Part shown: positions 1 to 64,000 of the stretch, piece by piece
How positions within the stretch are numbered: position 1 is the first letter of the stretch
Layout of the letters: every line of letters starts with the position of its first letter
Assembly (NCBI GenBank): GCA_051652045.1
Contig: JBOFTL010000514.1
Location: forward strand, 21,899 to 85,898
Reading direction: 5' to 3'
Source: Microcoleus sp.
Lineage (GTDB): Bacteria > Cyanobacteriota > Cyanobacteriia > Cyanobacteriales > Microcoleaceae
DNA: 64,000 bases
Position numbers and translations under genes: made by a program
Notes under the pieces: generated by a model
The model's database searches: none
Told to the model about the DNA's origin: nothing
The model's input: only the letters and a program-made list of their open reading frames with translations

Positions 1-408
1 TCTTAGATAGTCGAATGTTGCATCTCTTGATCCGACTGATTGCAGCGTCACAATCTGGACTGGTGCGTCAAGGTTCTCATAAGCCTTCGGGAAACTTCCG
101 CAAATTACACTTAGATTTCCATCCAAACCAAAATCACGGCAGTCATCCACAGCCTGCATAATCAGTTGCAGCATGGTCACGACAATCAATACTTTTTTTC
201 CGTGATCTACATACTGCCGAGCGATCGCTCCTATTATCGTCCCCTTGCCGCTGCCAGTTGCCGCGCAAACAAAACCAAGGCGATCGCCTTGTAGATGCAA
301 CTGATTTAGTCCCGCGATCGCCTTTTGTTGATAGTCTCTCAGGGCGATCGCATAGGGTTGCAATGGTTGCAGTAGTTGGTAGTGCCAAGTGGCGGAAATA
401 GTTTGCAT
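1..408 (-). CDS. SF2 (DEAD/DEAH-like) helicase, N-terminal part; runs off the window edge
   Basis: Not in the ORF track. Translated by hand from ATG 408: ...LRDYQQKAI (Q-motif)...AATGSGKG (Walker A)...KVLIVV...VQIVTLQS; open to base 1. Confidence 0.85.
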   Translation of the reverse strand, partial: MQTISATWHYQLLQPLQPYAIALRDYQQKAIAGLNQLHLQGDRLGFVCAATGSGKGTIIGAIARQYVDHGKKVLIVVTMLQLIMQAVDDCRDFGLDGNLSVICGSFPKAYENLDAPVQIVTLQSVGSRDATFDYLR

Positions 409-590
409 TAGCCTACTCCGCAGGCTCCGTTGCGAGGTTCTCCTTCCTCAGTCCATTTGGTCTCGCCATCATCGTTGATCCATTTCTGATGACATATGCC
501 ATCCTTTATCTCGACATCTCCAGTAGGCTTGTAGCTGTCGGCACAAAAAGACAATCCAATCAATAGTAGCCAGACAAAAATTAATCGCAT
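408..590 (-). CDS. small secreted protein (60 aa)
   Basis: MRLIFVWLLLIGLSFCA signal-peptide-like start; AGGAG RBS; stop overlaps the helicase ATG. Confidence 0.6.
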   Translation of the reverse strand: MRLIFVWLLLIGLSFCADSYKPTGDVEIKDGICHQKWINDDGETKWTEEGEPRNGACGVG

Positions 591-598
591 AGTTGCTC

Positions 599-922
599 CT
601 AAAACAAAATCAAAACTAGGCCCCAACAAATCAGCAGCAGCGGCGCAAGGTACACCAAACGGCAAAGCCAGTGAAACGCCCGCTGGGCAGGGTTGGGAAA
701 CTTGCCAAATAGTTGAGTCCCCGCGCGATCGCCACCTCCCAACAAACGATGAACGATCGGTACATGCAACCATTGGGGAAGATTAATGCCATCTACCAGG
801 TAGATTGAGTATCGAGTCTTCAGGTGACGATAATGGAAGTGGTGGAAGCTGTGCCCCTTACTGGGTGGGTGTTTGCGCCGCATCTTCTTTAAGTCTTCGT
901 AGTAGCGATCGCTATGTCTCAT
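599..922 (-). CDS. His-rich hypothetical protein (possibly degenerate HNH-like) with C-terminal TM
   Basis: HHFHY...LP..LH..VH pattern; hydrophobic C-terminus; tightly packed operon. Confidence 0.5.
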   Translation of the reverse strand: MRHSDRYYEDLKKMRRKHPPSKGHSFHHFHYRHLKTRYSIYLVDGINLPQWLHVPIVHRLLGGGDRAGTQLFGKFPNPAQRAFHWLCRLVYLAPLLLICWGLVLILF

Positions 923-1154
923 GTCTGCCACCATCTTCCATCTCTGCCAGAATACTCCGCAAGTCTTCCTCCATATCACTCAGACTAGACCCGATCGCCG
1001 TCTCTAGTATCTCGCTATGTTGTGCGATCGCCACTTCCAAACTTTGGATGCGGGCACATTGATATAGGGCGATCGCTTGCCCCATGTTCATCTTGTTCTC
1101 AACACACCATTTTTGGAGGAACTCTAGAGCAGAGTCCATGTATTGCTCGGTCAT
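912..1154 (-). CDS. hypothetical protein
   Basis: Operon packing with neighbours; start uncertain (1154 or 1166). Confidence 0.5.
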   Translation of the reverse strand: MTEQYMDSALEFLQKWCVENKMNMGQAIALYQCARIQSLEVAIAQHSEILETAIGSSLSDMEEDLRSILAEMEDGGRHET

Positions 1155-1155
1155 A

Positions 1156-1476
1156 TCAGAAAGCATAGTAGTTTTCTCCAAGGAACAACACGAATACAGT
1201 GGGGATTGTCTTCTCCTCTCGACTGCCGAATCGAGTGGGAGTGACCTGTCGGCGTTCAACCTTCCACCAAAAGCCGCATCGCTTAAACACATCGCCGATT
1301 ACTGGATCAGCGTACCAATTCATCGCAATCGTACCATCGCATTGAGCAAGTACTTCAATAGGAACGCGATCGCGCCATTCATCTGGCAACTCAAACGCAA
1401 CCATCCAAACAACCATCGAACGATTTACCGTTATCTCGCGGACTTCTGTGGGGATGGTGTATCTACCTCTAGGCAT
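1156..1476 (-). CDS. hypothetical protein
   Basis: TAATG overlap with the upstream gene. Confidence 0.6.
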   Translation of the reverse strand: MPRGRYTIPTEVREITVNRSMVVWMVAFELPDEWRDRVPIEVLAQCDGTIAMNWYADPVIGDVFKRCGFWWKVERRQVTPTRFGSREEKTIPTVFVLFLGENYYAF

Positions 1477-2816
1477 TAGTCCGCCCTCCGCACCGTAACT
1501 GTCGCAACCATTTTCCCATCCTTCCTGACCTGAACTTGCACCAGTTTACCTTCCTTTACTAAATCCTTGATTGCCTTATCAACACTTGGCTTAAGTGCTT
1601 CTGGAGCTTTAGCAAGTATCGCTTGAATTGGCATTTGCCTTCCCTCAAGATTCTGCAACAAGCGCGATCGCACCTCATCCATCGGCGAAGGCTTTGGAAC
1701 TTTCACCGTTTCCTCTGTACCCTTGTGTTCCTCCGTGACTGGAGTCGTTGGGGCAGTATGGGAATAAGCGATATAAAACCAATCGCCATCCAGTTTTGAC
1801 TTTGGTAGCCCCGTTCGCATCAAGTTAAAGCCTCTATCAAACTCAGTGCGATCGCCTTGTTTTGTTAACTCCCACAATTGTTGAGCTTTAGCAATACTAA
1901 ATCGTTTCCCTTCTGGGGATACTTCGAGCAACAGCCTTGAACATTTCCCAAGCCACTCTCGAAACTCTGCCGTCAGCACGACATCAGTCTTAGGCGCTGT
2001 GTCTACCGTCAGCGCAGTTGGGACAGCAACAGAAGGAACGGCGATCGCATTCAACTGAGTGTTTATCCCGATGGGCGGGTTACCTGGAGGAGTCGTGGGC
2101 TGTGAAGGTAGGGGCGATCGCATGGGTACGCCCTTTGGTGGTGTTGCGGGGGCAGGAGGAGTATCAATAGATTCAGGAAGCTTTTTGTCTTCAATAATCT
2201 TGCGCATCCATGCTTGGTAATAAACACAAACTGGAATCCTTTTGTGTTCCCCATCATCGATCAACCATTGATTATCGCTGTCGTCATCAGGATCGCCAAA
2301 ATCCTCATAAGCATTCGTGTATATTTCCTTCCAAACGTGGGCAACAGCTTCAGGATATCGCTGTCTGTCGTTTGCCATTAGTCGTTCTAGCGTTGGTCGA
2401 GTTGCTGAATTTTCCAACCGCGATGCTCGAATCGAAACTTCAAGTTGAGTCTGAGCACTCAACTTATCAAAAGGGCGATCGCCACCCACAAAAATATGAA
2501 CGCCAAGTGATGCAATCCCTACAACGCCGACCCATCCAAACGCTCCACCAAATGCTAAAAACCCAAAGCTTGCGCCGACTGCCCACCAAGGATAAGTTCT
2601 TTTTGCCACATCTGGCAAGTCAATATAATCGCCGCGTTCCGCACTCAGAATACTCGAAAGGGCGATCGCGCCATACCCCGTTTTAATTGTTAATTTACTA
2701 GGAGATTGTTCCATCATAAAATTTCTCGATAGAGCCAAGGGACGATCAACGCGATCGTCCCTTGGAATAGTTACGCTGCTTTCGTACCTGTACCTTGCTT
2801 CTTCGTTACGTACCAC
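1476..2816 (-). CDS. membrane-anchored protein with Pro-rich linker and possible C-terminal winged helix
   Basis: TM segment WWAVGASFGFLAFGGAFGWVGVVG; C-terminal VDKAIKDLVKEGKLVQ resembles a wHTH; start uncertain. Confidence 0.6.
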   Translation of the reverse strand: MVRNEEARYRYESSVTIPRDDRVDRPLALSRNFMMEQSPSKLTIKTGYGAIALSSILSAERGDYIDLPDVAKRTYPWWAVGASFGFLAFGGAFGWVGVVGIASLGVHIFVGGDRPFDKLSAQTQLEVSIRASRLENSATRPTLERLMANDRQRYPEAVAHVWKEIYTNAYEDFGDPDDDSDNQWLIDDGEHKRIPVCVYYQAWMRKIIEDKKLPESIDTPPAPATPPKGVPMRSPLPSQPTTPPGNPPIGINTQLNAIAVPSVAVPTALTVDTAPKTDVVLTAEFREWLGKCSRLLLEVSPEGKRFSIAKAQQLWELTKQGDRTEFDRGFNLMRTGLPKSKLDGDWFYIAYSHTAPTTPVTEEHKGTEETVKVPKPSPMDEVRSRLLQNLEGRQMPIQAILAKAPEALKPSVDKAIKDLVKEGKLVQVQVRKDGKMVATVTVRRAD

Positions 2817-3682
2817 CCAGCAAGAATCGCCGGGAGGATAGTCACTGCTTTCGCCGTCAAGAACTCAGGGGCGAGTGAAGACATTGCCATCTTAAAAAAC
2901 GCCACTGCATCAAACGATTCGATTGATGGCGCAACGCCGAGCTTGACAGCAAAAGGCGTAAACATTGCAAACGAAATCCCAATCTCGTAAGCGTAAAGCA
3001 CTGCCGCTAAAGTTCCGAACGCTGTAGCCACTTTGTCAACGCTTTTATTTCGTGACTCAATAAGCCTTGTCGTCGCGTCTGTATCCCCTTTTTCCGGTGC
3101 TTCTTGTGGAGTATTCCGCAGGTAGGCAAGTACCGACTTAAAGAACACGCCATTGCGAAAGTAAATCGCAATTTGACCAATTGAAGTGCCGACACAGGAG
3201 ATGACTGCGATAGTCTGCCATGCGATGAGCTTATAGCTTAACAGTGCGACAACAAACCAAACGACCGACAGTGACAGCGCTACAGTAAGGGCAAGAGTTT
3301 TTTTAACGCTGCTTTGTTTCTGAGAAACAATCAGCCAAACACTAAGTGCAATCCCTGCCAACGCCACAGGTAAAGTTTGAATGGAAGCCCACTGAGTAAA
3401 TGGGATCTCTTTAATCATTTCCATCAAGAATTTGGCTGCAAGGATGTGCGGTTGAACGTTGACTGCAAGGGCGATCGCCAACCCCGCAACAAACAATGCA
3501 ATTGCGATCGCGCCAGATATTCGCTGAAGTTTCAGCGCTGGAGACGCATCATAATCGGCTGTCTTTGTTGATCCTGACGGACTGTAAGTAGTCCCGTCAG
3601 TGTCAACTGTCCATGCATTTTGTTGAGGATTGGCATTGCGTCGTTGCGGGCGCTTGTAATCGCCATACATATTATTAGTCAC
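2771..3682 (-). CDS. multi-pass membrane protein
   Basis: Five or more hydrophobic segments in 303 aa. Confidence 0.65.
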   Translation of the reverse strand: MTNNMYGDYKRPQRRNANPQQNAWTVDTDGTTYSPSGSTKTADYDASPALKLQRISGAIAIALFVAGLAIALAVNVQPHILAAKFLMEMIKEIPFTQWASIQTLPVALAGIALSVWLIVSQKQSSVKKTLALTVALSLSVVWFVVALLSYKLIAWQTIAVISCVGTSIGQIAIYFRNGVFFKSVLAYLRNTPQEAPEKGDTDATTRLIESRNKSVDKVATAFGTLAAVLYAYEIGISFAMFTPFAVKLGVAPSIESFDAVAFFKMAMSSLAPEFLTAKAVTILPAILAGWYVTKKQGTGTKAA

Positions 3683-3685
3683 GAG

Positions 3686-4099
3686 CTACTCTCCTAGTTG
3701 TCTTTGCATTGTCGTGTGCCCTTCTCGATACTCTGGCAGTGAGGCAAGCTTGGGACACACTCCCTGAACAATCGCTTGCCCTTGCTCGTTAATCTTGGCG
3801 ACAGTGCCATCTAACGAACGAATCACCAGCCCGCTGGCTAGAATCTGCCCATTGCCCTGTGAATCTGCCGCACCCGTATAGATACGCCCATTGGTGATGC
3901 TAATGGGCTGATTGCCGCTGTTTACAAGGATTGGGGCTTTCGCTTCAATCCAAGTACATGCCGCAGCTTGACGCTCATTTGATTGCGCTTGCTGCGCTTT
4001 TGCATCCGCCGCCGCTTTTTGGCTCATGGGAACTTGCACCAACGGAATGCCGATGCAAATTACGCCAATCCAAAAAGCAATGTTTACGTTTAGTCCCAT
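3686..4099 (-). CDS. membrane-anchored or secreted hypothetical protein
   Basis: N-terminal hydrophobic segment; ATG 4099. Confidence 0.6.
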   Translation of the reverse strand: MGLNVNIAFWIGVICIGIPLVQVPMSQKAAADAKAQQAQSNERQAAACTWIEAKAPILVNSGNQPISITNGRIYTGAADSQGNGQILASGLVIRSLDGTVAKINEQGQAIVQGVCPKLASLPEYREGHTTMQRQLGE

Positions 4100-4310
4100 G
4101 CCGATGTTTACTCCCAATCAAAATCACCAAACCAGTCAACCTCCTCCGAATCATCCGCGATCGCCACCTCCTCAACCACCACAGGAACCTCTTCAATCTG
4201 CACCACAATCGCCATCATGCGGGCAAGTCCATCGCCGCCGATCACACCTTGAGCATGACACTCAAGAAGAGTAGCGATCGCTATTGAACCTGCCCCAGCA
4301 GTCTGGAGCT

Positions 4311-4832
4311 TTAGCCGAAAAAATCCGATATGTCCATCAACGGGATTTGTTCGGCGCGGGATGCTGCTTTTTCAAGCCCGCGAGATCGCGCTGCACCGAC
4401 AGCTTCGTCAATTCGCTTGCCCACTTGACTCATTAGTCGAGCATTGCGGATTTTGCGATTCGCATATGCCGCGATCGCCGCCCCATCTTCCGCATCAGCC
4501 ATATCAACAGCCTCATCAATCGTTTCAGATTGCTCAGAAGCTTCCTCTACTGGGACGAATACATCCTCCTCAACCGGGTTTTTCAACACAGGCTTGCCCC
4601 GACGAGTGGCGATCGCAGTCCCACTCTTCACAGTCGGACGCGCGATCGCACCCGTGGCAACCGCAAGCTTACTACCCGCTAGTTCCTTGGCGATCGCCGG
4701 AACCATCGCCTCTGTAACATCCTCTGCGTCCAACTCGTTGTCGGCAAGATAGCCGTCAACTTGAGCCGCAGTAATACCATGCCTACCCATAGCTTCCTTA
4801 AACTTCCCTAATTCCATCCTTGTACCTCTCAA
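4311..4832 (-). CDS. hypothetical protein; candidate -1 frameshift extension to 4108
   Basis: First gene of the leftward operon; T TTT TTC heptamer just before the stop (see findings). Confidence 0.65.
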   Translation of the reverse strand: MRGTRMELGKFKEAMGRHGITAAQVDGYLADNELDAEDVTEAMVPAIAKELAGSKLAVATGAIARPTVKSGTAIATRRGKPVLKNPVEEDVFVPVEEASEQSETIDEAVDMADAEDGAAIAAYANRKIRNARLMSQVGKRIDEAVGAARSRGLEKAASRAEQIPLMDISDFFG

Positions 4833-4981
4833 AAATAAAAGTCAATTCACTAAAGATAAACCTAGCTTACTCTTTGTTTTTTGGCAAGAGGTTAGACGAA
4901 AAATATTTGTGATTGTTTATTTCTCGCGGTGTGTGCTAGTCTTTACTCTTTAGCGATCGCAAACATTGCAAGGGGGAGTAG

Positions 4982-5548
4982 TTGAGGATTATGGATCTAG
5001 ACAACGAGCAGAGGGTCATCTCCTCGCCGTTGTGGCACAAGTTCTGTTATCAATCTGTTCATGGCAGCAATGAAGGCACTAAGGACGAATATTCATCCGT
5101 GACTTGGGCAGCCATTCGACGTTCCGCCGGAATCGAGAAAGGGGACTGCAAACGAAAACTCACTGTCCGAGAGGCTCTGATTGTTTTTGTCAGGGCAAAT
5201 CTCGACAGCATCTGCAAAGACCTGAAGCTTCAAAAACCCAAGTCTTCCGAGATGTCCGTCTGGACTCCGACCGGGGTACTATCCAAAATTGTCAACGCTT
5301 ATCTCGATAAACTAAATCCCGAAACATTAAGCCAAAAGCTTGGAGAGGCGATCGCTCTTAGCGAGATGTCGGGCACGAATATCGTTCAATTCATCCAAGT
5401 TTTTCAAGGAGGTATTGGACAAGTGCCACTGGGGGAGCGGCGGATCAGGGAAATTATCAAGCAGTCCACAAAAGTGCAGCTCAAGAAGACAGAAAAATAC
5501 CCCTACTCCACTGCACAGAAAATGATTCAGTCAGTAATCAACAGATAA
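4982..5548 (+). CDS. hypothetical protein, possibly DNA-binding regulator
   Basis: Basic 188-aa ORF divergent from the leftward operon. Confidence 0.55.
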   Translation: MRIMDLDNEQRVISSPLWHKFCYQSVHGSNEGTKDEYSSVTWAAIRRSAGIEKGDCKRKLTVREALIVFVRANLDSICKDLKLQKPKSSEMSVWTPTGVLSKIVNAYLDKLNPETLSQKLGEAIALSEMSGTNIVQFIQVFQGGIGQVPLGERRIREIIKQSTKVQLKKTEKYPYSTAQKMIQSVINR

Positions 5549-5625
5549 GGGCGATTAACCTAGTCCTCAATCTCCCCAAGGAAGACCTCGATTCCGCGAT
5601 CGATTATCTATTATTCCTCGCCCAC

Positions 5626-5663
5626 AAATAACCCCGCGATCGCCACTGATCGCGGGGTTATTT
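5626..5663. terminator. bidirectional intrinsic terminator containing HIP1
   Basis: AAATAACCCCGCGATC / GATCGCGGGGTTATTT inverted repeat between convergent genes; near copy at 7023-7059. Confidence 0.7.
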
Positions 5664-5758
5664 TTTGGTGTAAGGATAGGCAGTACATCTCCTCCAAATG
5701 GGGGAAATGTACTGCCTATTGGCTTTCAAGGCTTAGCGGGTCTCAAAACCGCGAAAAA

Positions 5759-6748
5759 TCAAACATCAATTGCCGCACCCAAGAATCGAATTGGTTTCGC
5801 TTCAGGAATTGCTTTTGGAACACCCGCGCTACAGCGAATCTCGCAGTCTCGAAGCTGCCGCTGCAATCTATTGTTTTCTTGCGTTAGCGTTTGAATGCGC
5901 GATCGCAGTTTGATATTTTCTGCGCCAAATTTGTCGCCTGAACTTTTTCGAGCAGTAGAACGCGATCGCTCCAATTCAACCTCTAGCTCATCGTTTTTGC
6001 GTTGCAAGTCTTGAACCAGTTGCCCAAGTTCTGCAAAATCTTTCAGCGCTTGTTCGTCTAGTTTGCGCATCGTTGGAATACGATCGACAAAATGGAACAA
6101 CTTGTTCATCGCCAAACCCGAACGGTTCAGGTTCAAAAACGCATTGTTCAATGTATCCAGCAATGCCGAGTCGGGCAACTCCAGTGGTGCAGGTTGAATT
6201 TGAACTTGAGGTTGAGGTTGAACAAGCAACGGTTTGACACCTTGCCACTGCAAGAAAATTGGAACCGCATCAGGAGATTTTTTGGCGAACTTGGAGAATT
6301 CGTTCTCTTCAAACATGTGGGCAGCGACCTGGGCTGCGGTGATTCGCGGTGGGATTGTTGGATCGGCTTGCTTCGACTGGGCGATCCGTTCACACTCCAA
6401 AAAGTATCGGCGGATTTCCTTGCCCTTTGAAGTTCGCGCCATCATCCCCAATTGCTTGAAGCAATCCAAAGAAAGCCTGACACAATCCTTGGGGCGACCA
6501 CCGGCTGGACTTTTCACGCTCCAGCGTGAAAAGTCCAGCGTTTCCTCAAAGATCGAGCAGAGAGCATCTAACGCATTCTGCTTTTTGCCGTACCCAATCC
6601 ACCGCCACGCATCATCCAAGTCCACAGGAAACTCCTCATCGCTTTCATACAGCGCGATCGCGTCCCCTAGCGAGAATTGAACCGCATCACAGACCTCGTT
6701 CGCCCAAGCGTCGTATCCGCTACCATTGCTGCCGTCTAGATTTTTCAT
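5759..6748 (-). CDS. phage antirepressor (AntA/AntB-like N-terminal domain plus coiled coil)
   Basis: FPVDLDDAWRWIGY...GGRP...LSLDCFKQLGMMARTSKGKEIRRYFLECE. Confidence 0.8.
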   Translation of the reverse strand: MKNLDGSNGSGYDAWANEVCDAVQFSLGDAIALYESDEEFPVDLDDAWRWIGYGKKQNALDALCSIFEETLDFSRWSVKSPAGGRPKDCVRLSLDCFKQLGMMARTSKGKEIRRYFLECERIAQSKQADPTIPPRITAAQVAAHMFEENEFSKFAKKSPDAVPIFLQWQGVKPLLVQPQPQVQIQPAPLELPDSALLDTLNNAFLNLNRSGLAMNKLFHFVDRIPTMRKLDEQALKDFAELGQLVQDLQRKNDELEVELERSRSTARKSSGDKFGAENIKLRSRIQTLTQENNRLQRQLRDCEIRCSAGVPKAIPEAKPIRFLGAAIDV

Positions 6749-7390
6749 CGTGATATCCTTGATTTGAGATTATTTTTGCGGACAGGTCAAACCTCATGTT
6801 TGACCTGTCCGCTTTTTCAATATACCATAAAAGGGTAGCCAATGAGTACCCAAGATATGAAAGAACGATTAAGTGTACGGATGTCTGCAAAACGACTTCA
6901 GAAGCTACGGGCTGTAGCTCAAGAACGGGACAAGACAATGACGGATTTGATAGAGGACTGGATCGATCGCCTGCCCACCCCCGCCACTGCACCACCCCCT
7001 GAACCCCCCGAATAGAACTCTTATAACCCCGCGATCGCCACTGATTCGCGGGGTTATTTGTTGGATACATCCGTTCTATATTAAGAAATATTCGATTTCC
7101 CTCCAGCCCCTAAAGACTACAAAAACGGAAACGACAGAATGCACCTTTCAGCGATCGCCCTAAAGATGAATGTCATTTATTCTTTAGTGATTTTTTATAC
7201 CAACTCCTGGTATGACTGGATCGCGTATTTTTGAGTGCTAAAGATTAGAAGTTCACTCTTTAGCGCCTCGCAATTAAAAAACGGCTGAGTTCTTACTCTC
7301 GCAAAGATCTCCGCTACTGTCTATTCTTTAGCGCGATCGCAACACGTTTTCTGGGCACTCAAACGGACATATCGCCCCTATCTCGCGTAT

Positions 7391-7441
7391 AGGGCTGCTC
7401 AGGGCTGGGTAGGGCTGGATGGGTAGGGCTGTTTAGGGCTG
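7391..7441 (+). repeat. AGGGCTG repeated 5 times, mostly at 10-bp spacing
   Basis: Copies at 7391, 7401, 7411, 7425 and 7435. Confidence 0.8.
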
Positions 7442-7540
7442 CACGAAATCGCGGGAGAGGGGCGGGCGATCGCGGATGGGGGATGGTCGAGAGGGGGGAG
7501 GATGTTGGGAGAGGAGCGGGCGATCGGACAGCAAGGGGCA

Positions 7541-7594
7541 ACATTTAATATTGTGCTTGACAGGATTGATGGAATGATGCACAATATTAAATGT
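7541..7594 (+). promoter_or_regulatory. sigma70 promoter bracketed by a perfect 16-bp inverted repeat
   Basis: TTGACA(7557)-17 nt-CACAAT; arms ACATTTAATATTGTGC / GCACAATATTAAATGT. Confidence 0.7.
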
Positions 7595-7619
7595 AAGCAA
7601 GCGAGAGCCGGAGGGCGAG

Positions 7620-8090
7620 ATGGCAACAGCATACGAAACACTTAAGGCAGGGATGGAAGCGTTCGGGAAGGGCGATCGCCTAAAAATGGCGTGGGACTTG
7701 ATTGTTTTTTCGGACTGCTGGGAGTCCATCGAAAGTCGCTTCTCCCCAGCGGCAATGCCTCTAATTCGGGAAGTTTACAACATGTACATTGCTGAGCTAG
7801 ATGCTCAATGGAAATTGCAAGAGTCTATTGACTCACAGGTCGCGGCGCACACCACATGGTTTGACGACGACGCAATTGACGAGGTAGATGCATACGCCGT
7901 CGTGTATAGCGATCGCATCGAAGTGACGGCAAACGTCACAGGCATGGGTGGCAAACTGCCCACAGCCGGTCGCAAATACGTCGGCGGCAAAGGCGACATG
8001 CGCTGGGCATTCCCGCTGTCGGCGCTGGCAGTCGTTCGACCTTGCGTTTCGTTTGTACTGCACGAGGATGGGAGCCTGAACAATGCTTGA
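7620..8090 (+). CDS. hypothetical early protein
   Basis: GGAGG RBS; follows the promoter at 7557. Confidence 0.65.
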   Translation: MATAYETLKAGMEAFGKGDRLKMAWDLIVFSDCWESIESRFSPAAMPLIREVYNMYIAELDAQWKLQESIDSQVAAHTTWFDDDAIDEVDAYAVVYSDRIEVTANVTGMGGKLPTAGRKYVGGKGDMRWAFPLSALAVVRPCVSFVLHEDGSLNNA

Positions 8091-8595
8091 GTGCGCCCAC
8101 CACTGGCTCAAAAACGGCACAAACAACGGAGTCCCTCGGCTCCGTTGTAAACATTGCGGAAAATCAATTCAGGAAGTCCCCAGCAAGGGCAGAGGACGAC
8201 CCCGCAAGTACGAAAACTCAGCAGACAGATTCAAAAAGGAGAATCGCGTGAAAACATTCACATACACTCACAAGGCTAGCCATAGCTGGACTAGCTACAC
8301 GAAGCTAACAAAAGAGCAAGAAGAGGCGATCGCTGCCACCAACGTCAGCTTCCCCCGATGGGCGATCGCGCCGTCAGGGCAAAAGCTTGGGCTGCACTGG
8401 CAGGACTGGAAGCGGGAGCCGATCAAAACAACAACCAGCGGCTACAGCTACTTCGATCTTGATGGCGGTACAGTGCGGATCAAGATCGAGACGACATATA
8501 AGTCCCCAGACTACGACAAGCCCAACGGCAACGGGGAGCACCGGCAACTCATGATCGTGCGATCGGATGTGCCGCTGACGTTCGAGTGGGAGTAG
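8083..8595 (+). CDS. Zn-ribbon (InsA-like) / AT-hook-like DNA-binding protein
   Basis: C...KNG...RLRCKHCGK and GRGRPRKY motifs. Confidence 0.6.
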   Translation: MLECAHHWLKNGTNNGVPRLRCKHCGKSIQEVPSKGRGRPRKYENSADRFKKENRVKTFTYTHKASHSWTSYTKLTKEQEEAIAATNVSFPRWAIAPSGQKLGLHWQDWKREPIKTTTSGYSYFDLDGGTVRIKIETTYKSPDYDKPNGNGEHRQLMIVRSDVPLTFEWE

Positions 8596-8621
8596 GCGCG
8601 ATCGCCTACTATGAGCGGGGT

Positions 8622-8672
8622 TGAAAGTAATTTGGAAAATATATTGACAATACTTTCAGAATGCCCTATTAT
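8622..8672 (+). promoter_or_regulatory. repeated phage promoter/operator, copy 1
   Basis: TGAAAGTA..TTGACA-17-TATTAT with TACTTTCA inverted arm; near-identical copies at 11191 and 48546. Confidence 0.85.
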
Positions 8673-8741
8673 TGGAGATGTGGAAAGCGAAAGCGAAAGC
8701 GCTTCCGCGAGGTAAACATTATTTTTTGAGGAAACGAGCAA

Positions 8742-9140
8742 ATGTCTTTTATTAATTTGACCCCCCATTCTGTCGAAGTTTACGCTGAGATCGCATTCAT
8801 CAACTTGGAACAGGTCAACCCTACAACTTGGGTTGCTGATAGTATCGAAGGGACTGCCATTATGTCTATCGAATCTTCTGGCTCTGCCAGAATTTCGACT
8901 TCTACGGTTGAAGCCGGTGTGGTCGATAACGTACCGATGGTGGCGACGCAGTATGGCGAAGCAATGGGGATTCCTGCCGATGTTGCTCCAGGGGATTTAC
9001 TTATCGTGTCTCTGCCTATGCAGAGCATGATGAAAGCGAGTAATCACGCCTTAGCAGGGCAGGCGGTTGCACCTTACAAGGTCGTTCGACTGCGTTCCAA
9101 CACGTCTACAGTGTTGGGATGTATGGGCTTTACTTACTAA
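8742..9140 (+). CDS. hypothetical protein (NLTPH N-terminal motif)
   Basis: GAGG RBS; directly downstream of promoter copy 1. Confidence 0.65.
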   Translation: MSFINLTPHSVEVYAEIAFINLEQVNPTTWVADSIEGTAIMSIESSGSARISTSTVEAGVVDNVPMVATQYGEAMGIPADVAPGDLLIVSLPMQSMMKASNHALAGQAVAPYKVVRLRSNTSTVLGCMGFTY

Positions 9141-9215
9141 TCTCTTGTGCCGCGCACTCGGTATCTGTCCTCTCTGGCGGTAGTGCGATCGCCAGTTTCA
9201 CATTCAAGGAAAATC

Positions 9216-10130
9216 ATGATGGACTACATTATTTACCACCAAGTCCAGCCAGGCATTGATTGTCCAGATGGCATCATGGCAGCCGCGATCGCCTCCCTCC
9301 GTTACCCCGACGCGCAAATCATCGGGGACTGCTACAAGTCCGAGGATGAGTATGGCGATCGCCCATTTGGATTGCCAGAGTTTAAGACGGGCGATCGCCT
9401 TGTAATTGTTGACTTTAGCTATCCTTCGGCATGGCTAAAGTACTGGGAAAACATAAGTGTAGCGGTGACCTTAATCGATCACCATGCACCCAAGTTTCCC
9501 ATGCTAGCGGGATTCAGTGGGGCGATTCTAGACGCGGACGAGTGCGGTGCAACTTTAGCCTGGAAAACGTTCTTTCCCGATCGCCCCATGCCGCTAATCT
9601 TGCAGCATGTTCGCCGCCGGGACATCGGCTCGGATGGTTACTATCAAGCCGACAAAAATTGCCGGGACAGCAAAGCGATCACGGCAAAACTTGCAGAGAT
9701 GAGGCATGAGGTGAAAACCGCTTCCGCCAACGGGTCGATCCGTGGTGTGATTCGATTGTGCTACTCCGCACTGGAAATGGACGAGATCGGGATTCAACTA
9801 CTGCAACAATCAGGCGATCGCATTCTCGCAAAAGAGGAAGCGATTGTCGCTGAAGTCGCGGCAACAGCTACCGAGTCCGAACTGTGCGGGCATCTCTGCG
9901 GAAAAGTTCAAACGACAGCGGAAACCGATCGGCTAACTTCCCAGATTGGGAATGCGATCGCCCGTGCCCATCCCGAATGGGATTTCGCATGGATTGTTTC
10001 TGCCGATGGGACTGGCAACAGCCTTCGATCGACGGGATTCGATGTCAGCGCGATCGCGCAACAAATGGGCGGCGGCGGACATCGTGCTGCCGCTGGATTC
10101 AAAACAATAGGAAAAGTTTTAGACCATTGA
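9216..10130 (+). CDS. DHH/DHHA1 family phosphoesterase
   Basis: IIYH..DCPDG, IVDFS, LIDHH and GGGGHRAAAGF motifs. Confidence 0.9.
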   Translation: MMDYIIYHQVQPGIDCPDGIMAAAIASLRYPDAQIIGDCYKSEDEYGDRPFGLPEFKTGDRLVIVDFSYPSAWLKYWENISVAVTLIDHHAPKFPMLAGFSGAILDADECGATLAWKTFFPDRPMPLILQHVRRRDIGSDGYYQADKNCRDSKAITAKLAEMRHEVKTASANGSIRGVIRLCYSALEMDEIGIQLLQQSGDRILAKEEAIVAEVAATATESELCGHLCGKVQTTAETDRLTSQIGNAIARAHPEWDFAWIVSADGTGNSLRSTGFDVSAIAQQMGGGGHRAAAGFKTIGKVLDH

Positions 10131-10138
10131 GGTAAAAA

Positions 10139-10504
10139 ATGGAAACTTTATGCGAACGCTGTACCCACAAACAGAGTGGTGAATGCTTAGGTCTCGTGTC
10201 CAGTAATGGACACGAGACATGGAGGACTCCGGTCTTCCGCGACGTGGCGAATACTCTCCAAGATTGGGACTGTACGTACAGTCCCAACAACAGTAGCGAG
10301 TGCCCTAGCTTCTCCCTTTACAAGGGAGAAGAAAAATACTACGTCTACTACGACAATGGGGGTTGGATGGAACAGTCCCATCCCCCCTTTGATCGCAGAG
10401 AAGATGCGATCGCCCATGCCAAATCGGGCGGCATATGGACAACTTGGTGTGTGCGGCAAGGCGATAGCGCCACAGCCGCCGTGGTATGGCAGAACGAGAT
10501 GTGA
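10139..10504 (+). CDS. hypothetical Cys-containing protein (cassette flanked by direct repeats)
   Basis: GAGG RBS; flanked by 37-bp repeats at 10071 and 10566. Confidence 0.6.
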   Translation: METLCERCTHKQSGECLGLVSSNGHETWRTPVFRDVANTLQDWDCTYSPNNSSECPSFSLYKGEEKYYVYYDNGGWMEQSHPPFDRREDAIAHAKSGGIWTTWCVRQGDSATAAVVWQNEM

Positions 10505-10618
10505 CGATCGCGGCTGGAGTCCCGTTTTTGGATGCTGCACAGTGGAGACAAATCTATGGCAAATAGGCAGCGGACATCGTGCCGCCGCTGGATTTAAAAC
10601 AAAAAAAAGAGGAGAAGT

Positions 10619-10813
10619 ATGCAGACTATAGCCCTTAAATTGAGCATTGGATACATTGGGTGCGATCGCATCCAAACGGTATCCATTGAAGAAATGGGAT
10701 ACGAAGCAGATGAGTGGGTATCACTCTCTGCCGAGGAACGCCAAGCGGCAGCCAATGCCTACGCAGAAGAGTGGGCATTGGCGTTTATTCACATATCAGC
10801 AAAAATCTTGTAA
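10619..10813 (+). CDS. small hypothetical phage protein
   Basis: AGGAG RBS; TAATG overlap with the next gene. Confidence 0.6.
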   Translation: MQTIALKLSIGYIGCDRIQTVSIEEMGYEADEWVSLSAEERQAAANAYAEEWALAFIHISAKIL

Positions 10814-11181
10814 TGCCTATTAGCAACAAATCTCGCCTGCTCTACGAAATACAGCAGGCGTTACAAACTCGCGGCGAATCAGTTCAGCGGCTGGGAAGTG
10901 TCGCTGAACTGAAAGAATTGTTTCCAGGGATAGCCAAGCGCAAGCTGACCCTGGAAAATCTAGCCGCACTGCTAGAGGAAATCCCCACTGCCAATCTCGA
11001 CCAATGGCGATCGCCCAATTCTATTCGCGATCGACGCGTTAGATCCAAAATCTCTCACGAACAAATTGCCCAATGGAATGCGATCGGAATAAAGTCGGTT
11101 GCAATTGCCGCGATCGCGGGTATCTCCACTCAGGCAGTCGGGCAGATCGTGAGGAAGCAAAAACAAGTGAAACCTAAGTAG
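10813..11181 (+). CDS. C-terminal HTH protein
   Basis: GIKSVAIAAIAGISTQAVGQIVR HTH signature. Confidence 0.65.
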   Translation: MPISNKSRLLYEIQQALQTRGESVQRLGSVAELKELFPGIAKRKLTLENLAALLEEIPTANLDQWRSPNSIRDRRVRSKISHEQIAQWNAIGIKSVAIAAIAGISTQAVGQIVRKQKQVKPK

Positions 11182-11190
11182 GGAAAGGGT

Positions 11191-11243
11191 CTGAAAGTAA
11201 TTTCAAAAAATATATTGACAATACTTTCAGATTGCCCTATTGT
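11191..11243 (+). promoter_or_regulatory. repeated phage promoter/operator, copy 2
   Basis: CTGAAAGTA..TTGACA(11215)-17-TATTGT..TACTTTCAG arm. Confidence 0.85.
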
Positions 11244-11249
11244 AATTAC

Positions 11250-11463
11250 ATGGCGAAAGCGCAGAGTAGCACCAATTTGGAGTAAATCGGAGTAATCCGG
11301 TTAACTCCAGCTACTCCAAACCTCTCGAAAGAGAAATCGATAACGTTAAGTGTTCCAGTTCACACCTTGGGATTCGCTAGTTCCAAGCTCTGTAAGCGGT
11401 TTATTAAACATCCGAGATTGGTTAGAGGAAGTGTAAATCGCATAGTACCGGGCGTTATCAGGG
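11250..11463 (+). ncRNA. standalone HEARO/omega-RNA-like structured RNA
   Basis: Stems GAGTAGC/GCTACTC, GATAACG/CGTTATC and CTTGGGA/TTCCAAG; ACACCTTGGGAT..AGTTCCAAGCTCTGT..TTAAACA..AGTG signature; no ORF. Confidence 0.65.
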
Positions 11464-11670
11464 GTCACTGACCCCGCTCTAAAGAGACGGGGCTTGCAAA
11501 AAACCAATCTTGCGTAGTAGTGACTAGACCATGAGCCGATATCAGTTACGGACGTTCGGGTATTTCCCTAGCCCGAACCTCTCTAAGTCTTTTGGTTAAA
11601 GACGTAGCGTCATGGCTAGATATGCTGATATCGGTGGTCTTAGGGACGTACAACTTAGTAACGAGGGTTA
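11464..11670 (+). ncRNA. IsrB omegaRNA scaffold
   Basis: GTCAC..GTGAC P1; AGACCA/TGGTCT and CCCTAG/TTAGGG pseudoknot pairings; GATATCAG/CTGATATC stem. Confidence 0.75.
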
Positions 11671-11675
11671 TCCCC

Positions 11676-12857
11676 ATGCAGTTACGTGTTCCGGTTCAAA
11701 ATCCAGATGATTCACCTGCTATGCCAACTAAACCGAGCCGTGCCCGTCGTTGGGTTCGAGACGGCAAAGCAGTCGGCAAGTGGTCAGATGCGGGCATCTA
11801 CTACGTCCAGTTGGTTGCAGAGCCATCAGGACGGGAAGTTCAACCTGTAGTCGTTGGGGTAGACCCTGGTAAATCCTACTCAGGCATTGCCGTTCAGTCT
11901 GCCAAATTCACGCTATATCTTGCCCATTTGGTTCTTCCGTTTCAGCGGGTAAAAGAACGGTTGGGTACGGCTGTCATTAAAAACGGCAAGGTCATTAAAA
12001 ACGTGCGAGGTCGAGCGCTTCAGCGGAGGGTGAGACGGGGCAGACGCGTTAATCGCAAGATTGCTTTTAAGCTTCGTGCCCATCGTCAGAAGCGGTTCTC
12101 GAATCGCAATCAGAAAAAGGTTGCGCCATCGATCAAAGCATCGCGGCTGATGGAAATTCGCATTGTCAAAGAGCTTGCCGCTATTTTTCCGGTCAGTGCG
12201 ATTGTCTACGAGGTCGTTAAGGCTGATGTAGATAAGGCTTCCGGCAGGAAAGGCGCAAGGTCAGGTAAAGGATTTTCGCCTGTGATGGTCGGGCAGTATT
12301 GGGCTATTGAACAACTGTCTAAAATTGCGCCCGTCGCTAAGGTGATGGGCTGGCAAAAAGATGGAAATGGCACGAGCCAGATTAGAACCCGTCTGGGACT
12401 GGTCAAGGACAAACAGAATAAATCTAAGGCAACCCCTGAGACTCATGCAGTGGACGGGATCGCCCTGGCAGCCAGCCAGTTTATTCAATATCGCGTGACC
12501 CATAAGTTCGGTGAAGATTCGGGAGATTGGCACGGTTCGGTCGATGTGACTCCAGCGCCATTCAAAGTGATTACCCGACCTGAATATTTCCGTCGTGCTT
12601 TGCATTTCGATAACGCCGCTGTCGGTGGAGTTCGTAAGCGCAAAGGTGGAACAGTGACCCCGTTCGGGTATCGGGCTGGCGATAAGGTGCAGGTCAAGAC
12701 CAAAGGCGAAGTGCTGACAGGTTGGGTTGGTGGTTTCACCGATACCGATAAATCCCAAAAAGTCAGTGTCTATGACCAAAATTGGAAACGTCTTGGACAG
12801 TTTGGACTTAAGCAAATTCAACTTATTCGCAGGTCTAACAAATTATGCGTCGCTTAA
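11676..12857 (+). CDS. isrB: IsrB RNA-guided nickase (RRXRR/PLMP domain, RuvC, no HNH)
   Basis: PAMPTKPSRAR (PLMP), GVDPG, RRVRRGRR bridge helix, IVYEVV, HAVDG; no HNH insertion. Confidence 0.85.
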   Translation: MQLRVPVQNPDDSPAMPTKPSRARRWVRDGKAVGKWSDAGIYYVQLVAEPSGREVQPVVVGVDPGKSYSGIAVQSAKFTLYLAHLVLPFQRVKERLGTAVIKNGKVIKNVRGRALQRRVRRGRRVNRKIAFKLRAHRQKRFSNRNQKKVAPSIKASRLMEIRIVKELAAIFPVSAIVYEVVKADVDKASGRKGARSGKGFSPVMVGQYWAIEQLSKIAPVAKVMGWQKDGNGTSQIRTRLGLVKDKQNKSKATPETHAVDGIALAASQFIQYRVTHKFGEDSGDWHGSVDVTPAPFKVITRPEYFRRALHFDNAAVGGVRKRKGGTVTPFGYRAGDKVQVKTKGEVLTGWVGGFTDTDKSQKVSVYDQNWKRLGQFGLKQIQLIRRSNKLCVA

Positions 12858-12959
12858 ACCCCGGAAATCTAGAGGCGGTTAAAACCGCACGAGCCGTCGT
12901 TCCTCCCCGCTCTAAAGAGGCGGGGATTCCCAACTTGCCGTACTCTTCAGTTGACTTGA

Positions 12960-13018
12960 CCCACCTAAAAACAAATCCCAAATCTGCACCGTAGATTTGG
13001 GATTTGTTTTTAGGTGGG
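12960..13018. terminator. 26-bp perfect inverted repeat / terminator
   Basis: CCCACCTAAAAACAAATCCCAAATCT-7 nt-AGATTTGGGATTTGTTTTTAGGTGGG. Confidence 0.7.
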
Positions 13019-13193
13019 CTTTGCCAGAATTTTTGGGAGAGGCGATCGCGGATCGCATTTTTCGGGTTATATTGTTTTGACGGTGATTGGCGCTGCCAAA
13101 AATCGTAGGCTCAAAACGGTCGCTCGGAACCAGCCGAAAATAGACAAAAAGAATCCCGTAGCCGAAGCCCACGGGACACAAAAAAAACTTGAC

Positions 13194-13565
13194 ATGACTA
13201 TAACACAAACCCGACGAAAGACAAAAACTTTAGCCGCGATCGCCCCCGATTACGAAGCCTTGCCCTATTGGGCGATCGCCAAAGTCCCTGCCGATACTAG
13301 CTTGGGCGGCAGCGAGGACAGATACAGAGTTGTGCTGAGACACGACAAAATTTCGAGACCCGTGCCTATTCAGTTTTCCTGTGAGGAGGCTCAAATTGTG
13401 CTGAGACATTTGCAAGATGCCAGGTGCGACTGGCGATTGAATTTGGACGGCGATGGGCAATTGATTAGTGGTGTGGCGCGGGCGATCGCGCGGGACATTG
13501 TGGAAGCGGTTGTCGGGACGGAAGAAGTGGCAGGACAGGGTGGACAGGAGGCGATCGCATCATGA
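13194..13565 (+). CDS. hypothetical protein
   Basis: ATGA overlap with the replication gene. Confidence 0.6.
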   Translation: MTITQTRRKTKTLAAIAPDYEALPYWAIAKVPADTSLGGSEDRYRVVLRHDKISRPVPIQFSCEEAQIVLRHLQDARCDWRLNLDGDGQLISGVARAIARDIVEAVVGTEEVAGQGGQEAIAS

Positions 13566-16500
13566 GTTATGCAGAAGTTCGGCGATCGATCGCCCCAGAA
13601 GAAATCCGTAAGCACAAGCTGTTAGAGGCAATCCCCACAATTCCATCAGGAATTAATCTTGTCCCCTGCTACAACAGGACTCCTATCCGCCCCGGATGGA
13701 AAGAAGAGCAGCTATCCCGGCTGGAAGTCTACCAACTCATTGAGTCCGGCGAGTGGATTCAGCGCGAGGATGAATCTCGCTACTTCCAGAACTACAACGG
13801 CTATGCCATGAGGACTGGTGGCGGACTTGTCGTGATCGATATGGACGGCAAGAGTGCTGTTCGTGAGGCTTCACGGCTATTTGGCACAGAGCCGTCAAAA
13901 ACACCCGCATGGAAGGGCAGCAAGGGGAAATCCTTGTTGTACCGATTGCCGTCAGAATTGACAGCAAGAATTGCCGCGCTGCCCCGCTCAATCCGCAAGT
14001 TGAGGGTTGCTGACAATTGCGCCAAGGGCGAGGCGATCGAACTTTTGTATGATGGCGCAACCGCAACCCTTCCCCCAAGCTGGCATCCGAACACAGACGA
14101 CGGCTATCAATGGATCTGGGATTGGAGCAACGCGATCGCCACTGCACCTGAGTGGATCTGCGATAGGTTCGCGGCTGAGTGCGATCGCCTTGAATATTTG
14201 GCAACTTTGCCGATCGCGGCGATCGATGAGTCCACTTGCGGTGCAAGTGAACTGGCAGAAATCTTGGGCAAGATCGACCCGGATTGTGAGTACGAAAGTT
14301 GGATCGGGGTTGGCTATGCACTGAAAAAACTCAGCCCCGACGACGGGCTGGATCTTTGGGAAGGATGGAGTCAGCAGAGCAGCAAGTATCGCCAGGGCGA
14401 TTGCGAGAAGCGTTGGGGCGGACTGGAGAATCCTCGCATTGGATTGAATTTCCTGAAGCGGTTGGCAGGGCTGCCTACGTTTTCAGGCATTCCAGGCGGC
14501 AAGGATGGGCAGCCTCAAGACGATAGCCCTGCGGCAGTGCGCGATCGCATGATTGCCCGACGGCTATGGCAATTTCGGCAACTTTTGCCAACACTACAAT
14601 CTGATTTTTCAATCACACCCAACCCATTGGCAGGTAGGGATATTTGCCCATACGAGGGTCATACGCCAGATTTTTCTTTCGCCCTGCTCGACAAGGAAGT
14701 CAAAAACATTTTTGTGCGGGGTTTCTTGGCGGCGGGGAAAACCCATGCCGCGATTGAATCTTTGGCACTGTTGTTTCAAACACTTAAGAAGGTAAGAAGT
14801 CAACAGATTGTTTGGATCTCTAGTCGCAATGGACTGTTGCGGCAAACTGAAGGACGAATGCTAGAGAGACTAAAATCTTTAGGCGTACCCATCTACTTTT
14901 TTCAGGATGATGTTGGTTTAAATCAACGGCAATTTCGGACAGGACAGCCAGGGATTTATATCTTCACCGATGCTGGATTTTCCGACTATCACGTCGGCAG
15001 AGTTGACTGGAGCAATGTCACTGTTATTGTTGACGAATTTAGCTCGGTGCGGCGGGAAGTAATCAGCAAGACCAACGTCATTACCGAGTTCAAACGCATG
15101 ATGGCAACATGCGGCACACTCGTCACAATGGACGCTTTTTTAGGCGACATTGACGTTAGCATCGTTAACCATTTCCGACAAACAAATGACCGTCAATACT
15201 TGATCTACGATCAAGTAAAACAGAAGGCTCCAAAACGGATTAGGGTAGTCGAATGCAGAAATAAAGATGGCTCAATCTCACTCAGTCATGATGGTGTGGC
15301 GCTGAGTATTCTTGATGGTTGGTTCAGATTTTTGAAGGATGGCAATCGCTACATCGTTGTCACAGATAGTTTGATGACAGCGAAAATCTTGTTCAGCTAT
15401 GTCGTTGAGATGGGCTATCTGTCTCAGGAGCAGATACTATTGATCTGCTCGGAAACGATAGAAGAGAATCACATAGCAATGCCCAATCCCGATCGCAGAA
15501 TTGCAGAACGGGACATTGTTTTAGTGATTGCAACGCCGACAGCAGAGTCAGGACTTGATATCCAAACGCCCTTCACTCAAGGGCTTGCGCTGTTTTGTGG
15601 CGTTCTGCCAGCACCGAACAACCTTCAAATGATTGGGCGGGCAAGACAATGCGACGACTGGATCGTTTCCGCACCGCGCCGATCGATCAACACGAATGCA
15701 CCGGCTTTTAACGATCACACAATCGCATCGACCATCAACAATCTTGCTGGGGCACTAGATATTTGTGGGATGGAAAATGACGATCGTTCACACCAGTGGG
15801 CAGTATGGCAACGCAAGGTATCTGAAGTCTACAGACACTTTAACGCAGAAGCGACTGTGCATTTACTAGAGGAACACTACGGGACAGTAGATGTTGAATT
15901 TTTCGAGGTGCGCCAGACCGATTGGCGGAATCTGATGCCCGAATACAATCGGGGGAACGCGATCCAAACTATTGAAGCCGATGGTGTCACTGGCGAAGAG
16001 TTCATAAGCGCAGAAAAAGCCCCCGCAACCGACGCGGATGTTTGGAACATTAGAAAAGCGCAGCGGATGAGGAAATTTCCTAAATCCTGGGAAACAATCA
16101 CAACCGCTTACGAAAAGGGAAAAGAGACAGAAGATGAGGAGCTTGTAGAAAACGCGATCGCCACTGCAATTGGTATGCTACGCGATCGTGAACTAAATGT
16201 GATCGATCGCTATGTCCGCGTGACTGACTGCAACGAAGGCATGGACAATCGCCTTGATGACAGAGTCGCTCGCAGAGGTTGCAACTATAGTTCTGAGGAC
16301 TTCAAGGAAAAGCAGTATCAAACATTTTTCAGACGGCTGCAATGCGGAAAACTGGCAGAGATGAGGAAGGGCGATAAGCCTAGCTCTGCAAACGCCGATA
16401 AAACTTGCTGGAATCAGCGATCGCGCAAGATGCGACGTTTACACAAGAAATTTCAAGAGAACAAAGACCTAGCAGCATTGTTCCCAGACATAACGAACGT

Positions 16501-16786
16501 CACTGAATTTACGTACACACTGCGCAAAGTCATGACGTTTTACGGCTATGTGCCCAGTAGCGGCACGGCACGGGTCAAGCGCGAGGACGGGGAAGGTGGG
16601 ACGACGAACAACCCGGAATATTTCGTCGGCTGGATTTCATGGGAGGAAGGTAGGTCTAAATTTTTCCGAATAGAGGGGATGATTGAGTACATCACAGAGG
16701 AAATCAGAGAGGAACACAAACGGCTGGTACTTCGTTGGGAAGCCAGTAAAGCCAAAGCCAACTCCCATGACAAGGACGACGGATAG
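13562..16786 (+). CDS. replication protein: PrimPol (AEP) + PriCT-2 + SF2-like origin-binding helicase
   Basis: MRTG..VVIDMD..LPPSWHP (PrimPol); YESWIGVGYALK..WEGWSQQSSKY (PriCT-2); GFLAAGKT, IVDEF, TPTAESGLDI, QMIGRAR. Confidence 0.85.
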   Translation: MSYAEVRRSIAPEEIRKHKLLEAIPTIPSGINLVPCYNRTPIRPGWKEEQLSRLEVYQLIESGEWIQREDESRYFQNYNGYAMRTGGGLVVIDMDGKSAVREASRLFGTEPSKTPAWKGSKGKSLLYRLPSELTARIAALPRSIRKLRVADNCAKGEAIELLYDGATATLPPSWHPNTDDGYQWIWDWSNAIATAPEWICDRFAAECDRLEYLATLPIAAIDESTCGASELAEILGKIDPDCEYESWIGVGYALKKLSPDDGLDLWEGWSQQSSKYRQGDCEKRWGGLENPRIGLNFLKRLAGLPTFSGIPGGKDGQPQDDSPAAVRDRMIARRLWQFRQLLPTLQSDFSITPNPLAGRDICPYEGHTPDFSFALLDKEVKNIFVRGFLAAGKTHAAIESLALLFQTLKKVRSQQIVWISSRNGLLRQTEGRMLERLKSLGVPIYFFQDDVGLNQRQFRTGQPGIYIFTDAGFSDYHVGRVDWSNVTVIVDEFSSVRREVISKTNVITEFKRMMATCGTLVTMDAFLGDIDVSIVNHFRQTNDRQYLIYDQVKQKAPKRIRVVECRNKDGSISLSHDGVALSILDGWFRFLKDGNRYIVVTDSLMTAKILFSYVVEMGYLSQEQILLICSETIEENHIAMPNPDRRIAERDIVLVIATPTAESGLDIQTPFTQGLALFCGVLPAPNNLQMIGRARQCDDWIVSAPRRSINTNAPAFNDHTIASTINNLAGALDICGMENDDRSHQWAVWQRKVSEVYRHFNAEATVHLLEEHYGTVDVEFFEVRQTDWRNLMPEYNRGNAIQTIEADGVTGEEFISAEKAPATDADVWNIRKAQRMRKFPKSWETITTAYEKGKETEDEELVENAIATAIGMLRDRELNVIDRYVRVTDCNEGMDNRLDDRVARRGCNYSSEDFKEKQYQTFFRRLQCGKLAEMRKGDKPSSANADKTCWNQRSRKMRRLHKKFQENKDLAALFPDITNVTEFTYTLRKVMTFYGYVPSSGTARVKREDGEGGTTNNPEYFVGWISWEEGRSKFFRIEGMIEYITEEIREEHKRLVLRWEASKAKANSHDKDDG

Positions 16787-16789
16787 CCC

Positions 16790-17130
16790 CAACCATTGAC
16801 CGACACAATCAAATAAGCCCTAGCCAGCGGAGCACCACACTACCGCTGGCTTTGCCATGGGCATTTTTCGGATTTATTACGGGCAACCAGACGGATAAAC
16901 TAGTAATGCAGTTCTAGTGTAGTGCATACGTTCGCTTTGCCGCCTAAAACAGAACATATGCACTTATGTCTTTAGGGGATTTTGGCATTGTTTTGGGGGG
17001 AGGTGGGGAGGTGGGGAGCAAAGTTGTAAGGCTTTGTATATATAGAGCTTGTCTTATATAGAGGGTCTTACACGGGGTTTGCACTCAACAAAAAGGGGCG
17101 ATCGCATGATATGCGATCGCCCCTTTTTTG
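16790..17130. other. non-coding region after rep gene; candidate replication origin
   Basis: No credible ORF; hairpins, G-tract GGGGGGAGGTGGGGAGGTGGGG, and duplicated TATATAGAG. Confidence 0.35.
17090..17129. terminator. bidirectional terminator built from two HIP1 sites
   Basis: AAAAAGGGGCGATCGCAT-GAT-ATGCGATCGCCCCTTTTT. Confidence 0.75.
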
Positions 17131-17163
17131 TGGGGTTGTTGTCCCTCAATCGTAAAGTCATCC

Positions 17164-17622
17164 TCAGAACAGATCGAAAATTGAAGGCTCCTTGATTTTC
17201 GTTGGTCTCAAAGGTTTCTCCCAGTCAGGGTGTCCGGGACGAATGATGTTTAAGACTCCTTTTTGTTTGATGTAAAACCTCTCCCTTTCCTCAAGCCTTA
17301 TATTTAGGGCGGTGTAGTAAGCGTAGTTGCCTTCGTGGTAGGCGGAGTCGCCTTTTAGCAAGTCAACAAACTCAACAAGTCCCACAAAAAAGCCTTCTAG
17401 ACCGTACTTGCCCCAAAGTCTTTGCAGATTGCGATTAGAGTGCCTCCCTGCCTTCAGATCGTCGTAGTGAAAATCCAATCGTTGTGCAATGTCTGTTGAG
17501 CTTCCGATATAAGAAGCATTTTCCGGCAGACAAGTAATCTCGTAGATTCCTTGGTTTTTGTCTAGTTCAAAACAACCGTCTTGATCGAGGTCGTTGGCAA
17601 AACAACACATTGTGTAGCTCAT
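17164..17622 (-). CDS. GIY-YIG endonuclease
   Basis: GIYEITC...YIGSSTDIAQRLDFH...H.N..LQ..W..YG...ERERFYI. Confidence 0.85.
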   Translation of the reverse strand: MSYTMCCFANDLDQDGCFELDKNQGIYEITCLPENASYIGSSTDIAQRLDFHYDDLKAGRHSNRNLQRLWGKYGLEGFFVGLVEFVDLLKGDSAYHEGNYAYYTALNIRLEERERFYIKQKGVLNIIRPGHPDWEKPLRPTKIKEPSIFDLF

Positions 17623-17645
17623 GGTCTTGTCTCCCGTTTTTTGGC

Positions 17646-18008
17646 TCAGCAATCGGTTAGGTTATACCATCTCCCTGCCAGATTTGTGATGGCTATATAG
17701 CCGTCTGGATGGAAGATAAAGCCGTCTTTGTTCTCGTGGAACCAGCCCTGAAAGAATCTGCAAAAACTGTCTGGGTAGCCCTTCCCATTCCTGTTCAAAA
17801 AAAGCAAAAATTGCTCGTTCTCTAGTAACACGCTGTTCAATCCCTCTTCTAACTCTGCCACAGCTAAAAGAAGCAACTGCTCGCATATTCTCTTCTCTTC
17901 GATCAGTCGCGCCTTTCGTCGCTCTTGTAGTCGCTCGATCCTTTGTACCGTACTGCGCACAACCCCAAAATTCTCATCCAACATTTTCCGTCTTTTCGCT
18001 TCACCCAT
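17646..18008 (-). CDS. hypothetical protein (MGEAKRRK N-terminus)
   Basis: N-terminal motif common in small cyanobacterial proteins. Confidence 0.55.
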   Translation of the reverse strand: MGEAKRRKMLDENFGVVRSTVQRIERLQERRKARLIEEKRICEQLLLLAVAELEEGLNSVLLENEQFLLFLNRNGKGYPDSFCRFFQGWFHENKDGFIFHPDGYIAITNLAGRWYNLTDC

Positions 18009-18094
18009 AATTTTTACCCCAACAAATTTTTGCAACTACATCACAAAAGTGATATCACTATGCTATCATGATTTTGTTGAGTAGGCGATCGCGG

Positions 18095-18274
18095 ATGACC
18101 AAAAAGAAGCCGCTGCTAGTACAGCTTGACGATGGCGATCGCGCTCGATTAGAGGAGTTGGCAAACTTTTGGGGACTGAGTTTGTCGGCTGCGGTTCGTC
18201 AATTGATTCGGAATTGTGATGTGATAGTCCCCAGACGTAAACAAGTAAGGAAGGAGTGGAGCAAAGGTAAGTAA
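18095..18274 (+). CDS. CopG/ribbon-helix-helix regulator
   Basis: LLVQLDDGDRARLEELA..GLSLSAAVRQLI. Confidence 0.75.
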   Translation: MTKKKPLLVQLDDGDRARLEELANFWGLSLSAAVRQLIRNCDVIVPRRKQVRKEWSKGK

Positions 18275-18370
18275 ACTTTTGGGTGGTGCGATCGCGTTAG
18301 GAATGTTGTTTCTACCGTTTCTTTTTCGTCCAATTTTTGCTAGTATTTTTGCAGTTATTGAGGAGCAAGT

Positions 18371-18655
18371 ATGGAGCTATCAAAGGAACTATTGCAGAGG
18401 TTGTATGTTGGCGATCGCCCTGGCTTTCTTAATGTTGGTGCGGTCAGGGACGCGGCGATCGCGTTTGGATTTGCGACGGAAAGTCCCAATCGAACCTATT
18501 CTGAATGGCGGGCTGCATGGACTCGTGAGGAAGTTCAAGTGTGGAACAAGACTATCTCTGAACTAGACAAACTCTATCCAATGTGGCGCGGGTATATGCC
18601 ACGGGATTTCTCGAATGGGGCGCGACAAAAGAAGGCGGTGCGTCATGCTGCGTAA
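18371..18655 (+). CDS. hypothetical protein
   Basis: GAGGAG RBS; operon with the helicase. Confidence 0.6.
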   Translation: MELSKELLQRLYVGDRPGFLNVGAVRDAAIAFGFATESPNRTYSEWRAAWTREEVQVWNKTISELDKLYPMWRGYMPRDFSNGARQKKAVRHAA

Positions 18656-18956
18656 TGATGTTTTGCTGGCGGAATTAAAAGATGCGATCGCATTCCATGG
18701 GTTGAAACGCCGGGAACCAGTACTGCCGATATTGCCTGAAAGCTTTGGGCGGTATGTACTGCGGGGTATTTTTGGAAGGGTGTTTGTGTCGGTTTCTGCT
18801 GGGCGATTCACGCAACGGCAGGTCGAGGCGCAGGCGATATTGTTGTCTTTGCATCGGGAGATTTCCCTAGAGTATTGGAACCGTGGGGTGACGCGATATC
18901 TGGGAGTTTGGAGGAATGGGAAGATGGTTAAAGGAAGCGATCGCAATGACCGCTAA
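18645..18956 (+). CDS. hypothetical protein
   Basis: Overlaps both neighbouring genes. Confidence 0.55.
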   Translation: MLRNDVLLAELKDAIAFHGLKRREPVLPILPESFGRYVLRGIFGRVFVSVSAGRFTQRQVEAQAILLSLHREISLEYWNRGVTRYLGVWRNGKMVKGSDRNDR

Positions 18957-20850
18957 CTTGCTTTTGCGTGGTAGTGTAACGAGTAATGCGATCGCCATTC
19001 CTGAGGTTATTCCAACGGCAGCGGGGCGATCGCATGGATTGTTTCCGTTCCAATCTCAAATGGTGCGTCGAACCTACGATTTGATTCGCGCCAATCAAAC
19101 GCGAATACTTTGGATTGCAGCGCCATCGGCGGGCAAAACGCGGATCAGTGGGCAGGTCATGCTTGATGCAACACAACGCGCCAAGAAGCCTATCAGGACT
19201 GCATTTGTGGTGGAGATGGATGTGCTTGCTCAACAAACCCTAGATACTTATCTAGGGTTGGGATTAAACGCGACATTGTATAAGGCTGATGCTGACTATA
19301 ATCCTGATGCAGATGTGGTTGTGATCTCGTCGCAAACACTAGAGCAACGGGCAAAGCGCGGCAAGACTGTCCAAGAATTAGTCGGCAGCTTTGGGCTAGT
19401 CCTTGGGGATGAGATCCATACTTTGTCCCAGCGTCGCGGGTGGGCACTACTCAACGATGCTTACAAGAACACATCCACGGTGTTCATCGGGATGACCGGA
19501 ACCCCATGGAACCAGCCTAAAAAGGCACTGTGCAATTGGTTCGATGTTCAGGTCGAGGCTCCCCAACCGCCTGAACTGGTCAAGATGGGACGGCTTGTAA
19601 TCGTTCGCGGGATGCGATTCAGCGATAATTTATTCGATGTTTCCGAATTAAAATGGCGCGACGGTGACTATGGACTAAAAGAGCAAGAAGAACAAGCGTT
19701 CACCGACAACAAACTTCAGTTAGTGTTTGATAACTATCAGCGCGACGGGCAAGGGCGAACCTTCATCGCTTACTGCACGGGCATCAAACATGCCAAAGCG
19801 CTAGCTGAATTTTTTACCACCAATGGCATCCCCTGTGATTACCAGATTGGGGAAACACCGACTAAGCGGAAACGGAAAACAGATGGCGATCGCCTCACCA
19901 GAGAAGAGCAACATGCCCAACTAAAGTCGGGGGAGCTGCGCGGCTTGTTCACCGTTGGCACTTGCACCAAAGGGTATGATGCACCATTCGTGAGTTGCAT
20001 CATTTTGGCGCGGGCGATCGGAAATAAAAACCTGTACCATCAGACCTCATGCCGTGGAAACCGAGCGCATACCTACCCCGATGGATCAGTAAAACAAGAT
20101 TGTATCCTGATTGATTTGGGTGGGAATTGTGAACGTTTTGGACACCTACCAACAGATTATCAAGATTATTGGAAAGCATTGCAGCGACCGGGGCAGACTA
20201 ACAAATGGGATGCAGAGGATAACTATAAAAGTTGCTATCACTGCGGTCAAGATAGAATCCTGAAGTTTGCTAAAGTATGCCCTAGTTGTGGGCATGAGTT
20301 TGGCGGCGTTGTCGAGGAACAAAACCGCACTCTGTTTGACCTGTCGGCATTTGTTCTAGAGGAATATTTTGGAGCACTAGGGCAAGAGCAGGTTCAGTTT
20401 TTGCGCAGTCGCAAAGTGCAATACTTTCAAGAAGGGAAGCATCCCGATACTGCGGTGACTGATTTCGCGGCAAAGTTTGGACACTTACCCCCAGTCGAAT
20501 GGCATCAGTATGCGGTGTTTGGCAAGCGATCGTCCCGCGAACAAAAAGCGCGATTCATGGAGTATTTAAAGCCATTCTCGCCCCATGACTTTTGGCTGCA
20601 ACGTCAAATGCAGCTAGAGTTCGGCGGAGCCGGTAGCACGTTCGCTAAGTTCCTGGCGAAGTGGAATACCCATTGGTGGGATGTGTTGGGTGTTGCTGCC
20701 GACTGTCGGGATATGGCGATAGTAAAACGGCAGTATGTTGCGCTGATGAAAGAATGGCATCCTGACGTTTGCGAGGATCAGACTAACGCCAAAGTAAAAA
20801 CACAGATATTAAACAAAGCTTATGAGGAAGCAAAGCAATGCTGTATATAG
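18946..20850 (+). CDS. SF2 helicase (YejH/RadD-like) with Zn finger and C-terminal DnaJ J-domain
   Basis: APSAGKT, DEIH, MTGTP, CYHC..CPSC; WWDVLGV..VKRQY..LMKEWHPD..ILNKAYEEA. Confidence 0.85.
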   Translation: MTANLLLRGSVTSNAIAIPEVIPTAAGRSHGLFPFQSQMVRRTYDLIRANQTRILWIAAPSAGKTRISGQVMLDATQRAKKPIRTAFVVEMDVLAQQTLDTYLGLGLNATLYKADADYNPDADVVVISSQTLEQRAKRGKTVQELVGSFGLVLGDEIHTLSQRRGWALLNDAYKNTSTVFIGMTGTPWNQPKKALCNWFDVQVEAPQPPELVKMGRLVIVRGMRFSDNLFDVSELKWRDGDYGLKEQEEQAFTDNKLQLVFDNYQRDGQGRTFIAYCTGIKHAKALAEFFTTNGIPCDYQIGETPTKRKRKTDGDRLTREEQHAQLKSGELRGLFTVGTCTKGYDAPFVSCIILARAIGNKNLYHQTSCRGNRAHTYPDGSVKQDCILIDLGGNCERFGHLPTDYQDYWKALQRPGQTNKWDAEDNYKSCYHCGQDRILKFAKVCPSCGHEFGGVVEEQNRTLFDLSAFVLEEYFGALGQEQVQFLRSRKVQYFQEGKHPDTAVTDFAAKFGHLPPVEWHQYAVFGKRSSREQKARFMEYLKPFSPHDFWLQRQMQLEFGGAGSTFAKFLAKWNTHWWDVLGVAADCRDMAIVKRQYVALMKEWHPDVCEDQTNAKVKTQILNKAYEEAKQCCI

Positions 20851-21386
20851 GAATCGATCCAGGGGTATCCGGCGCGATCGCCATCGTCAGCACTAACGGC
20901 ACAATACTGATCCATGATTGCCCGCTACTCCCAAAAGAAGGACGCTGGAATCGACATGATTCACGGGGACTGATGGCGATACTATCTAGCATTAATCCTG
21001 ATGAGGCGGTCGCTGTGTTGGAGCATGTGAGGTTTGACGGGCGGGATGATGGGCATAAAACGACGACGGAAATATTGGTGCGATCGCATGAAGCATGGTT
21101 GACGTGCCTAAATCTGCGGGGGATTCCAGTGCTGGATCTGGAGCCGTTGGCATGGCGTAAGGCAGTCGCGGCTTCTAAGCTGGGGACAAACGAAGTGGCG
21201 ATCGTGGAATATGCTTGCAAGCTCTATCCGCAATGCGTAGACGAATTAAAACGTCCCTCCCTTAAAGAGAAGTGCAAGTTCGTCTACGAGCATAATCGCG
21301 CCGAGGCTTTGTTGATGGCTCATGCGGCGCGAAGCTTGGATAATGCGGGTAGGTTTGATTTTCTATTGGAGTGCGCGATCGCCTAA
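20838..21386 (+). CDS. RuvC-like Holliday junction resolvase
   Basis: YIGIDPGVSGAIA, VLEHV, PLAWRK, RAEALLMA. Confidence 0.85.
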   Translation: MLYIGIDPGVSGAIAIVSTNGTILIHDCPLLPKEGRWNRHDSRGLMAILSSINPDEAVAVLEHVRFDGRDDGHKTTTEILVRSHEAWLTCLNLRGIPVLDLEPLAWRKAVAASKLGTNEVAIVEYACKLYPQCVDELKRPSLKEKCKFVYEHNRAEALLMAHAARSLDNAGRFDFLLECAIA

Positions 21387-21577
21387 CCCAACGCCCAAGC
21401 CGCTAACCGCTGCATACTTTTCACTGACACATTCACAAGGGGGGTGCGATCGCCATCAATCTGCAACGCCAACCGCTCGTACCCTTGCTGCGCGGCATGT
21501 TCAGCCAATGCAGGATAATCCGCCGCCTCATAATTCTGTCTGTCAGCAAACGTCACAACTAAAGTCTTGCCCTGCAT
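21383..21577 (-). CDS. small hypothetical protein
   Basis: Divergent from 21743; TTCTACAGTGA direct repeats upstream (21597, 21615). Confidence 0.45.
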   Translation of the reverse strand: MQGKTLVVTFADRQNYEAADYPALAEHAAQQGYERLALQIDGDRTPLVNVSVKSMQRLAAWALG

Positions 21578-21742
21578 GTATCCTGCCTCATAACGGTTCT
21601 ACAGTGAGACATTATTCTACAGTGACTTGGTACGCAGGGCTACAAAAATTCTTGCAATACCAGTGGTCGTATAAAATATTTTCACTCATCTAAGTATTTT
21701 CTGGTAGAATTTGGCAGAACGAGGACAAGCGAAAATAGGAGA

Positions 21743-22546
21743 GTGAAAAGTATGGCTGGTGCAAGGCGATCGCTGCCGTCGATGCGGAAGCTGGCGGATT
21801 GGTTGAAGAAGACGCTCAAGAATGATATTCCGGGACATCCTGATATTAATTTGGTGCAGTGGTCGGAAAAGTTTACGATGGGTCCCCACAAAAAACCTTG
21901 GCTCCACAACGCTGCGCTTTATTCAATTTGGAATCAAGAGCGTCTTCCCAGTATTGAAACGCTAGTAAAGCTCGGTATTTTTCTCAGGAAATCTGGCGTA
22001 GATTGTAGTGTTTACTATCCGTTGCAGTGCGCTGCCGATGGCGTTTACCACGAATGGATGATGAAACTATCGGGCGGGAAAGAATACGAACCCGATGGTG
22101 ATTTTACGCTAGAGCAAGAATCGGCAACTATTGGGCATCCGCCATCAAAAATTGTTGCTGACTACCGGGCGATGCCCTACAGCGATCGCCGTGCCGCATT
22201 GACAGAGTTGATGGCGGCGATCGCGCGGGATGTTGAATTTTCATTGATGGCGACTGAATTTGAGGTGGTCAGTCGGCTAGTCCGGGAGGCATTGGTGCGC
22301 GCGGCGAATCGCTCCGAAAAGTTGGCAAAATCATTAGAAGTCCCCCACGAATGGCTGTTAGCAATTCTTGACGGGCGGCTAAACGATGTTCACGCCCAGA
22401 GCGAACTTAAGTATGTGGTGAGATTGGCATCGGGAGTGCAGGACTTAGACGGCAACAAAGGCAACTGTGAGATTTTTGCCTGTTTGCTGCCAGGGGGCGA
22501 TACGGCAAAAGCGCGGGAGCGATTGTTGGCGGGGGTGGTGTCTTAG
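21743..22546 (+). CDS. hypothetical protein, possibly HTH-type regulator
   Basis: LYSIWNQERLPSIETLVKL and KLAKSLEVPHEWLLAILDG resemble XRE helices. Confidence 0.5.
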   Translation: MKSMAGARRSLPSMRKLADWLKKTLKNDIPGHPDINLVQWSEKFTMGPHKKPWLHNAALYSIWNQERLPSIETLVKLGIFLRKSGVDCSVYYPLQCAADGVYHEWMMKLSGGKEYEPDGDFTLEQESATIGHPPSKIVADYRAMPYSDRRAALTELMAAIARDVEFSLMATEFEVVSRLVREALVRAANRSEKLAKSLEVPHEWLLAILDGRLNDVHAQSELKYVVRLASGVQDLDGNKGNCEIFACLLPGGDTAKARERLLAGVVS

Positions 22547-22647
22547 ACACAAACAGGGGGCTGCGATCAATGGCGATCGCAGTCCCCTGTTTGTGTTTTG
22601 ATTAGCACCGAGCACTTCCACCAACAACTCAAGGTTGGCGATCGCCG

Positions 22648-23487
22648 CTAATCAGTGCAAAAACATTCACGATTAGACTCATTTATATCGAGCAATGGTT
22701 GATCTAATACTTTAAGCAATGCCCTTTTTCCAAATGTGTTTCCTGTTTGCTGCTCCATTTGGAGCCACCATTGTAGATTTTCAGGCTCAAGAGTTGCCTG
22801 ATATTGCTGCTGAAAGTCCGTGTGATGAAAACAAAACCTACAGTTTGAGACTTCCGGGAAAACCCACCCTTTTTTAATCCAAAAACGTCGCACGTCGTCA
22901 GACGCAATCCTGTTTTCATACAAAGGGAATTGCGGAATTCTCCACTCAAAATCTTTTAAGTATTTATAGTTGCCACCATTAACAGGGCAGGAGTAGGCAA
23001 TATCTATCTTGTCGTTTTGACAATTCCATTCTTCAACTCTTCTGCGTTCGTCCCAGCGAAAACCAATACTCATAAGCACTGCCTCTGCATAGTGAAGAAA
23101 ACAATGATGCGCGATTGGTTTAATTTTTTGTTCTACCGTGCAAAACCGAGTACGGCTATTGGGGAGTAGATGCTTTTTCGATCTATATCCAGGTAGATCA
23201 GTTTGCCCTAAAACAAACTGATCTAAGCTGAACTCTGCTGCAACCCATTTAACGGGCTTTCCTATCTCTTGCTCTAGCCTCAAAACGTTGAGTAATGTCA
23301 GATCGGCTTCATGCGAAGCAACAAAATGAGGGATTCGATTACGGCACTCCCGAAGCAACCCCGAATCCTTTGGCTGAGATGGCGTGTGATTTGTTAACAC
23401 CACCGCAAAAATATATTCGTCCGTTGGATAATGAATCGCCATATAAGCAGACGTTTTTCCTCCTGAAACAGACGTTATTGTTTTCAT
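22648..23487 (-). CDS. PAPS reductase-like (PP-loop) protein
   Basis: SVSGGKTSAYM, RFCT..KIKP, IGFRWDE, SNCRFCF; AT-rich and lacks HIP1. Confidence 0.8.
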   Translation of the reverse strand: MKTITSVSGGKTSAYMAIHYPTDEYIFAVVLTNHTPSQPKDSGLLRECRNRIPHFVASHEADLTLLNVLRLEQEIGKPVKWVAAEFSLDQFVLGQTDLPGYRSKKHLLPNSRTRFCTVEQKIKPIAHHCFLHYAEAVLMSIGFRWDERRRVEEWNCQNDKIDIAYSCPVNGGNYKYLKDFEWRIPQFPLYENRIASDDVRRFWIKKGWVFPEVSNCRFCFHHTDFQQQYQATLEPENLQWWLQMEQQTGNTFGKRALLKVLDQPLLDINESNRECFCTD

Positions 23488-23711
23488 TCGTCGTCCCTCC
23501 AGTTAATTTCAACTTTCCCACCCAACACTTCCACCAACAATTCAAAATTTTCGAGAGCACCTGAATAGTCTTTCAAAAGCCTTCCTACCCGTTTGCGATG
23601 TGCCCCTGGTGTGCCACCCGCGATCGCTGCCATGTCCTGCCCTAGAGCGTATGGGGTTTTGCCTGTGGCAATCATGCGATCGCGGATTTGGTCAGTTAGG
23701 TTTTTTGGCAT
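23484..23711 (-). CDS. small HTH-like regulator
   Basis: IRDRMIATGKTPYALG...FELLVEVLGGKVEI. Confidence 0.5.
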   Translation of the reverse strand: MPKNLTDQIRDRMIATGKTPYALGQDMAAIAGGTPGAHRKRVGRLLKDYSGALENFELLVEVLGGKVEINWRDDE

Positions 23712-24192
23712 GATGTTTCCCAAGTAAAAGTTTTAATTCGTTGCAAGAGTGCAAACAACCAAGCCCGGAATGCTTGCCAAAATCGTACCAGTCTAACGAT
23801 CCAGAACTACCACAGGCAAAGCATTTTCGATCCTTAGGGTAGTCTGACTGTTCTAATATTGGAAGGATTTTGCTACCGTGTTTCATGCCAATTTTTTCAC
23901 TGCACCAATACTGCCACGATTGAATAGGCAGACAAGGGCGATCGCGTACCCAGTTCACTAGTTGCGCGATCGCTGTGATGTGCGTCCCACCAGTTGGGAG
24001 AATAGCAGAGAACACAGGGAAAAATGACCCCCTTCTTGCGCACCACCGACGTTTGATGCTTTTACCTGAAGAGTTGCACCAAGAAACAACAATGCCATTT
24101 TGAGTTAAAGCTAGTTCTCCGCTAGGCAATAGCAGTGGCATTATTTGATTTGCTGCATCTAGCCTGCTTTTGTCAATTAATGGGTTCGGCAT
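23692..24192 (-). CDS. hypothetical protein
   Basis: AAGGA RBS; promoter TTGACA-17-CATGAT upstream (about 24222-24250). Confidence 0.6.
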   Translation of the reverse strand: MPNPLIDKSRLDAANQIMPLLLPSGELALTQNGIVVSWCNSSGKSIKRRWCARRGSFFPVFSAILPTGGTHITAIAQLVNWVRDRPCLPIQSWQYWCSEKIGMKHGSKILPILEQSDYPKDRKCFACGSSGSLDWYDFGKHSGLGCLHSCNELKLLLGKHHAKKPN

Positions 24193-24502
24193 GATTGTCC
24201 TTAACCGCGTTCAACAATCCAATCATGCCCGCTTTTGTCCATAGTGTCAACCCTTACCGCAAAATAGTTTTTGTGTTGGTATTACTGGGGTTGAGCTTGA
24301 CCTATTGCCGCACCCGCAATAGGTCAAGCACTTGAAAGTGCTGGTATTACCGGAGTGTGGCGATCGCCCTTATTTTCTGACCTACATTTGGACTAATTTT
24401 ATGGCGAGCGATCGCGCAAAGTCCTTGGTGCGCAAGGCTTTGAGGTGGCTTACACTAAACTTACGCTAAAAATCTGAGCGAGCAAAATTGACACTCCCTG
24501 CT

Positions 24503-26038
24503 CTAAAGAGGCAGGGATTCTTCAGAAAACAGCCTTAGCTGCTGACTAAATATCTGCTTTTCAGGCATTGCCTTAGATGTACAGTTCCTACTCTGATTCC
24601 GTTTGCCACGAATGGCGAAATCACTAATAGGCGTAACTTTGCGAGAGTCCCCCGCTAGGCACTTACGGTTGTGCGTCGGCTTTTTCTGTCTGTTGCTGAC
24701 AAACTTAAATCCTGCTCTTTTGTTGATCGTCCGGGATGCCTGAGTATCGGCATGGTCGATATGACCGCAAGCTTCGCAAATAAACTTCTCACCTTTGCGG
24801 TTGTCTTTGCTGCAATGCTTGCAAACTGAACATTCTTGACTTGAATATTTAGGGTCAACCGCAAGTACTGGCTTACCTGCCTTTGCGCCTAGCCAGCCAA
24901 TCTTTGCAAACAGTCCACCCCACGCAGCATCAGAAATAGAGCAATTCAGACCACGCTTTGCAGCCTGACCGTTAGGCAAGAAACGACCTTTGGAGCGCTT
25001 CGTTTTGCACCGAGACTTCATGCCCTTGACGTTCAAGTCTTCATGAACAATAGCGTCAGCAGTCTTAACGATTTTGTTTGCCGTTTCCCACTGGTACGCT
25101 TCCCTCTTGTCTGCAATGCGCTTATGGAGTTTAGCTACTTGCTGACCTGCTTTGCTGCGATTCTTTGAGCCTTTGACTTTGCGATTAACTCGTCTCTGCC
25201 TAATTCTTAGTTGGCGACGGGTTTTCTTATTGGTTGCGAACTTAGGATTCTCAACGAACGAACCATCAGACAAGCTGACAAGTTTATTGATACCTACGTC
25301 AATGCCCACCGACGACTGAATCGTGCTGTCTTCTACTCTGGGCAGGTCGTCGGAAGTATTGAGCAGTACGCTCATATACCAACCATCAGCTTCTTTCATC
25401 ACCGTTACGGTTCTGATATCAGCATCTAATGGGATTGCTCGACTGTCGAGATACCGCATATTCCCAATACCAGGCAGGTACACATGGGAGTAGCACTTCT
25501 TATGATTGGACGTTCGGTTAACCGTTAGCTTTGCAACTCCAGGTTTGTACTGAAAGCTGTTGAAATTAGCGATTTTTCTAAAGACAGGGAAACCCCGTTT
25601 ATGGCTAAAGAATCCATTGTACGCAGTATCAAGCTTGGCTAAATTGCCTTGCAATACATCCGCATTAATGCGACCGTACCAAGGATTTTCAGACCTTAGC
25701 TCAGTCGTGCGCTTACTTTGTACATCAGAAGCGCTACCCCAGACCAAAAGCTTTTCCTTCCCTTTGAGCTTTGTTAACTCAGCAGACATTACGCCATGCT
25801 TCACCACGGGGCAGGTTAAAGGACTGAACGCGCCAACTTCTAGGCGAGTATCAATTTCGCAATAAGCTTCATAGGCGTAGCAAACAGGTTGATCGTTAGC
25901 TTGATTGTTCGCCTCAAAACCTCTTTTACGCTCACCCAAGCAATAGTTCCGATGCTTCCGAAGCGTTACAAGCCACTCACCCATAAGAGCGCTTTGTCCC
26001 TTATTCGGTTGTAGCTTGTAGTTGAATCGGACTTGCAT
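24503..26038 (-). CDS. tnpB: TnpB RNA-guided nuclease
   Basis: VGIDVG, IVHEDL, SSQECSVC, CEACG..ADTQA. Confidence 0.92.
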   Translation of the reverse strand: MQVRFNYKLQPNKGQSALMGEWLVTLRKHRNYCLGERKRGFEANNQANDQPVCYAYEAYCEIDTRLEVGAFSPLTCPVVKHGVMSAELTKLKGKEKLLVWGSASDVQSKRTTELRSENPWYGRINADVLQGNLAKLDTAYNGFFSHKRGFPVFRKIANFNSFQYKPGVAKLTVNRTSNHKKCYSHVYLPGIGNMRYLDSRAIPLDADIRTVTVMKEADGWYMSVLLNTSDDLPRVEDSTIQSSVGIDVGINKLVSLSDGSFVENPKFATNKKTRRQLRIRQRRVNRKVKGSKNRSKAGQQVAKLHKRIADKREAYQWETANKIVKTADAIVHEDLNVKGMKSRCKTKRSKGRFLPNGQAAKRGLNCSISDAAWGGLFAKIGWLGAKAGKPVLAVDPKYSSQECSVCKHCSKDNRKGEKFICEACGHIDHADTQASRTINKRAGFKFVSNRQKKPTHNRKCLAGDSRKVTPISDFAIRGKRNQSRNCTSKAMPEKQIFSQQLRLFSEESLPL

Positions 26039-26104
26039 GATGTCGATAGCTTTGTTGATGTCTTGTATTAGTATACAATAGATTTGTAGAGTTTTCCCAA
26101 AGCC

Positions 26105-26509
26105 ATGAAAATAAAGTCGCCTGAATATCGGCATTACAATCATTCCGTGGGGATGTCAGTCGTGCATCTTGTCTGGATTCCCAAGCGTCGAAAAAAGGTT
26201 CTGATTGGGGGCGTTAGGAATCGGCTGATCCAGGTCTTTCAAGAGTTAGCGACTGAAAAAGAATGGTTGATTAGAGCGTTAGAGATTGCGCCTGACCATA
26301 TCCATCTGTTTGTAGAGATTCACCCCACTGATGCCATTAATCAAGTCGTCAAGGCATTTAAGGGACGGTCGTCCTATTTGTTGAGATCTGAATTTCCAGA
26401 ATTAAAAAAACTGCCGTCGCTCTGGACTAACAGCTATTTCTTTACGACCGCTGGGAACGTCTCAGCAGAAACCATTCAGAAGTACATCAACGACCCGCAT
26501 CACGGCTAA
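26105..26509 (+). CDS. tnpA: TnpA Y1 HUH transposase
   Basis: HLVWIPKRR, PDHIHL, LWTNSYF, IQKYI. Confidence 0.95.
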   Translation: MKIKSPEYRHYNHSVGMSVVHLVWIPKRRKKVLIGGVRNRLIQVFQELATEKEWLIRALEIAPDHIHLFVEIHPTDAINQVVKAFKGRSSYLLRSEFPELKKLPSLWTNSYFFTTAGNVSAETIQKYINDPHHG

Positions 26510-26842
26510 TCTTGAAGGGGGTTCAAACCCCCGTGCCCGTTTTCCTCCACGCTCTGAAGAGACGTGGCTCCCAACGTTACCACGCTACCCTGTGGGGATT
26601 GGCGGGACATCACAAGGGGTGCGATCGCATATATGCGATCGCACCCTCTTTTGTTTGCTTGATTCTAAGCCGCGTCGTCAAACTCGATATCGACTTGAAT
26701 GCCTGCGCCAAAGGCATCGGCGAACAGGCGCTTGAACTGGGTCTTGCTGCGGGCAACGCGGAGAAGTCCGCCGACCTGTTGAACTTTCTGCGAGGCGCAT
26801 TCCCCCATCCTCGGTACAGGTGGGGGTTAGCCGATTCCGGGA

Positions 26843-27262
26843 TCAGTCATCTTTGCCTTGAGACTGGATATAAGACTTAATGACATCCAAAGATGCTCCA
26901 CCGCCTGACACAGCACAATAACCACGCTTCCAGAAAACAGGTTTCCAGTAAAAAGGTTTTAATTCGGCTGTGTAACGTTTCCTGATTTCACGGCTGGTAA
27001 CGGTCTTCATTGTGTTTACCAAGGTCGATACAGCCACGTCAGGCGCAAAGTCTATCAGCAAATGGATGTGGTCTTTTAACTCTAAGTCTGCCTTCGCCTC
27101 TAACAGATAAGATCGGTTCTTTTCACATATCCCTCTGCATAGCTGAATGATGTCAGATTCTATCTGTTCGGTTAAGACTGGATGCCTATACTTTGTGACA
27201 AACACTATATGAATCTGAATGTTACAAACACTGTGAGCAAAGCTTCTAAGGCTTCTTGTCAT
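26843..27262 (-). CDS. tnpA: TnpA Y1 HUH transposase
   Basis: HIVFVTKYR, DHIHLL, FWKRGY, IKSYIQSQ. Confidence 0.95.
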   Translation of the reverse strand: MTRSLRSFAHSVCNIQIHIVFVTKYRHPVLTEQIESDIIQLCRGICEKNRSYLLEAKADLELKDHIHLLIDFAPDVAVSTLVNTMKTVTSREIRKRYTAELKPFYWKPVFWKRGYCAVSGGGASLDVIKSYIQSQGKDD

Positions 27263-27291
27263 TTCAAACACCATGCGCTACACTTATTATT

Positions 27292-28644
27292 ATGGCACAC
27301 AAAACAGCACCTAAAACTATCAGAACCGATAAATGGCGCATTGCTCCAAGCGGCGAACAGAAGCAGTATCTCCTGAACACCGTGAAAGAGTATCGTCGTC
27401 TTTGTCGTTTTTTGGTAACGGTGGTCTGCACTCATTGGAAGGCTTTGGGTGGGTTAAGCAGTGACAGCGTTGTACCAGCAGTAGAAAAGTTGATACACAG
27501 AACCGCACAAAATCCAGATCCCAAGTACCCGACAATTGATAAAGCGTTTCATAAATTCCCTAGCTATTTGCGCCGTGCTGCAATCATGTTTGCAGTTGGT
27601 CAAGTCAGTAGCTATATGACTCGATACTGGGATTGGCAATCCGGGCAGAGTCGTAATCGCAGAGACGCTAAACCGCCAATACTGAATTCTGATGCAGGTT
27701 GTTACCCGACTCTTTACAAAGGGCAGTGTTTCAAGTTGCAAGGTTTTGAGCAGGTTGAGATCAAGGTGTTTACTGGAACTGATTGGATTTGGATTACCAT
27801 GCCCATCTCTTCGGTTTGTGAGCGCCATTTGGTTTCAACCAATCAAATGAAGTCACCTTCACTCATCGTCAATGATAAGTCTTGTCATTTGTCAGTACCG
27901 TTTGAGTGCCATCCTGAAAAGGTGAAAGGGTCTGGCTTGGTTGTAGCGGTCGATTTGGGGATTAATACTACTGCCACTGTCTCAGTTGTGAGTCAAGACG
28001 GTACTGTAATCCATCGTGAATTCATTCACCCTGGAAGAGACATAGACCGTCGTGATAAGCGCCTAAAATCAGTTTCAATGAGAGCTAAAAAGACGATGGG
28101 TCGAGGCGGGAAACTGGGTCAAGGTTTTTGCAAAAACACCTATCGCAAGTGTCGCAACATCAATCAACAGATTGGGCATATCGTTTCTAAGCAAATCACT
28201 CAGATTGCTCAACATTACAGCGTGGATGCTGTTGTGTTTGAGAATCTAAAGGGGTGGAAGCCAAAAGGCGGCAAGAAACGATCTAACCTGAAGCAAAAGT
28301 TTCACGGTTGGCTCAAGAGCCTGATTGTTGAGCTAACCCAACGTAAATGGGCAGAGTTAGGGGGCAAGACGATTACGATCATTGCCGCTTACACTTCAAA
28401 GCTTGCCTATGATGGGTCGGGTCAAGTGAAGCGCGACAAAAAGAATTATGCATTAGCCACCTTTTCTAGCGGCAAAAAGTACAACTGTGATCTAAACGGT
28501 TCGTACAATATTGCCGCTAGAGGTTGGCAAAAACTCGATAGCCGAAAGGACTACGAGAAGCGTCCCAGCAAAAGTTCTGGACGCTTGCCTAGAAGCTGGG
28601 CTTGTCTTTGTGATCTGTGGTCTACCGACTCAAGATTAGCATAG
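27292..28644 (+). CDS. tnpB: TnpB nuclease (no Zn finger)
   Basis: VAVDLG, VVFENL, AYTSK, NCDLNG. Confidence 0.9.
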   Translation: MAHKTAPKTIRTDKWRIAPSGEQKQYLLNTVKEYRRLCRFLVTVVCTHWKALGGLSSDSVVPAVEKLIHRTAQNPDPKYPTIDKAFHKFPSYLRRAAIMFAVGQVSSYMTRYWDWQSGQSRNRRDAKPPILNSDAGCYPTLYKGQCFKLQGFEQVEIKVFTGTDWIWITMPISSVCERHLVSTNQMKSPSLIVNDKSCHLSVPFECHPEKVKGSGLVVAVDLGINTTATVSVVSQDGTVIHREFIHPGRDIDRRDKRLKSVSMRAKKTMGRGGKLGQGFCKNTYRKCRNINQQIGHIVSKQITQIAQHYSVDAVVFENLKGWKPKGGKKRSNLKQKFHGWLKSLIVELTQRKWAELGGKTITIIAAYTSKLAYDGSGQVKRDKKNYALATFSSGKKYNCDLNGSYNIAARGWQKLDSRKDYEKRPSKSSGRLPRSWACLCDLWSTDSRLA

Positions 28645-28910
28645 ACACCCCCACCTCTAAAAAGGTGGGGTGAGCTTCATTAGACGACAGTGTCACTCCG
28701 CACATTGCCGCAAGTCCGCGAACAGACATCGCGCTTTCGCCTGTTGCTTGCACAGTCCAAAATTCGATGCCACCGTCGTTGTAATATAGAATAGCTTCAG
28801 CCATGGTTTTAATCTCGGTAAAATTGTGGTTAGGCGATCGCACAGTGGTTCATCCTGTGCGATCGCTGTCCCAAAATAATATCACCGATCACCCAAAACT
28901 CGGCAAAAAT

Positions 28911-29246
28911 ATGGCACTTGCAAAAGCTCAGGCAAAAGCAAAGAAACCAGTAAAGACAGTGTGCGATCGCCCTGCCCCTGGTGAAATTTGGCGGCAATAC
29001 CGTGGGGTGGAAGTTGAGATTTCCAGCGTGATTACAGTGCCCCACAATATTGCCAACGGTACTACGATCTACAACGGGACTAATACGGCACTGGCATTAA
29101 GCGCGATCGCTGAAGGTAAAGAGGCTGTGGTGTATTGCCATTCCAATTGCTTGTGGGTGCGATCGCTATCGAATTTTTTGATGCGGGATGCTGATGGAAT
29201 GCCGCAGTTTGTTAAGGTGCGAGATTGCGATGGTATTGATTTCTAG
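28911..29246 (+). CDS. DUF1653-like protein
   Basis: GEIWRQYRG...AVVY...LWVRSLSNFL. Confidence 0.6.
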   Translation: MALAKAQAKAKKPVKTVCDRPAPGEIWRQYRGVEVEISSVITVPHNIANGTTIYNGTNTALALSAIAEGKEAVVYCHSNCLWVRSLSNFLMRDADGMPQFVKVRDCDGIDF

Positions 29247-29255
29247 GAGTGGAAC

Positions 29256-29723
29256 ATGGAAGGACAACGTGAATATTTTGATTTGGATTTGAAGAATCAG
29301 GGGAAGGCAAGGATGGCGATCGCTCATGCCGCTCTGAAAGAACTTGGCGGCATTATCCATGACACTTACGAAAGCAAGTATTTTAAGGGTAAGCAGTCAT
29401 GGCGAAACCCATTACTGATGCGGATCAGCCTGCCAGATCGAATGCGTTGGGAGTTCATTCGGCGATCGCGGCTTTGGTTAGCAAGACCTCCTGTGTATGG
29501 TGCTCCTGAGATGGTATTCCGCGATCCTATTCTGGATCGCCCGCTTCCGTTGGTTGGCAACCATAAATCATGGGAACTGCCAAAAGTGCGCAACTATCGC
29601 TTACATCCAACTCCGTCCGTAAGAACCCTGATGCCAGATGGCTCCTACCTCACTCTTGATGGGGCAGAGGCATTAATTCGAGTTCTTGATGGGGACTTAG
29701 ATTTTTCCAGGAGCTTCCTGTGA
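29256..29723 (+). CDS. hypothetical protein
   Basis: AGGAG RBS. Confidence 0.6.
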   Translation: MEGQREYFDLDLKNQGKARMAIAHAALKELGGIIHDTYESKYFKGKQSWRNPLLMRISLPDRMRWEFIRRSRLWLARPPVYGAPEMVFRDPILDRPLPLVGNHKSWELPKVRNYRLHPTPSVRTLMPDGSYLTLDGAEALIRVLDGDLDFSRSFL

Positions 29724-29847
29724 TTTATCGGCATGGTTCGTTGGCTGTGATAAGCGATCGCGCGTCTGGTGCATTTTTGCGATCGCTCAGTTCTTGCGGT
29801 GGAAGTGTTAACATAGTACAAACATTGCCGTGAATATCGGCAAAAAT

Positions 29848-30255
29848 ATGGCGCGAAAGAAATCGATCCCAAAAGACCCTGTGAAATTAGCGGCGGAGTG
29901 GCATAAGCTCTCTGGCGTTCATTTTGCATCGTTTGCGGCGATTCGGGAATTATGCGATCGCCGTATATCGCGGATGATTACAGCAGAGAATCGATTGCCA
30001 CTGAATGCCCAAACCTATGATGTGACAGAGGAAGGCAATGTGATTCAACTATTGCCATCGACGAATGAGTACCGGGCGATCGCACAGACATTACAAACAG
30101 CGATCGCGGGGGAACGGCAGGCGTTGATGATGCAGTATCAGGATCATCATGTGGCGATCGCGCATGTGCAACAGTTAGGCTTTTTGGTGCAACGTCCCCC
30201 GGAAGATGGTGGGGCCATTGAGGTTAGCGCTGAGTATGTAGTGGGGGATGAGTAG
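29848..30255 (+). CDS. probable terminase small subunit
   Basis: Position: overlaps the terL start. Confidence 0.5.
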   Translation: MARKKSIPKDPVKLAAEWHKLSGVHFASFAAIRELCDRRISRMITAENRLPLNAQTYDVTEEGNVIQLLPSTNEYRAIAQTLQTAIAGERQALMMQYQDHHVAIAHVQQLGFLVQRPPEDGGAIEVSAEYVVGDE

Positions 30256-31766
30256 TGGACTTGTTGCTTAACCCCTATAGTTTGTCTATCCCTAAGATTG
30301 GGAAAAAGGTGCAGCGCCCAAAAGAGGTAGAGCAGGTTCAGGAATGCAATCTTTTTGGGGGATACAAGCCGAAGCGCGGTGGACAAGAGCAGTTTTGGAG
30401 CTTGATAGATTTCGAGACAATCGCACCTATAGATCCCCGATGGGTATGGGTTAGAGGTGGCATTGGATCTGGCAAAAGTCACCTCGGTTCTGCGTTCGCC
30501 TGTACCCGTGCCTATCTTGATCCAGAATCACGGGGATTGATAACAGCAAATTCCTACTCTCAGTTGACGACCTCAACATTGATTGCACTAGTTGAGTTTT
30601 GCAGACAGTTCAATGTACCGATTAGCCCTAACCGTGCCAGTGTTGAGGATACGGCACGGGCGATCGCTTTTGCGCGTATGTGCAAAATCTTTGATGCGTA
30701 CCTATTGGTAATTTCTGCCGAGGCATTTGTTGGGGCAACTCAGAATTCAAAAGAGACAGGGCGCGGGTTGCAAGTGCGCTATGTTTGGGCGGATGAATAC
30801 GCCTATGCCCCGCGTACCGTGTTTGAAACTATCAATGGGCGGTTAGGGCGCGGCAACGGCAATATTAAGGGGCTTGGCATTATCACTAGTTCGCCCAACA
30901 AAAACAACCCATTCAACTGGGCATATGAGACTTTTGTTAATCCCGATCGCACCCTTGAGCATCAAAAACTTTTTTATAGTTTCAATTGTCTTACTGCCGA
31001 CAACGACTCTCTAGATTCTGATTATTTAACATCACTAGAGGCTAGCTATACCCCAGAATTAGCGGCGATGGAGTTGAGGGGTGAGTTTTGTATTGTCGCT
31101 GAGGGGCGGATCTGTAAACGGTTTGACCGCGATCGCCACACTACTCTTCAGCAGTACGACTCAAAGCAACCATTGCACCTATCCTGTGACTTTAACCGAT
31201 CACCTGCATCGTCATTGTTGTTTCAGATTGATGGCGATCGCATTCGCGTTTTGGAAGAGTTCCATCTTGAGGATGCAGATACATTTGAGTTGGGAGACGC
31301 GATCGCGCGACGCATCAAAGAACTGAATCCATATAGTTTAAGCATTCACGGGGACGCTACGGGGAATATCAAAACAGCAAACTCTCAGCTATCCAATTGG
31401 CAGATTATTCACAATAAACTGAGTGAATCTGGTTGGTTTGGGATTAAGACAAAATGCTACAAAGCGGCAAATCCCCCCGTTATCGATACAATCAACTCAG
31501 TAAATCTTTTATTATTTCAAGATAGATTAGTAGTCGATCCCAACTGTAAGGAGTTGATTAAGGACTTGGAGATTCTGAAGTTCGACTCCAATGGGGGGAT
31601 TGATAAAAAATCTGATGCGAAGCGATCGCACTGGTTCGATGAACTTCGGTATGGCGTTCATGATGAATTCCCACTAGGCGGCAACAAGCAAATCGCCTCT
31701 ATCCCAGTAGGCGCACCGCTATCTATCCCGGCAATCCCCAATAGAAATCAATCTCGTCGCAGGTAA
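30255..31766 (+). CDS. terL: terminase large subunit
   Basis: RGGIGSGKS, VWADE, ITSSPN, SCDFN, HWFDELRY. Confidence 0.92.
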   Translation: MDLLLNPYSLSIPKIGKKVQRPKEVEQVQECNLFGGYKPKRGGQEQFWSLIDFETIAPIDPRWVWVRGGIGSGKSHLGSAFACTRAYLDPESRGLITANSYSQLTTSTLIALVEFCRQFNVPISPNRASVEDTARAIAFARMCKIFDAYLLVISAEAFVGATQNSKETGRGLQVRYVWADEYAYAPRTVFETINGRLGRGNGNIKGLGIITSSPNKNNPFNWAYETFVNPDRTLEHQKLFYSFNCLTADNDSLDSDYLTSLEASYTPELAAMELRGEFCIVAEGRICKRFDRDRHTTLQQYDSKQPLHLSCDFNRSPASSLLFQIDGDRIRVLEEFHLEDADTFELGDAIARRIKELNPYSLSIHGDATGNIKTANSQLSNWQIIHNKLSESGWFGIKTKCYKAANPPVIDTINSVNLLLFQDRLVVDPNCKELIKDLEILKFDSNGGIDKKSDAKRSHWFDELRYGVHDEFPLGGNKQIASIPVGAPLSIPAIPNRNQSRRR

Positions 31767-31772
31767 TCCCCC

Positions 31773-33059
31773 ATGGCTGTATCAGTCCTTCAATCAGATC
31801 TACAATCTCAAATCAATAGTTTCATCTCACGCCACGCCACCCGTTCAAATACTATTTTGCAACGACAAGACGGCAGCCATCATGATGATATCGCGCGTTA
31901 TGCTTGGATGTTGCGCAAAGACCCAATCACTCGATTCTGCAACGAGTTAGTGTTTCTCTACTGTTATTCACTACTAGGAGAATACACGCATCCTCGTGCG
32001 CGTGTTCAGAAAAATGTGAGAGATGCGATCGCGCATTGTAAGGGAAATTGGGCATTTAAACTCAAAGAAATGATGACGGCTGTTTGGTTCGGCTATTCTT
32101 GGACTGAGGTGGCTTTTGCTGACGATCCCGCCAACAAAAAAATACTGAGTAAATTAAGAACCCTCGACCCTATGCGTTATACGTTTTGGGGAAAGGAAGA
32201 GGTTGAAGTCGAATCGCTGCGCTACTTTGGACGGCATGGGCTGCAAAAAGATTTAGACTATAACACTGGCATCCATTTAGTGATTGGCAGTGAAATCAGC
32301 TTTGACGAGAATCATGGGTGCGGACGGCTTGAATCAGCCTATCCCTACTGGGATCTACACCAATTGATGCAGCCAGTATTGGCGATCGCGGCACAACGGC
32401 AGGCAACGCCCATTCTCGTGCAACAGACAGAGACAGGAACCGCGATCGCCCTATTGAACGATGACGGCACTCACCAGCTAAATGATGACGGCACTCCCAA
32501 AACAATTCCCAAGGGAATGGATGCCCTTCGCAAATTGGCGGAACTTGGATCGGCTGGCGTTACGGTCATTGACCCCGACGACAAGATTTATTCTATTGAA
32601 CAGAAGGTGGCTGGTGATTTTCTCTTAGCAGTAGACAAACATTGTGAGCAGTATCGTTTACTTGCCTGTCTTGTGCCCTCGACCTTGATTTCGACCTCGA
32701 CGACGGGTGTGGGCGATAGTGGTTTGAGCGATCGCCACATGGAAATCTTCGAGATGATTCACAGCGGCTTAATTGCCTATATCGCTGAAGAAATTGTTGA
32801 GCAGTTGATTCGCCCCATGGTGATCTATAACTTTGGGGATGTGAAAGACTATGGCGCGTTCCCGATTCAGCGGCGGGATTCAAAAGCGCTTGAAGTTGCC
32901 AAAATTATCAGTGATGCGATCGCCCGTGGTTGTTTCGCTAAAACTGACCTCGAAGCCGCCAATAGACTTCGCATTAGTTTGGGGATTGGCGAAATTTCTA
33001 AGGAGACGTTGGACGAGTTTATGGCGATGTCTTATGCGGAGAAGTGCCCTGACCGCTAA
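31773..33059 (+). CDS. portal protein (Mu gp29/DUF935-like)
   Basis: Follows terL; AVWFGYSWTEV, EQLIRPMVIYNFG. Confidence 0.85.
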   Translation: MAVSVLQSDLQSQINSFISRHATRSNTILQRQDGSHHDDIARYAWMLRKDPITRFCNELVFLYCYSLLGEYTHPRARVQKNVRDAIAHCKGNWAFKLKEMMTAVWFGYSWTEVAFADDPANKKILSKLRTLDPMRYTFWGKEEVEVESLRYFGRHGLQKDLDYNTGIHLVIGSEISFDENHGCGRLESAYPYWDLHQLMQPVLAIAAQRQATPILVQQTETGTAIALLNDDGTHQLNDDGTPKTIPKGMDALRKLAELGSAGVTVIDPDDKIYSIEQKVAGDFLLAVDKHCEQYRLLACLVPSTLISTSTTGVGDSGLSDRHMEIFEMIHSGLIAYIAEEIVEQLIRPMVIYNFGDVKDYGAFPIQRRDSKALEVAKIISDAIARGCFAKTDLEAANRLRISLGIGEISKETLDEFMAMSYAEKCPDR

Positions 33060-33337
33060 CGCAACAAATCCCTTACCGGAACCCGTAGCGCCTTAGCGAC
33101 GATTGAAAGCGTCACTGCATCTGGGACGGACACACCGCGTTCCCAATTTGAGATAGTAGTTTGAGTCGAATGGATGCGTCCTGCCAGGTCTACCTGACCT
33201 AGCTGGGCACTTTTTCGTGCCACTCGAATGCGATCGCCTAGTATTTGTGCGGTCAAAGCTTGCTGTGCCGTTGCGTGTGAATTAGTTCTATACATTTTTA
33301 GGCTGCCAAAAATATGCAAAATTCGCATATAAAACAC
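33056..33337 (-). CDS. XRE-family HTH regulator
   Basis: LGDRIRVARK..QVDLA..TQTTISNWERG..P; start uncertain. Confidence 0.85.
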   Translation of the reverse strand: MFYMRILHIFGSLKMYRTNSHATAQQALTAQILGDRIRVARKSAQLGQVDLAGRIHSTQTTISNWERGVSVPDAVTLSIVAKALRVPVRDLLR

Positions 33338-33410
33338 TGAGACTATGATAACTCAGCTATAGGGCTTCGTACTATGGGGGAACTGGCGATCGCACAAGCG
33401 AGGAGTAGCC

Positions 33411-34784
33411 GTGACCACACTCAAGACCACAGCTAAACGCCGCACCAATCCAAGGGCGGCAATCGAACCAGCCGAGATTTATATTTACGGGATTATTGGC
33501 GATGATTGGTGGGACAGCGATTCGATGTCGGCTAGTCGGTTCGCCAATGAGCTAGCGGCAATCCCCAAAAATCAACCTATCAATATTCGCATCAATTCAA
33601 TGGGCGGCGCAGTTGGCGATGGATTAGCCATCTACAACCTCATTAAAACCCGAAAAAATGTCACCGCAATCATTGATGGATATGCTCTGTCGGCAGCGTC
33701 ATTTATTCCACTGGCAGCCTCTAAAGTAATTGCCCCTATTTCATCCATTTGGATGATCCATAACGCCTCTGGGATGTGTTGGGGAACGGCAGAAGATATG
33801 AGGTCTGAGGCTGATGTGCTTGATACTCACAATCAAGTGATGACCGACATTTACATCGAGCGTACTGGCAAATCAGCGGAAGAAATCAAGGCGTTGCTTG
33901 ACGCGGAAACTTGGTTGACAGGCACAGAGGCACATGACCTTGGATTTGCCGACGAACTAATGGAACTCGACGACTTTGAATCTAACGATTCTGGTGAGTC
34001 CGCCACTGCAAAAGCTACGCGGATTATCCCGATGCAGTTTGCAGCGCGGGCGACCGACGATACCAGACAAAAGCTTGCCGAACATGGATGGCAGTTTGGG
34101 CGAGTGGCGGCGATCGCCACAAATCCACCACAGCCCATCCCCACACCGACCGCAAGACCTATTTCAGAATCTATCCCACAGGAGATTGAAATGCCTAAAG
34201 AACTAGATACCCCAGCGACTGAACCTACTGCAAACAGCGATCGCTTGACGCAGATGTCCGACGAGATCCGCGAACTAAAACTGCGCCTTGCCTCGGCAGA
34301 ACAAGCTAAGGCAGAGGCTAAAGAAGAGGGCGATCGCCAACAGTTAATCAATCAGTACTGGCAACTGCGGGCGACGGCGCTAAAGCTTCATGCGGTCGAG
34401 AACAAACTTACCGAGGAAGACTTCAATGTTGACTTCAGCGAAGACCCTCAAATCGACATTGAAAATATCACCACAATGGCGCGTGATGAAGCTCGTATTG
34501 ACCTCGGCATGAAGGATCGCATGTTGCGCCGCGCCGCTGCCCGCAATCCAATCGAACGGGTGACAGCAACTGCCGATGTTGCCAAGCTTCAAAATGCTTC
34601 CCTCAAGTCGGCGGAACTTGCGCAACCGACTGCATTGGGGCGATCGCAATCTACTAGATCTGATAGATCTGAAGCTGTGCCACTGTTGCCAGACCAAAAG
34701 ACAGCAGAGTCCCCCACAGGTCAATCGATCGATGATTTTGCCGCCGCCATTGTCGCCAAGGCTCTACAAATCAAAGCTAAGTAA
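33411..34784 (+). CDS. ClpP-type prohead protease fused to a scaffold region
   Basis: IYIYGIIG, INSMGG, ALSAAS, MIHNA, ETWL..EA..LGFAD; coiled-coil C-terminus. Confidence 0.9.
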   Translation: MTTLKTTAKRRTNPRAAIEPAEIYIYGIIGDDWWDSDSMSASRFANELAAIPKNQPINIRINSMGGAVGDGLAIYNLIKTRKNVTAIIDGYALSAASFIPLAASKVIAPISSIWMIHNASGMCWGTAEDMRSEADVLDTHNQVMTDIYIERTGKSAEEIKALLDAETWLTGTEAHDLGFADELMELDDFESNDSGESATAKATRIIPMQFAARATDDTRQKLAEHGWQFGRVAAIATNPPQPIPTPTARPISESIPQEIEMPKELDTPATEPTANSDRLTQMSDEIRELKLRLASAEQAKAEAKEEGDRQQLINQYWQLRATALKLHAVENKLTEEDFNVDFSEDPQIDIENITTMARDEARIDLGMKDRMLRRAAARNPIERVTATADVAKLQNASLKSAELAQPTALGRSQSTRSDRSEAVPLLPDQKTAESPTGQSIDDFAAAIVAKALQIKAK

Positions 34785-34803
34785 ATCAAAGCTAAGTAAA
34801 TCA
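34768..34803 (+). repeat. 15-bp tandem duplication AAATCAAAGCTAAGT
   Basis: Two full copies plus a partial copy over the protease stop codon. Confidence 0.85.
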
Positions 34804-34841
34804 CACCCAGAACCAACAGCCATCTAACAGAGGATTGAAAG

Positions 34842-35438
34842 ATGCCATTACTCAAGACTACTGAAAACTTTGGGGATACATTCCCGCCTGTTCTTGCCAC
34901 TAGCGAAGGAATGCGATCGCCTGCAATGATTGACATCGACACTTCCTTCTATGATGCGACAAAGACTTTCCCGCCCGGTTTTTTTGCGGGGACGACTCCA
35001 GTTGCTGACAAGTATCGAATCTTGCCGCGAACAAAAATCACGGCTTTGCCTGGATCTAATACTTTGGTGGTGACTCCGTTCACAGCCGGAATTTTCAGAG
35101 TAGGCGAAGTGATTACCGCAGTTGACGCGACGACTGGCGCGGTAGGTGGCGCAGTTGGGACGATCCAATCGATCGACCATGTTGCTAATCGTATTGTTTT
35201 GGTTACGACTCCTGGCGCTGGCGCTTTGATTGGGAACACGGTCGGGGTGCAAGCTTCTGCCCCTGTAATGGCGAACGGAAACAGAATGGGTGTGATTTCT
35301 CCAAACACCGCAATTGATTTTAGCCTGCGTTCAAACTCACAGTTCGGATGCTTCCTATCAGCGACGCTGTACCGTTCTCGGATGCCCTATATCGACAAGT
35401 ATCTTGAAGGGTTGTATCCAGAATTGAACTTTGTCTAG
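34842..35438 (+). CDS. head decoration/stabilisation protein
   Basis: Position between protease and major capsid gene; beta-rich. Confidence 0.6.
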   Translation: MPLLKTTENFGDTFPPVLATSEGMRSPAMIDIDTSFYDATKTFPPGFFAGTTPVADKYRILPRTKITALPGSNTLVVTPFTAGIFRVGEVITAVDATTGAVGGAVGTIQSIDHVANRIVLVTTPGAGALIGNTVGVQASAPVMANGNRMGVISPNTAIDFSLRSNSQFGCFLSATLYRSRMPYIDKYLEGLYPELNFV

Positions 35439-35501
35439 TCCTGTCTAATCCCGTCTCTATCTGTTTTGCAAGGTCAGTTAAACGCTTTTTGGAGTTGAGT
35501 A

Positions 35502-36710
35502 ATGTCATTATCAATCATTTCGCTTTTGGATCGTTATCCAGAAGCTACTCAGAAAATTGTCGATCTCTCTTTTGAGATTTCCTCTGCCAGTGGCGGTAGA
35601 TATCGGCGCGGTCTTCCCGATCCAGCGCTGCAACCGTACATGCCACAGAACCGCTATGTTTCCTCGAAGCTTGCTTTTGGGAAACTAGCAGAACGTCGTC
35701 CCACCCTAGCTTCTATCGTTGCGACTGATGGCGAATATCCCAACAAGCGTGAAGCTGTTGAAATGACAATCGAGACAGTAGGCAACGTCAAACTTGCCCG
35801 CAGTCGTGTTTTCACTGAGGAAGATTTCGACATATTGCGCGAAGCAGAAACATATCTCGCGGCTCAACAACCCGAAATGTACAATGCATTTGTCGATCGC
35901 TACATGCAATCGCCTGCAATCATTACCGAGTCGGTTACTTCGCTTGCATCATTGCTCCTCACTCAACTATTCTCGACGGGACAATCAACCTACATCGACC
36001 CCGATACTAAGTTAGGTTTTGAGATCTCATATCTTGCTCAAGTCCCGGCTACACACCGACCCGCAGACCTCACCGGAACGCAAACATGGACGGCTGCAAA
36101 CGTTGCCCTCGCAAACGCTAAGCCACTCGAAATCTTGCGCGACCACCTCAATGCCTACTATGGCGAGCCTGGTACTGCTGGGATCGGAACCAATGGTGGA
36201 GTATTGATGTTGCCGCAGGCGATCGCCATGTCTTCCACTGTTGCAAACGGCATGTTGAACGCCAACGACACTAAGGTCAAGATCGCCCGCATGAAAGGGA
36301 ACTTGACTGATTCTGTTACCGCAACTGATGCAGTAGCTGCCAATCTACCACGCCCCAAGATTGAAGAATGCCGAGAATGGTTGTCCAGTGAAGTCACCGC
36401 AGCCGCTCAAAGTAGTGCTCAAATGTCTGAAATTTTTGTTTCGGATGCACCCTACTTCACGCTAGGGGCTGATGGACGAGTCTCAAATACTCCTGGAAAC
36501 TATTTGCCTACTGATCGTTATGTTTTCCTCAACGAAGGCATCGTTGAGGGCGCTTACATTCCAACAGCGACCAATGATTACGCCAACACAATGGCGATTC
36601 TGACTGAAGAAATCAGCCGTGCTCCTCGCAAAGAGAAGTTAACAATCGATACCCGATTCCTTGCAGTCTGTACCGACCCACGGATGCTTGGCTGGCGGAA
36701 GGTGGTGTAA
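35502..36710 (+). CDS. major capsid protein (HK97 fold, gpE-like)
   Basis: 402 aa; position; GFEISY..P..H..LTG..W and YLP.DRYVF patterns. Confidence 0.75.
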   Translation: MSLSIISLLDRYPEATQKIVDLSFEISSASGGRYRRGLPDPALQPYMPQNRYVSSKLAFGKLAERRPTLASIVATDGEYPNKREAVEMTIETVGNVKLARSRVFTEEDFDILREAETYLAAQQPEMYNAFVDRYMQSPAIITESVTSLASLLLTQLFSTGQSTYIDPDTKLGFEISYLAQVPATHRPADLTGTQTWTAANVALANAKPLEILRDHLNAYYGEPGTAGIGTNGGVLMLPQAIAMSSTVANGMLNANDTKVKIARMKGNLTDSVTATDAVAANLPRPKIEECREWLSSEVTAAAQSSAQMSEIFVSDAPYFTLGADGRVSNTPGNYLPTDRYVFLNEGIVEGAYIPTATNDYANTMAILTEEISRAPRKEKLTIDTRFLAVCTDPRMLGWRKVV

Positions 36711-37196
<486 letters not shown>

Positions 37197-37211
37197 GGCA
37201 TCAGTAAATAG

Positions 37212-37301
37212 ATGATTGATTCTATCTTGATTGAGATTGCTTTATTCGCTTTGGCATTAGGCGCGATCGCTTACCTGACGCGCCTACTAGATCGGGATTA
37301 A
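37212..37301 (+). CDS. 29-aa single-TM peptide
   Basis: MIDSILIEIALFALALGAIAYLTRLLDRD; fills the gap between two genes; below the ORF-track size limit. Confidence 0.4.
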   Translation: MIDSILIEIALFALALGAIAYLTRLLDRD

Positions 37302-37316
37302 CAGGAGGGCGATCGC

Positions 37317-37808
37317 GTGTCACAAGTAGTGTATTTGACAGTATCAGAATTCGTTGCTTATGCCCGCGATTGCGAAGCTGTTGACCAATCTCATGAAGCA
37401 TTCGCCATTGAGAAAGCCGTCAATATTCCATTCATTGAAGCTCAAATCAGAGTAGCTAGCGCCAAGATTGACAGTAAGTTAGGCTTGCGATTCAATCTAC
37501 CGCTTTATGCCTCTGAACAAGTAAAGCACTGGTGCTTTACTGAAGCTCACTGGCTTTGCGATAAGGCAGCAGGAAAGCGTGAATGGGTCACTCAAGAACG
37601 CGAATCGTCCTGCGACGAAATGGATGCGGTCTTGAGTGGCAAGGATGCTCTCCTAGGGGCAGATGGGAAGCCAGTAGCCCCTATTGGCGATCCAAATGCC
37701 ACTGGTTCAAACGGCTACGATTCACGGATGTATTCGGGCGATCGCATTGTAGAAGTGCCCGCATTCAACCGCTCTAGACGTACTGTTTATCCTCACCTTG
37801 GGAGATAG
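37317..37808 (+). CDS. head-tail adaptor (Mu gp36/DUF1320-like)
   Basis: YLTVSEF..ASAKIDSKLGLRFNLPL..C..A..L. Confidence 0.75.
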   Translation: MSQVVYLTVSEFVAYARDCEAVDQSHEAFAIEKAVNIPFIEAQIRVASAKIDSKLGLRFNLPLYASEQVKHWCFTEAHWLCDKAAGKREWVTQERESSCDEMDAVLSGKDALLGADGKPVAPIGDPNATGSNGYDSRMYSGDRIVEVPAFNRSRRTVYPHLGR

Positions 37809-37810
37809 TA

Positions 37811-38353
37811 ATGGCAATCCTCACACTATATCCAGGGCAATCTAAAACAATTCAAGTCCTCAATCCTGACCTCACGCCTTACTCAATCTCGGTCGGTGTG
37901 GTAGTGAGTGCGATCGCCCGTAATGTTGTCCGCGAAACAGTAGCCGACCTCACTCCTGTGATTGACGATGCAACTAACGGCTTGATTAAAGTCAACCTAC
38001 CTGACACTACAGCGGTTCGTGCTCATAGTTTTCGGCGTGTTTTCTATGATGTAATCCTGAGTACGACGACGGGACAGACAACTATCCAGAAGTTTTTACC
38101 GTTGGGCGAACTAGATATTCAGTACTCCCCAACACAAGATACCGGTGTAGCCTACATGCCAACACCCACCCCAACACCTGCGCCGACAGGTACTCCAACA
38201 CCCACCCCGACACCTACACCTACGCCAACGAGCGATCGCATTTACCCTGTAGCGATCGACTTCAAGACTGCATCCGACAAAGTTGTCGAACTCACTATCA
38301 CCGAAAATGCTACCTCTGGAGAATTTGAAATACAGTTGGCTGAAGTCGTTTAG
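37811..38353 (+). CDS. BppU-like virion protein with (PT)n linker
   Basis: IDDATNGLIKVNLP..YDV; PTPTPTP repeats. Confidence 0.55.
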   Translation: MAILTLYPGQSKTIQVLNPDLTPYSISVGVVVSAIARNVVRETVADLTPVIDDATNGLIKVNLPDTTAVRAHSFRRVFYDVILSTTTGQTTIQKFLPLGELDIQYSPTQDTGVAYMPTPTPTPAPTGTPTPTPTPTPTPTSDRIYPVAIDFKTASDKVVELTITENATSGEFEIQLAEVV

Positions 38354-38368
38354 CAGGAGTCTCGGACA

Positions 38369-38650
38369 ATGGCAGTAATTGATGATGGACTTGGATTGGT
38401 AGTTCATTCTGTAAAGTACGTCAATGCCTTGCAGGTAGCAAGGTTCATTGACTTTTTGTTTACAAGATATGAAGCAGGATTGTTCCCCACCTATTCCAAT
38501 CTTGGCGCTGGAATGAACGACTTTTATCCAGAACGCGATCGCATCCTTACATCAACTAGCGGCATCGACTTTTTTAGTCGAGAAGATTTTGAGGTTCAGT
38601 TGAACGAAGCGGAGAGGGCCTATCTTGCTGCAAACCCAACCGAAATCTAA
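38369..38650 (+). CDS. hypothetical virion-region protein
   Basis: AGGAG RBS. Confidence 0.55.
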   Translation: MAVIDDGLGLVVHSVKYVNALQVARFIDFLFTRYEAGLFPTYSNLGAGMNDFYPERDRILTSTSGIDFFSREDFEVQLNEAERAYLAANPTEI

Positions 38651-39368
38651 AACCTACGGAAAGACGACAATTATCGGCGCGGGTGGCGACATCGGCGGCG
38701 ATAATTTAACCTTGATACAAGTTCATGACGCGATCGCCTCTGACCTTGTAATCTCTTACACGCGACCGACTGGGGCGAACGGGATGGCGATCCCCTCTTC
38801 TCCTACCGAAAATATTTTAGGGGTGACTATCCCTTTCAATACGGTAGGGCGCGATCGCCTTGCATTATGGGCGCGATCGCATCCAGCCACGACACCCGGT
38901 TACAAAGAGCGCACGCCAATCACAGGAGTCCCCGAACTCGATCGAAAGCTGACTGCCGACTTTAACTTCAGTTGTAACTATAATGGTTCTCCCGCTGGGA
39001 CTGTGTCACTGGTCATCGCTGGATCGATCTATACCACTAATGGAGTGTTCCTATTTGCCCGTGAGATTTGGAAAGAGACGCAGGTGGCGATCGCGTCTGG
39101 TAATTCAATCAGCGGTCACCAAGAGGATTTTGTATTCGATCCACAGCAAACAGTACGCGATTATGCGACCGCACTAGTTGCCCAAATTGATAATGTCCCT
39201 ACTGGATTGAAGACGCTTTTTAGAGCACTCGGAGCGACTGAACCATTCACGGTGGATGGGTTGATTCCAACCCTTCGATTGTGGTTGTATGTATCCCTGC
39301 ATCAGAACAGTGGTGGATCGGGGATAGTTTCAAGCTGCGCATTCTCTTTCAAAATCAAAGGAGAGTGA
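38625..39368 (+). CDS. hypothetical virion-region protein
   Basis: Co-oriented, packed ORF. Confidence 0.55.
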   Translation: MLQTQPKSKTYGKTTIIGAGGDIGGDNLTLIQVHDAIASDLVISYTRPTGANGMAIPSSPTENILGVTIPFNTVGRDRLALWARSHPATTPGYKERTPITGVPELDRKLTADFNFSCNYNGSPAGTVSLVIAGSIYTTNGVFLFAREIWKETQVAIASGNSISGHQEDFVFDPQQTVRDYATALVAQIDNVPTGLKTLFRALGATEPFTVDGLIPTLRLWLYVSLHQNSGGSGIVSSCAFSFKIKGE

Positions 39369-39371
39369 TGC

Positions 39372-39872
39372 ATGTCGAGATTTATTAACAACATCAATTC
39401 AGACGCGACTAGAGTTCCCGACAATGCTACCAGTGGTTGGTGGACTGTAACGACCGATCCATCCACTGTTGGCGATGGTAAAACTGTTTTACAGCAATGG
39501 GTTGATTTGCTGACCTTAATTCAACGGCTTTCAGCAGATCAAAAAACTGCCGCATTGGAGGCACTAGGACTATCTGATACAGATTTAATTAAACTAATCC
39601 AGGATAATAGTTCTGACACCTCATTGCTCAGTGAAATAGCACTAGATGACATCACTGGTGATATAGAGAAGCAATGGCGCGATACACTTGGGATTACCTA
39701 CTTTTTGGAGCGTGATAGAACAATCGAAAGTGACCAGCCTCCAGATGAGGCGATCGCTGGTTGGCGCTTCTGGTCAAGAATTCAGACCTTAACTGATGGT
39801 CGCAGATTACATCAACTCTATGAACGCGTTAGGGATGGTATTGTGATCGAACGGAGGTATGAATTCTTATGA
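39372..39872 (+). CDS. hypothetical virion-region protein
   Basis: GGAG RBS; ATGA overlap with the next gene. Confidence 0.55.
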   Translation: MSRFINNINSDATRVPDNATSGWWTVTTDPSTVGDGKTVLQQWVDLLTLIQRLSADQKTAALEALGLSDTDLIKLIQDNSSDTSLLSEIALDDITGDIEKQWRDTLGITYFLERDRTIESDQPPDEAIAGWRFWSRIQTLTDGRRLHQLYERVRDGIVIERRYEFL

Positions 39873-40387
39873 TAGGCAATCGTACTGTAATGAAGCCTAA
39901 TCCTATTGATAATGGAGTACAGTCCGTTTCTAGATGCAACTGGAGATGGGCTAACGGCTACAATGACCCCAAGATTGGTACTGCATACTTCAAAGGCAAC
40001 AGCTATCAGTATTACCAGATTTTTCACGATAAGATGAATGGTAAACGAATAGTTCTTAGTTGGAATAGAGACTCGCGCACAATGCCACCTAGAGCTACGT
40101 TTAAGATAAATGATGAGTTGATATGGTCAGTAGCGAACCTTCTGACGATGAATGCTACGTCTATAGCAGCGAGTAATGGTGTCCAAAAAGTTGGTTATGT
40201 TGCCAATTATTCAAACAATTATCAAACGGTTGAAATCGTATTCCCCGATCGCTTGATTGGAGCTAATTTTAGAGTGGATTTCAATTCCAGTGCTGGCGGA
40301 GGAACCTTCTATATGAGTCTTCCTAAACTATATGATTATGTTGAGCAAGATGTAGGGGTGATCAAAGATGACTATCACAGAGCTTAG
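39869..40387 (+). CDS. beta-rich hypothetical protein (fibre or receptor-binding-like)
   Basis: Packed ORF; aromatic, beta-rich. Confidence 0.5.
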   Translation: MIGNRTVMKPNPIDNGVQSVSRCNWRWANGYNDPKIGTAYFKGNSYQYYQIFHDKMNGKRIVLSWNRDSRTMPPRATFKINDELIWSVANLLTMNATSIAASNGVQKVGYVANYSNNYQTVEIVFPDRLIGANFRVDFNSSAGGGTFYMSLPKLYDYVEQDVGVIKDDYHRA

Positions 40388-41396
40388 ATCTAAAGCCTAT
40401 AAACCTATTGATGGGGTACTAGCTTGTCAAGTACTGAATCTTGTAGAGATCAATCAAACCTACACTTTACCTATAGGTGAAGATAACACGATCGTTACTA
40501 TGATCGGCACAGGTAATGGAAGTTTCACAATAGGTAGTAACTCGTATCCCCTTTTCGTTAATCGAGACACGATTTACCAGCTAAGGTATGTAGCTTCTCT
40601 TAATGGTTGGATCTCTGCTGAAACACCCTTAAATTTAAGCAATGATCGCGCTTATGTTGATACTGAGATCGTTAAAGTAAACTCTATCATCACGACTAAG
40701 GATACTGCTCAGACTACGGCAAACACAGATTTAGAAACTCGGTTAACTGATGCGATCGCGGGGTTGAGAACAGAGCTACTAGAACAAGCTGTAGACGTAG
40801 ACGGTGTAATATCGGGATACGATGTAATTTTGAATTTGATACAAGGGCAGAACGCAACTATTACCGCTCTTACTGCAAAGGTTGCAGAGTTAGAGAATAA
40901 ACCTTCACAAGTTGTTAGATCTGCTTCACTTCCCGACGACTCAGATGGTTGGGAAGTGTGGATTCAGACGGTTGAGGATACAGTAAATTGGGAAATTATT
41001 GTCACACAATTTAATCGAACTTCCGATAGCTGGACTCTCCCTTTAGTTGTACGTAAAGAGTCTTTACCTCCACCTAGTCACAGACAAGCGATTGAAATTT
41101 CACCTAACAGATTTGAAGTCCGATTGCCCGGTGGGGGAACTCTAGAGTACTCAAATATCCGATCGGCTGATTTGACATCATTTAGTTTCCCAGTTAATAC
41201 CTATACTCCCTTAGAGGCTTATTACCTCGATTCTGAGGGTAATCAATACTATCGCAGGGGGCAAATTATTGATCCGACTCTAACCGCTATGGGGCTAGGA
41301 AGATTATCAGCCCCCAGCAACGCAATTACCCTTAGATACGAGATCGGACGCACTGGTTTCACAGACAAGATTGTTTACGATGTCCCCTTACTCTGA
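40368..41396 (+). CDS. fibre-like protein with central coiled coil
   Basis: TITALTAKVAELENK heptads; beta-rich ends. Confidence 0.55.
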   Translation: MTITELRSKAYKPIDGVLACQVLNLVEINQTYTLPIGEDNTIVTMIGTGNGSFTIGSNSYPLFVNRDTIYQLRYVASLNGWISAETPLNLSNDRAYVDTEIVKVNSIITTKDTAQTTANTDLETRLTDAIAGLRTELLEQAVDVDGVISGYDVILNLIQGQNATITALTAKVAELENKPSQVVRSASLPDDSDGWEVWIQTVEDTVNWEIIVTQFNRTSDSWTLPLVVRKESLPPPSHRQAIEISPNRFEVRLPGGGTLEYSNIRSADLTSFSFPVNTYTPLEAYYLDSEGNQYYRRGQIIDPTLTAMGLGRLSAPSNAITLRYEIGRTGFTDKIVYDVPLL

Positions 41397-41624
41397 CTAG
41401 CTACCCACTCATCTATGGCGATTCTCAGCTTATTTTGCCAATCAGGGATCTCACTCAACTCAGCTTTGAGTCCTTTCCTGACGCGCAAACAGAGCGGGCG
41501 ATCGTCCATGTTCCCACCGAGATTAGATTGTGAGTCAAAAATATTCTTAGGCATTTTCCGGTTTCCTTTGTCTACGTTGTGTATACTCTATTATCATACA
41601 ACGTATTTTGGAGCTTGCCGGAAA

Positions 41625-42719
41625 ATGAGAAAACTAACGCATGAATTTGTTAAAGCTCAGTTCGCCTTAGAGGGTTATGAGTTGTTGAGTGAGTATGCAG
41701 GTGTTCATAAGCCGTTAAAATATTTATGTCCCAAAGGTCATGAACATCAAATAACTTGGGGAAATTTTCAGAGTGGCAATAGATGTGGAGTTTGTGCAGG
41801 AAAACATAAGTCCACAAAATTTATAAAGAAGTTTTTTGAGAAAGAAGGTTACGTTCTTTTAGAGGAATACAAGAACTGTGCAATACCTATTAAATTTAGA
41901 TGTCCCAAAGGTCATGAACATCAAATGTCATGGGACAGCTTCCGTAATGGTAGTAGATGTGGAGTTTGCTCTGGAAGATATGTTTCCCACGAATTTGTTA
42001 AAGCTCAGTTTGCCCTAGAAGGGTATGAATTGTTGGGTAAATACAAGAACTGTGCAATACCTATTAAATTTAGATGTTCTAAAGGACATGAGCATCAAAT
42101 GTCATGGGACAGCTTCCGTAATGGTAGTAGATGTCGGCTTTGTCTTCCTAAAGATCTAAATAAAACTAGATTAAGTGAAGAGTTTATTAAATCCCAGTTT
42201 GCACTAGAGGGGTATGAATTATTAAGTGTTTATCTAAATGCTAGAACACCTGTTAACCTTAGATGCCCCAAAGGTCATAAATGTCAAATAGCGTGGGGAA
42301 ATTTTAAGACAGGCAATAGATGTTCAGTTTGCCGTATCTCAAATTTCTATACGAACTTCGAGAATAGAACATCTTGTAAAATTTTTAATAGTATTAGTCG
42401 TCAGCTTAAAAGACAGAAGTTAGATCTAAAATGGGATTACTTCTACTCTTCAGAATTGATTAAGTCAATAGCTGAACCTATCCAGCCTATCTACAGATCT
42501 TGCCCTAAAGGTCATGCGGTTGATCACATTGTGCCTGTTAGCTGGTTCAATCTACTAAATGAGGATGAACTTTTAGCCTGTTGGCATCCTGCTAATTTAA
42601 GGCATTTAGATGCTCTTGAAAACAACAAGCGCAAAAACAGAATGACAGACGAAGAAATCGCCTATATGCGATCGCATCACCCCGAAATTATCAACGCAGC
42701 TAGCAGGTCAAAACTATGA
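41625..42719 (+). CDS. HNH-type endonuclease with 4 tandem Zn-ribbon repeats
   Basis: 4 x (EGY.LL..Y..C.KGH..Q..W..F..G.RC..C); C-terminal HAVDHIVP..NL..L..N..K.N; AT-rich. Confidence 0.8.
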   Translation: MRKLTHEFVKAQFALEGYELLSEYAGVHKPLKYLCPKGHEHQITWGNFQSGNRCGVCAGKHKSTKFIKKFFEKEGYVLLEEYKNCAIPIKFRCPKGHEHQMSWDSFRNGSRCGVCSGRYVSHEFVKAQFALEGYELLGKYKNCAIPIKFRCSKGHEHQMSWDSFRNGSRCRLCLPKDLNKTRLSEEFIKSQFALEGYELLSVYLNARTPVNLRCPKGHKCQIAWGNFKTGNRCSVCRISNFYTNFENRTSCKIFNSISRQLKRQKLDLKWDYFYSSELIKSIAEPIQPIYRSCPKGHAVDHIVPVSWFNLLNEDELLACWHPANLRHLDALENNKRKNRMTDEEIAYMRSHHPEIINAASRSKL

Positions 42720-43327
42720 ACATCTATCCCTACCCAGTAATACCCACGGTAAAAGAATGCGCGACACCTGAAGACTTGCAAACTCTAGAGCAAAGTTTAA
42801 GGGTGGCGATCGACAATCTATTCGTTGAATCTGAAACCAATCCTGACCTAAATAATTCATTCTGGCGTTTATGGCTCAAGAATGAACCGCAAAATGACGG
42901 AACCAGAAATCTATGTGTGTCAGTTCCTATTTTAAGTCTCCAGAGTTCCCTGGAAATCTTCTGCACACCTATCACCCCTCCCCCGCCGGATCATGAAGAT
43001 GACTCGACCGATAACGGTGATGGAACATTCACCTATGCTTTTGCTGAGGGTGTGACCTTCACGTATCGCCCCACACCCACCGGGCAAAGCGGGAATCTTA
43101 CAACCTGGAACAGCCTCGCTTGGAATCCGACGGGCTTAGTCGTCAGTGCCCGCTACGATGCCCTCGACTCCGCTGGGGTATCGGTGGGAAATTCCAATGT
43201 GAATTACACCAATAGTATGACAGGGGATATCTTCAGCTTCCACAAGTTTGCTAATGCCGTCAAGGTAAAATTGACGGTAACGTTAAATGATGCCAGGGTT
43301 TTGACTTACACCTATCCATTTCTATAG
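42716..43327 (+). CDS. hypothetical virion-region protein
   Basis: ATGA overlap; DNGDGTFTY motif. Confidence 0.55.
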   Translation: MNIYPYPVIPTVKECATPEDLQTLEQSLRVAIDNLFVESETNPDLNNSFWRLWLKNEPQNDGTRNLCVSVPILSLQSSLEIFCTPITPPPPDHEDDSTDNGDGTFTYAFAEGVTFTYRPTPTGQSGNLTTWNSLAWNPTGLVVSARYDALDSAGVSVGNSNVNYTNSMTGDIFSFHKFANAVKVKLTVTLNDARVLTYTYPFL

Positions 43328-43338
43328 AGAACACCATC

Positions 43339-44712
43339 ATGGCTTTATCTATTGCATTTCCCTTAGTTCTGACCGACGACCCTGTTGCCAAGTATGCGGA
43401 AATCGCCGCGTCATTGGCTCCGGGTGCGCGTTACGAACAACAGTTCGATTACACCACAGTTGAGAACCCCAGCAGCAAATTTAAGCGCTACTTGGAGGAT
43501 ATCTATCCCGCTGCCACAATCACGGACATTGACAACGATTTAGATAGCTGGGCGATCAGCCAAGGGTCGCTGGGCGCTTGCGGGACATTTGCGAATATTG
43601 CTTGCTATGCCTCAATTCCTGACGATCACCAGTACGCGATCGAGAATGGAATCTATCCGTTGCAGCCATCATCGATCGGCTTGTACTTTGTGCGGATCTG
43701 CGACCCCGAAAATCCCCTTGGGACGAAGTGGATGGCGATCGACTCTCAAGTCCCCACGGACAGCGAGATGGGCGGATCTGCCTTCGTGTATTTAGGGGCG
43801 CAAACGGCATTACTACCCGCACTCCTGACCAAGGCTGCAGCAACCGCGCGCGGCGGTTGCTTTGATGAGATCACCAATCACCCTGCACTAAAACAGAGCT
43901 TTAGCTGGTTTCCTAACGCTAGCTACACCGTGTCAACCTTTGCCGACTTCAAGGAAGCTCTTGAGCATGGGGCGTTGTGCGTCGTTTCGATGACTCAGCA
44001 ATATGATTCTGGTGGGTTCGCGGTTAAGCCGTCTGGCGTTGTCTATGGGCACGCTTTTAGTATTGTGGATGCAGTTGAAGCAACAAATCCTGATGGTTCG
44101 ATCGCCCAAATTGTTAGGATTGAAAACCCGTGGGGCGGCGGCTCTGATTATGTTTCAGAGTATTCAGAGGATGCTCCGTTTTGGACAATGCATCCTGAAC
44201 TATCTGGCAAGTTGGCAGATGCATCGGCAACAGGTGGGAATTATTGGGTGTCCTGGAATCAGGCTAAGGCGCTAACCGGGAAGTCCAGATTTGAACTGAC
44301 GTTACCGTTACCTCATTTCAAGAAACCCAACCTGGCTTGGCTCCGCTACGAGTTTGACGGGATGCCCGTCCTGAGCAGTGAATGGTGGAATTGGACGGCA
44401 GAACTAATCGCTGGAGTTTCTGCTGCCAAGGTCAAGACCCTGACACTGGAGAATCCTGCAACCATTACCTTTGATGTGAAGTGGTTGAACGGTTCAGGTG
44501 CGCGACACCTGAACATTAAGGTCGTCGATCCTGTGACTGGCGCGATCGCTGGGCAATTTGGGGAAGAGGTTTGGTGGGGTGGCAGCGGAATGCGTGACAT
44601 TCAACTACCTGCGGGGACGTTCAAGATTTATCCTTGCACCCGTAGCTACAACAGCGATCGCGGCAACCTCCAGGTTATGTTGCTCTCTGAACAGCCGTTT
44701 ATTCTGAGTTAG
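43339..44712 (+). CDS. calpain-family (C2) cysteine protease, CysPc plus domain III-like C-terminus
   Basis: ISQGSLGAC (Cys), GHAFSI (His), RIENPWG (Asn), GNYWVSW, LPAGTFKIYPCT. Confidence 0.88.
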   Translation: MALSIAFPLVLTDDPVAKYAEIAASLAPGARYEQQFDYTTVENPSSKFKRYLEDIYPAATITDIDNDLDSWAISQGSLGACGTFANIACYASIPDDHQYAIENGIYPLQPSSIGLYFVRICDPENPLGTKWMAIDSQVPTDSEMGGSAFVYLGAQTALLPALLTKAAATARGGCFDEITNHPALKQSFSWFPNASYTVSTFADFKEALEHGALCVVSMTQQYDSGGFAVKPSGVVYGHAFSIVDAVEATNPDGSIAQIVRIENPWGGGSDYVSEYSEDAPFWTMHPELSGKLADASATGGNYWVSWNQAKALTGKSRFELTLPLPHFKKPNLAWLRYEFDGMPVLSSEWWNWTAELIAGVSAAKVKTLTLENPATITFDVKWLNGSGARHLNIKVVDPVTGAIAGQFGEEVWWGGSGMRDIQLPAGTFKIYPCTRSYNSDRGNLQVMLLSEQPFILS

Positions 44713-44716
44713 ATCC

Positions 44717-46510
44717 ATGCGCCATCACTATCAGTTATCAACCCCGATCGCCACTCCCTCACCCTCACCTTCACCTACTCCAACTGTGGTGGATTTGTCG
44801 CCAGTGACCGATCGTTTAGCTGAGATTGAAGCGAAGTTATTACCCTCAACCGAGGCATTAGTACCTACAGCTTCACCCTCGGTTATTCGATCGTCAAGTG
44901 TGGTAAATCCGGGGGCTGTGGCTACCACCAGTCCTGCAATAAACAGTGAAGACTACACCGGGTATTGGCTCTCGGAGTCTCTTAGTGATGGCGATTATTT
45001 CTACAATCCCATGTACGAAGCGGTTTGGGCAAAGGTTACATGGTTATCTACTGGGGGTTACGAATTCAAATATTCGGGAATTTACAGTTCATCATCGGGG
45101 AGTAACCAACCATGGACACTTCGTGAAACCAATTCCGATGGAACAACAATGAGCCGAGCGGTATTACCTGCTAGCCTTGCGCCCGCTTCTAGGTCGTTCA
45201 CCTTCACCGGGAAGCAAGTATCAGTATCTATCCCCGGTAGCGCTAAGACCTTTGTATCACGTAAACCTCAAGCAGATATCACAACCGGATGGACGCGATC
45301 GCAAGATACAAGGTTGCAAGCTCACAAATACCTCTATCAAGCTAACAATAGGAATGTTTTAATTCATTGGGGCAAAGATAATTGCTATCTCGTTTGCTGG
45401 GGAGAAAACGGAGGATGGGGAATAGAGCATGAAACGACGACCACACAACCTCAACAAACGCTACAAATATCAGGTACTAATACCTCGTCTCTACTCCTAG
45501 AAGGCGGTGTGAGTAAGGTTCGTGTGAACACTACAGGAAACATATCTTTAACCTTGCATAGACCGCCTAACGTTGTGACGTGGGAATCTATCGAGATGCC
45601 TGATATCATCAATGAGGAGCAATTTGATTGGAACCCCCCACGGCACTATATTGGGGATGTTTGTTTTTACGAGTGGACAAACCCAAATAATTTTCAAGAT
45701 TACATTCGGATTTCTTACTTCCCCTCGACAATCATCGAACATGTAATTGGAGGTGTATATCAGAATGATTGGTACAGGCTCACCCGTGCGGATGGCAGCA
45801 CGATCGAAGCTAAAGACACTCAGCATCAATACACAAACGAACGCTTCGCGCTTATTGAGGTTTGGGCTTATAGCGGCGGCAACGATTCCATACCTCCATA
45901 TCAAGGTAATTTCTATCTGCCTATCCCGACTATCCCAGGAGACAAAAACCTAGTACCTCAACTCTGGACTCAGTATCTCGATCGCCTTCAGTTTAACGAG
46001 AGTGTGGCAGGGAAGGCGATCGCCCCTATATCTACCGCAGTCACTCAACTACAAACAGAGAATACTGTACTCAAAACTAAGCTGGCTGCAATTGAGAAGA
46101 TTACAACGGATAACCTCACTGATCTATCACTAGGTACTATTGACCCTACATCGGCGGATAGTTCACGGTTTTTCATCCCGTTTAGATCAGGAGTAAAAAT
46201 CAAAGAGATCACCTTCAATTTCCGCGATCGCCGTGTTGCCACCTATCCATCTCGGATTCTAAACAATGTATCCATTACTGGGGCGCAAATGTCCCCTATT
46301 GGTGGCAATGGTTGGACTTATTCCACTGGGGAGGATAACCGTCACTCAATGGCAAGAGCTTTATCAGTCACTTCTATTGAATATCTAGTAGTTATTCAAT
46401 GGATTTATTGCCCCACTGGAATCACTCTATGGTTCCAGGAATCTCACAGCAACACAAACAACACTTACGGAAGGTTTGAAAATGTTGTAGTGAAGTGGGA
46501 AAAAAGCTAG
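44717..46510 (+). CDS. fibre/receptor-binding-like virion protein
   Basis: Pro/Ser/Thr-rich N-terminus, short coiled coils, beta-rich domains. Confidence 0.55.
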   Translation: MRHHYQLSTPIATPSPSPSPTPTVVDLSPVTDRLAEIEAKLLPSTEALVPTASPSVIRSSSVVNPGAVATTSPAINSEDYTGYWLSESLSDGDYFYNPMYEAVWAKVTWLSTGGYEFKYSGIYSSSSGSNQPWTLRETNSDGTTMSRAVLPASLAPASRSFTFTGKQVSVSIPGSAKTFVSRKPQADITTGWTRSQDTRLQAHKYLYQANNRNVLIHWGKDNCYLVCWGENGGWGIEHETTTTQPQQTLQISGTNTSSLLLEGGVSKVRVNTTGNISLTLHRPPNVVTWESIEMPDIINEEQFDWNPPRHYIGDVCFYEWTNPNNFQDYIRISYFPSTIIEHVIGGVYQNDWYRLTRADGSTIEAKDTQHQYTNERFALIEVWAYSGGNDSIPPYQGNFYLPIPTIPGDKNLVPQLWTQYLDRLQFNESVAGKAIAPISTAVTQLQTENTVLKTKLAAIEKITTDNLTDLSLGTIDPTSADSSRFFIPFRSGVKIKEITFNFRDRRVATYPSRILNNVSITGAQMSPIGGNGWTYSTGEDNRHSMARALSVTSIEYLVVIQWIYCPTGITLWFQESHSNTNNTYGRFENVVVKWEKS

Positions 46511-46598
46511 CGATCGCCCTCCCAGCTTCAATGTGAAACTATTCCAAAAAAGTAGTTGATATTTCGTGGCACGAAATGATTAGTTGACACTCTCAGCT

Positions 46599-47921
46599 CT
46601 AAAGAGACTGAGATTCTGCTGACAGAACAGACTTTGGGAACCCCCAAAGTCTAATTCTCGCTACGGTCGTCAAAGACCGTCTACCCAGTCGGTTTAGGTC
46701 AATGCCTAACTTGCTGGCTACTTTTCTAAGGATGTTTGCAGCGCCATTAAGGTCTGCGTTCACCATTGATTTATCGGCTGACTGATACAAGCCCCTCTTA
46801 ACTCGTCGTCCTGATGCTTTCCACCCATCTGGCTTTTCGCCAAACTTAGGTAGGGAGTCGCCATCCAGAAAACTCGCTTTCGAGGTATACGCTTCCTCAG
46901 TCTCTTCAAATCTAATCCCGTGCAGGTCGCACAACTGTTTTAGTCGGTCTTTCAGTTTACCTAAAGGCATCTGAACAAACTTCTGATTATTAAGTCTGCC
47001 CATATTGGCATTGACTTTGAAGCCTTCATTCCACCCAATAACAAGTGTACCAATACTGTATTTTAGGCAGTGTTTAACAATCAACTTTGCAGCTTTGTTA
47101 ATCCCATCGCGCATCTGATGATTACGCTTGCGTGTCACACGGTCTAGCCAGCCATCCCAATAGGCGTGTTCTTTACCATCTTTGCGGGTAGATACTTTTT
47201 TGTTCCACAGTTGGTTCATAGCCTTCATTGATCGGGCATCAACTAACAAAGAATTACCTAAAGTATCCACACAAGCAGCAAGATTATCCGCAGTTCCAAG
47301 GTCGATCGATAGTGCTTGATTGATATCAAGTTGATGCGCTTGAGGGCTGACCTCGTAGGACATCTCCAGGTAAAAAGCACCATTCTTGGGAAGGATTGTG
47401 AATTCCTTGACTTTAGAAACATCTAAGTTTGTGGGCGCTGGTAAGAAAAATTCAGATATTCCAAACCAACGTTTTACGGTTAGACCAGTAGAAAATCTTA
47501 TCCGATCACCCTCAATAGTTGCACCGTACTTTGAACCTTTAGGGTATGAGACCTTGAATAGCTTAGAACCTTTCAGATATCCAGGAGGCTTAGGCTTAAA
47601 GTGCAACTGACCTTTAAAAAACAAATCTCTCAATCCTTTGAAAGATTTGAATGCCTCAGTCACAGACATTAAAGTCTGTTGTGCAGGACTTGAATGCAAA
47701 GATTGAGCCACTAAACTTTTCCCGACACTAGCCTCATAAATCAAATCAAATTTCCCAGCAAGCATCTTCCCTGTCTTAAAAAAAGTTTGCCGGGAAAAGT
47801 AGACCCCATTGTTGTAAAGCTTGCCTGACTGCTCACAAAGATATTGAAGAACAGCTTTTGTTTCTGGATCAGGAGATAGCAAGACTTGCTGGACTCCCAT
47901 TCTTTTCTTGACTTTGACCAT
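46599..47921 (-). CDS. tnpB: TnpB (rearranged RuvC-II type)
   Basis: SIDLG, VIGWN, EEAYTSK, NADLNGA. Confidence 0.9.
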   Translation of the reverse strand: MVKVKKRMGVQQVLLSPDPETKAVLQYLCEQSGKLYNNGVYFSRQTFFKTGKMLAGKFDLIYEASVGKSLVAQSLHSSPAQQTLMSVTEAFKSFKGLRDLFFKGQLHFKPKPPGYLKGSKLFKVSYPKGSKYGATIEGDRIRFSTGLTVKRWFGISEFFLPAPTNLDVSKVKEFTILPKNGAFYLEMSYEVSPQAHQLDINQALSIDLGTADNLAACVDTLGNSLLVDARSMKAMNQLWNKKVSTRKDGKEHAYWDGWLDRVTRKRNHQMRDGINKAAKLIVKHCLKYSIGTLVIGWNEGFKVNANMGRLNNQKFVQMPLGKLKDRLKQLCDLHGIRFEETEEAYTSKASFLDGDSLPKFGEKPDGWKASGRRVKRGLYQSADKSMVNADLNGAANILRKVASKLGIDLNRLGRRSLTTVARIRLWGFPKSVLSAESQSL

Positions 47922-48004
47922 CGTTTCGACCTGCGATGCAGTTGACTGTTGATAGTTTATCAACTATTCTAGTAGATGTCAAACAATTGATCGACTAAAT
48001 TATT

Positions 48005-48412
48005 ATGCTGCCATTGCCAGAATACAGAACTCAAAATCATGTCAAATACTTGCTTAACTATCACTTTGTCTTTATCCCTAAGAGGCGTAAAAAAGTTTTG
48101 GTAGACAAAGTAGCAACTAGAACCCGTCAAATATTCTTGGAGCTTGCAATAGAGAGGGGCTGGGATATTCTTGCTTTGGAAGTTGCGCCAGACCATATCC
48201 ATCTTTTTGTGGCAGTAACACCCACAGATACGCCATCTAAAGTGGTTCAAGCCTTTAAGGGTAGGAGTTCTAACTATTTGAGGAAGGAATTTCCTCACCT
48301 TCTCAAACTGCCAAGCCTCTGGACGAGTAGCTATTTTGTCAGCACCGCTGGTAATATTAGTTCAGAGGCAGTAAAGAAGTATATTGAAGACCCACACCAT
48401 TCTGCAAACTAA
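48005..48412 (+). CDS. tnpA: TnpA Y1 HUH transposase
   Basis: HFVFIPKRR, PDHIHL, LWTSSY, VKKYI. Confidence 0.95.
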   Translation: MLPLPEYRTQNHVKYLLNYHFVFIPKRRKKVLVDKVATRTRQIFLELAIERGWDILALEVAPDHIHLFVAVTPTDTPSKVVQAFKGRSSNYLRKEFPHLLKLPSLWTSSYFVSTAGNISSEAVKKYIEDPHHSAN

Positions 48413-48545
48413 TCCGTTAAGGGCACTCAAGTGCCCCGAGTCGTATTCCTCTCAGCACTAAAGTGACTGAGTTCCCAACTTACCGAGTTTTTCTTATGGA
48501 AAAGTCAAACAAACGGCTTCGGCAAAAGTGCCACGCCAAGCTATT

Positions 48546-48597
48546 CTGAAAGTAATTTCAAAAAATAGTTGACAATACTTTCAGGATGCCCTATATT
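48546..48597 (+). promoter_or_regulatory. repeated phage promoter/operator, copy 3
   Basis: CTGAAAGTA..TTGACA(48569)-17-TATATT..TACTTTCAG. Confidence 0.85.
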
Positions 48598-48786
48598 AGA
48601 TTCATGGGTGAAGCGAGAGGCGAACCCGAAAAATCCCGAGAGGGTTGGCAAGACACCGCCATACAGAGTGTGGCTAGCTAGCAGCCTATAGCAAGCGCCT
48701 TCCGGTAGGGACGAAACCGGGGTTTTGAGAAGGGCGATCGCAACAATTCGCCCACGAGTAAACAACAAACATTTGAGGTACAGGTC

Positions 48787-49167
48787 ATGATTAATTCCGT
48801 TTTGGATGCTGCCTATAGTGCAGTCGTGTTTGGTTCGATGGCATACTTTGCCACTGCATTCGTTCGGCATATTGCCAACGGTCGGCAGCAGGTTCAGTGG
48901 ATTGAGCCGATTGAATTGGGGGCTGACGCTGATGAGATTGCGCCGCCCGCTCCGGTGCTGCTTCCAGTGGCGATCGCGGACACCGTTGTCCCGTTTGTTC
49001 GCAAACAGCGGCAGGTCGTTCCCAACTGGGCGGCGATGCCAGCAGCACAACTGCGGAAAGAATGCCAGCTACGAGGGATCCGGTGGCGCAATGCCCATGG
49101 CAAAGGTAAACATCTGTCGGTTGCGGCAATGCGGTCGGCGTTAGCGCGGGAGGTGGCAGCGGCATAG
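48787..49167 (+). CDS. membrane-anchored protein with C-terminal SAP/Rho-N-like helix pair
   Basis: N-terminal TM; AAQLRKECQLRGI..HLSVAAM..AL. Confidence 0.6.
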   Translation: MINSVLDAAYSAVVFGSMAYFATAFVRHIANGRQQVQWIEPIELGADADEIAPPAPVLLPVAIADTVVPFVRKQRQVVPNWAAMPAAQLRKECQLRGIRWRNAHGKGKHLSVAAMRSALAREVAAA

Positions 49168-49234
49168 TTTGGATGGAAAATGGCGATCGCATTGTTAAGG
49201 GTGCGATCGCCCTGTAAATATTAGGAGGTAAGCG

Positions 49235-49432
49235 ATGGAAACAATTGATGTCACCGAACTGCCCCCGCTCACCCGATGGCGATCGCGTACCATCTACCGC
49301 CTCCCCGATGGCAGTCGGTTCGTTCTGGGCTTACGGCGTGAAGCAAAGATCGGAATGTGGCTATATGCGCTGATGTTGCATAGCGATCGGGATTTGACCC
49401 ATCCCAATATTGCTAGAGTGGATGAGGTATAG
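49235..49432 (+). CDS. small hypothetical protein
   Basis: AGGAGG RBS. Confidence 0.55.
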   Translation: METIDVTELPPLTRWRSRTIYRLPDGSRFVLGLRREAKIGMWLYALMLHSDRDLTHPNIARVDEV

Positions 49433-49494
49433 ACAAAAGAGAGGGGCGATCGCATGATGTGCGATCGCCCCTTCTGTTTGTTTGTTGCAAAGTG

Positions 49495-49702
49495 CTAAGC
49501 GAGATAGCCGAACTGTTGCAGTGCTAGTTCTGCGATCGCCCGTGGGTAGGCGTTGACCAATCCATAGCGAGCATCCCCGATTTGTTCAGGCTCTTGGGCG
49601 TAGCGATCGCGGTAGAGCTTCGATGCAACTTTGCCAACCGCAGCGAGTTGTGCGGCGGTCGCATGTTTGTTGTGCAAATTCAGGCAGCCCGCCAAGGTGA
49701 TG
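49495..49702 (-). pseudogene. C-terminal fragment of an antirepressor-like gene
   Basis: ITLAG..VGKVASKLYR..P..IGDARYGLVNAYP; 5' part replaced by the tnpB remnant. Confidence 0.55.
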
Positions 49703-49965
49703 AGCAGTCAGAACTGCTCTAACTGTGGTGAAACGGTCAAAAAGTCGCTCTCGACTCGAACGCATATCTGTCCTCATTGTGGTCATGTGCAAGATCGGGA
49801 TCATAATGCTGCCATCAACATCCTGAAAAAAGGACTCAATACGGTGGGGCACACCGGAATCAAAGCTTGGGGAGAGAACGACCTCTATCTGAATCAAGCA
49901 ATTGCTTCAGACAAGTTGGCTCAGTGAACCAAGAATCCCCGTCTCTTTAGAGCGGGGAGTGTCAA
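49703..49965 (+). mobile_element. truncated tnpB 3' end with intact right end (reRNA region)
   Basis: SSQNCSNCG..CPHCG..DRDHNAAINIL; terminal AAGAATCCCCGTCTCTTTAGAGCGGGGAGTGTCAA identical to element 4. Confidence 0.85.
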
Positions 49966-50065
49966 AATCGAACGGCAAAGAGATCAGGAATCATTGCAAA
50001 AAACCCCGACCAGTGCTACCTCGTCGGGGTTTTTATTTTGGGTTGAGTTTGGAGGGCGATCGTCC

Positions 50066-50875
50066 CTACTCCAGTCCGATCGCGCCAGTCAAATTAGCAC
50101 CGCGCAAATTCGCGCCACGTAAATTAGCGCCATACAGATCAGCGTCACGTAAATTAGCGTCACGCAAATCTGCACCAATCAAATTAGCGCCATACAAATC
50201 AGCGCCATACAAGTCAGCCTTACGTAAATCTGCACCAATCAAATTAGCGCCAATCAAATTAGCGCCAATCAAATCAGCGCCATACAAGTCAGCCTTACGT
50301 AAATCTGCACGACGTAAATTAGCGCCAATCAGATCAGCGCCACGTAAATTAGCGCCATACAAGTCAGCATCACGTAAATTAGCACGACGTAAATTAGCGC
50401 CACTCAAATTAGCACGACGCAAATTCGCGCCACTTAAATCGGCACCAATCAAATCTGCGTCACTTAAATCGGCACCACTTAAATCGGCACCACTCAAATT
50501 AGCACTATACAAATCTGCACCAGTCAAACTAGCACCAGTCAAACTAGCACCATGCAAATCAAAAACAGAACCATCCGCAGACATCGATCGATAAAGAAGC
50601 TGAACTTGTGCGGCGGTCAATCCGCCCATAAAAAACAGTCTTTTCATCAAATCGTGATATACCCCAAACTCGTAGTCCACGCCACGGATTGCTTGAGAGA
50701 AGTCGGGATTAATCCCGACTTTAACCGCCGCAGATCCAAATAAACAATGTGTTGTCCCGCATGTTTTAAGCGCATCTGGTAAGACAGGATCTCCCCAGTC
50801 GCGCATTGAAAACCATGACGATGATTCATCATTTAATTGTCCAATCACCCAATCAGTCGTTGCTTTCGTAATCAT
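50066..50875 (-). CDS. pentapeptide-repeat protein
   Basis: Long A(D/N)Lxx array; N-terminal CGTTHCLFG domain. Confidence 0.92.
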   Translation of the reverse strand: MITKATTDWVIGQLNDESSSWFSMRDWGDPVLPDALKTCGTTHCLFGSAAVKVGINPDFSQAIRGVDYEFGVYHDLMKRLFFMGGLTAAQVQLLYRSMSADGSVFDLHGASLTGASLTGADLYSANLSGADLSGADLSDADLIGADLSGANLRRANLSGANLRRANLRDADLYGANLRGADLIGANLRRADLRKADLYGADLIGANLIGANLIGADLRKADLYGADLYGANLIGADLRDANLRDADLYGANLRGANLRGANLTGAIGLE

Positions 50876-50885
50876 GTTTGTTACC

Positions 50886-51158
50886 TCACTTGTTTACTTG
50901 TTGTTCTACTAAACGCGCGATCGCCCCTACTCCATTCGCCTCAACCCATTCCAGTGCCAGCGGGGACAAGGGCAACCAAGCTTTAATCCCGGTGGACTGC
51001 CTACCAACTTTTTTGTAGTAATGGCTTGGATGCTCTTTCGCCATCGCCTGGCTCGACAGGCAACGCCCGCAAGTTACCGCAGATGGATCAGTTGATGCAT
51101 CCCCGGATTTGCCGCAGGCAATGCGATCGCCTGCGAGGAGATGGATTTTAGTTTGCAT
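50886..51158 (-). CDS. small Zn-binding hypothetical protein
   Basis: H..ACG..VTCGRC. Confidence 0.55.
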   Translation of the reverse strand: MQTKIHLLAGDRIACGKSGDASTDPSAVTCGRCLSSQAMAKEHPSHYYKKVGRQSTGIKAWLPLSPLALEWVEANGVGAIARLVEQQVNK

Positions 51159-51732
51159 GATTTTGAATCCCCATCTGAAAAAGCGCTTCCAACGCTTGTG
51201 ACTCCTCAAACGTTTCAGTGCGATCGAACTCTAGGGTGGCAAAGCGATCGCCACCACTGTACAAGTGCAGTCCATCGCTATCTGTTTTGTGCTGGATTCC
51301 ACCACCATCTTTCGTCTCGCCATTGACAGAGAATTTTACGTGACCACTCCCATTAGGATTGAGCACGGCAATTAAAAAATGTCGGGGAGTTGTTTTAACA
51401 ATGACGCACTCGAATTGAGGCATCGCAGAAATCCGTCCGTTATAGATTTGCGCACGGGTTTGTTCGCCATTACTGGCAGTCATCCGCCCGTTCGTCCCTG
51501 TGAAGGTTTGCGGAGCTGCGATCGCCTCTCTCACTCGTAAATCTGCCCGACGACGAGCTTCAACGAGCTTCGCCTCATCAGCCTTCCGCTGTTCAACCTG
51601 TTCAACCTGCGCCGCCTTTTCGGCAGCTTCTTTTTTGTCAGTGGCGATCGAATCAACCACTGCGAAAACAATCCCAGACCCAGCTACCACCACCGAAACA
51701 AAAGCCGATATCGTTGCCTGCTTGCTCAACAT
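51148..51732 (-). CDS. membrane-anchored hypothetical protein
   Basis: GGAGG RBS; N-terminal TM; coiled coil. Confidence 0.6.
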   Translation of the reverse strand: MLSKQATISAFVSVVVAGSGIVFAVVDSIATDKKEAAEKAAQVEQVEQRKADEAKLVEARRRADLRVREAIAAPQTFTGTNGRMTASNGEQTRAQIYNGRISAMPQFECVIVKTTPRHFLIAVLNPNGSGHVKFSVNGETKDGGGIQHKTDSDGLHLYSGGDRFATLEFDRTETFEESQALEALFQMGIQNHAN

Positions 51733-51771
51733 GTCGTTACCTCCAATTGATTGATTGACACTTCTATATCT

Positions 51772-51820
51772 AAACAAAACATCCCCGGTTTGTCAACAAC
51801 AAACCGGGGATGTTTTGTTT
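51772..51820 (-). promoter_or_regulatory. 21-bp inverted repeat overlapping a TTGACA promoter (terminator/promoter)
   Basis: AAACAAAACATCCCCGGTTTG / CAAACCGGGGATGTTTTGTTT; TGTCAA at 51791. Confidence 0.6.
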
Positions 51821-51874
51821 TAATTTTATGAAGCGGATCTGCCGAACATTAACAGATCTGCCTCATAAGTAGCG

Positions 51875-52729
51875 CTATTCTCCCAAAAACAGTCCGCGAT
51901 CGCCCTCTCGCACAATCCGGTCGAGTTGCGGCAACCATTCGCGGCGCAGCTCGTAGTTGTCTTGCAAGCGCACCGTTAGGTCAAAGGCTTCACTGGGAAG
52001 CTGCGTCAAGACTTCATTCAATCGCTTATAGTCGGGTTTACCGTTGCGGGTCTTGATCCCATAGCGATCGCACAGTTCAGATTTCAGCAGTGTCGAACCA
52101 TCGGAAATCAGATCGTCGTTGTGCAAGACGCGATCGCGGTACTCGATCGTTTTGATTTCCGAATAGCCCAAAACCTTCTGCTGGATGGCTTCTGGCATCG
52201 TCGATGTGACAATGTGGCGGAATTGGACGAGTTGGAGGTCGGCTTGTTTGCCGCTGGCGATCGCGGTCTCTTTCTGGACTTCCAAGCGCAAACCCTCGTT
52301 ACGCAATTCTTGCAATTGCAGTTCAGCAATGTGGCGATCCACTTTTGTCTTGAGCGCTTCAGGGGCGACATTTAGCATCACGCCCAATTTGAACCCTGCC
52401 TTGGCAAAGCGTCGATAGATTTCACGGGCAGTTGCTTTTGTTTCCGCCTTGAATCGCCCATCCATCACAATTTCTAGAGCTTCAATCACCGCCTCCTCTG
52501 TTGCAAACTTCACCCCTTGAAAGCCGCCCTCTGTCTGCATTTCAAGCTCTAAAATGCCGTCTTGGTTCACCCCTTGAAAAACATTTGCTGCCGTCTTATT
52601 GTCGCATCCCAAAAGACGGGCAAATCCTTTTTGGTTGATGCCCGCCAAATCTCGATCTTCCAAATAGACAAGCTCGACCCCAGGGATATTCGTCGCGGTC
52701 GTTTTGATTGGTACAATATCGTTAGCCAT
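51875..52729 (-). CDS. antirepressor-like DNA-binding protein
   Basis: GINQKGFARLLGC..QTEGGFQGV; shares promoter and leader with the KilA-N gene. Confidence 0.65.
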   Translation of the reverse strand: MANDIVPIKTTATNIPGVELVYLEDRDLAGINQKGFARLLGCDNKTAANVFQGVNQDGILELEMQTEGGFQGVKFATEEAVIEALEIVMDGRFKAETKATAREIYRRFAKAGFKLGVMLNVAPEALKTKVDRHIAELQLQELRNEGLRLEVQKETAIASGKQADLQLVQFRHIVTSTMPEAIQQKVLGYSEIKTIEYRDRVLHNDDLISDGSTLLKSELCDRYGIKTRNGKPDYKRLNEVLTQLPSEAFDLTVRLQDNYELRREWLPQLDRIVREGDRGLFLGE

Positions 52730-53013
52730 TGTTTTTATCCCAGTAAAGATTATGGTTAGCACGCCGGCATGAGTTGAACTTGCCGGGGTGCGCCCCAAAA
52801 TAATACCACCGATCGCCCAAATCCCGGCAACTCTCGCCCGCCCGCAAATCCCTGTAGACGCTGCAAAAACAGGTAAAAATTATTGATTGGTCAAGAGAAA
52901 AGACTGGTATATTCGCGCAAATGTTTTGATGGCGGGTTGTCTACAATACTGGTAGGGGGTGCTATCTGATGTTTTTTGAGTTCATAAATACTAGTATTGG
53001 TCAACCAAAAAAG

Positions 53014-54138
53014 ATGGCATTTTCAGCGGAGCTATTAAAAACGTTTGAGGCGTTTGCGCAGACTATTGATCTGGGTGTTCTTTGCCTTGGCGATGTTGAG
53101 GGAAAACCGATCATTTTCTCATCAAAAATCAAAGATATTTTTGAATACTACGAGGCGGAACTGACCGGCAAATCATTGTCAGTGTTGCTGCATCCCGACC
53201 CTGAGAGCGAGGAGGGGCGCGCATTTACGGCACGACATGACAAGTTGATGGAATCGTTCAAGCTTGGTGAGTTTGCCTCTGCCTCACGCGGGATGGCGCA
53301 CGGGCGGGCGGTAAGTGGATACACGAAGGCGGGCGAAAAGGTCTCCATTACGATCGCAATCTCTTATCACAAAGGCGGCGGAGAAGAGACAGGCGGTATT
53401 TTTTTGGCGTTGGTGAAGCTTGGCGATCGCGCTATTGAGGAAAACACTGAATCAGTGCAGTCGGTCTTTACTGCGTTATTGCAGCCCGGTGTTGCGGTCG
53501 TTCGGAAAACGAAGGCTGCGATCGCCAAACAAATCATTGCACGGGGTGGGGTTGTCGGCTTTGTGGTTTGGGTCGCATCGTTAGTTACGCCGTTGGGGAC
53601 AAGCTTAAAAGCGTTTTTTACGGCATTTCAATGGCAGGCATCAACGGGACAGGAGGCGGATGTAGGAGTGTATGAAGTGATTGATAATGAGTTGCGCGGC
53701 GAACGCCTAAAGCAGATCCGCAACGCATTGCATCGAGTAAACGGCAAGGTTCGCGCGGTTGCTTACTATAGATTTGAAGAGTATGGGCTAGGAAGGCAGT
53801 TACGGTATGTTGCCGACTCGGGTACGATTGATAGTTTAGAGGCGTGGTTCTACGACACTACCGAAGAGAGGCTGATCCTCAGTGAAGACGCATTGCGATC
53901 GCTCAACCAAATGGATTGTATCTTGGTTAGTAATGGAGGGCATTACCCCAAAACGAACGAGAAGTTTAATGTTGTTATGTGCCCTACAATCCGCGTAGAG
54001 CCTGACGTTCAGAACAATGGGCTTAAGCGTTTTGTAGCTGTAGGTGTAGTAGCGATCGCAGTTGACAAAACTGTCGAACTAGAACCGATCGCCACCATTC
54101 TTTGGCGATATCTGCCGTCAGTCGAAAACTTGTACTAG
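53014..54138 (+). CDS. heme-PAS - TM - GAF-like membrane protein (T4-holin-like topology)
   Basis: PAS: IFEYYEAELTGKSLSVLL..RHDKLM..GRAVSGYTKAGE; TM GGVVGFVVWVASLV; C-terminal VAYYRF..VMCP..VGVVAI. Confidence 0.65.
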   Translation: MAFSAELLKTFEAFAQTIDLGVLCLGDVEGKPIIFSSKIKDIFEYYEAELTGKSLSVLLHPDPESEEGRAFTARHDKLMESFKLGEFASASRGMAHGRAVSGYTKAGEKVSITIAISYHKGGGEETGGIFLALVKLGDRAIEENTESVQSVFTALLQPGVAVVRKTKAAIAKQIIARGGVVGFVVWVASLVTPLGTSLKAFFTAFQWQASTGQEADVGVYEVIDNELRGERLKQIRNALHRVNGKVRAVAYYRFEEYGLGRQLRYVADSGTIDSLEAWFYDTTEERLILSEDALRSLNQMDCILVSNGGHYPKTNEKFNVVMCPTIRVEPDVQNNGLKRFVAVGVVAIAVDKTVELEPIATILWRYLPSVENLY

Positions 54139-54170
54139 AATTGCAGCAAAGCAAAGCACAGGAGTCTTTC

Positions 54171-54392
54171 ATGGCATCCGACTTAATTCGAGCATTAACA
54201 CCAGCGGCACTAGGAGTTATCGCCTGTGGGATGATGATTTTTGGAATGACATCCCGTGTTGATTCGAACAAATTCAACACGGCCTCAAACTTTGCCATCT
54301 TTTTGGCAGGCGGGGCAACCGGGGTGGCACAGGGCGGGCGATCGCAAACTCAGCAACGGCAGATGAGTGGAGAAGGAGGCGATCGCCCATGA
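54171..54392 (+). CDS. small two-TM protein (holin-like)
   Basis: 73 aa with two hydrophobic segments and a charged tail; AGGAG RBS. Confidence 0.5.
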   Translation: MASDLIRALTPAALGVIACGMMIFGMTSRVDSNKFNTASNFAIFLAGGATGVAQGGRSQTQQRQMSGEGGDRP

Positions 54393-54568
54393 TTTCCCCT
54401 GAAGCTTTCCGACTGCGGACAGAGCAAGAATTTGAATTGGCGAGGTTTGCGATCGCCTGCGCCGACTTATCCGATGGCGAATTGCAAGAATTGTTGTTGG
54501 ATACGGTGGCAAGATTGATGGATGCCGATAATCAAATCAGGAAGTTGATTTTGGGAGGGTTTCGATGA
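54389..54568 (+). CDS. nblA: NblA phycobilisome degradation adaptor
   Basis: 59 aa, not in the ORF track: MISPEAFRLRTEQEFELARF..LS..ELQELLL..LM..DNQIRKLI; AAGGAGG RBS; ATGA overlaps on both sides. Confidence 0.8.
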   Translation: MISPEAFRLRTEQEFELARFAIACADLSDGELQELLLDTVARLMDADNQIRKLILGGFR

Positions 54569-54987
54569 ATATCCGACACTGGACATGGACAGGACTCGGC
54601 TTCCGACGCGGCACAGTATACACCGCACTCGGCACTTATACTGAGGCGATCGCCCGAATCACTTGTGACAATCCCATCCACCGCAACGACCTGGCAGATC
54701 CAAAGCAATTCGCGTTGCATAGTCAAGACGCGATCGCCACCCCCGTAAGGATTCCGGTGCGATCGTATCAGGACGAGTACGGGTGGCATGTATTCCCTGT
54801 CGATCCAAAACTTGGTGATGTTTTTTGCGGGATGGGGCCCTCGAAAGAAGCCGCGATCGACAGTTTGCGGGAGGATATTAATGCCACAATTGCCGCGATC
54901 GCCCTATTTTTTCCGGGGCGATCCCCAGTGCGATATATTTTGGAATTGGAAGAAAAGGCGATCGCCCCATTGCAAAAATCGCTATAA
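54565..54987 (+). CDS. hypothetical protein (HicB-like C-terminal fold possible)
   Basis: P.LG..FCGMG.SKEAAI.SL pattern. Confidence 0.5.
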   Translation: MNIRHWTWTGLGFRRGTVYTALGTYTEAIARITCDNPIHRNDLADPKQFALHSQDAIATPVRIPVRSYQDEYGWHVFPVDPKLGDVFCGMGPSKEAAIDSLREDINATIAAIALFFPGRSPVRYILELEEKAIAPLQKSL

Positions 54988-55015
54988 TCTGCGTAGGCGT
55001 TAATTAGGATTTCCA

Positions 55016-55507
55016 GTGGCAGACCTCGGCGTTGTAATTTACGATGAGCCGCAAATATTAGCGACAATTGATGAGCAATTGCCGCCTAGTTACTATGGAA
55101 GCTTGGAAGATTATGTCGTCAATCTGATTCGCGCGAATCAGCCGTCAGCGGGGGCGGCAACTGAAACTGCCATATTAGGAACTGCATTGAGTGCTTTGAC
55201 GGTTGTAACAAAGAGTAGCGCCAATCAATTAATTCGGTGCAACCCGTCAACAGCGGGGCACATGGTTGGGGTTGCTGGTATCTTGCTGCAAGCTGGGCAG
55301 ATTGGAGATACGGTTTCGTATCAAAGCGCCGGGGAGCTTGTTGATTCTAGTTGGAATTGGACTCCAAGCAATCCCATTTTTGTTTCGCAAACAGGCGCGC
55401 TAACTCAAGTAGTGCCAGTAAACTATCCGCTAATTGCGATTGGATGGGCTATTACTAGCGATCGCATTAATGTTCAGGTTTTCCAACGAATAGTGAGGAC
55501 AAATTAA
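55016..55507 (+). CDS. virion accessory (head fibre/cement-like) protein
   Basis: WNWTPSNPIFVSQTGALTQ..IGWAIT. Confidence 0.6.
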   Translation: MADLGVVIYDEPQILATIDEQLPPSYYGSLEDYVVNLIRANQPSAGAATETAILGTALSALTVVTKSSANQLIRCNPSTAGHMVGVAGILLQAGQIGDTVSYQSAGELVDSSWNWTPSNPIFVSQTGALTQVVPVNYPLIAIGWAITSDRINVQVFQRIVRTN

Positions 55508-55508
55508 A

Positions 55509-56030
55509 ATGGGTCAACGTTTTCAAGCTTTAAATAGCTTAGGGCTAACAATTGAAGAAAAAGGTGCGGTCGATTCCGGCGATGTGCCGACAGAGGGTGC
55601 GCTCGCTGCTATTGATGGGACGACCAAAAAACTTGACATCTCACTGATGCCGTCAGGGCTTGGAGTTGAAACGATTACAGCGATCGCTTCTGAGGCTTTG
55701 ACGGCAGGTGATCTGGTCAACATCTTTGACAATAGCGGCAGCGCTGGGGTTCGCAAGGCTGATCGTTCCAATGGACGTAAAGCTGATGGATTTGTTAAGG
55801 CGAACGTTGCAAACGCAGGAAGTGCGACTATTTTTGTCGATAACGGAACTATTATTACAGGATTATCTGCCCTAACAATTGGCGCAACTTACTTTTTGGG
55901 AACAGCGGGGGCAGCCGTTACGACACTTCCCGCTGCTGCCTCTGGGCATTTGCTTCAACGGATTGGGAAAGCCACGTCGGCAACCTCTTTGATTTTTGAA
56001 AAACATGAAGAGATTACGCGAGTGAGCTAA
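55509..56030 (+). CDS. virion accessory (DUF2190-like) protein
   Basis: ASEALTAGDLV..KAD..ADGFV..GL..GATYFL..QRIGKA. Confidence 0.65.
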   Translation: MGQRFQALNSLGLTIEEKGAVDSGDVPTEGALAAIDGTTKKLDISLMPSGLGVETITAIASEALTAGDLVNIFDNSGSAGVRKADRSNGRKADGFVKANVANAGSATIFVDNGTIITGLSALTIGATYFLGTAGAAVTTLPAAASGHLLQRIGKATSATSLIFEKHEEITRVS

Positions 56031-56767
56031 TGGTAAGATTGTTGCGGGTAGACGAGAATGGAAATCAACAGGAGGTCGATATTGCGATCGCCCAACAAAA
56101 CTCGTATACCAACTATTGGGTCTACGAGAAATTTACAGGCGTATTCAACCTCAGTGCAACCACAGCATTGGGGGCACTAAGACTGTTTTCCACGGTATCG
56201 GGGACAGGTGCAAGTAACACTTCCGACCTTGCTAACAACTCTAATGAGTTTGGAGGGATTGTCGCCTCCACAGGAACAACCGCGACAGGTTATGCTGGGC
56301 TGCTTTCGTCAACAGGAACGAACTCGGCGCAGAATATACGATTAGCCAATAGCGGCGGGCGCACATTTCTTTACGAATTGGATGTTAACTTTCCGCTGAT
56401 CTCGACCGTGACAGAAGTCTATGGTTGTGTCTTGGGTTTTGCCAACAATGTAAACGCCCCCACCGATGGCGCGTACATCTCGATGGATACGACTGGAAAT
56501 TTGATTGGCTTCACTCGGAATAACAGCGCCCAGTCTGTCAGTGGATCGATCGCAACTATCGCGTCTGGTGCTACACGAACAAACATCAAAATAGAACTAA
56601 GCACAACTAGGGCGCGGTTCGTTGTTAACGATGGAACCCCTGTAGAAATGACGACAAACCTGCCTCTAGGTCGAACCTTTGGGTATTGCGCAAGTATCGT
56701 CAAAGGCGTGGGCTTGACCGCAAGAACTTTACGTCTGTATGGCATGGGTGTGGGGGATAGACCATGA
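56030..56767 (+). CDS. beta-sandwich (lectin-like) virion protein
   Basis: G/T/S-rich; ARFVVNDG. Confidence 0.55.
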   Translation: MVRLLRVDENGNQQEVDIAIAQQNSYTNYWVYEKFTGVFNLSATTALGALRLFSTVSGTGASNTSDLANNSNEFGGIVASTGTTATGYAGLLSSTGTNSAQNIRLANSGGRTFLYELDVNFPLISTVTEVYGCVLGFANNVNAPTDGAYISMDTTGNLIGFTRNNSAQSVSGSIATIASGATRTNIKIELSTTRARFVVNDGTPVEMTTNLPLGRTFGYCASIVKGVGLTARTLRLYGMGVGDRP

Positions 56768-56804
56768 TTCACACTATAATAAAATCAACCTTGCGCGATC
56801 GCCC

Positions 56805-57338
56805 ATGTGTAAAATGCTAGCATCACTAAAAAACTGGACAAAAGATATCAGTCTTGAACTAAGACGAATATTCAATCGGTTGGAGATGTTTGATGACAGA
56901 ACAGCGCGATCGCACAAGCAAATCAACGATCGCTTACTCGAATTGGAGAAAATCATGGGTATTCTTGCAGAAAAAATCAAACAATTAGTTGCAGTCGAGA
57001 CAGCGGAAGGTGCAGTAATCAAAGAAGAATCCGCTAAGTTAAAGGCTGCACTTGAAGCAGCAAACACAAAAATCTCTGCACTTGAAGCAGAGAATCCAGC
57101 GCTCAAAGCGGAAATTGCAGCCCTCAAAGCTGACCTGGCAGATGCAGACATTGCTGCAAATGCGATCGCAGACATCAACCCCACTCCTGTATCTGATGGT
57201 ATTGTTACAGAAGTTGTGGAGAACCCCGCGATCGAAACACCTGCGATCGTCGAGGATGCTCCTGCCGTTGCTCCTGAAGTGATTCAGGAAGTACCAGTAG
57301 TCGAAGCCGCTGTTGATGCGATCGTCGCCGCCGAATAA
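56805..57338 (+). CDS. coiled-coil protein with acidic tail
   Basis: Heptad repeats; followed by a terminator. Confidence 0.6.
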   Translation: MCKMLASLKNWTKDISLELRRIFNRLEMFDDRTARSHKQINDRLLELEKIMGILAEKIKQLVAVETAEGAVIKEESAKLKAALEAANTKISALEAENPALKAEIAALKADLADADIAANAIADINPTPVSDGIVTEVVENPAIETPAIVEDAPAVAPEVIQEVPVVEAAVDAIVAAE

Positions 57339-57365
57339 AGCTCACCTCTCCACTCTCTTCAGAGG

Positions 57366-57404
57366 AATTTCCCCATGGTTTCACACAGCCATGGGGAATT
57401 TTTT
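57366..57404 (+). terminator. intrinsic terminator
   Basis: TTCCCCATGG..CCATGGGGAA followed by a T-run. Confidence 0.7.
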
Positions 57405-57519
57405 GTGTTTGCAATTCCCGTGTTTTTGCCGAATACAGCGCGGACAAAAGCGGGCAATATAAAAAAGCGATCGCAGCAAAGGAGTTCCGCGATCGCTTCA
57501 TAAATTGAGGTAAACAAGC

Positions 57520-57792
57520 ATGAGATACTTGAGTGGATTTGTAGGAAGTGTAACACTGTTAATTGGTTGTGTCACGTTTGCGGGGGATGCGATCGCGGTT
57601 ACTTTCACGCCGCCCCGTGGCGATGCACCAAAAGAAACTGTGGGTGCTGGTTCGCGGATGTTTGATGATGAGCGGGGCAGTGGACGGATTAAGATTGATG
57701 CAAACGAGGATGCGCCGCGCCGTTGCCGTCGCCCCGGAGAAATTCGCCCTGACCTTCCCCGTTGTCCAGTAATCACTAGTCTGCCGGAGTAG
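57520..57792 (+). CDS. secreted peptide carrying ERGSGR (PatS/PatX/HetN-like motif)
   Basis: GAGG RBS; signal peptide ending A-I-A; FTPPRGDAPKETVGAGSR; ERGSGR at 57670-57687. Confidence 0.7.
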   Translation: MRYLSGFVGSVTLLIGCVTFAGDAIAVTFTPPRGDAPKETVGAGSRMFDDERGSGRIKIDANEDAPRRCRRPGEIRPDLPRCPVITSLPE

Positions 57793-57796
57793 TGCT

Positions 57797-58321
57797 ATGC
57801 TGGATTTTTCCCTGTTGAATCTGCCATTGCCGCAGACTGTGTTAGAGATTGAAGAACTACAGCGCATTGCCTATAGTGATGCGCTTACCGGATTGTTGAA
57901 TCGGCGATCGTTTGATTTGGTAATGCCGCGAGTCCCCCGCGGTCAAGTCCTGTTTGTGGATTTTGACCATTTGAAATTGCTCAACACAAAGTATGGGCAC
58001 TTAGTTGCTAATGCTTTATTGGGGCAAGTTGGCAGGGTTCTAATTGACCATTTGAAGCGATCGCAAGATACTGCCTTCCGCTTTGGTGGCGATGAACTTG
58101 CGGTGTTACTACCCGATGCATCAATTGATTACGCCAAACAATTGGCTGAATCTATCAGGCGTTGCGTTGAACACATCGAGTGTCCCGATGGTAGCCGCCC
58201 ATGTTCTGTTTCAATTGGCATTGCAACTATTAATGGTGATTGGGCGATCGCCTTTCAGCAGGCTAATCAAGCCATGTTCCTAGCAAAGGAACGCGGGCGG
58301 AATCAAGTTGCGATCGGTTGA
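57797..58321 (+). CDS. stand-alone GGDEF-domain protein (diguanylate cyclase family)
   Basis: DALTGLLNRR, FVDFD, YGH, RSQD I-site, RFGGDEL, SVSIG, AKERGRN. Confidence 0.92.
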   Translation: MLDFSLLNLPLPQTVLEIEELQRIAYSDALTGLLNRRSFDLVMPRVPRGQVLFVDFDHLKLLNTKYGHLVANALLGQVGRVLIDHLKRSQDTAFRFGGDELAVLLPDASIDYAKQLAESIRRCVEHIECPDGSRPCSVSIGIATINGDWAIAFQQANQAMFLAKERGRNQVAIG

Positions 58322-58322
58322 C

Positions 58323-58366
58323 ACAAAAAACAACCCCAGGTTGCGCAACCTGGGGTTGTTTTTTGT
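58323..58366. repeat. perfect 44-bp palindrome (probable bidirectional terminator)
   Basis: ACAAAAAACAACCCCAGGTTGC|GCAACCTGGGGTTGTTTTTTGT. Confidence 0.85.
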
Positions 58367-58374
58367 TCTAGTTC

Positions 58375-58812
58375 TCAACCGTACATTTCGTGAATATCGT
58401 CGCGGTTGAATTGGATGCCTTGTTGATGCTGATCCAAAGTCCATTCTCGATAATGCAAATTGACCTCGCCATAGGTCAAAAGATGGCGGATTTGACGGCT
58501 GACCCACAGGGCGAAACCGGGACTGCACCACTGGGCGAATTGGATAGCAATGTCAGGATGTGCGAACGTTCCACCACCTCGCCCTTCTTTCGTCCTGATA
58601 GGTGGAACTCCGTCATAGCTAGGGTCTTGGCTAAACTCCCTCATAAGTGAGGTAGTTTCTTTCAGTCGCATCCAGTTATCGACACGCTTGCCGAATGGCT
58701 TTGCAATGTCGTTTAAATTGCAATAAGCGCCCGACCGATAGAATTCAACGCTGCCTAATTGATGAAACGCGATCGCATGTCGATCTTTGCCTGATAAACT
58801 TGTCATAGCCAT
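58375..58812 (-). CDS. KilA-N domain protein
   Basis: YCNLNDIAKPFGKRVDNW..GGGTFAHPDIAIQFAQWCSPGF. Confidence 0.9.
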   Translation of the reverse strand: MAMTSLSGKDRHAIAFHQLGSVEFYRSGAYCNLNDIAKPFGKRVDNWMRLKETTSLMREFSQDPSYDGVPPIRTKEGRGGGTFAHPDIAIQFAQWCSPGFALWVSRQIRHLLTYGEVNLHYREWTLDQHQQGIQFNRDDIHEMYG

Positions 58813-58937
58813 TTTGTTTCTCCAAGAAGAAATAGAGTGGTCAGGACTGACGGCTTGGTCAAAAAGCCGTCAGTCTGTCCAAACATTCTACCAGCGATCG
58901 CCCAAAATTCGGCAATACCACTGTTGCTTCAGATATC

Positions 58938-59789
58938 ATGGGGGTGTTGAATCGAGCACCCGTTATGCCTTATATCAGCGCGATCGCGTCCCCGTTTGCT
59001 AGTTTAAAACTGCGTCCTGTTGAGAATGCCCATCTAAAAGAAGGGGAGCTTATCAAAGTCCCCAAGGGGCAAAAGCTGGCTGTAACTTTTCCCTACAGTG
59101 ATTCCGATAAGCCATTGCAAGCCGTTCGATTAGTTGGCGCTGCCTCTAATCTAGGATTGAAGGCGGGCGATGTTTTGTATGCCTTCACCAAGGAATGGCA
59201 CGTCAATGATGCGCCCTGGTCACTAGTGAAGCCCAAAAGCAAATCCAGTAACCCTGTCTCCGCATTATCGAAATGGTTGGGGCTGGGCAAGAAGGAATAC
59301 AAGCCTGTCATGCAGCGCGGGGATTATCATCTAGTTGTAGTTGACGATGAGTCTTTGCCCACATCAACAATGGAGTGTTTTGACCATAATGGCGATCGCC
59401 TTTGGACGCGCAAATGTCTTGCCCGTGGACAGGTCGCAGACTACGGGCTTTATAGTGGTGATACTCCAGTCGGGCTGTACTATCTAGGGGAACTATGGGA
59501 AGCTGCTAGTGATGATGTGGCGACATGCAAACCCTACGGCATCCATTGCTTCGATATGGTTTCCGTCGTTGATGGCGAGGACGCAGTGGGTCGCGCGGGG
59601 ATTTGTCTCCATGGTGGCGGCTCTGCCCTTGGGTATCCTGGTTGCATTGAAGAGTATCAAGAACTTGTTCCAACTTTTGGGTGCGTCAGAATGCATACTA
59701 TCGATCTGCGTGAGACTATTTATCCTATCTGGAAAGAATGCGATCGCAATGGCAAAAAAGTCTGGATGTCCGTCTATCAGCTTACTTGA
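58938..59789 (+). CDS. YkuD/L,D-transpeptidase-family cell-wall enzyme with N-terminal cell-wall-binding-like domain
   Basis: GDTPVGLY, ICLHGGG, TFGCVRMH. Confidence 0.8.
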   Translation: MGVLNRAPVMPYISAIASPFASLKLRPVENAHLKEGELIKVPKGQKLAVTFPYSDSDKPLQAVRLVGAASNLGLKAGDVLYAFTKEWHVNDAPWSLVKPKSKSSNPVSALSKWLGLGKKEYKPVMQRGDYHLVVVDDESLPTSTMECFDHNGDRLWTRKCLARGQVADYGLYSGDTPVGLYYLGELWEAASDDVATCKPYGIHCFDMVSVVDGEDAVGRAGICLHGGGSALGYPGCIEEYQELVPTFGCVRMHTIDLRETIYPIWKECDRNGKKVWMSVYQLT

Positions 59790-59798
59790 GGCTGCCCC

Positions 59799-60248
59799 AT
59801 GAATATGAAAACATCACAGCGCGGTATCAACCTAATCAAAGAGTTTGAAGGGTGCGAACTTGAATCCTATCTATGTTCCGCCAATGTTCCGACCATTGGG
59901 TACGGGCACACTGCATCGGTTAAGGTTGGCGATCGCATCACTCAAGACAAGGCGGAACAACTACTGCGGGAAGACTTAGCTGAGTTCGAGGCTGCCGTCA
60001 ATGGCATGGTGGAAGTCCCCATCACACAATGCCAATTTGATGCCCTTGTCGCGTTCGCCTTCAATGTTGGCATCAGTGGCCTTGGGTCTTCCACTGCACT
60101 CAATCGACTGAACCAAGGCAAACATGCGGCGGCGGCGGATGCCCTACTGTGGTGGAACAAGGTCGATGGCGTTGTGGTCGATGGCTTAACGCGGCGGCGG
60201 CAGGCAGAACGACGGTTGTTTTACGGGCAGGCTTTTCTGGGTCAGTGA
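59799..60248 (+). CDS. GH24 lysozyme (endolysin)
   Basis: IKEFEG..Y.C.ANVPTIGYGHT, QFDALVAFAFNVG, GLTRRRQAE. Confidence 0.93.
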   Translation: MNMKTSQRGINLIKEFEGCELESYLCSANVPTIGYGHTASVKVGDRITQDKAEQLLREDLAEFEAAVNGMVEVPITQCQFDALVAFAFNVGISGLGSSTALNRLNQGKHAAAADALLWWNKVDGVVVDGLTRRRQAERRLFYGQAFLGQ

Positions 60249-60272
60249 CAATCTCGGGGCATACACAGAGGG

Positions 60273-60311
60273 ACACCCAGCGATCGCTTGGTAGATGCGA
60301 TCGCTGGGTGT
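60273..60311. terminator. bidirectional terminator built from two HIP1 sites
   Basis: ACACCCAGCGATCGC..GCGATCGCTGGGTGT between convergent genes. Confidence 0.7.
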
Positions 60312-60640
60312 TTTCTTGTTGTTTAGCATTTTCTTTCCCGCGAGTTACTCAGCAACTTTTCTGTTGAATCAAAAAAGTTTTTAACGATGGCGATCGCTTT
60401 AGCAAGTTCGGCTACAACGCCTTGAACTTCCTCGCCATCCAAAACAGCTAGACACTCTATCGATCTGTTTTCTTGGTGGTAGAACCACAGATCCAGTTCG
60501 TGACACTTGCCCGCCACTTCATCTGCCACTCTCCATTCAAAAGCGACTATTGAGCTAGTAACATCTGAAAAGTGCGGGAAGTTTGGTAACTCCGTCTCTT
60601 TAGAGCGGATTGGAAAAACGACACGAGCGGTTTTAACCGC

Positions 60641-61048
60641 CTACCTTTTATGGTGCGGGTCGTTAATGTATCGCTCTATTGTATCGGCTGGAACGTTGCC
60701 AGCAGTAGAAAAGAAATAGCTATTAGTCCACAGTGAAGGCAATCGGGTTAAATGCGGAAACTCCTTCCTAAGCAAATACGCAGATCTGCCCTTAAACGCT
60801 TTGACAACTTGATTGATAGCATCTGTTGGGTGAATTTCAACAAAAAGATGCAAGTGGTCAGGCGCAATCTCTAAAGCTCGAATGTTCCAATTTCGTTCCT
60901 TTGCAATCTCGCCACAAATTTGAAACAACCTATCTCTGACCTCACCAATTAGCACGGGCTTACGTCGTTTTGGAATCCAAACCAAGTGAACCACACAAAG
61001 CCCTACAGAATGATTGTAATGTCGATACTCGTAAGAATTTTTTCTCAT
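60641..61048 (-). CDS. tnpA: TnpA Y1 HUH transposase
   Basis: HLVWIPKRR, PDHLHL, IERYI. Confidence 0.95.
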   Translation of the reverse strand: MRKNSYEYRHYNHSVGLCVVHLVWIPKRRKPVLIGEVRDRLFQICGEIAKERNWNIRALEIAPDHLHLFVEIHPTDAINQVVKAFKGRSAYLLRKEFPHLTRLPSLWTNSYFFSTAGNVPADTIERYINDPHHKR

Positions 61049-61117
61049 TCAGTTTGTCGTTCTTTCAGAATAATCTACAAATCTATTGTATAATACTAAG
61101 AGAGAACAACAGAGGAG

Positions 61118-62398
61118 GTGGTTGAATTGTTTGGCTGTCAGCAAGACCTAATTAAGGCAGACAAAGATACTCTGGCAATTATTGAGTATCTTTGTCACGA
61201 ATCGAATGACTTGTTTAATTGTGCGGTCTACTATGGTCGTCAAATTTGGTTTAAGACGGGCAGAGTCGTTACGGGGTATGACTTGGCGGTTGAGATGAAA
61301 ACTAATCGTCATTTCAACGCTGGGTATGCCTCTGCAATGCAGCAAACTTGTCTGAATGTTGGTGAAGCGTTTCAATCCTTTAAGAAGCTTCGCAGCCAAG
61401 TCTTAAAAGGAAAACTAGAACAATTTCCTAGAGTGCCGGGATACCGCAAGCCTAACGGATTGTTCACTGTCACTTATCCTAAGAAATGGTTGAAGCTCAA
61501 AGATGGATCAATCCGTTTCCCGTTGGGCAATCAAGTTAAAGCTTGGTTTGGAATCACTGACTTTTATTTGCCAATGCCAGTCAATTTAAGATGGGAAGAT
61601 ATCAAGGAGATTCGCATTCTTCCCCGCAATGGTGCGTTCTATGCTGAGTTTGTCTATCTAGTGAAGACACAGGCGCAATCTTTAGATCCGAGCAAAGCTC
61701 TAGGAATTGACCCCGGTTTGAATAACTGGTTGACCTGCGTGAGTAACGTAGGCACGGGCTTCATTGTTGACGGCAAGGAATTGAAGGCTTTGAATCAGTG
61801 GTACAACAAGCAACTGTCAACGATGAAGGACGGAAAGCCTCAAGGATTCTGGTCTAGAACCTTGGCGCAAATCACTGAGAAGCGGAATCGTCAGATGCGG
61901 GACGCAGTGAATAAAGCAGCCAGGATTGTGATTAATCATTGCCTTGAAAATGGCATTGGGTTAATCGTATTCGGGTGGAACAAAGGGCAGAAAAATTTGA
62001 TTAATCTCGGCGCAAAGACAAATCAAAAATTTGTGTCTGTGCCGACTGCCAGATTGAAGAAACGGATTGAACAACTGTGTGAGCAATACGGGATTCAGTT
62101 TGAGGAAACAGAGGAATCTTATACCTCAAAAGCAAGTTTTCTTGATAATGACGAGCTACCCAAATTCGGCGAAAAACCTGAACAGTGGCAGTCCAGTGGG
62201 AAGCGTGTAAAACGAGGTTTGTTCCGCACAGCAACGTTCGGCTATGTTAATGCAGATTGCAACGGAGCCGCGAATATTCTTCGCAAAGTAAAGGGAAAGT
62301 TCAAATTAGATTTGAGCGGACTTATTAGAGGTGTCTTGACAGCACCCAAGAGAATCAGGCTATGGTCTGAGGATCGGCAAGAATCCCCGTCTCTTTAG
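61118..62398 (+). CDS. tnpB: TnpB (rearranged RuvC-II type)
   Basis: GIDPG, VFGWN, EESYTSK, NADCNGA. Confidence 0.9.
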   Translation: MVELFGCQQDLIKADKDTLAIIEYLCHESNDLFNCAVYYGRQIWFKTGRVVTGYDLAVEMKTNRHFNAGYASAMQQTCLNVGEAFQSFKKLRSQVLKGKLEQFPRVPGYRKPNGLFTVTYPKKWLKLKDGSIRFPLGNQVKAWFGITDFYLPMPVNLRWEDIKEIRILPRNGAFYAEFVYLVKTQAQSLDPSKALGIDPGLNNWLTCVSNVGTGFIVDGKELKALNQWYNKQLSTMKDGKPQGFWSRTLAQITEKRNRQMRDAVNKAARIVINHCLENGIGLIVFGWNKGQKNLINLGAKTNQKFVSVPTARLKKRIEQLCEQYGIQFEETEESYTSKASFLDNDELPKFGEKPEQWQSSGKRVKRGLFRTATFGYVNADCNGAANILRKVKGKFKLDLSGLIRGVLTAPKRIRLWSEDRQESPSL

Positions 62399-62744
62399 AG
62401 CGGGGAGTGTCAAAAACGGCTGGCATTGTCACTTCCTGGCTGGCAAGTTCAGTCAGGAAGGCTGAGATTTTGTCCAACATTCCCTCGCTGACACCTGCTT
62501 TCATCCCAATCTCTAGTAGGTCGAACGGGTCAGAGGCAGCAGCAAAACCCTCGGCAAACTCTGGGCAGTGCTGCTCATCCCATCGGTAACGACTACACCT
62601 CCAGCAAAACACCTGGCGATCGCCTCTCAACGCCCTACTGTTAGCCATTGTAGATTCTTGCATGTATGGCAGTTGCTGTATTCCCATGGCAACTTGACAG
62701 CCCAATGGATCATAAGTCATGCTTGTTCACCTCAAAAAAATACA

Positions 62745-63032
62745 TCAATCGATCGCCACACCACGCACCGTCTTTGGTTTTGGTCTACTTGCGACACCTG
62801 CCGCAGCCCTCACCTGATCCATGCGATCGCGCTTTGCCCGTTTGCCGATTAGCGATCGCTCTGCCCAGGATAGTATCACGCAATCGCTCAAGGTTGCCGC
62901 AACTTCGCCCAAGAAAGTATTGCCATTGGCAAAGATGGCGACCAATCCCTTCGCCTTATCCCGCTTGCGTTGGCGCTTGGTAATTGTTTCGCCTGTCTCG
63001 GTAGTGCCGACGAGACTAGTGGTGCAGTCCAT
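62745..63032 (-). CDS. hypothetical protein
   Basis: GAGG RBS; packed operon. Confidence 0.55.
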   Translation of the reverse strand: MDCTTSLVGTTETGETITKRQRKRDKAKGLVAIFANGNTFLGEVAATLSDCVILSWAERSLIGKRAKRDRMDQVRAAAGVASRPKPKTVRGVAID

Positions 63033-63753
63033 TTTTCAGTCCTCTTTTAACTACAACAATCTTTTCGTTGCCATCTTGATAAAGCGTCCCCACCCCCGTA
63101 TCGAGAACATAGGAAATGAATCGATGTATCTCTGTATCGACAGAGCCAAAGCCACAAATCCCCGCAATAGAGCGAAATGAGAACCTGGTCTGATACTTAG
63201 CCCGTCCCAACAATACTTTCTCCCAGTCCTTAAACTTCAAACTACTACTGCGATCGCCACAGCAAACAGTATAGGAACTAGTCGATGGCAACCCATTTGA
63301 CACACCATCAATCAACATGCCATGGGCGATCGCTGCCTTGATGTATGCATCAACTACAATGCGATTGCCGCAGTCATGAATCTCACGGACAATTTTGCCA
63401 ATCATTGTAGTGGTCAGGGTTTTGCCGCGTCGTTTTTTCAGTTCAGTGAAGAAATTCTCGGTATTTAATTCCTGGAATGGGGGGATATCACCCGATCGCA
63501 GCCAATAAACAACCCGCACATTGCCAGTGAAAGACCACTGATGGACTAGTTCCGGCTCGTTCTTGCAAGCCCTGAACAATCGTGTCGCGTCAAAGTACTG
63601 ATACTCTATTGAGTTCTCTTTTAGCAACCCTATGATTGATGAGCAATCATAGGCGATTCCAGGCTGCATCAGTGGATACATCTGACGCAAGACCGCTCGA
63701 AGTCCTTCGAGTTCCTCTGCTCTTCTTGCCTTCTCTTTGTTTGATCGTGCCAT
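63016..63753 (-). CDS. hypothetical protein
   Basis: 245-aa ORF in a leftward operon. Confidence 0.6.
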   Translation of the reverse strand: MARSNKEKARRAEELEGLRAVLRQMYPLMQPGIAYDCSSIIGLLKENSIEYQYFDATRLFRACKNEPELVHQWSFTGNVRVVYWLRSGDIPPFQELNTENFFTELKKRRGKTLTTTMIGKIVREIHDCGNRIVVDAYIKAAIAHGMLIDGVSNGLPSTSSYTVCCGDRSSSLKFKDWEKVLLGRAKYQTRFSFRSIAGICGFGSVDTEIHRFISYVLDTGVGTLYQDGNEKIVVVKRGLKNGLHH

Positions 63754-64000
63754 GCTGTTTAACCTGCTTTAGTTGAATCGAAACTTTTCTGGGGGCAGGG
63801 GCAAATACTATTCACTCCGATACTTTGATTGGGTTGTCCCCATTCAGCCACTCCCACTCATAGTCTGACCAATCCTCAGACACTTCCGCTGCCCGCTTTA
63901 AAGCTATTTTCGACAATTCATCCAAGCTCATTGTCGCTGGATCAACATCAATTTCAACAGTCTTTGTAGCCGTTACTGTTATGCGGATCATGCTGTTGTT

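Follow-up and report, generated by a model that had tools for sequence, protein, structure and literature searches.

The T4 holin T, a class III holin, has a single transmembrane (TM) helix, a short N-terminus inside the cell and a large periplasmic alpha/beta domain, and belongs to a lysis system that includes the antiholins RI and RIII. In lambdoid phages, morons are extra genes with their own signals that lie between conserved genes. Synechococcus phage S-CBS4 encodes an annotated endolysin containing a YkuD-like domain. Small virus-borne genes of the NblA family are found in Ma-LMM01 of Microcystis, Phormidium phage MIS-PhV1A, Microcoleus prophages and marine cyanophages; NblA has been reported from phages of filamentous cyanobacteria (bioRxiv 10.1101/2023.04.12.536658) and influences host photosynthesis (PMC12695635). 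PatS, PatX and HetN are HetR inhibitors carrying an RG(S/T)GR motif. PatX is exported and processed to a HetR-binding hexapeptide (PMC12756182), whilst what hetR and patX do in non-heterocystous cyanobacteria is unknown (PMC11298460).

Each of these systems has a partial counterpart in positions 52969-60248 of the window, a 64,000-nucleotide stretch of DNA assigned to Microcoleus sp. With a probability of roughly 0.6, we read this part of the window as the arm of a circular cyanophage genome that carries its lysis and accessory genes, a mosaic made up of four or more transcription units.

Gene content and layout

The contig carrying this DNA is the longest in its bin and closes on itself through a 139-bp terminal overlap to give a circle of ~89.4 kb. 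It also encodes TerL, a portal and a prohead protease (phage packaging and virion genes), a prim-pol and a helicase (replication genes), and a tape measure and a GpJ-like protein. Its GC content is 48.2%, against 45.2% in the rest of the bin, and its HIP1 density 2.9 per kb, against 0.67 per kb. The contig's assignment to the non-heterocystous Microcoleus bin is weak. The label "prophage", used in the first-pass annotation, is unsupported, as the contig is self-closing. The features are as follows:

50066-50875, - strand: HetL-like pentapeptide-repeat protein, nearby
52969..54138, + strand: 389-aa membrane protein with a FixL-like PAS domain, a TM helix and a GAF-like C-terminal domain
54171..54392, + strand: 73-aa small membrane protein; AGGAG ribosome-binding site, alternative TTG start at 54102
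54389..54568, + strand: nblA, phycobilisome-degradation adaptor (PF04485); ribosome-binding site GAAGGAGG
54565..54987, + strand: 140-aa protein with no assigned function, overlapping nblA at its start; ribosome-binding site, best codon score in its frame
55016-55507, + strand: 163-aa protein (g163), phrog_4368
55509-56030, + strand: 173-aa protein, phrog_4368
56030..56767, + strand: 245-aa phage-typical protein with an SO2946-like lead
56739..57338, + strand: 199-aa coiled-coil protein; tail acidic and rich in Ala, Val and Pro
57369..57398, + strand: intrinsic terminator at the end of unit 1; 12-bp stem and T-run
57520..57792, + strand: 90-aa orphan ORF with ERGSGR at 57670-57687 (residues 51-56); GAGG ribosome-binding site
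57797..58321, + strand: stand-alone 174-aa GGDEF-domain protein (PF00990)
58323..58366, both strands: 44-bp palindrome separating the GGDEF and KilA-N genes, a bidirectional intrinsic terminator
58375..58812, - strand: KilA-N domain protein (PF04383, E 1e-19)
58938..59789, + strand: 283-aa protein whose C-terminal part is a YkuD-type L,D-peptidase domain
59799..60248, + strand: GH24 phage lysozyme, an endolysin (PF00959)
60641..62398: IS200/IS605 element, TnpA on the - strand (PF01797) and TnpB on the + strand (PF01385/PF07282)

The IS200/IS605 insertion, just downstream of the lysozyme gene, forms the right edge of the region. Twelve of the 13 genes lie on the + strand, the KilA-N gene being the sole exception. 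This co-orientation is compatible with common late expression and, together with the fact that intrinsic terminators can be leaky, counts against a division into separate units. The two terminators are, however, strong: the first folds at -25.1 kcal/mol (z -5.6) and the second at -32 kcal/mol on either strand (z -6.7 and -8.1), and in neither case did any shuffle fold equally well. With the minus-strand gene, they would divide the region into at least four units.

Unit 1 (52969-57338) would begin in a divergent intergenic region and end at the first terminator, with its genes in this order: PAS-holin-like, small membrane, nblA, the one of unknown function, and four that are phage-typical and either fibre-like or coiled-coil. 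The junctions from small membrane gene to nblA and from nblA to the 140-aa gene have ribosome-binding sites and 4-base overlaps (ATGA). Unit 2 (57520-58321) would be a moron-like cassette of two genes, the ERGSGR ORF and the GGDEF gene, with terminators on either side; unit 3 would consist of the KilA-N gene alone, and unit 4 of a two-enzyme endolysin set, the YkuD-type peptidase and the GH24 muramidase. A promoter scan for units 1, 2 and 4 gave no more sites than shuffles, and no consensus promoter was found in 57399-57519, upstream of the ERGSGR ORF.

The first-pass annotation described a cluster of host-physiology modulators interleaved with lysis genes. All seven genes that it named are in place on the + strand, but it omitted five phage-typical genes, the minus-strand KilA-N gene and the two terminators, so that the region is neither purely modulators and lysis genes nor a single operon. 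The five additional + strand genes (54565-57338, 2.8 kb) have phage-type matches or none. The 140-aa protein matched nothing in Pfam, in PHROG or among phages. The 163-aa and 173-aa proteins, which match the same region of phrog_4368 (E 4e-18 and 7e-15), are phage-typical and possibly fibre or decoration proteins. Look-alikes of the 245-aa protein in the Atlas are viral clusters scoring 0.97-0.98, and there is a weak PDB match to 2a5z; the 199-aa protein gave weak coiled-coil and scaffold-type matches only.

Lysis genes

The 389-aa protein, whose true start may be M16 at 53014, has only two homologues among 5.8e9 proteins. A profile built from all three proteins matches FixL heme-PAS chains first (E 1.4e-6 to 2e-4) and DosP next, and an invariant RHD histidine of the family aligns with the RSRHD motif of FixL; Pfam PAS matches are sub-threshold only. 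Judged from its sequence, the protein combines a PAS fold with a proximal histidine at the FixL position, as in FixL/DosP-type sensors. The earlier description of a heme-PAS membrane protein stands as far as the + strand gene, the FixL-like PAS domain and the single TM segment are concerned, the heme itself being a prediction. That segment (residues 189-207) has a K/R-rich N-terminal flank, and the PAS domain would be cytoplasmic and the GAF-like domain periplasmic. In an AF2 model (pLDDT 62-85), the C-terminal domain has a VIA Z of about 10 to GAF domains and of 8.6 to the T4 holin T chain 6pxe_T, in a fold so common that 65 chains reach Z >= 8. Its BFVD matches include holin-annotated proteins (E 1e-4 to 2e-3) and its Atlas look-alike cluster is 12% Phage_holin_T; the Pfam Phage_holin_T family (PF11031) matched none of the three homologous proteins, even at E 10.

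The protein resembles T4 holin T in its one TM helix, its predicted inside N-terminus and its putative large periplasmic alpha/beta domain, and in its structural matches to the T periplasmic domain and to BFVD holin-annotated proteins. It differs in having a ~170-aa FixL-like PAS domain where T has a short cytoplasmic N-terminus and, unlike in T4, no RI or RIII homologue was identified here. Fold and architecture suggest that it may be a class III holin of the T4 type into which a sensor is built. The lysozyme, which matches all of PF00959 (E 6.8e-47, profile positions 1-125 of 125) in agreement with its original annotation, has no signal, SAR or TM segment, and a cytoplasmic GH24 lysozyme without a signal sequence needs a T4-type hole-former.

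The gene previously called holin-like lies next on the + strand. Its 73-aa product has two hydrophobic segments, the one strong and the other weaker, and a charged tail but no family match, and it is this architecture that makes it a candidate class II holin or holin partner.

The 283-aa protein itself has no Pfam match at E 0.1. Its family of 122 representative homologues marks it as YkuD-like, however: 40 of the 48 that were aligned match YkuD (PF03734; best E 4e-10), and the residues of the H...(S/T)xGCxR motif (H225, T246, G248, C249 and R251) do not vary across 48 sequences, in line with the original assignment as a YkuD enzyme. Six homologues also contain a fused Phage_lysozyme domain and others a glucosaminidase, tail lysozyme or GH19 domain, in the manner of multi-domain endolysins, and the same domain, at 40% identity, lies within the S-CBS4 endolysin. 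Here, by contrast, separate neighbouring genes encode peptidase and muramidase, and the peptidase carries a further N-terminal domain of 120 aa. It is probably a peptidoglycan peptidase and endolysin partner.

nblA and the ERGSGR/GGDEF cassette

The claim that nblA is present holds: its 59-aa product scores 31 bits against PF04485 (cut-off 25), and a family search of its own genome also finds the gene. The phage NblA shares 32-40% identity with the copies encoded in the bin, whilst tblastn of 50,697 phage records gave no match. Although likewise small and virus-borne, the gene differs from other cyanophage nblA genes in this divergence and in overlapping both its neighbours within a run headed by a holin-like gene. 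The suggested role in light harvesting is plausible: NblA would strip phycobilisomes.

Unit 2 resembles a moron, an insert with its own terminators that is missing in relatives: it is flanked by strong intrinsic terminators and absent from this position in the nearest relative (L006). It differs from the lambdoid examples in being a two-gene cassette, in its cyanobacterial host and in that the scan established no promoter.

The 90-aa ORF has the best codon score among the six frames, and a homologue search came back empty. Hydropathy gives a hydrophobic, signal-like segment at residues 4-22, and the sequence offers both a lipobox-like LIGC (residues 14-17, LIGC17) and a cleavage-site candidate, A-I-A26; the mature part is Pro-rich, with two further Cys. 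The ORF shares with PatS, PatX and HetN the RG(S/T)GR motif, here the exact PatS6 hexapeptide, and with PatX a putative N-terminal signal segment. In contrast to these inhibitors it is phage-borne and a sequence orphan, lies away from hetR, has no TCCGGA (DIF1) in the 180 nt upstream, and carries the motif mid-protein, followed by a 34-aa tail. The product, which would be exported or lipid-anchored, may be either a HetR-inhibitor mimic or an ordinary small lipoprotein.

The GGDEF gene starts 4 nt after the ERGSGR ORF and, as first annotated, encodes a PF00990 protein (100.5 bits, cut-off 23.8; E 1.1e-28), with GGDEL in place of GGDEF or GGEEF and an RSQD I-site. It belongs to a subfamily of short proteins, 50-56% identical in alignment and located on phage-like contigs, with the motif GGDE[LM]; GGDE, RxxD and the metal-binding Asp are invariant and the KxxGRN-type motif is kept. 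Residue 72, the putative equivalent of the guanine-specifying Asp D344 of PleD, is Asn in four of the six members, including this protein, and Asp in the other two. A role in cyclic-dinucleotide signalling is plausible, and the protein would raise a cyclic dinucleotide.

A different view of these genes agrees on the mosaic layout and departs from ours on function: nblA would be the sole true modulator, the ERGSGR ORF a phage lipoprotein (o-spanin-like or for superinfection exclusion) with a chance motif, and the GGDEF protein degenerate or specific for another nucleotide. We consider this somewhat unlikely. The lipobox, the Pro-rich mature part and the two Cys suit a lipoprotein, the ORF has no homologue, and none of the homologous GGDEF genes has an RG[ST]GR ORF nearby; but no i-spanin partner lies beside it. 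The bin's six-frame translation contains RG[ST]GR 40 times, which gives an expectation of ~0.07 for a phage proteome this large, but exact ERGSGR occurs only twice in those 15.7 million residues, the other copy being in a 20-aa PatS-like ORF. The bin's PatX-like gene, next to hetR, has the same layout of signal-like segment and then motif. The GGDEL motif and the Asn would fit a degenerate or altered enzyme; against this stand the invariant residues of the subfamily.

Probable mosaic origin and implications

The comparison drew on two to four distant relatives, parts of whose contigs were read. In L006, a PAS-like gene is followed by a 78-aa 2TM gene, in the position of our 73-aa gene, and by a 126-aa gene in the position of g163, the N-termini of the two being alike by eye; then, beyond another four genes, comes a YkuD-like gene (62% identical). 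No nblA, GGDEF, RG[ST]GR ORF or lysozyme was found in the portion of L006 read. In a 72-kb relative the genes are dispersed, with 6 kb between the PAS gene and nblA and ~37 kb between the PAS gene and the YkuD-like gene, and the nblA genes of the relatives are of a different type. Three other phage-like contigs carry members of the GGDEF subfamily, at positions that are unrelated, and on one of them an nblA lies within 9 kb. A backbone of PAS-holin-like, small membrane, fibre-like and YkuD-like genes recurs in one distant relative, and nblA, the ERGSGR/GGDEF cassette, the KilA-N gene and the lysozyme gene appear to be separate additions.

These comparisons bear on the earlier proposal of one integrated sensing-and-signalling module, in which a heme-PAS protein senses O2 or redox and NblA, ERGSGR and GGDEF are deployed together near lysis. 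We find this quite unlikely. The co-orientation of the named genes, the overlaps that tie nblA into a run behind the PAS-holin-like gene and the 4-nt spacing within the cassette all favour it, as do the joint presence of NblA and GGDEF on contig L099 and of PAS-like, nblA and YkuD-like genes on the 72-kb contig. But strong terminators at two points, together with a gene on the minus strand, break up the region, the PAS protein has no output domain for signalling to other genes, and synteny fails: the few relatives examined retain only the PAS-holin-like, small membrane and YkuD-like genes, none has the full set or its order, and their nblA is of another type and located elsewhere. Since recurrence in these few relatives is limited to the backbone, nblA and GGDEF occur elsewhere in other phages and the ERGSGR ORF is an orphan, the supposed module is better read as independent accessory insertions into a backbone of lysis and fibre genes. 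That the region is host DNA or a plasmid island, with nblA and GGDEF chromosomal and not phage cargo, is very improbable: binning did place the contig in a cyanobacterial MAG, and both genes belong to host-type families, but virion, packaging and replication genes surround the region on a circular contig that differs from the rest of the bin in GC and HIP1 density, and the nearest GGDEF and YkuD-like homologues are on phage-like contigs.

On our preferred reading, a cyanophage lysis and accessory arm of mosaic origin, the accessory genes most likely affect the host independently of one another. The ERGSGR peptide had been linked to differentiation; the motif is there and a HetR link is plausible, but the binned, Microcoleus-like host forms no heterocysts, so the link is to be recast as one to HetR/PatX biology of unknown role. 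More doubtfully, the phage may carry two unprecedented devices, a T4-type holin with a heme-PAS sensor at its cytoplasmic end and a cassette that exports the PatS6 sequence ERGSGR alongside a cyclic-dinucleotide synthase. If so, the O2 or redox state of a photosynthetic host would control when lysis occurs, and the virus would rewire HetR signalling in adjacent filament cells, whilst the nearby HetL-like protein might shield the infected cell.

Gene layout and its conservation in relatives

The stretch between 53014 and 60248 had been described as a sensing and signalling module in which modulators of host physiology are interleaved with lysis genes. The list of genes in that first-pass annotation is largely right but incomplete. 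Between 52969 and 60248, twelve genes are present on the + strand and one on the minus strand.

Genes of the stretch in map order, with family matches
52969-54138, +, 389-aa PAS-holin-like protein
54171-54392, +, 73-aa membrane protein
54389-54568, +, nblA (PF04485, 31 bits, cut-off 25)
between nblA and the ERGSGR ORF, +, g140
as g140, +, g163 and g173, both matching phrog_4368
as g140, +, g245, resembling common viral hypothetical proteins
as g140, +, g199, a coiled-coil protein
57520-57792, +, ERGSGR ORF
57797-58321, +, GGDEF gene (PF00990, E 1e-28)
58375-58812, -, KilA-N gene (PF04383, E 1e-19)
58938-59789, +, 283-aa YkuD-like protein
59799-60248, +, GH24 lysozyme (PF00959, E 7e-47)

We read the stretch as a mosaic of at least four transcription units. 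ATGA overlaps join the stop of the 73-aa gene to the nblA start and the stop of nblA to the next start, and the run ending with g199 terminates at a hairpin (-25.1 kcal/mol) followed by a T-run. The ERGSGR ORF starts 180 nt past the end of g199, some 120 nt beyond this hairpin, and a gap of 4 nt separates the ORF from the GGDEF gene downstream. The pair closes at a 44-bp palindrome (-32 kcal/mol) that is a predicted terminator for both strands. It thus has the anatomy of a moron, minus a promoter, which was looked for upstream of the pair and not found. In the divergent region between the KilA-N and YkuD-like genes, a 12-bp inverted repeat (GACTGACGGCTT...AAGCCGTCAGTC, window 58835-58870) may be an operator or a hairpin.

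Four sets of related loci were read. On a 60-kb contig (L006; Ga0654465_0000090), a PAS-like gene is followed by a 78-aa two-TM gene in the position of the 73-aa gene, a 126-aa gene whose N-terminus resembles that of g163 by eye, genes of 480, 268, 88 and 74 aa and then a YkuD-like gene (62% identical); nblA, GGDEF, lysozyme and RG[ST]GR ORF are all absent from this locus. On a 72-kb contig (L007 and L096; Ga0654414_0000047), the PAS-like gene is separated by 6 kb from an oppositely oriented nblA and by ~37 kb from the YkuD-like gene, and at a further locus (L095) the YkuD-like gene is immediately upstream of terminase. The nblA genes of the relatives differ in type from that in the window, and tblastn against phage records gave no match for nblA, g140 or the 389-aa protein. 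Across the loci read, the backbone alone is conserved and the accessory genes have probably been gained independently. Neither gene order in relatives nor the unit structure supports a single integrated module.

The element and its link to the bin

The window occupies positions 21899-85898 of a contig (C514) of 89,575 bp, the longest of the 1,365 contigs of the MAG (median 4.6 kb), and a 139-bp exact repeat at both ends closes it into a circle of ~89.4 kb. It encodes a prim-pol/helicase, an SF2 helicase with a DnaJ domain, TerL, portal and prohead protease, and several IS200/IS605 elements; a tape-measure protein and a GpJ-like protein are encoded outside the window. The genes for these last two (1812 aa for the tape measure; L113, another part of the contig, 7833-15953) lie across the circle from the head genes, separated from them by the accessory and lysis arm together with several IS elements. 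As host flank is absent from the contig and no integrase was seen among the subset of its ORFs scanned, the element is read as a phage genome (or phage-plasmid) and not as a demonstrated prophage. At the DNA level it has no relatives in 50,697 phage records or in 60 related genomes, and the major-capsid candidate has none in viral or metagenome contig collections.

Membership of the bin is doubtful, given the GC content of the contig (48.2% against 45.2% for the genome) and its density of the HIP1 octamer (GCGATCGC), which is 2.94 per kb compared with 0.67 for the remainder of the bin. Contig and bin were not found to share any nearly identical IS copy or spacer, the best IS identity across 400 genomes of the order was only 74%, and matches within the bin were confined to IS-end and RNA-like segments of 30-35 nt, with no CRISPR match. 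The phage-to-bin link is consequently weak. One 30-nt perfect match (window 26779-26808), to a bin contig (C286), lies directly upstream of a tRNA-like sequence; its appearance is that of an IS605-associated RNA or end element and not of a CRISPR spacer. As for the bin itself, its HetR is 88-92% identical to HetR of records named Microcoleus, a filamentous genus without heterocysts, and the top single match (94%) is from a MAG labelled Richelia sp. CSU_2_1.

The PAS-holin-like protein and the lysis enzymes

For the 389-aa protein, 5.8 billion proteins yielded only two homologues (45% and 40% identical), each on a long metagenome contig; the PAS-family alignment has no relatives in viral or metagenome contig collections. 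A profile of the three sequences places FixL heme-PAS chains at the top (E 1.4e-6 to 2e-4), with E. coli DosP next, and aligns the invariant RHD of the three with the FixL RSRHD motif, which contains the proximal histidine. The protein has one TM segment (residues 189-207) with a K/R-rich N-flank, from which the PAS domain should be cytoplasmic.

Single-sequence AF2 gave no usable model (pLDDT 36), and AF2 from the three-sequence alignment gave one only for residues 243-389 (pLDDT 62-85). The modelled C-terminal domain has a GAF-like fold, with Z ~10 to many GAF domains and Z 8.6 (rmsd 4.5, 129 residues aligned) to the periplasmic domain of T4 holin T (6pxe_T). In BFVD, the TM segment plus this domain matches phage proteins of 190-225 aa, amongst them 'Holin [Proteus phage phiP4-3]' (E 1e-4), 'Class III holin [Proteus phage Stubb]' and 'T holin lysis mediator [Serratia phage PS2]', and an Atlas language-model search returned viral clusters, in one of which Phage_holin_T makes up 12% and in another GAF 44%. 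The Pfam family Phage_holin_T itself was not reported as a match. The architecture of the 389-aa protein resembles that of a T-type holin plus a sensor at the cytoplasmic end; that it acts as a holin is possible but rather doubtful. The 73-aa gene directly 3' of it has a good ribosome-binding site, but the holin label it had been given is not backed by any family match.

The 283-aa protein has no Pfam match of its own. A full HMMER search returned 122 representative homologues that cover its C-terminal 160 residues; 40 of the 48 aligned have a YkuD match, and fusions among the 48 are to Phage_lysozyme (six) and to glucosaminidase, tail lysozyme and GH19 (one each). Residues H225, T246, G248, C249 and R251 are invariant in this alignment and, among isolated phages, the domain forms part of the protein annotated as the endolysin of Synechococcus phage S-CBS4. 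On these grounds we read the 283-aa protein as a probable peptidoglycan L,D-peptidase working with the adjoining muramidase. Most of the functional labels first proposed stand, with family matches for nblA, GGDEF and lysozyme; the YkuD-like protein would be a lysis enzyme and not a modulator of the host. A 209-aa protein encoded at window 51148-51777 (-), in which a TM segment at the N-terminus precedes a highly charged helical region, has an i-spanin-like topology, yet is on the opposite strand.

The ERGSGR and GGDEF proteins and the meaning of the layout

No homologue of the ERGSGR ORF was found. Its frame has the best codon use of the six, about level with that of the KilA-N gene, and it has a GAGG ribosome-binding site. 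The six-frame translation of the bin (15.7 million residues) contains 40 RG[ST]GR and two ERGSGR motifs; from these counts, a phage proteome of this size is expected to hold ~0.07 of the former and well under 0.01 of the latter. The second ERGSGR copy is in a 20-aa PatS-like ORF (G000:C843), four residues from its end. A PatX-like ORF of 76 aa (bin contig C882, L008 481-711), which has HRGSGR and a signal-like N-terminus, lies ~630 bp upstream of hetR, where patX is classically located. The bin thus carries PatX-like and PatS-like ORFs although the genus lacks heterocysts. After export, PatX is trimmed to a hexapeptide, which binds HetR (PMC12756182); what hetR and patX do in filaments that form no heterocysts has still to be established (PMC11298460).

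That the phage protein mimics such a HetR inhibitor is a serious candidate reading that falls a little short of even odds, as its N-terminus is also compatible with a lipobox (LIGC17) and its mature part is Pro-rich with two Cys, like small phage lipoproteins. A 269-aa pentapeptide-repeat protein (window 50066-50875, -) is encoded 2 kb to the left of the cluster; its best natural-protein PDB match is All3740 (E 1e-32), or HetL, which protects HetR against PatS. The score may reflect the regularity of the repeats.

The GGDEF protein falls into a distinct group of short stand-alone proteins (176-201 aa, 50-56% identical in alignment), including those at three other loci (L097 10001-10543, L098 10001-10606 and L099 27-569). 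GGDE[LM] and RxxD are kept in all members, and GHxxA is followed by Asn in four of six and by Asp in two. Three contigs carrying homologues were read and all are phage-like in appearance: one of 89 kb with integrase, contractile-tail tube and ThyX, a 13-kb fragment with nblA 8.8 kb away and one of 59 kb with the gene among small early-type genes. As GGDEF domains are present in 126 phage records, carriage of such a gene by a phage is no novelty on its own. A conserved partner, g199 being compared with an Ala-rich protein beside GGDEF in L097, was dropped, the likeness being compositional only (E 64).

Phages gather accessory (moron or auxiliary) genes near lysis genes, and the layout is thus of a known kind; the unusual part is its content. 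What stands out in a virus of filamentous cyanobacteria is a FixL-like PAS domain fused to a holin-shaped membrane module, together with a predicted terminator-bracketed pair made up of an ERGSGR protein and a short GGDEF cyclase of phage type. The negative outcome for the module means that these genes are to be studied singly, not as an operon-like module. If read correctly, they would give a direct handle on how cyanophage lysis couples to light and oxygen, and on HetR/PatX signalling in non-heterocystous filaments.

Follow-up and report, generated by a model that had tools for sequence, protein, structure and literature searches.

HetR and its RG(S/T)GR-containing inhibitors form the textbook bacterial reaction-diffusion patterning system. 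In a contig assigned to a Microcoleus sp. bin, a preliminary description made from the DNA letters alone had picked out a phage gene encoding a leader peptide and the hexapeptide ERGSGR, and had read it as a mimic of the inhibitors PatS and PatX. The question raised by this locus is whether a cyanophage exports a peptide directed at HetR or carries the motif by chance. ERGSGR is known as PatS-6 (PMC7476756), and as free peptides ERGSGR and HRGTGR both bind to HetR and keep it from binding DNA (PMC7476756, PMC12756182). An internal RGSGR, as in HetN, is still active on HetR (PMC7476756), and PatX has to be exported via Sec and cut by PatP, a periplasmic peptidase, before it can act (PMC12756182), so the mechanism put forward in the preliminary description is plausible.

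The gene, here called ORF90, encodes a small protein of 90 residues at positions 57520..57792 (stop included) on the forward strand of the window, the 64,000-nucleotide stretch of DNA that was analysed. Its ATG at 57520 is the earliest possible start of the frame, and the ribosome-binding site claimed for it was found as GAGG, 9 nt 5' of the ATG (57508..57511, +). The N-terminus has the n-, h- and c-regions of an export-type leader, with a basic residue (R2), about 20 hydrophobic residues and A-I-A ahead of V27, and it is homologous to the leaders of DUF928 proteins; the proposed signal peptide (residues 1-26, 57520..57597, +) would thus be cleaved between A-I-A and V. It is followed by a single DUF928-type N-terminal module, VTFTPPRGDAPKETVGAGSR (residues 27-46, 57598..57657, +), recognized by both a module HMM and a DUF928 profile. 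The motif ERGSGR lies exactly where it had been placed (residues 51-56, 57670-57687), within the wider string DDERGSGR (residues 49-56, 57664..57687, +) that falls at positions 5-13 of the PatS model, below its cut-off. The remaining 34 residues (57-90, 57688..57789, +) make up a tail that is rich in Arg and Pro, contains two Cys and has no relative that we could detect. ORF90 has 11 Arg and 10 Gly. With 9 Pro among the 90 residues, the 'Pro-rich stretch' described earlier was overstated; the Pro residues of the linker belong to the DUF928 module, where they read FTPPRGDAP.

Codon usage, scored as log-odds trained on 22 supported phage genes, favours translation of both halves of ORF90. The whole frame reached 0.122 bits/codon, the highest of the six frames, which corresponds to the 15th percentile among true-frame 90-codon windows and is attained by 0.9% of stop-free off-frame windows. 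The unique C-terminal half scored 0.152 bits/codon, a value that 6% of stop-free off-frame windows also attain. Thus, ORF90 is apparently a real small gene.

The setting of ORF90 is a phage genome, as the preliminary description had held. The window corresponds to C514:21899-85898, where C514 is the longest contig of the bin (89,575 bp). Because the ends of this contig repeat over 139 bp, it represents a circular, complete phage genome of about 89.4 kb rather than an integrated prophage. Its products include primase, helicase, terminase, portal protein, head protease, tape-measure and tip proteins, endolysin and KilA-N. It also has a 59-aa gene at 54389-54565 (+) that matches nblA, for phycobilisome degradation, with 31 bits in Pfam (cut-off 25), and this confirms a cyanobacterial host. 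The terminases of related phages are 46-49% identical to that of C514; the ORF90 region is not shared, as the genes neighbouring ORF90 are absent from these phages, and we found no DNA similarity between C514 and known phages. The genome further contains IS200/IS605-type genes (TnpA/TnpB-like) at six places (11592-12857, 24503-26143, 27256-28644, 46599-47963 and 60641-62398 of the window, and C514:18001-19287), a load that is unusual for a phage. The products of those compared with the bin share 60-75% protein identity with its copies, and the elements are at most 75% identical to those of any sampled genome.

The only homology of ORF90 with statistical support concerns its N-terminal half. 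In 300 genomes of the order, matches to ORF90 cover residues 9-47 only and always lie at the N-termini of 245-360-aa ORFs, which are DUF928 proteins; ORF90-like modules occur in 36 of these other genomes (37 of 301 with the bin). A profile of 14 DUF928 proteins aligns residues 4-47 of ORF90 to the leader and first module with 28 bits, in line with the likeness of FTPP..G.P..T.GAGSR to DUF928 N-termini that had been pointed out before. The custom DUF928 profile aligns with ORF90 over positions 6-52 only, which are leader and module, and an HMM of the module alone gives ORF90 20.5 bits as the single significant match among the 89,484 six-frame segments of the bin. In DUF928 proteins the consensus N-terminus is A-x-A followed by the module (V/I)TFxPPxxxxPxxTxGGxSR, and this arrangement supports signal peptidase I cleavage after A26 of ORF90.

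ORF90 therefore carries the DUF928 leader and the (V/I)TFxPP...GGxSR module but not the core domain: the core (PF06051) gave no Pfam match at E <= 10 (cut-off 26 bits). Residues 4-47 are homologous to the signal peptide and first module of the DUF928 proteins of filamentous cyanobacteria, whereas the core of about 180 aa and the operon context of TPS, CHAT and CHASE2 genes are missing. A frameshifted core was excluded, as the other two forward frames are not DUF928-like and a GGDEF gene begins 4 nt downstream. Two further candidates for kinship were also rejected. The secreted bin protein P0002 had seemed to share the design of a DUF928 module plus RGSGR, but the module HMM misses it and ORF90 does not align with its family; the string DAIA as a link is merely the HIP1 palindrome read in frame.

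The DUF928 proteins themselves have attracted little attention. We found no published function for them, and one paper mentions DUF928, in passing. Some DUF928 proteins carry as many as six tandem copies of the 22-aa N-terminal module (L013, L025). DUF928 genes are clustered with those of a TPS-domain exoprotein, a TPR-CHAT protease and a CHASE2 sensor kinase (L070, L071, L072), an operon context conserved between two genomes and the bin. The cluster and the repeated modules suggest an unstudied extracytoplasmic peptide-signalling system.

The leader can also be read as that of a phage lipoprotein, either an outer-membrane spanin or a superinfection-exclusion protein, cut between LLIG and Cys17 to release an Rz1-like, Pro-rich mature part with two Cys. 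By eye, residues 7-17 fit the PROSITE rule, with R2 in front, six uncharged positions before LLIG and then Cys17, and an endolysin gene lies 2 kb downstream. However, LLIGC (residues 13-17) reads LIIGS in the closest homologous leader (L073), and all homologues run on to the A-x-A site followed by (V/I)TF. Nor does an inner-membrane spanin partner adjoin ORF90, and a GGDEF gene, an antisense KilA-N gene and a 283-aa gene stand between it and the endolysin. We consider a lipoprotein very improbable.

ORF90 is set apart from its surroundings together with one other gene. Upstream, a gene of the coiled-coil/tail-fibre region (56739-57338) is ended by a strong intrinsic terminator with a 12-bp stem and a T-run (57369..57398, +), which isolates the ORF90 unit. 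Downstream, a sensor-less gene of the GGDEF (diguanylate cyclase) type (57797..58321, +; Pfam GGDEF, 1.1e-28) starts 4 nt past the stop of ORF90, has a GGAG site located within the 3' end of ORF90, and is followed by a bidirectional terminator hairpin (58330..58359, acting on both strands) that closes the two-gene unit. Given the 4-nt junction and the position of the GGAG site, ORF90 and the GGDEF gene are probably co-transcribed, and with terminators on both sides the pair makes up an accessory unit of its own. Upstream of ORF90 we found neither a canonical -35/-10 pair nor an NtcA site or a DIF1 motif, and no viral relatives of the GGDEF gene were found.

This arrangement bears on the idea that ORF90 is a decaying remnant: a piece from the 5' end of a DUF928 gene that the phage acquired, that was truncated when the GGDEF gene arrived and that now runs on into unrelated sequence. 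Such a remnant would have no function of its own and may serve only as a leader ORF for GGDEF. The missing DUF928 core and the lack of relatives fit such a history, as do the several IS200/IS605 elements of a phage that has clearly been rearranged and the two antisense ORFs of similar length that overlap ORF90. On the other hand, the frame is intact and has a good ribosome-binding site, the C-terminal half is phage-like in codon usage at the value given above, and the tight junction with GGDEF between flanking terminators looks like a maintained operon. A remnant thus seems rather improbable.

We then compared ORF90 with the known carriers of the motif. Its ERGSGR is identical to PatS-6, and DERGSGR extends the identity to seven residues of the C-terminus of PatS, although this longer identity is an after-the-fact observation. 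By profile, ORF90 is not a member of either family. The PatX model NF047413 gave no match at E <= 10 (curated cut-off 30 bits), and the PatS model NF047415 gave 14.6 bits over residues 48-56 (cut-off 30), the best match to this model in the whole bin and still below threshold. A custom profile of 16 PatX proteins, which recovered both held-out PatX proteins of the bin with 70 and 43 bits, gave ORF90 5.5 bits for the motif only (rank 223 of 89,484 segments). When ORF90 is aligned with 15 PatX proteins, its motif falls in the motif column, and in a protein-atlas search for look-alikes a PatX cluster came up at rank 11 with a score of 0.84, a weak lead.

The likeness to PatX is one of layout. The 19 PatX genes that we collected from the order encode a signal peptide, a linker of 25-40 aa, (P)[H/E]RGSGR and a tail of 0-25 aa, and those of the bin's own genus use PERGSGR. 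With PatX (Asl2332 of Nostoc/Anabaena PCC 7120; NF047413), ORF90 shares a small size, a putative Sec-type leader at the N-terminus, a 24-40 aa linker, [H/E]RG(S/T)GR at about residue 50-60 and the optional tail, and the mechanism proposed for it would likewise involve export, periplasmic cleavage and inhibition of HetR. The motif of ORF90 thus follows a linker near the C-terminus as in PatX, but the 34-aa tail exceeds the PatX range. The two also differ in that there is no homology beyond the motif, the leader and linker of ORF90 being DUF928-derived; in that D-E precedes the motif where PatX has P-H or P-E; and in that ORF90 lies on a phage beside a GGDEF gene and not beside hetR. From PatS (13-17 aa, ending in RGSGR; NF047415), which is cytoplasmic and has no signal peptide, ORF90 is set apart by its 90 residues, its leader and its internal motif. 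HetN is a short-chain dehydrogenase-like protein of about 287 aa; like ORF90 it has an internal RGSGR, but ORF90 lacks the dehydrogenase-like domain. ORF90 therefore resembles PatX in layout and, judged from sequence, in possible mechanism, and the mimic proposed at the outset stands as far as an export-type leader, a motif identical to PatS-6 and PatX-like spacing on a phage are concerned; it does not stand as a homologue of PatX or PatS.

Several other carriers of the motif were met during these searches. The bin has two PatX genes: G000:C882:4169-4399 and G000:C790:2638-2835. One lies directly upstream of hetR and encodes HRGSGR with a tail of 17 aa; the other terminates in a variant motif, ERGGGR. 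Genome G038 encodes a PatX-type protein of 201 aa that contains RGSGR as 11 tandem cassettes (L064:1501-2103, +) and resembles a polyprotein precursor. A 168-aa secreted Pro/Cys-rich protein of the bin that matched no Pfam or NCBIfam family (L030:5681-6184, -, on G000:C45) ends in YRGSGR; the motif is kept in 3 of the 5 members of its family, which comprises this protein and four relatives, and the family possibly represents another class of exported proteins with RGSGR. At G000:C843:1222-1239 (-), a possible 20-aa ORF with CQQERGSGR followed by FTK looks PatS-like, with 12.7 bits, far under the PatS cut-off.

Whether the motif could have arisen by chance depends on the scale at which it is counted. 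When the mature part of ORF90 was shuffled, RGSGR appeared in 6 of 10,000 trials (P = 6e-4). The six-frame translation of the phage should contain any given order of R, G, S, G and R 0.47 times on average; in that of the bin, RGSGR occurs 13 times against a permutation mean of 16, with no enrichment. RGSGR is thus unlikely within ORF90 yet unremarkable genome-wide.

Relatives of ORF90 would show whether the motif is conserved, and the cyanophage and prophage homologues that the preliminary description had wished to compare were searched for with only ORF90 itself returned. A word-indexed search of 5.8 billion proteins gave no homologue, and an exhaustive HMMER search of 1.84 billion representatives gave only repeat proteins of unrelated organisms, whose scores are summed chance similarity. 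Searches of IMG/VR, metagenome contigs and genome contigs, and a tblastn search of GenBank phages, were likewise without a homologue, and no full-length relative was found in 300 genomes of the order or 300 of the phylum. As no homologue was found, nothing points to selection on the motif. As for PatX-like genes in other viruses, a narrow pattern gave 52 matches in IMG/VR, none of them PatX-like, and a poly-RGSGR PatX query gave nothing relevant in GenBank phages. In the literature we found no viral PatS, PatX or viral inhibitor of the HetR system, which agrees with the earlier statement that none had been described.

Another explanation is that RGSGR arose by chance in a tail rich in Arg and Gly, and that the functional part of an exported ORF90 is the DUF928-type leader and module. 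ORF90 would then interfere with or mimic the host DUF928 system, in which modules are repeated like peptide cassettes; for this step we offer a mechanism by pure inference. The statistically supported homology of residues 4-47, the conserved DUF928 operon context and the tandem modules of L013 and L025 all fit this explanation. The Arg and Gly content of ORF90 also raises the chance rate of the motif, and very many windows were read, so some ERGSGR strings are expected by chance. Against it stand the rarity of RGSGR in shuffles of the mature part, a flank that extends the identity with PatS to seven residues, a spacing equal to that of PatX, and the fact that DUF928 has no known function. On balance we regard a chance motif as unlikely, but as an explanation that has to be taken seriously.

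An inhibitor of HetR presupposes a host with hetR. The bin has hetR with PatX beside it, and its HetR is about 80% identical to that of Anabaena, with R223 kept. The earlier expectation that the host has hetR holds for the bin, but the phage genome is free and circular, and its link to the bin is doubtful. HIP1 (GCGATCGC) occurs at 2.94/kb on C514 versus 0.62-0.74/kb in the bin's genus, about four times the density of the bin, and the maximum among 151 sampled genomes of the order (about 2.0/kb) is below the value of C514. The GC content is 48.2% for C514 versus 45.2% for the bin, no CRISPR spacer matched the phage, and no recently exchanged genes common to the two were found. Palindrome avoidance overlaps partially (Spearman 0.53): C514 avoids GGCC, GGWCC, CYCGRG, TCCGGA and GAGCTC sites, which the bin tolerates, whereas AGTACT and ATGCAT are avoided by the bin and kept by C514. 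The DUF928 module of ORF90 also resembles the modules of other families and not those of the bin. Because HIP1 density, restriction-site avoidance and module type all differ from the bin, the bin is unproven as the host, and the host of C514 is probably not of the bin's genus.

Site counts on C514 are 10 for GGCC, 1 for GGWCC, 4 for CYCGRG and 1 for TCCGGA, with TCCGGA occurring 0 times in the window against 14 expected, and 13 palindromic hexamers are absent from the contig. This extreme avoidance could serve as a fingerprint of the restriction-modification systems of the true host. As to hetR, in a phylum-wide sample of 301 genomes ORF90-like modules are limited to the bin's order, and the families that have them are all hetR-bearing (f12, 16/17 genomes; f20, 11/11; f5, 14/14; f7, 17/17); the nearest phage relatives are found in genomes without hetR. 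It is likely, if unproven, that the C514 phage has a hetR-positive host.

Taken together, we tentatively favour, at somewhat less than an even chance, ORF90 as an exported HetR-inhibitor pro-peptide, an accessory phage gene (moron) co-transcribed with GGDEF. The locus has an ORF with a coding signal in a phage genome, a DUF928-derived leader, the exact motif and PatX-like spacing. From these we infer export, processing, uptake, binding to HetR in the true host and a benefit to the phage. In such a scheme, the phage would have captured the leader and first module of a cyanobacterial DUF928 gene, and this captured part would carry the product to the periplasm via Sec. There, host peptidases would cut out a peptide with (D)ERGSGR at its end or inside it. 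By analogy with PatX-derived peptides, this product would travel along the filament, be taken up by cells and bind HetR at its hood domain. HetR-dependent differentiation would be blocked around the infected cell, either of heterocysts or, in non-heterocystous hosts, of necridia/filament fragmentation. ORF90 would then work like PatX by convergence, outside the PatX family. The fuller claim, that a cyanophage exports a morphogen mimic which is built of a captured DUF928 leader and a PatS-identical (D)ERGSGR cassette, is co-expressed with a diguanylate cyclase and shuts down HetR-dependent differentiation in the infected filament, is possible but slightly less probable still.

Several features speak against an inhibitor. 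The motif is internal, and behind it lies a tail of 34 aa that exceeds every PatX tail seen; the peptide would have to be cut on both sides. No Pro directly precedes the motif, unlike in PatX. The PatX and PatS profiles recognize nothing of ORF90 beyond the motif. The lack of homologues, of an upstream NtcA site or DIF1 motif, of RGSGR enrichment, of a proven host and of PatX-like genes in the viral collections searched also counts against it. The further suggestion that the peptide is an inter-cell lysis/lysogeny signal found no support. ORF90 does recall the arbitrium pro-peptides of the AimP type in being a small phage ORF with a signal peptide and a product that would be cut to a short re-imported peptide; however, AimP acts on a phage receptor for lysogeny, while ORF90 would presumably target a regulator of the host, and the phage has no evident receptor gene.

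ORF90 has no relatives in which conservation of the motif could be compared, and use of the peptide by the phage is only a little more probable than a chance match. If the motif is a chance string, the locus is an ordinary orphan moron. If ORF90 does act on HetR, viruses would manipulate cell fate across a bacterial filament by hijacking a multicellular patterning signal, and ORF90 would provide a natural minimal tool for studying the export, processing and uptake of RGSGR peptides. The conserved and unstudied DUF928 leader and module would in that case be suggested as a portable cassette for export or processing.
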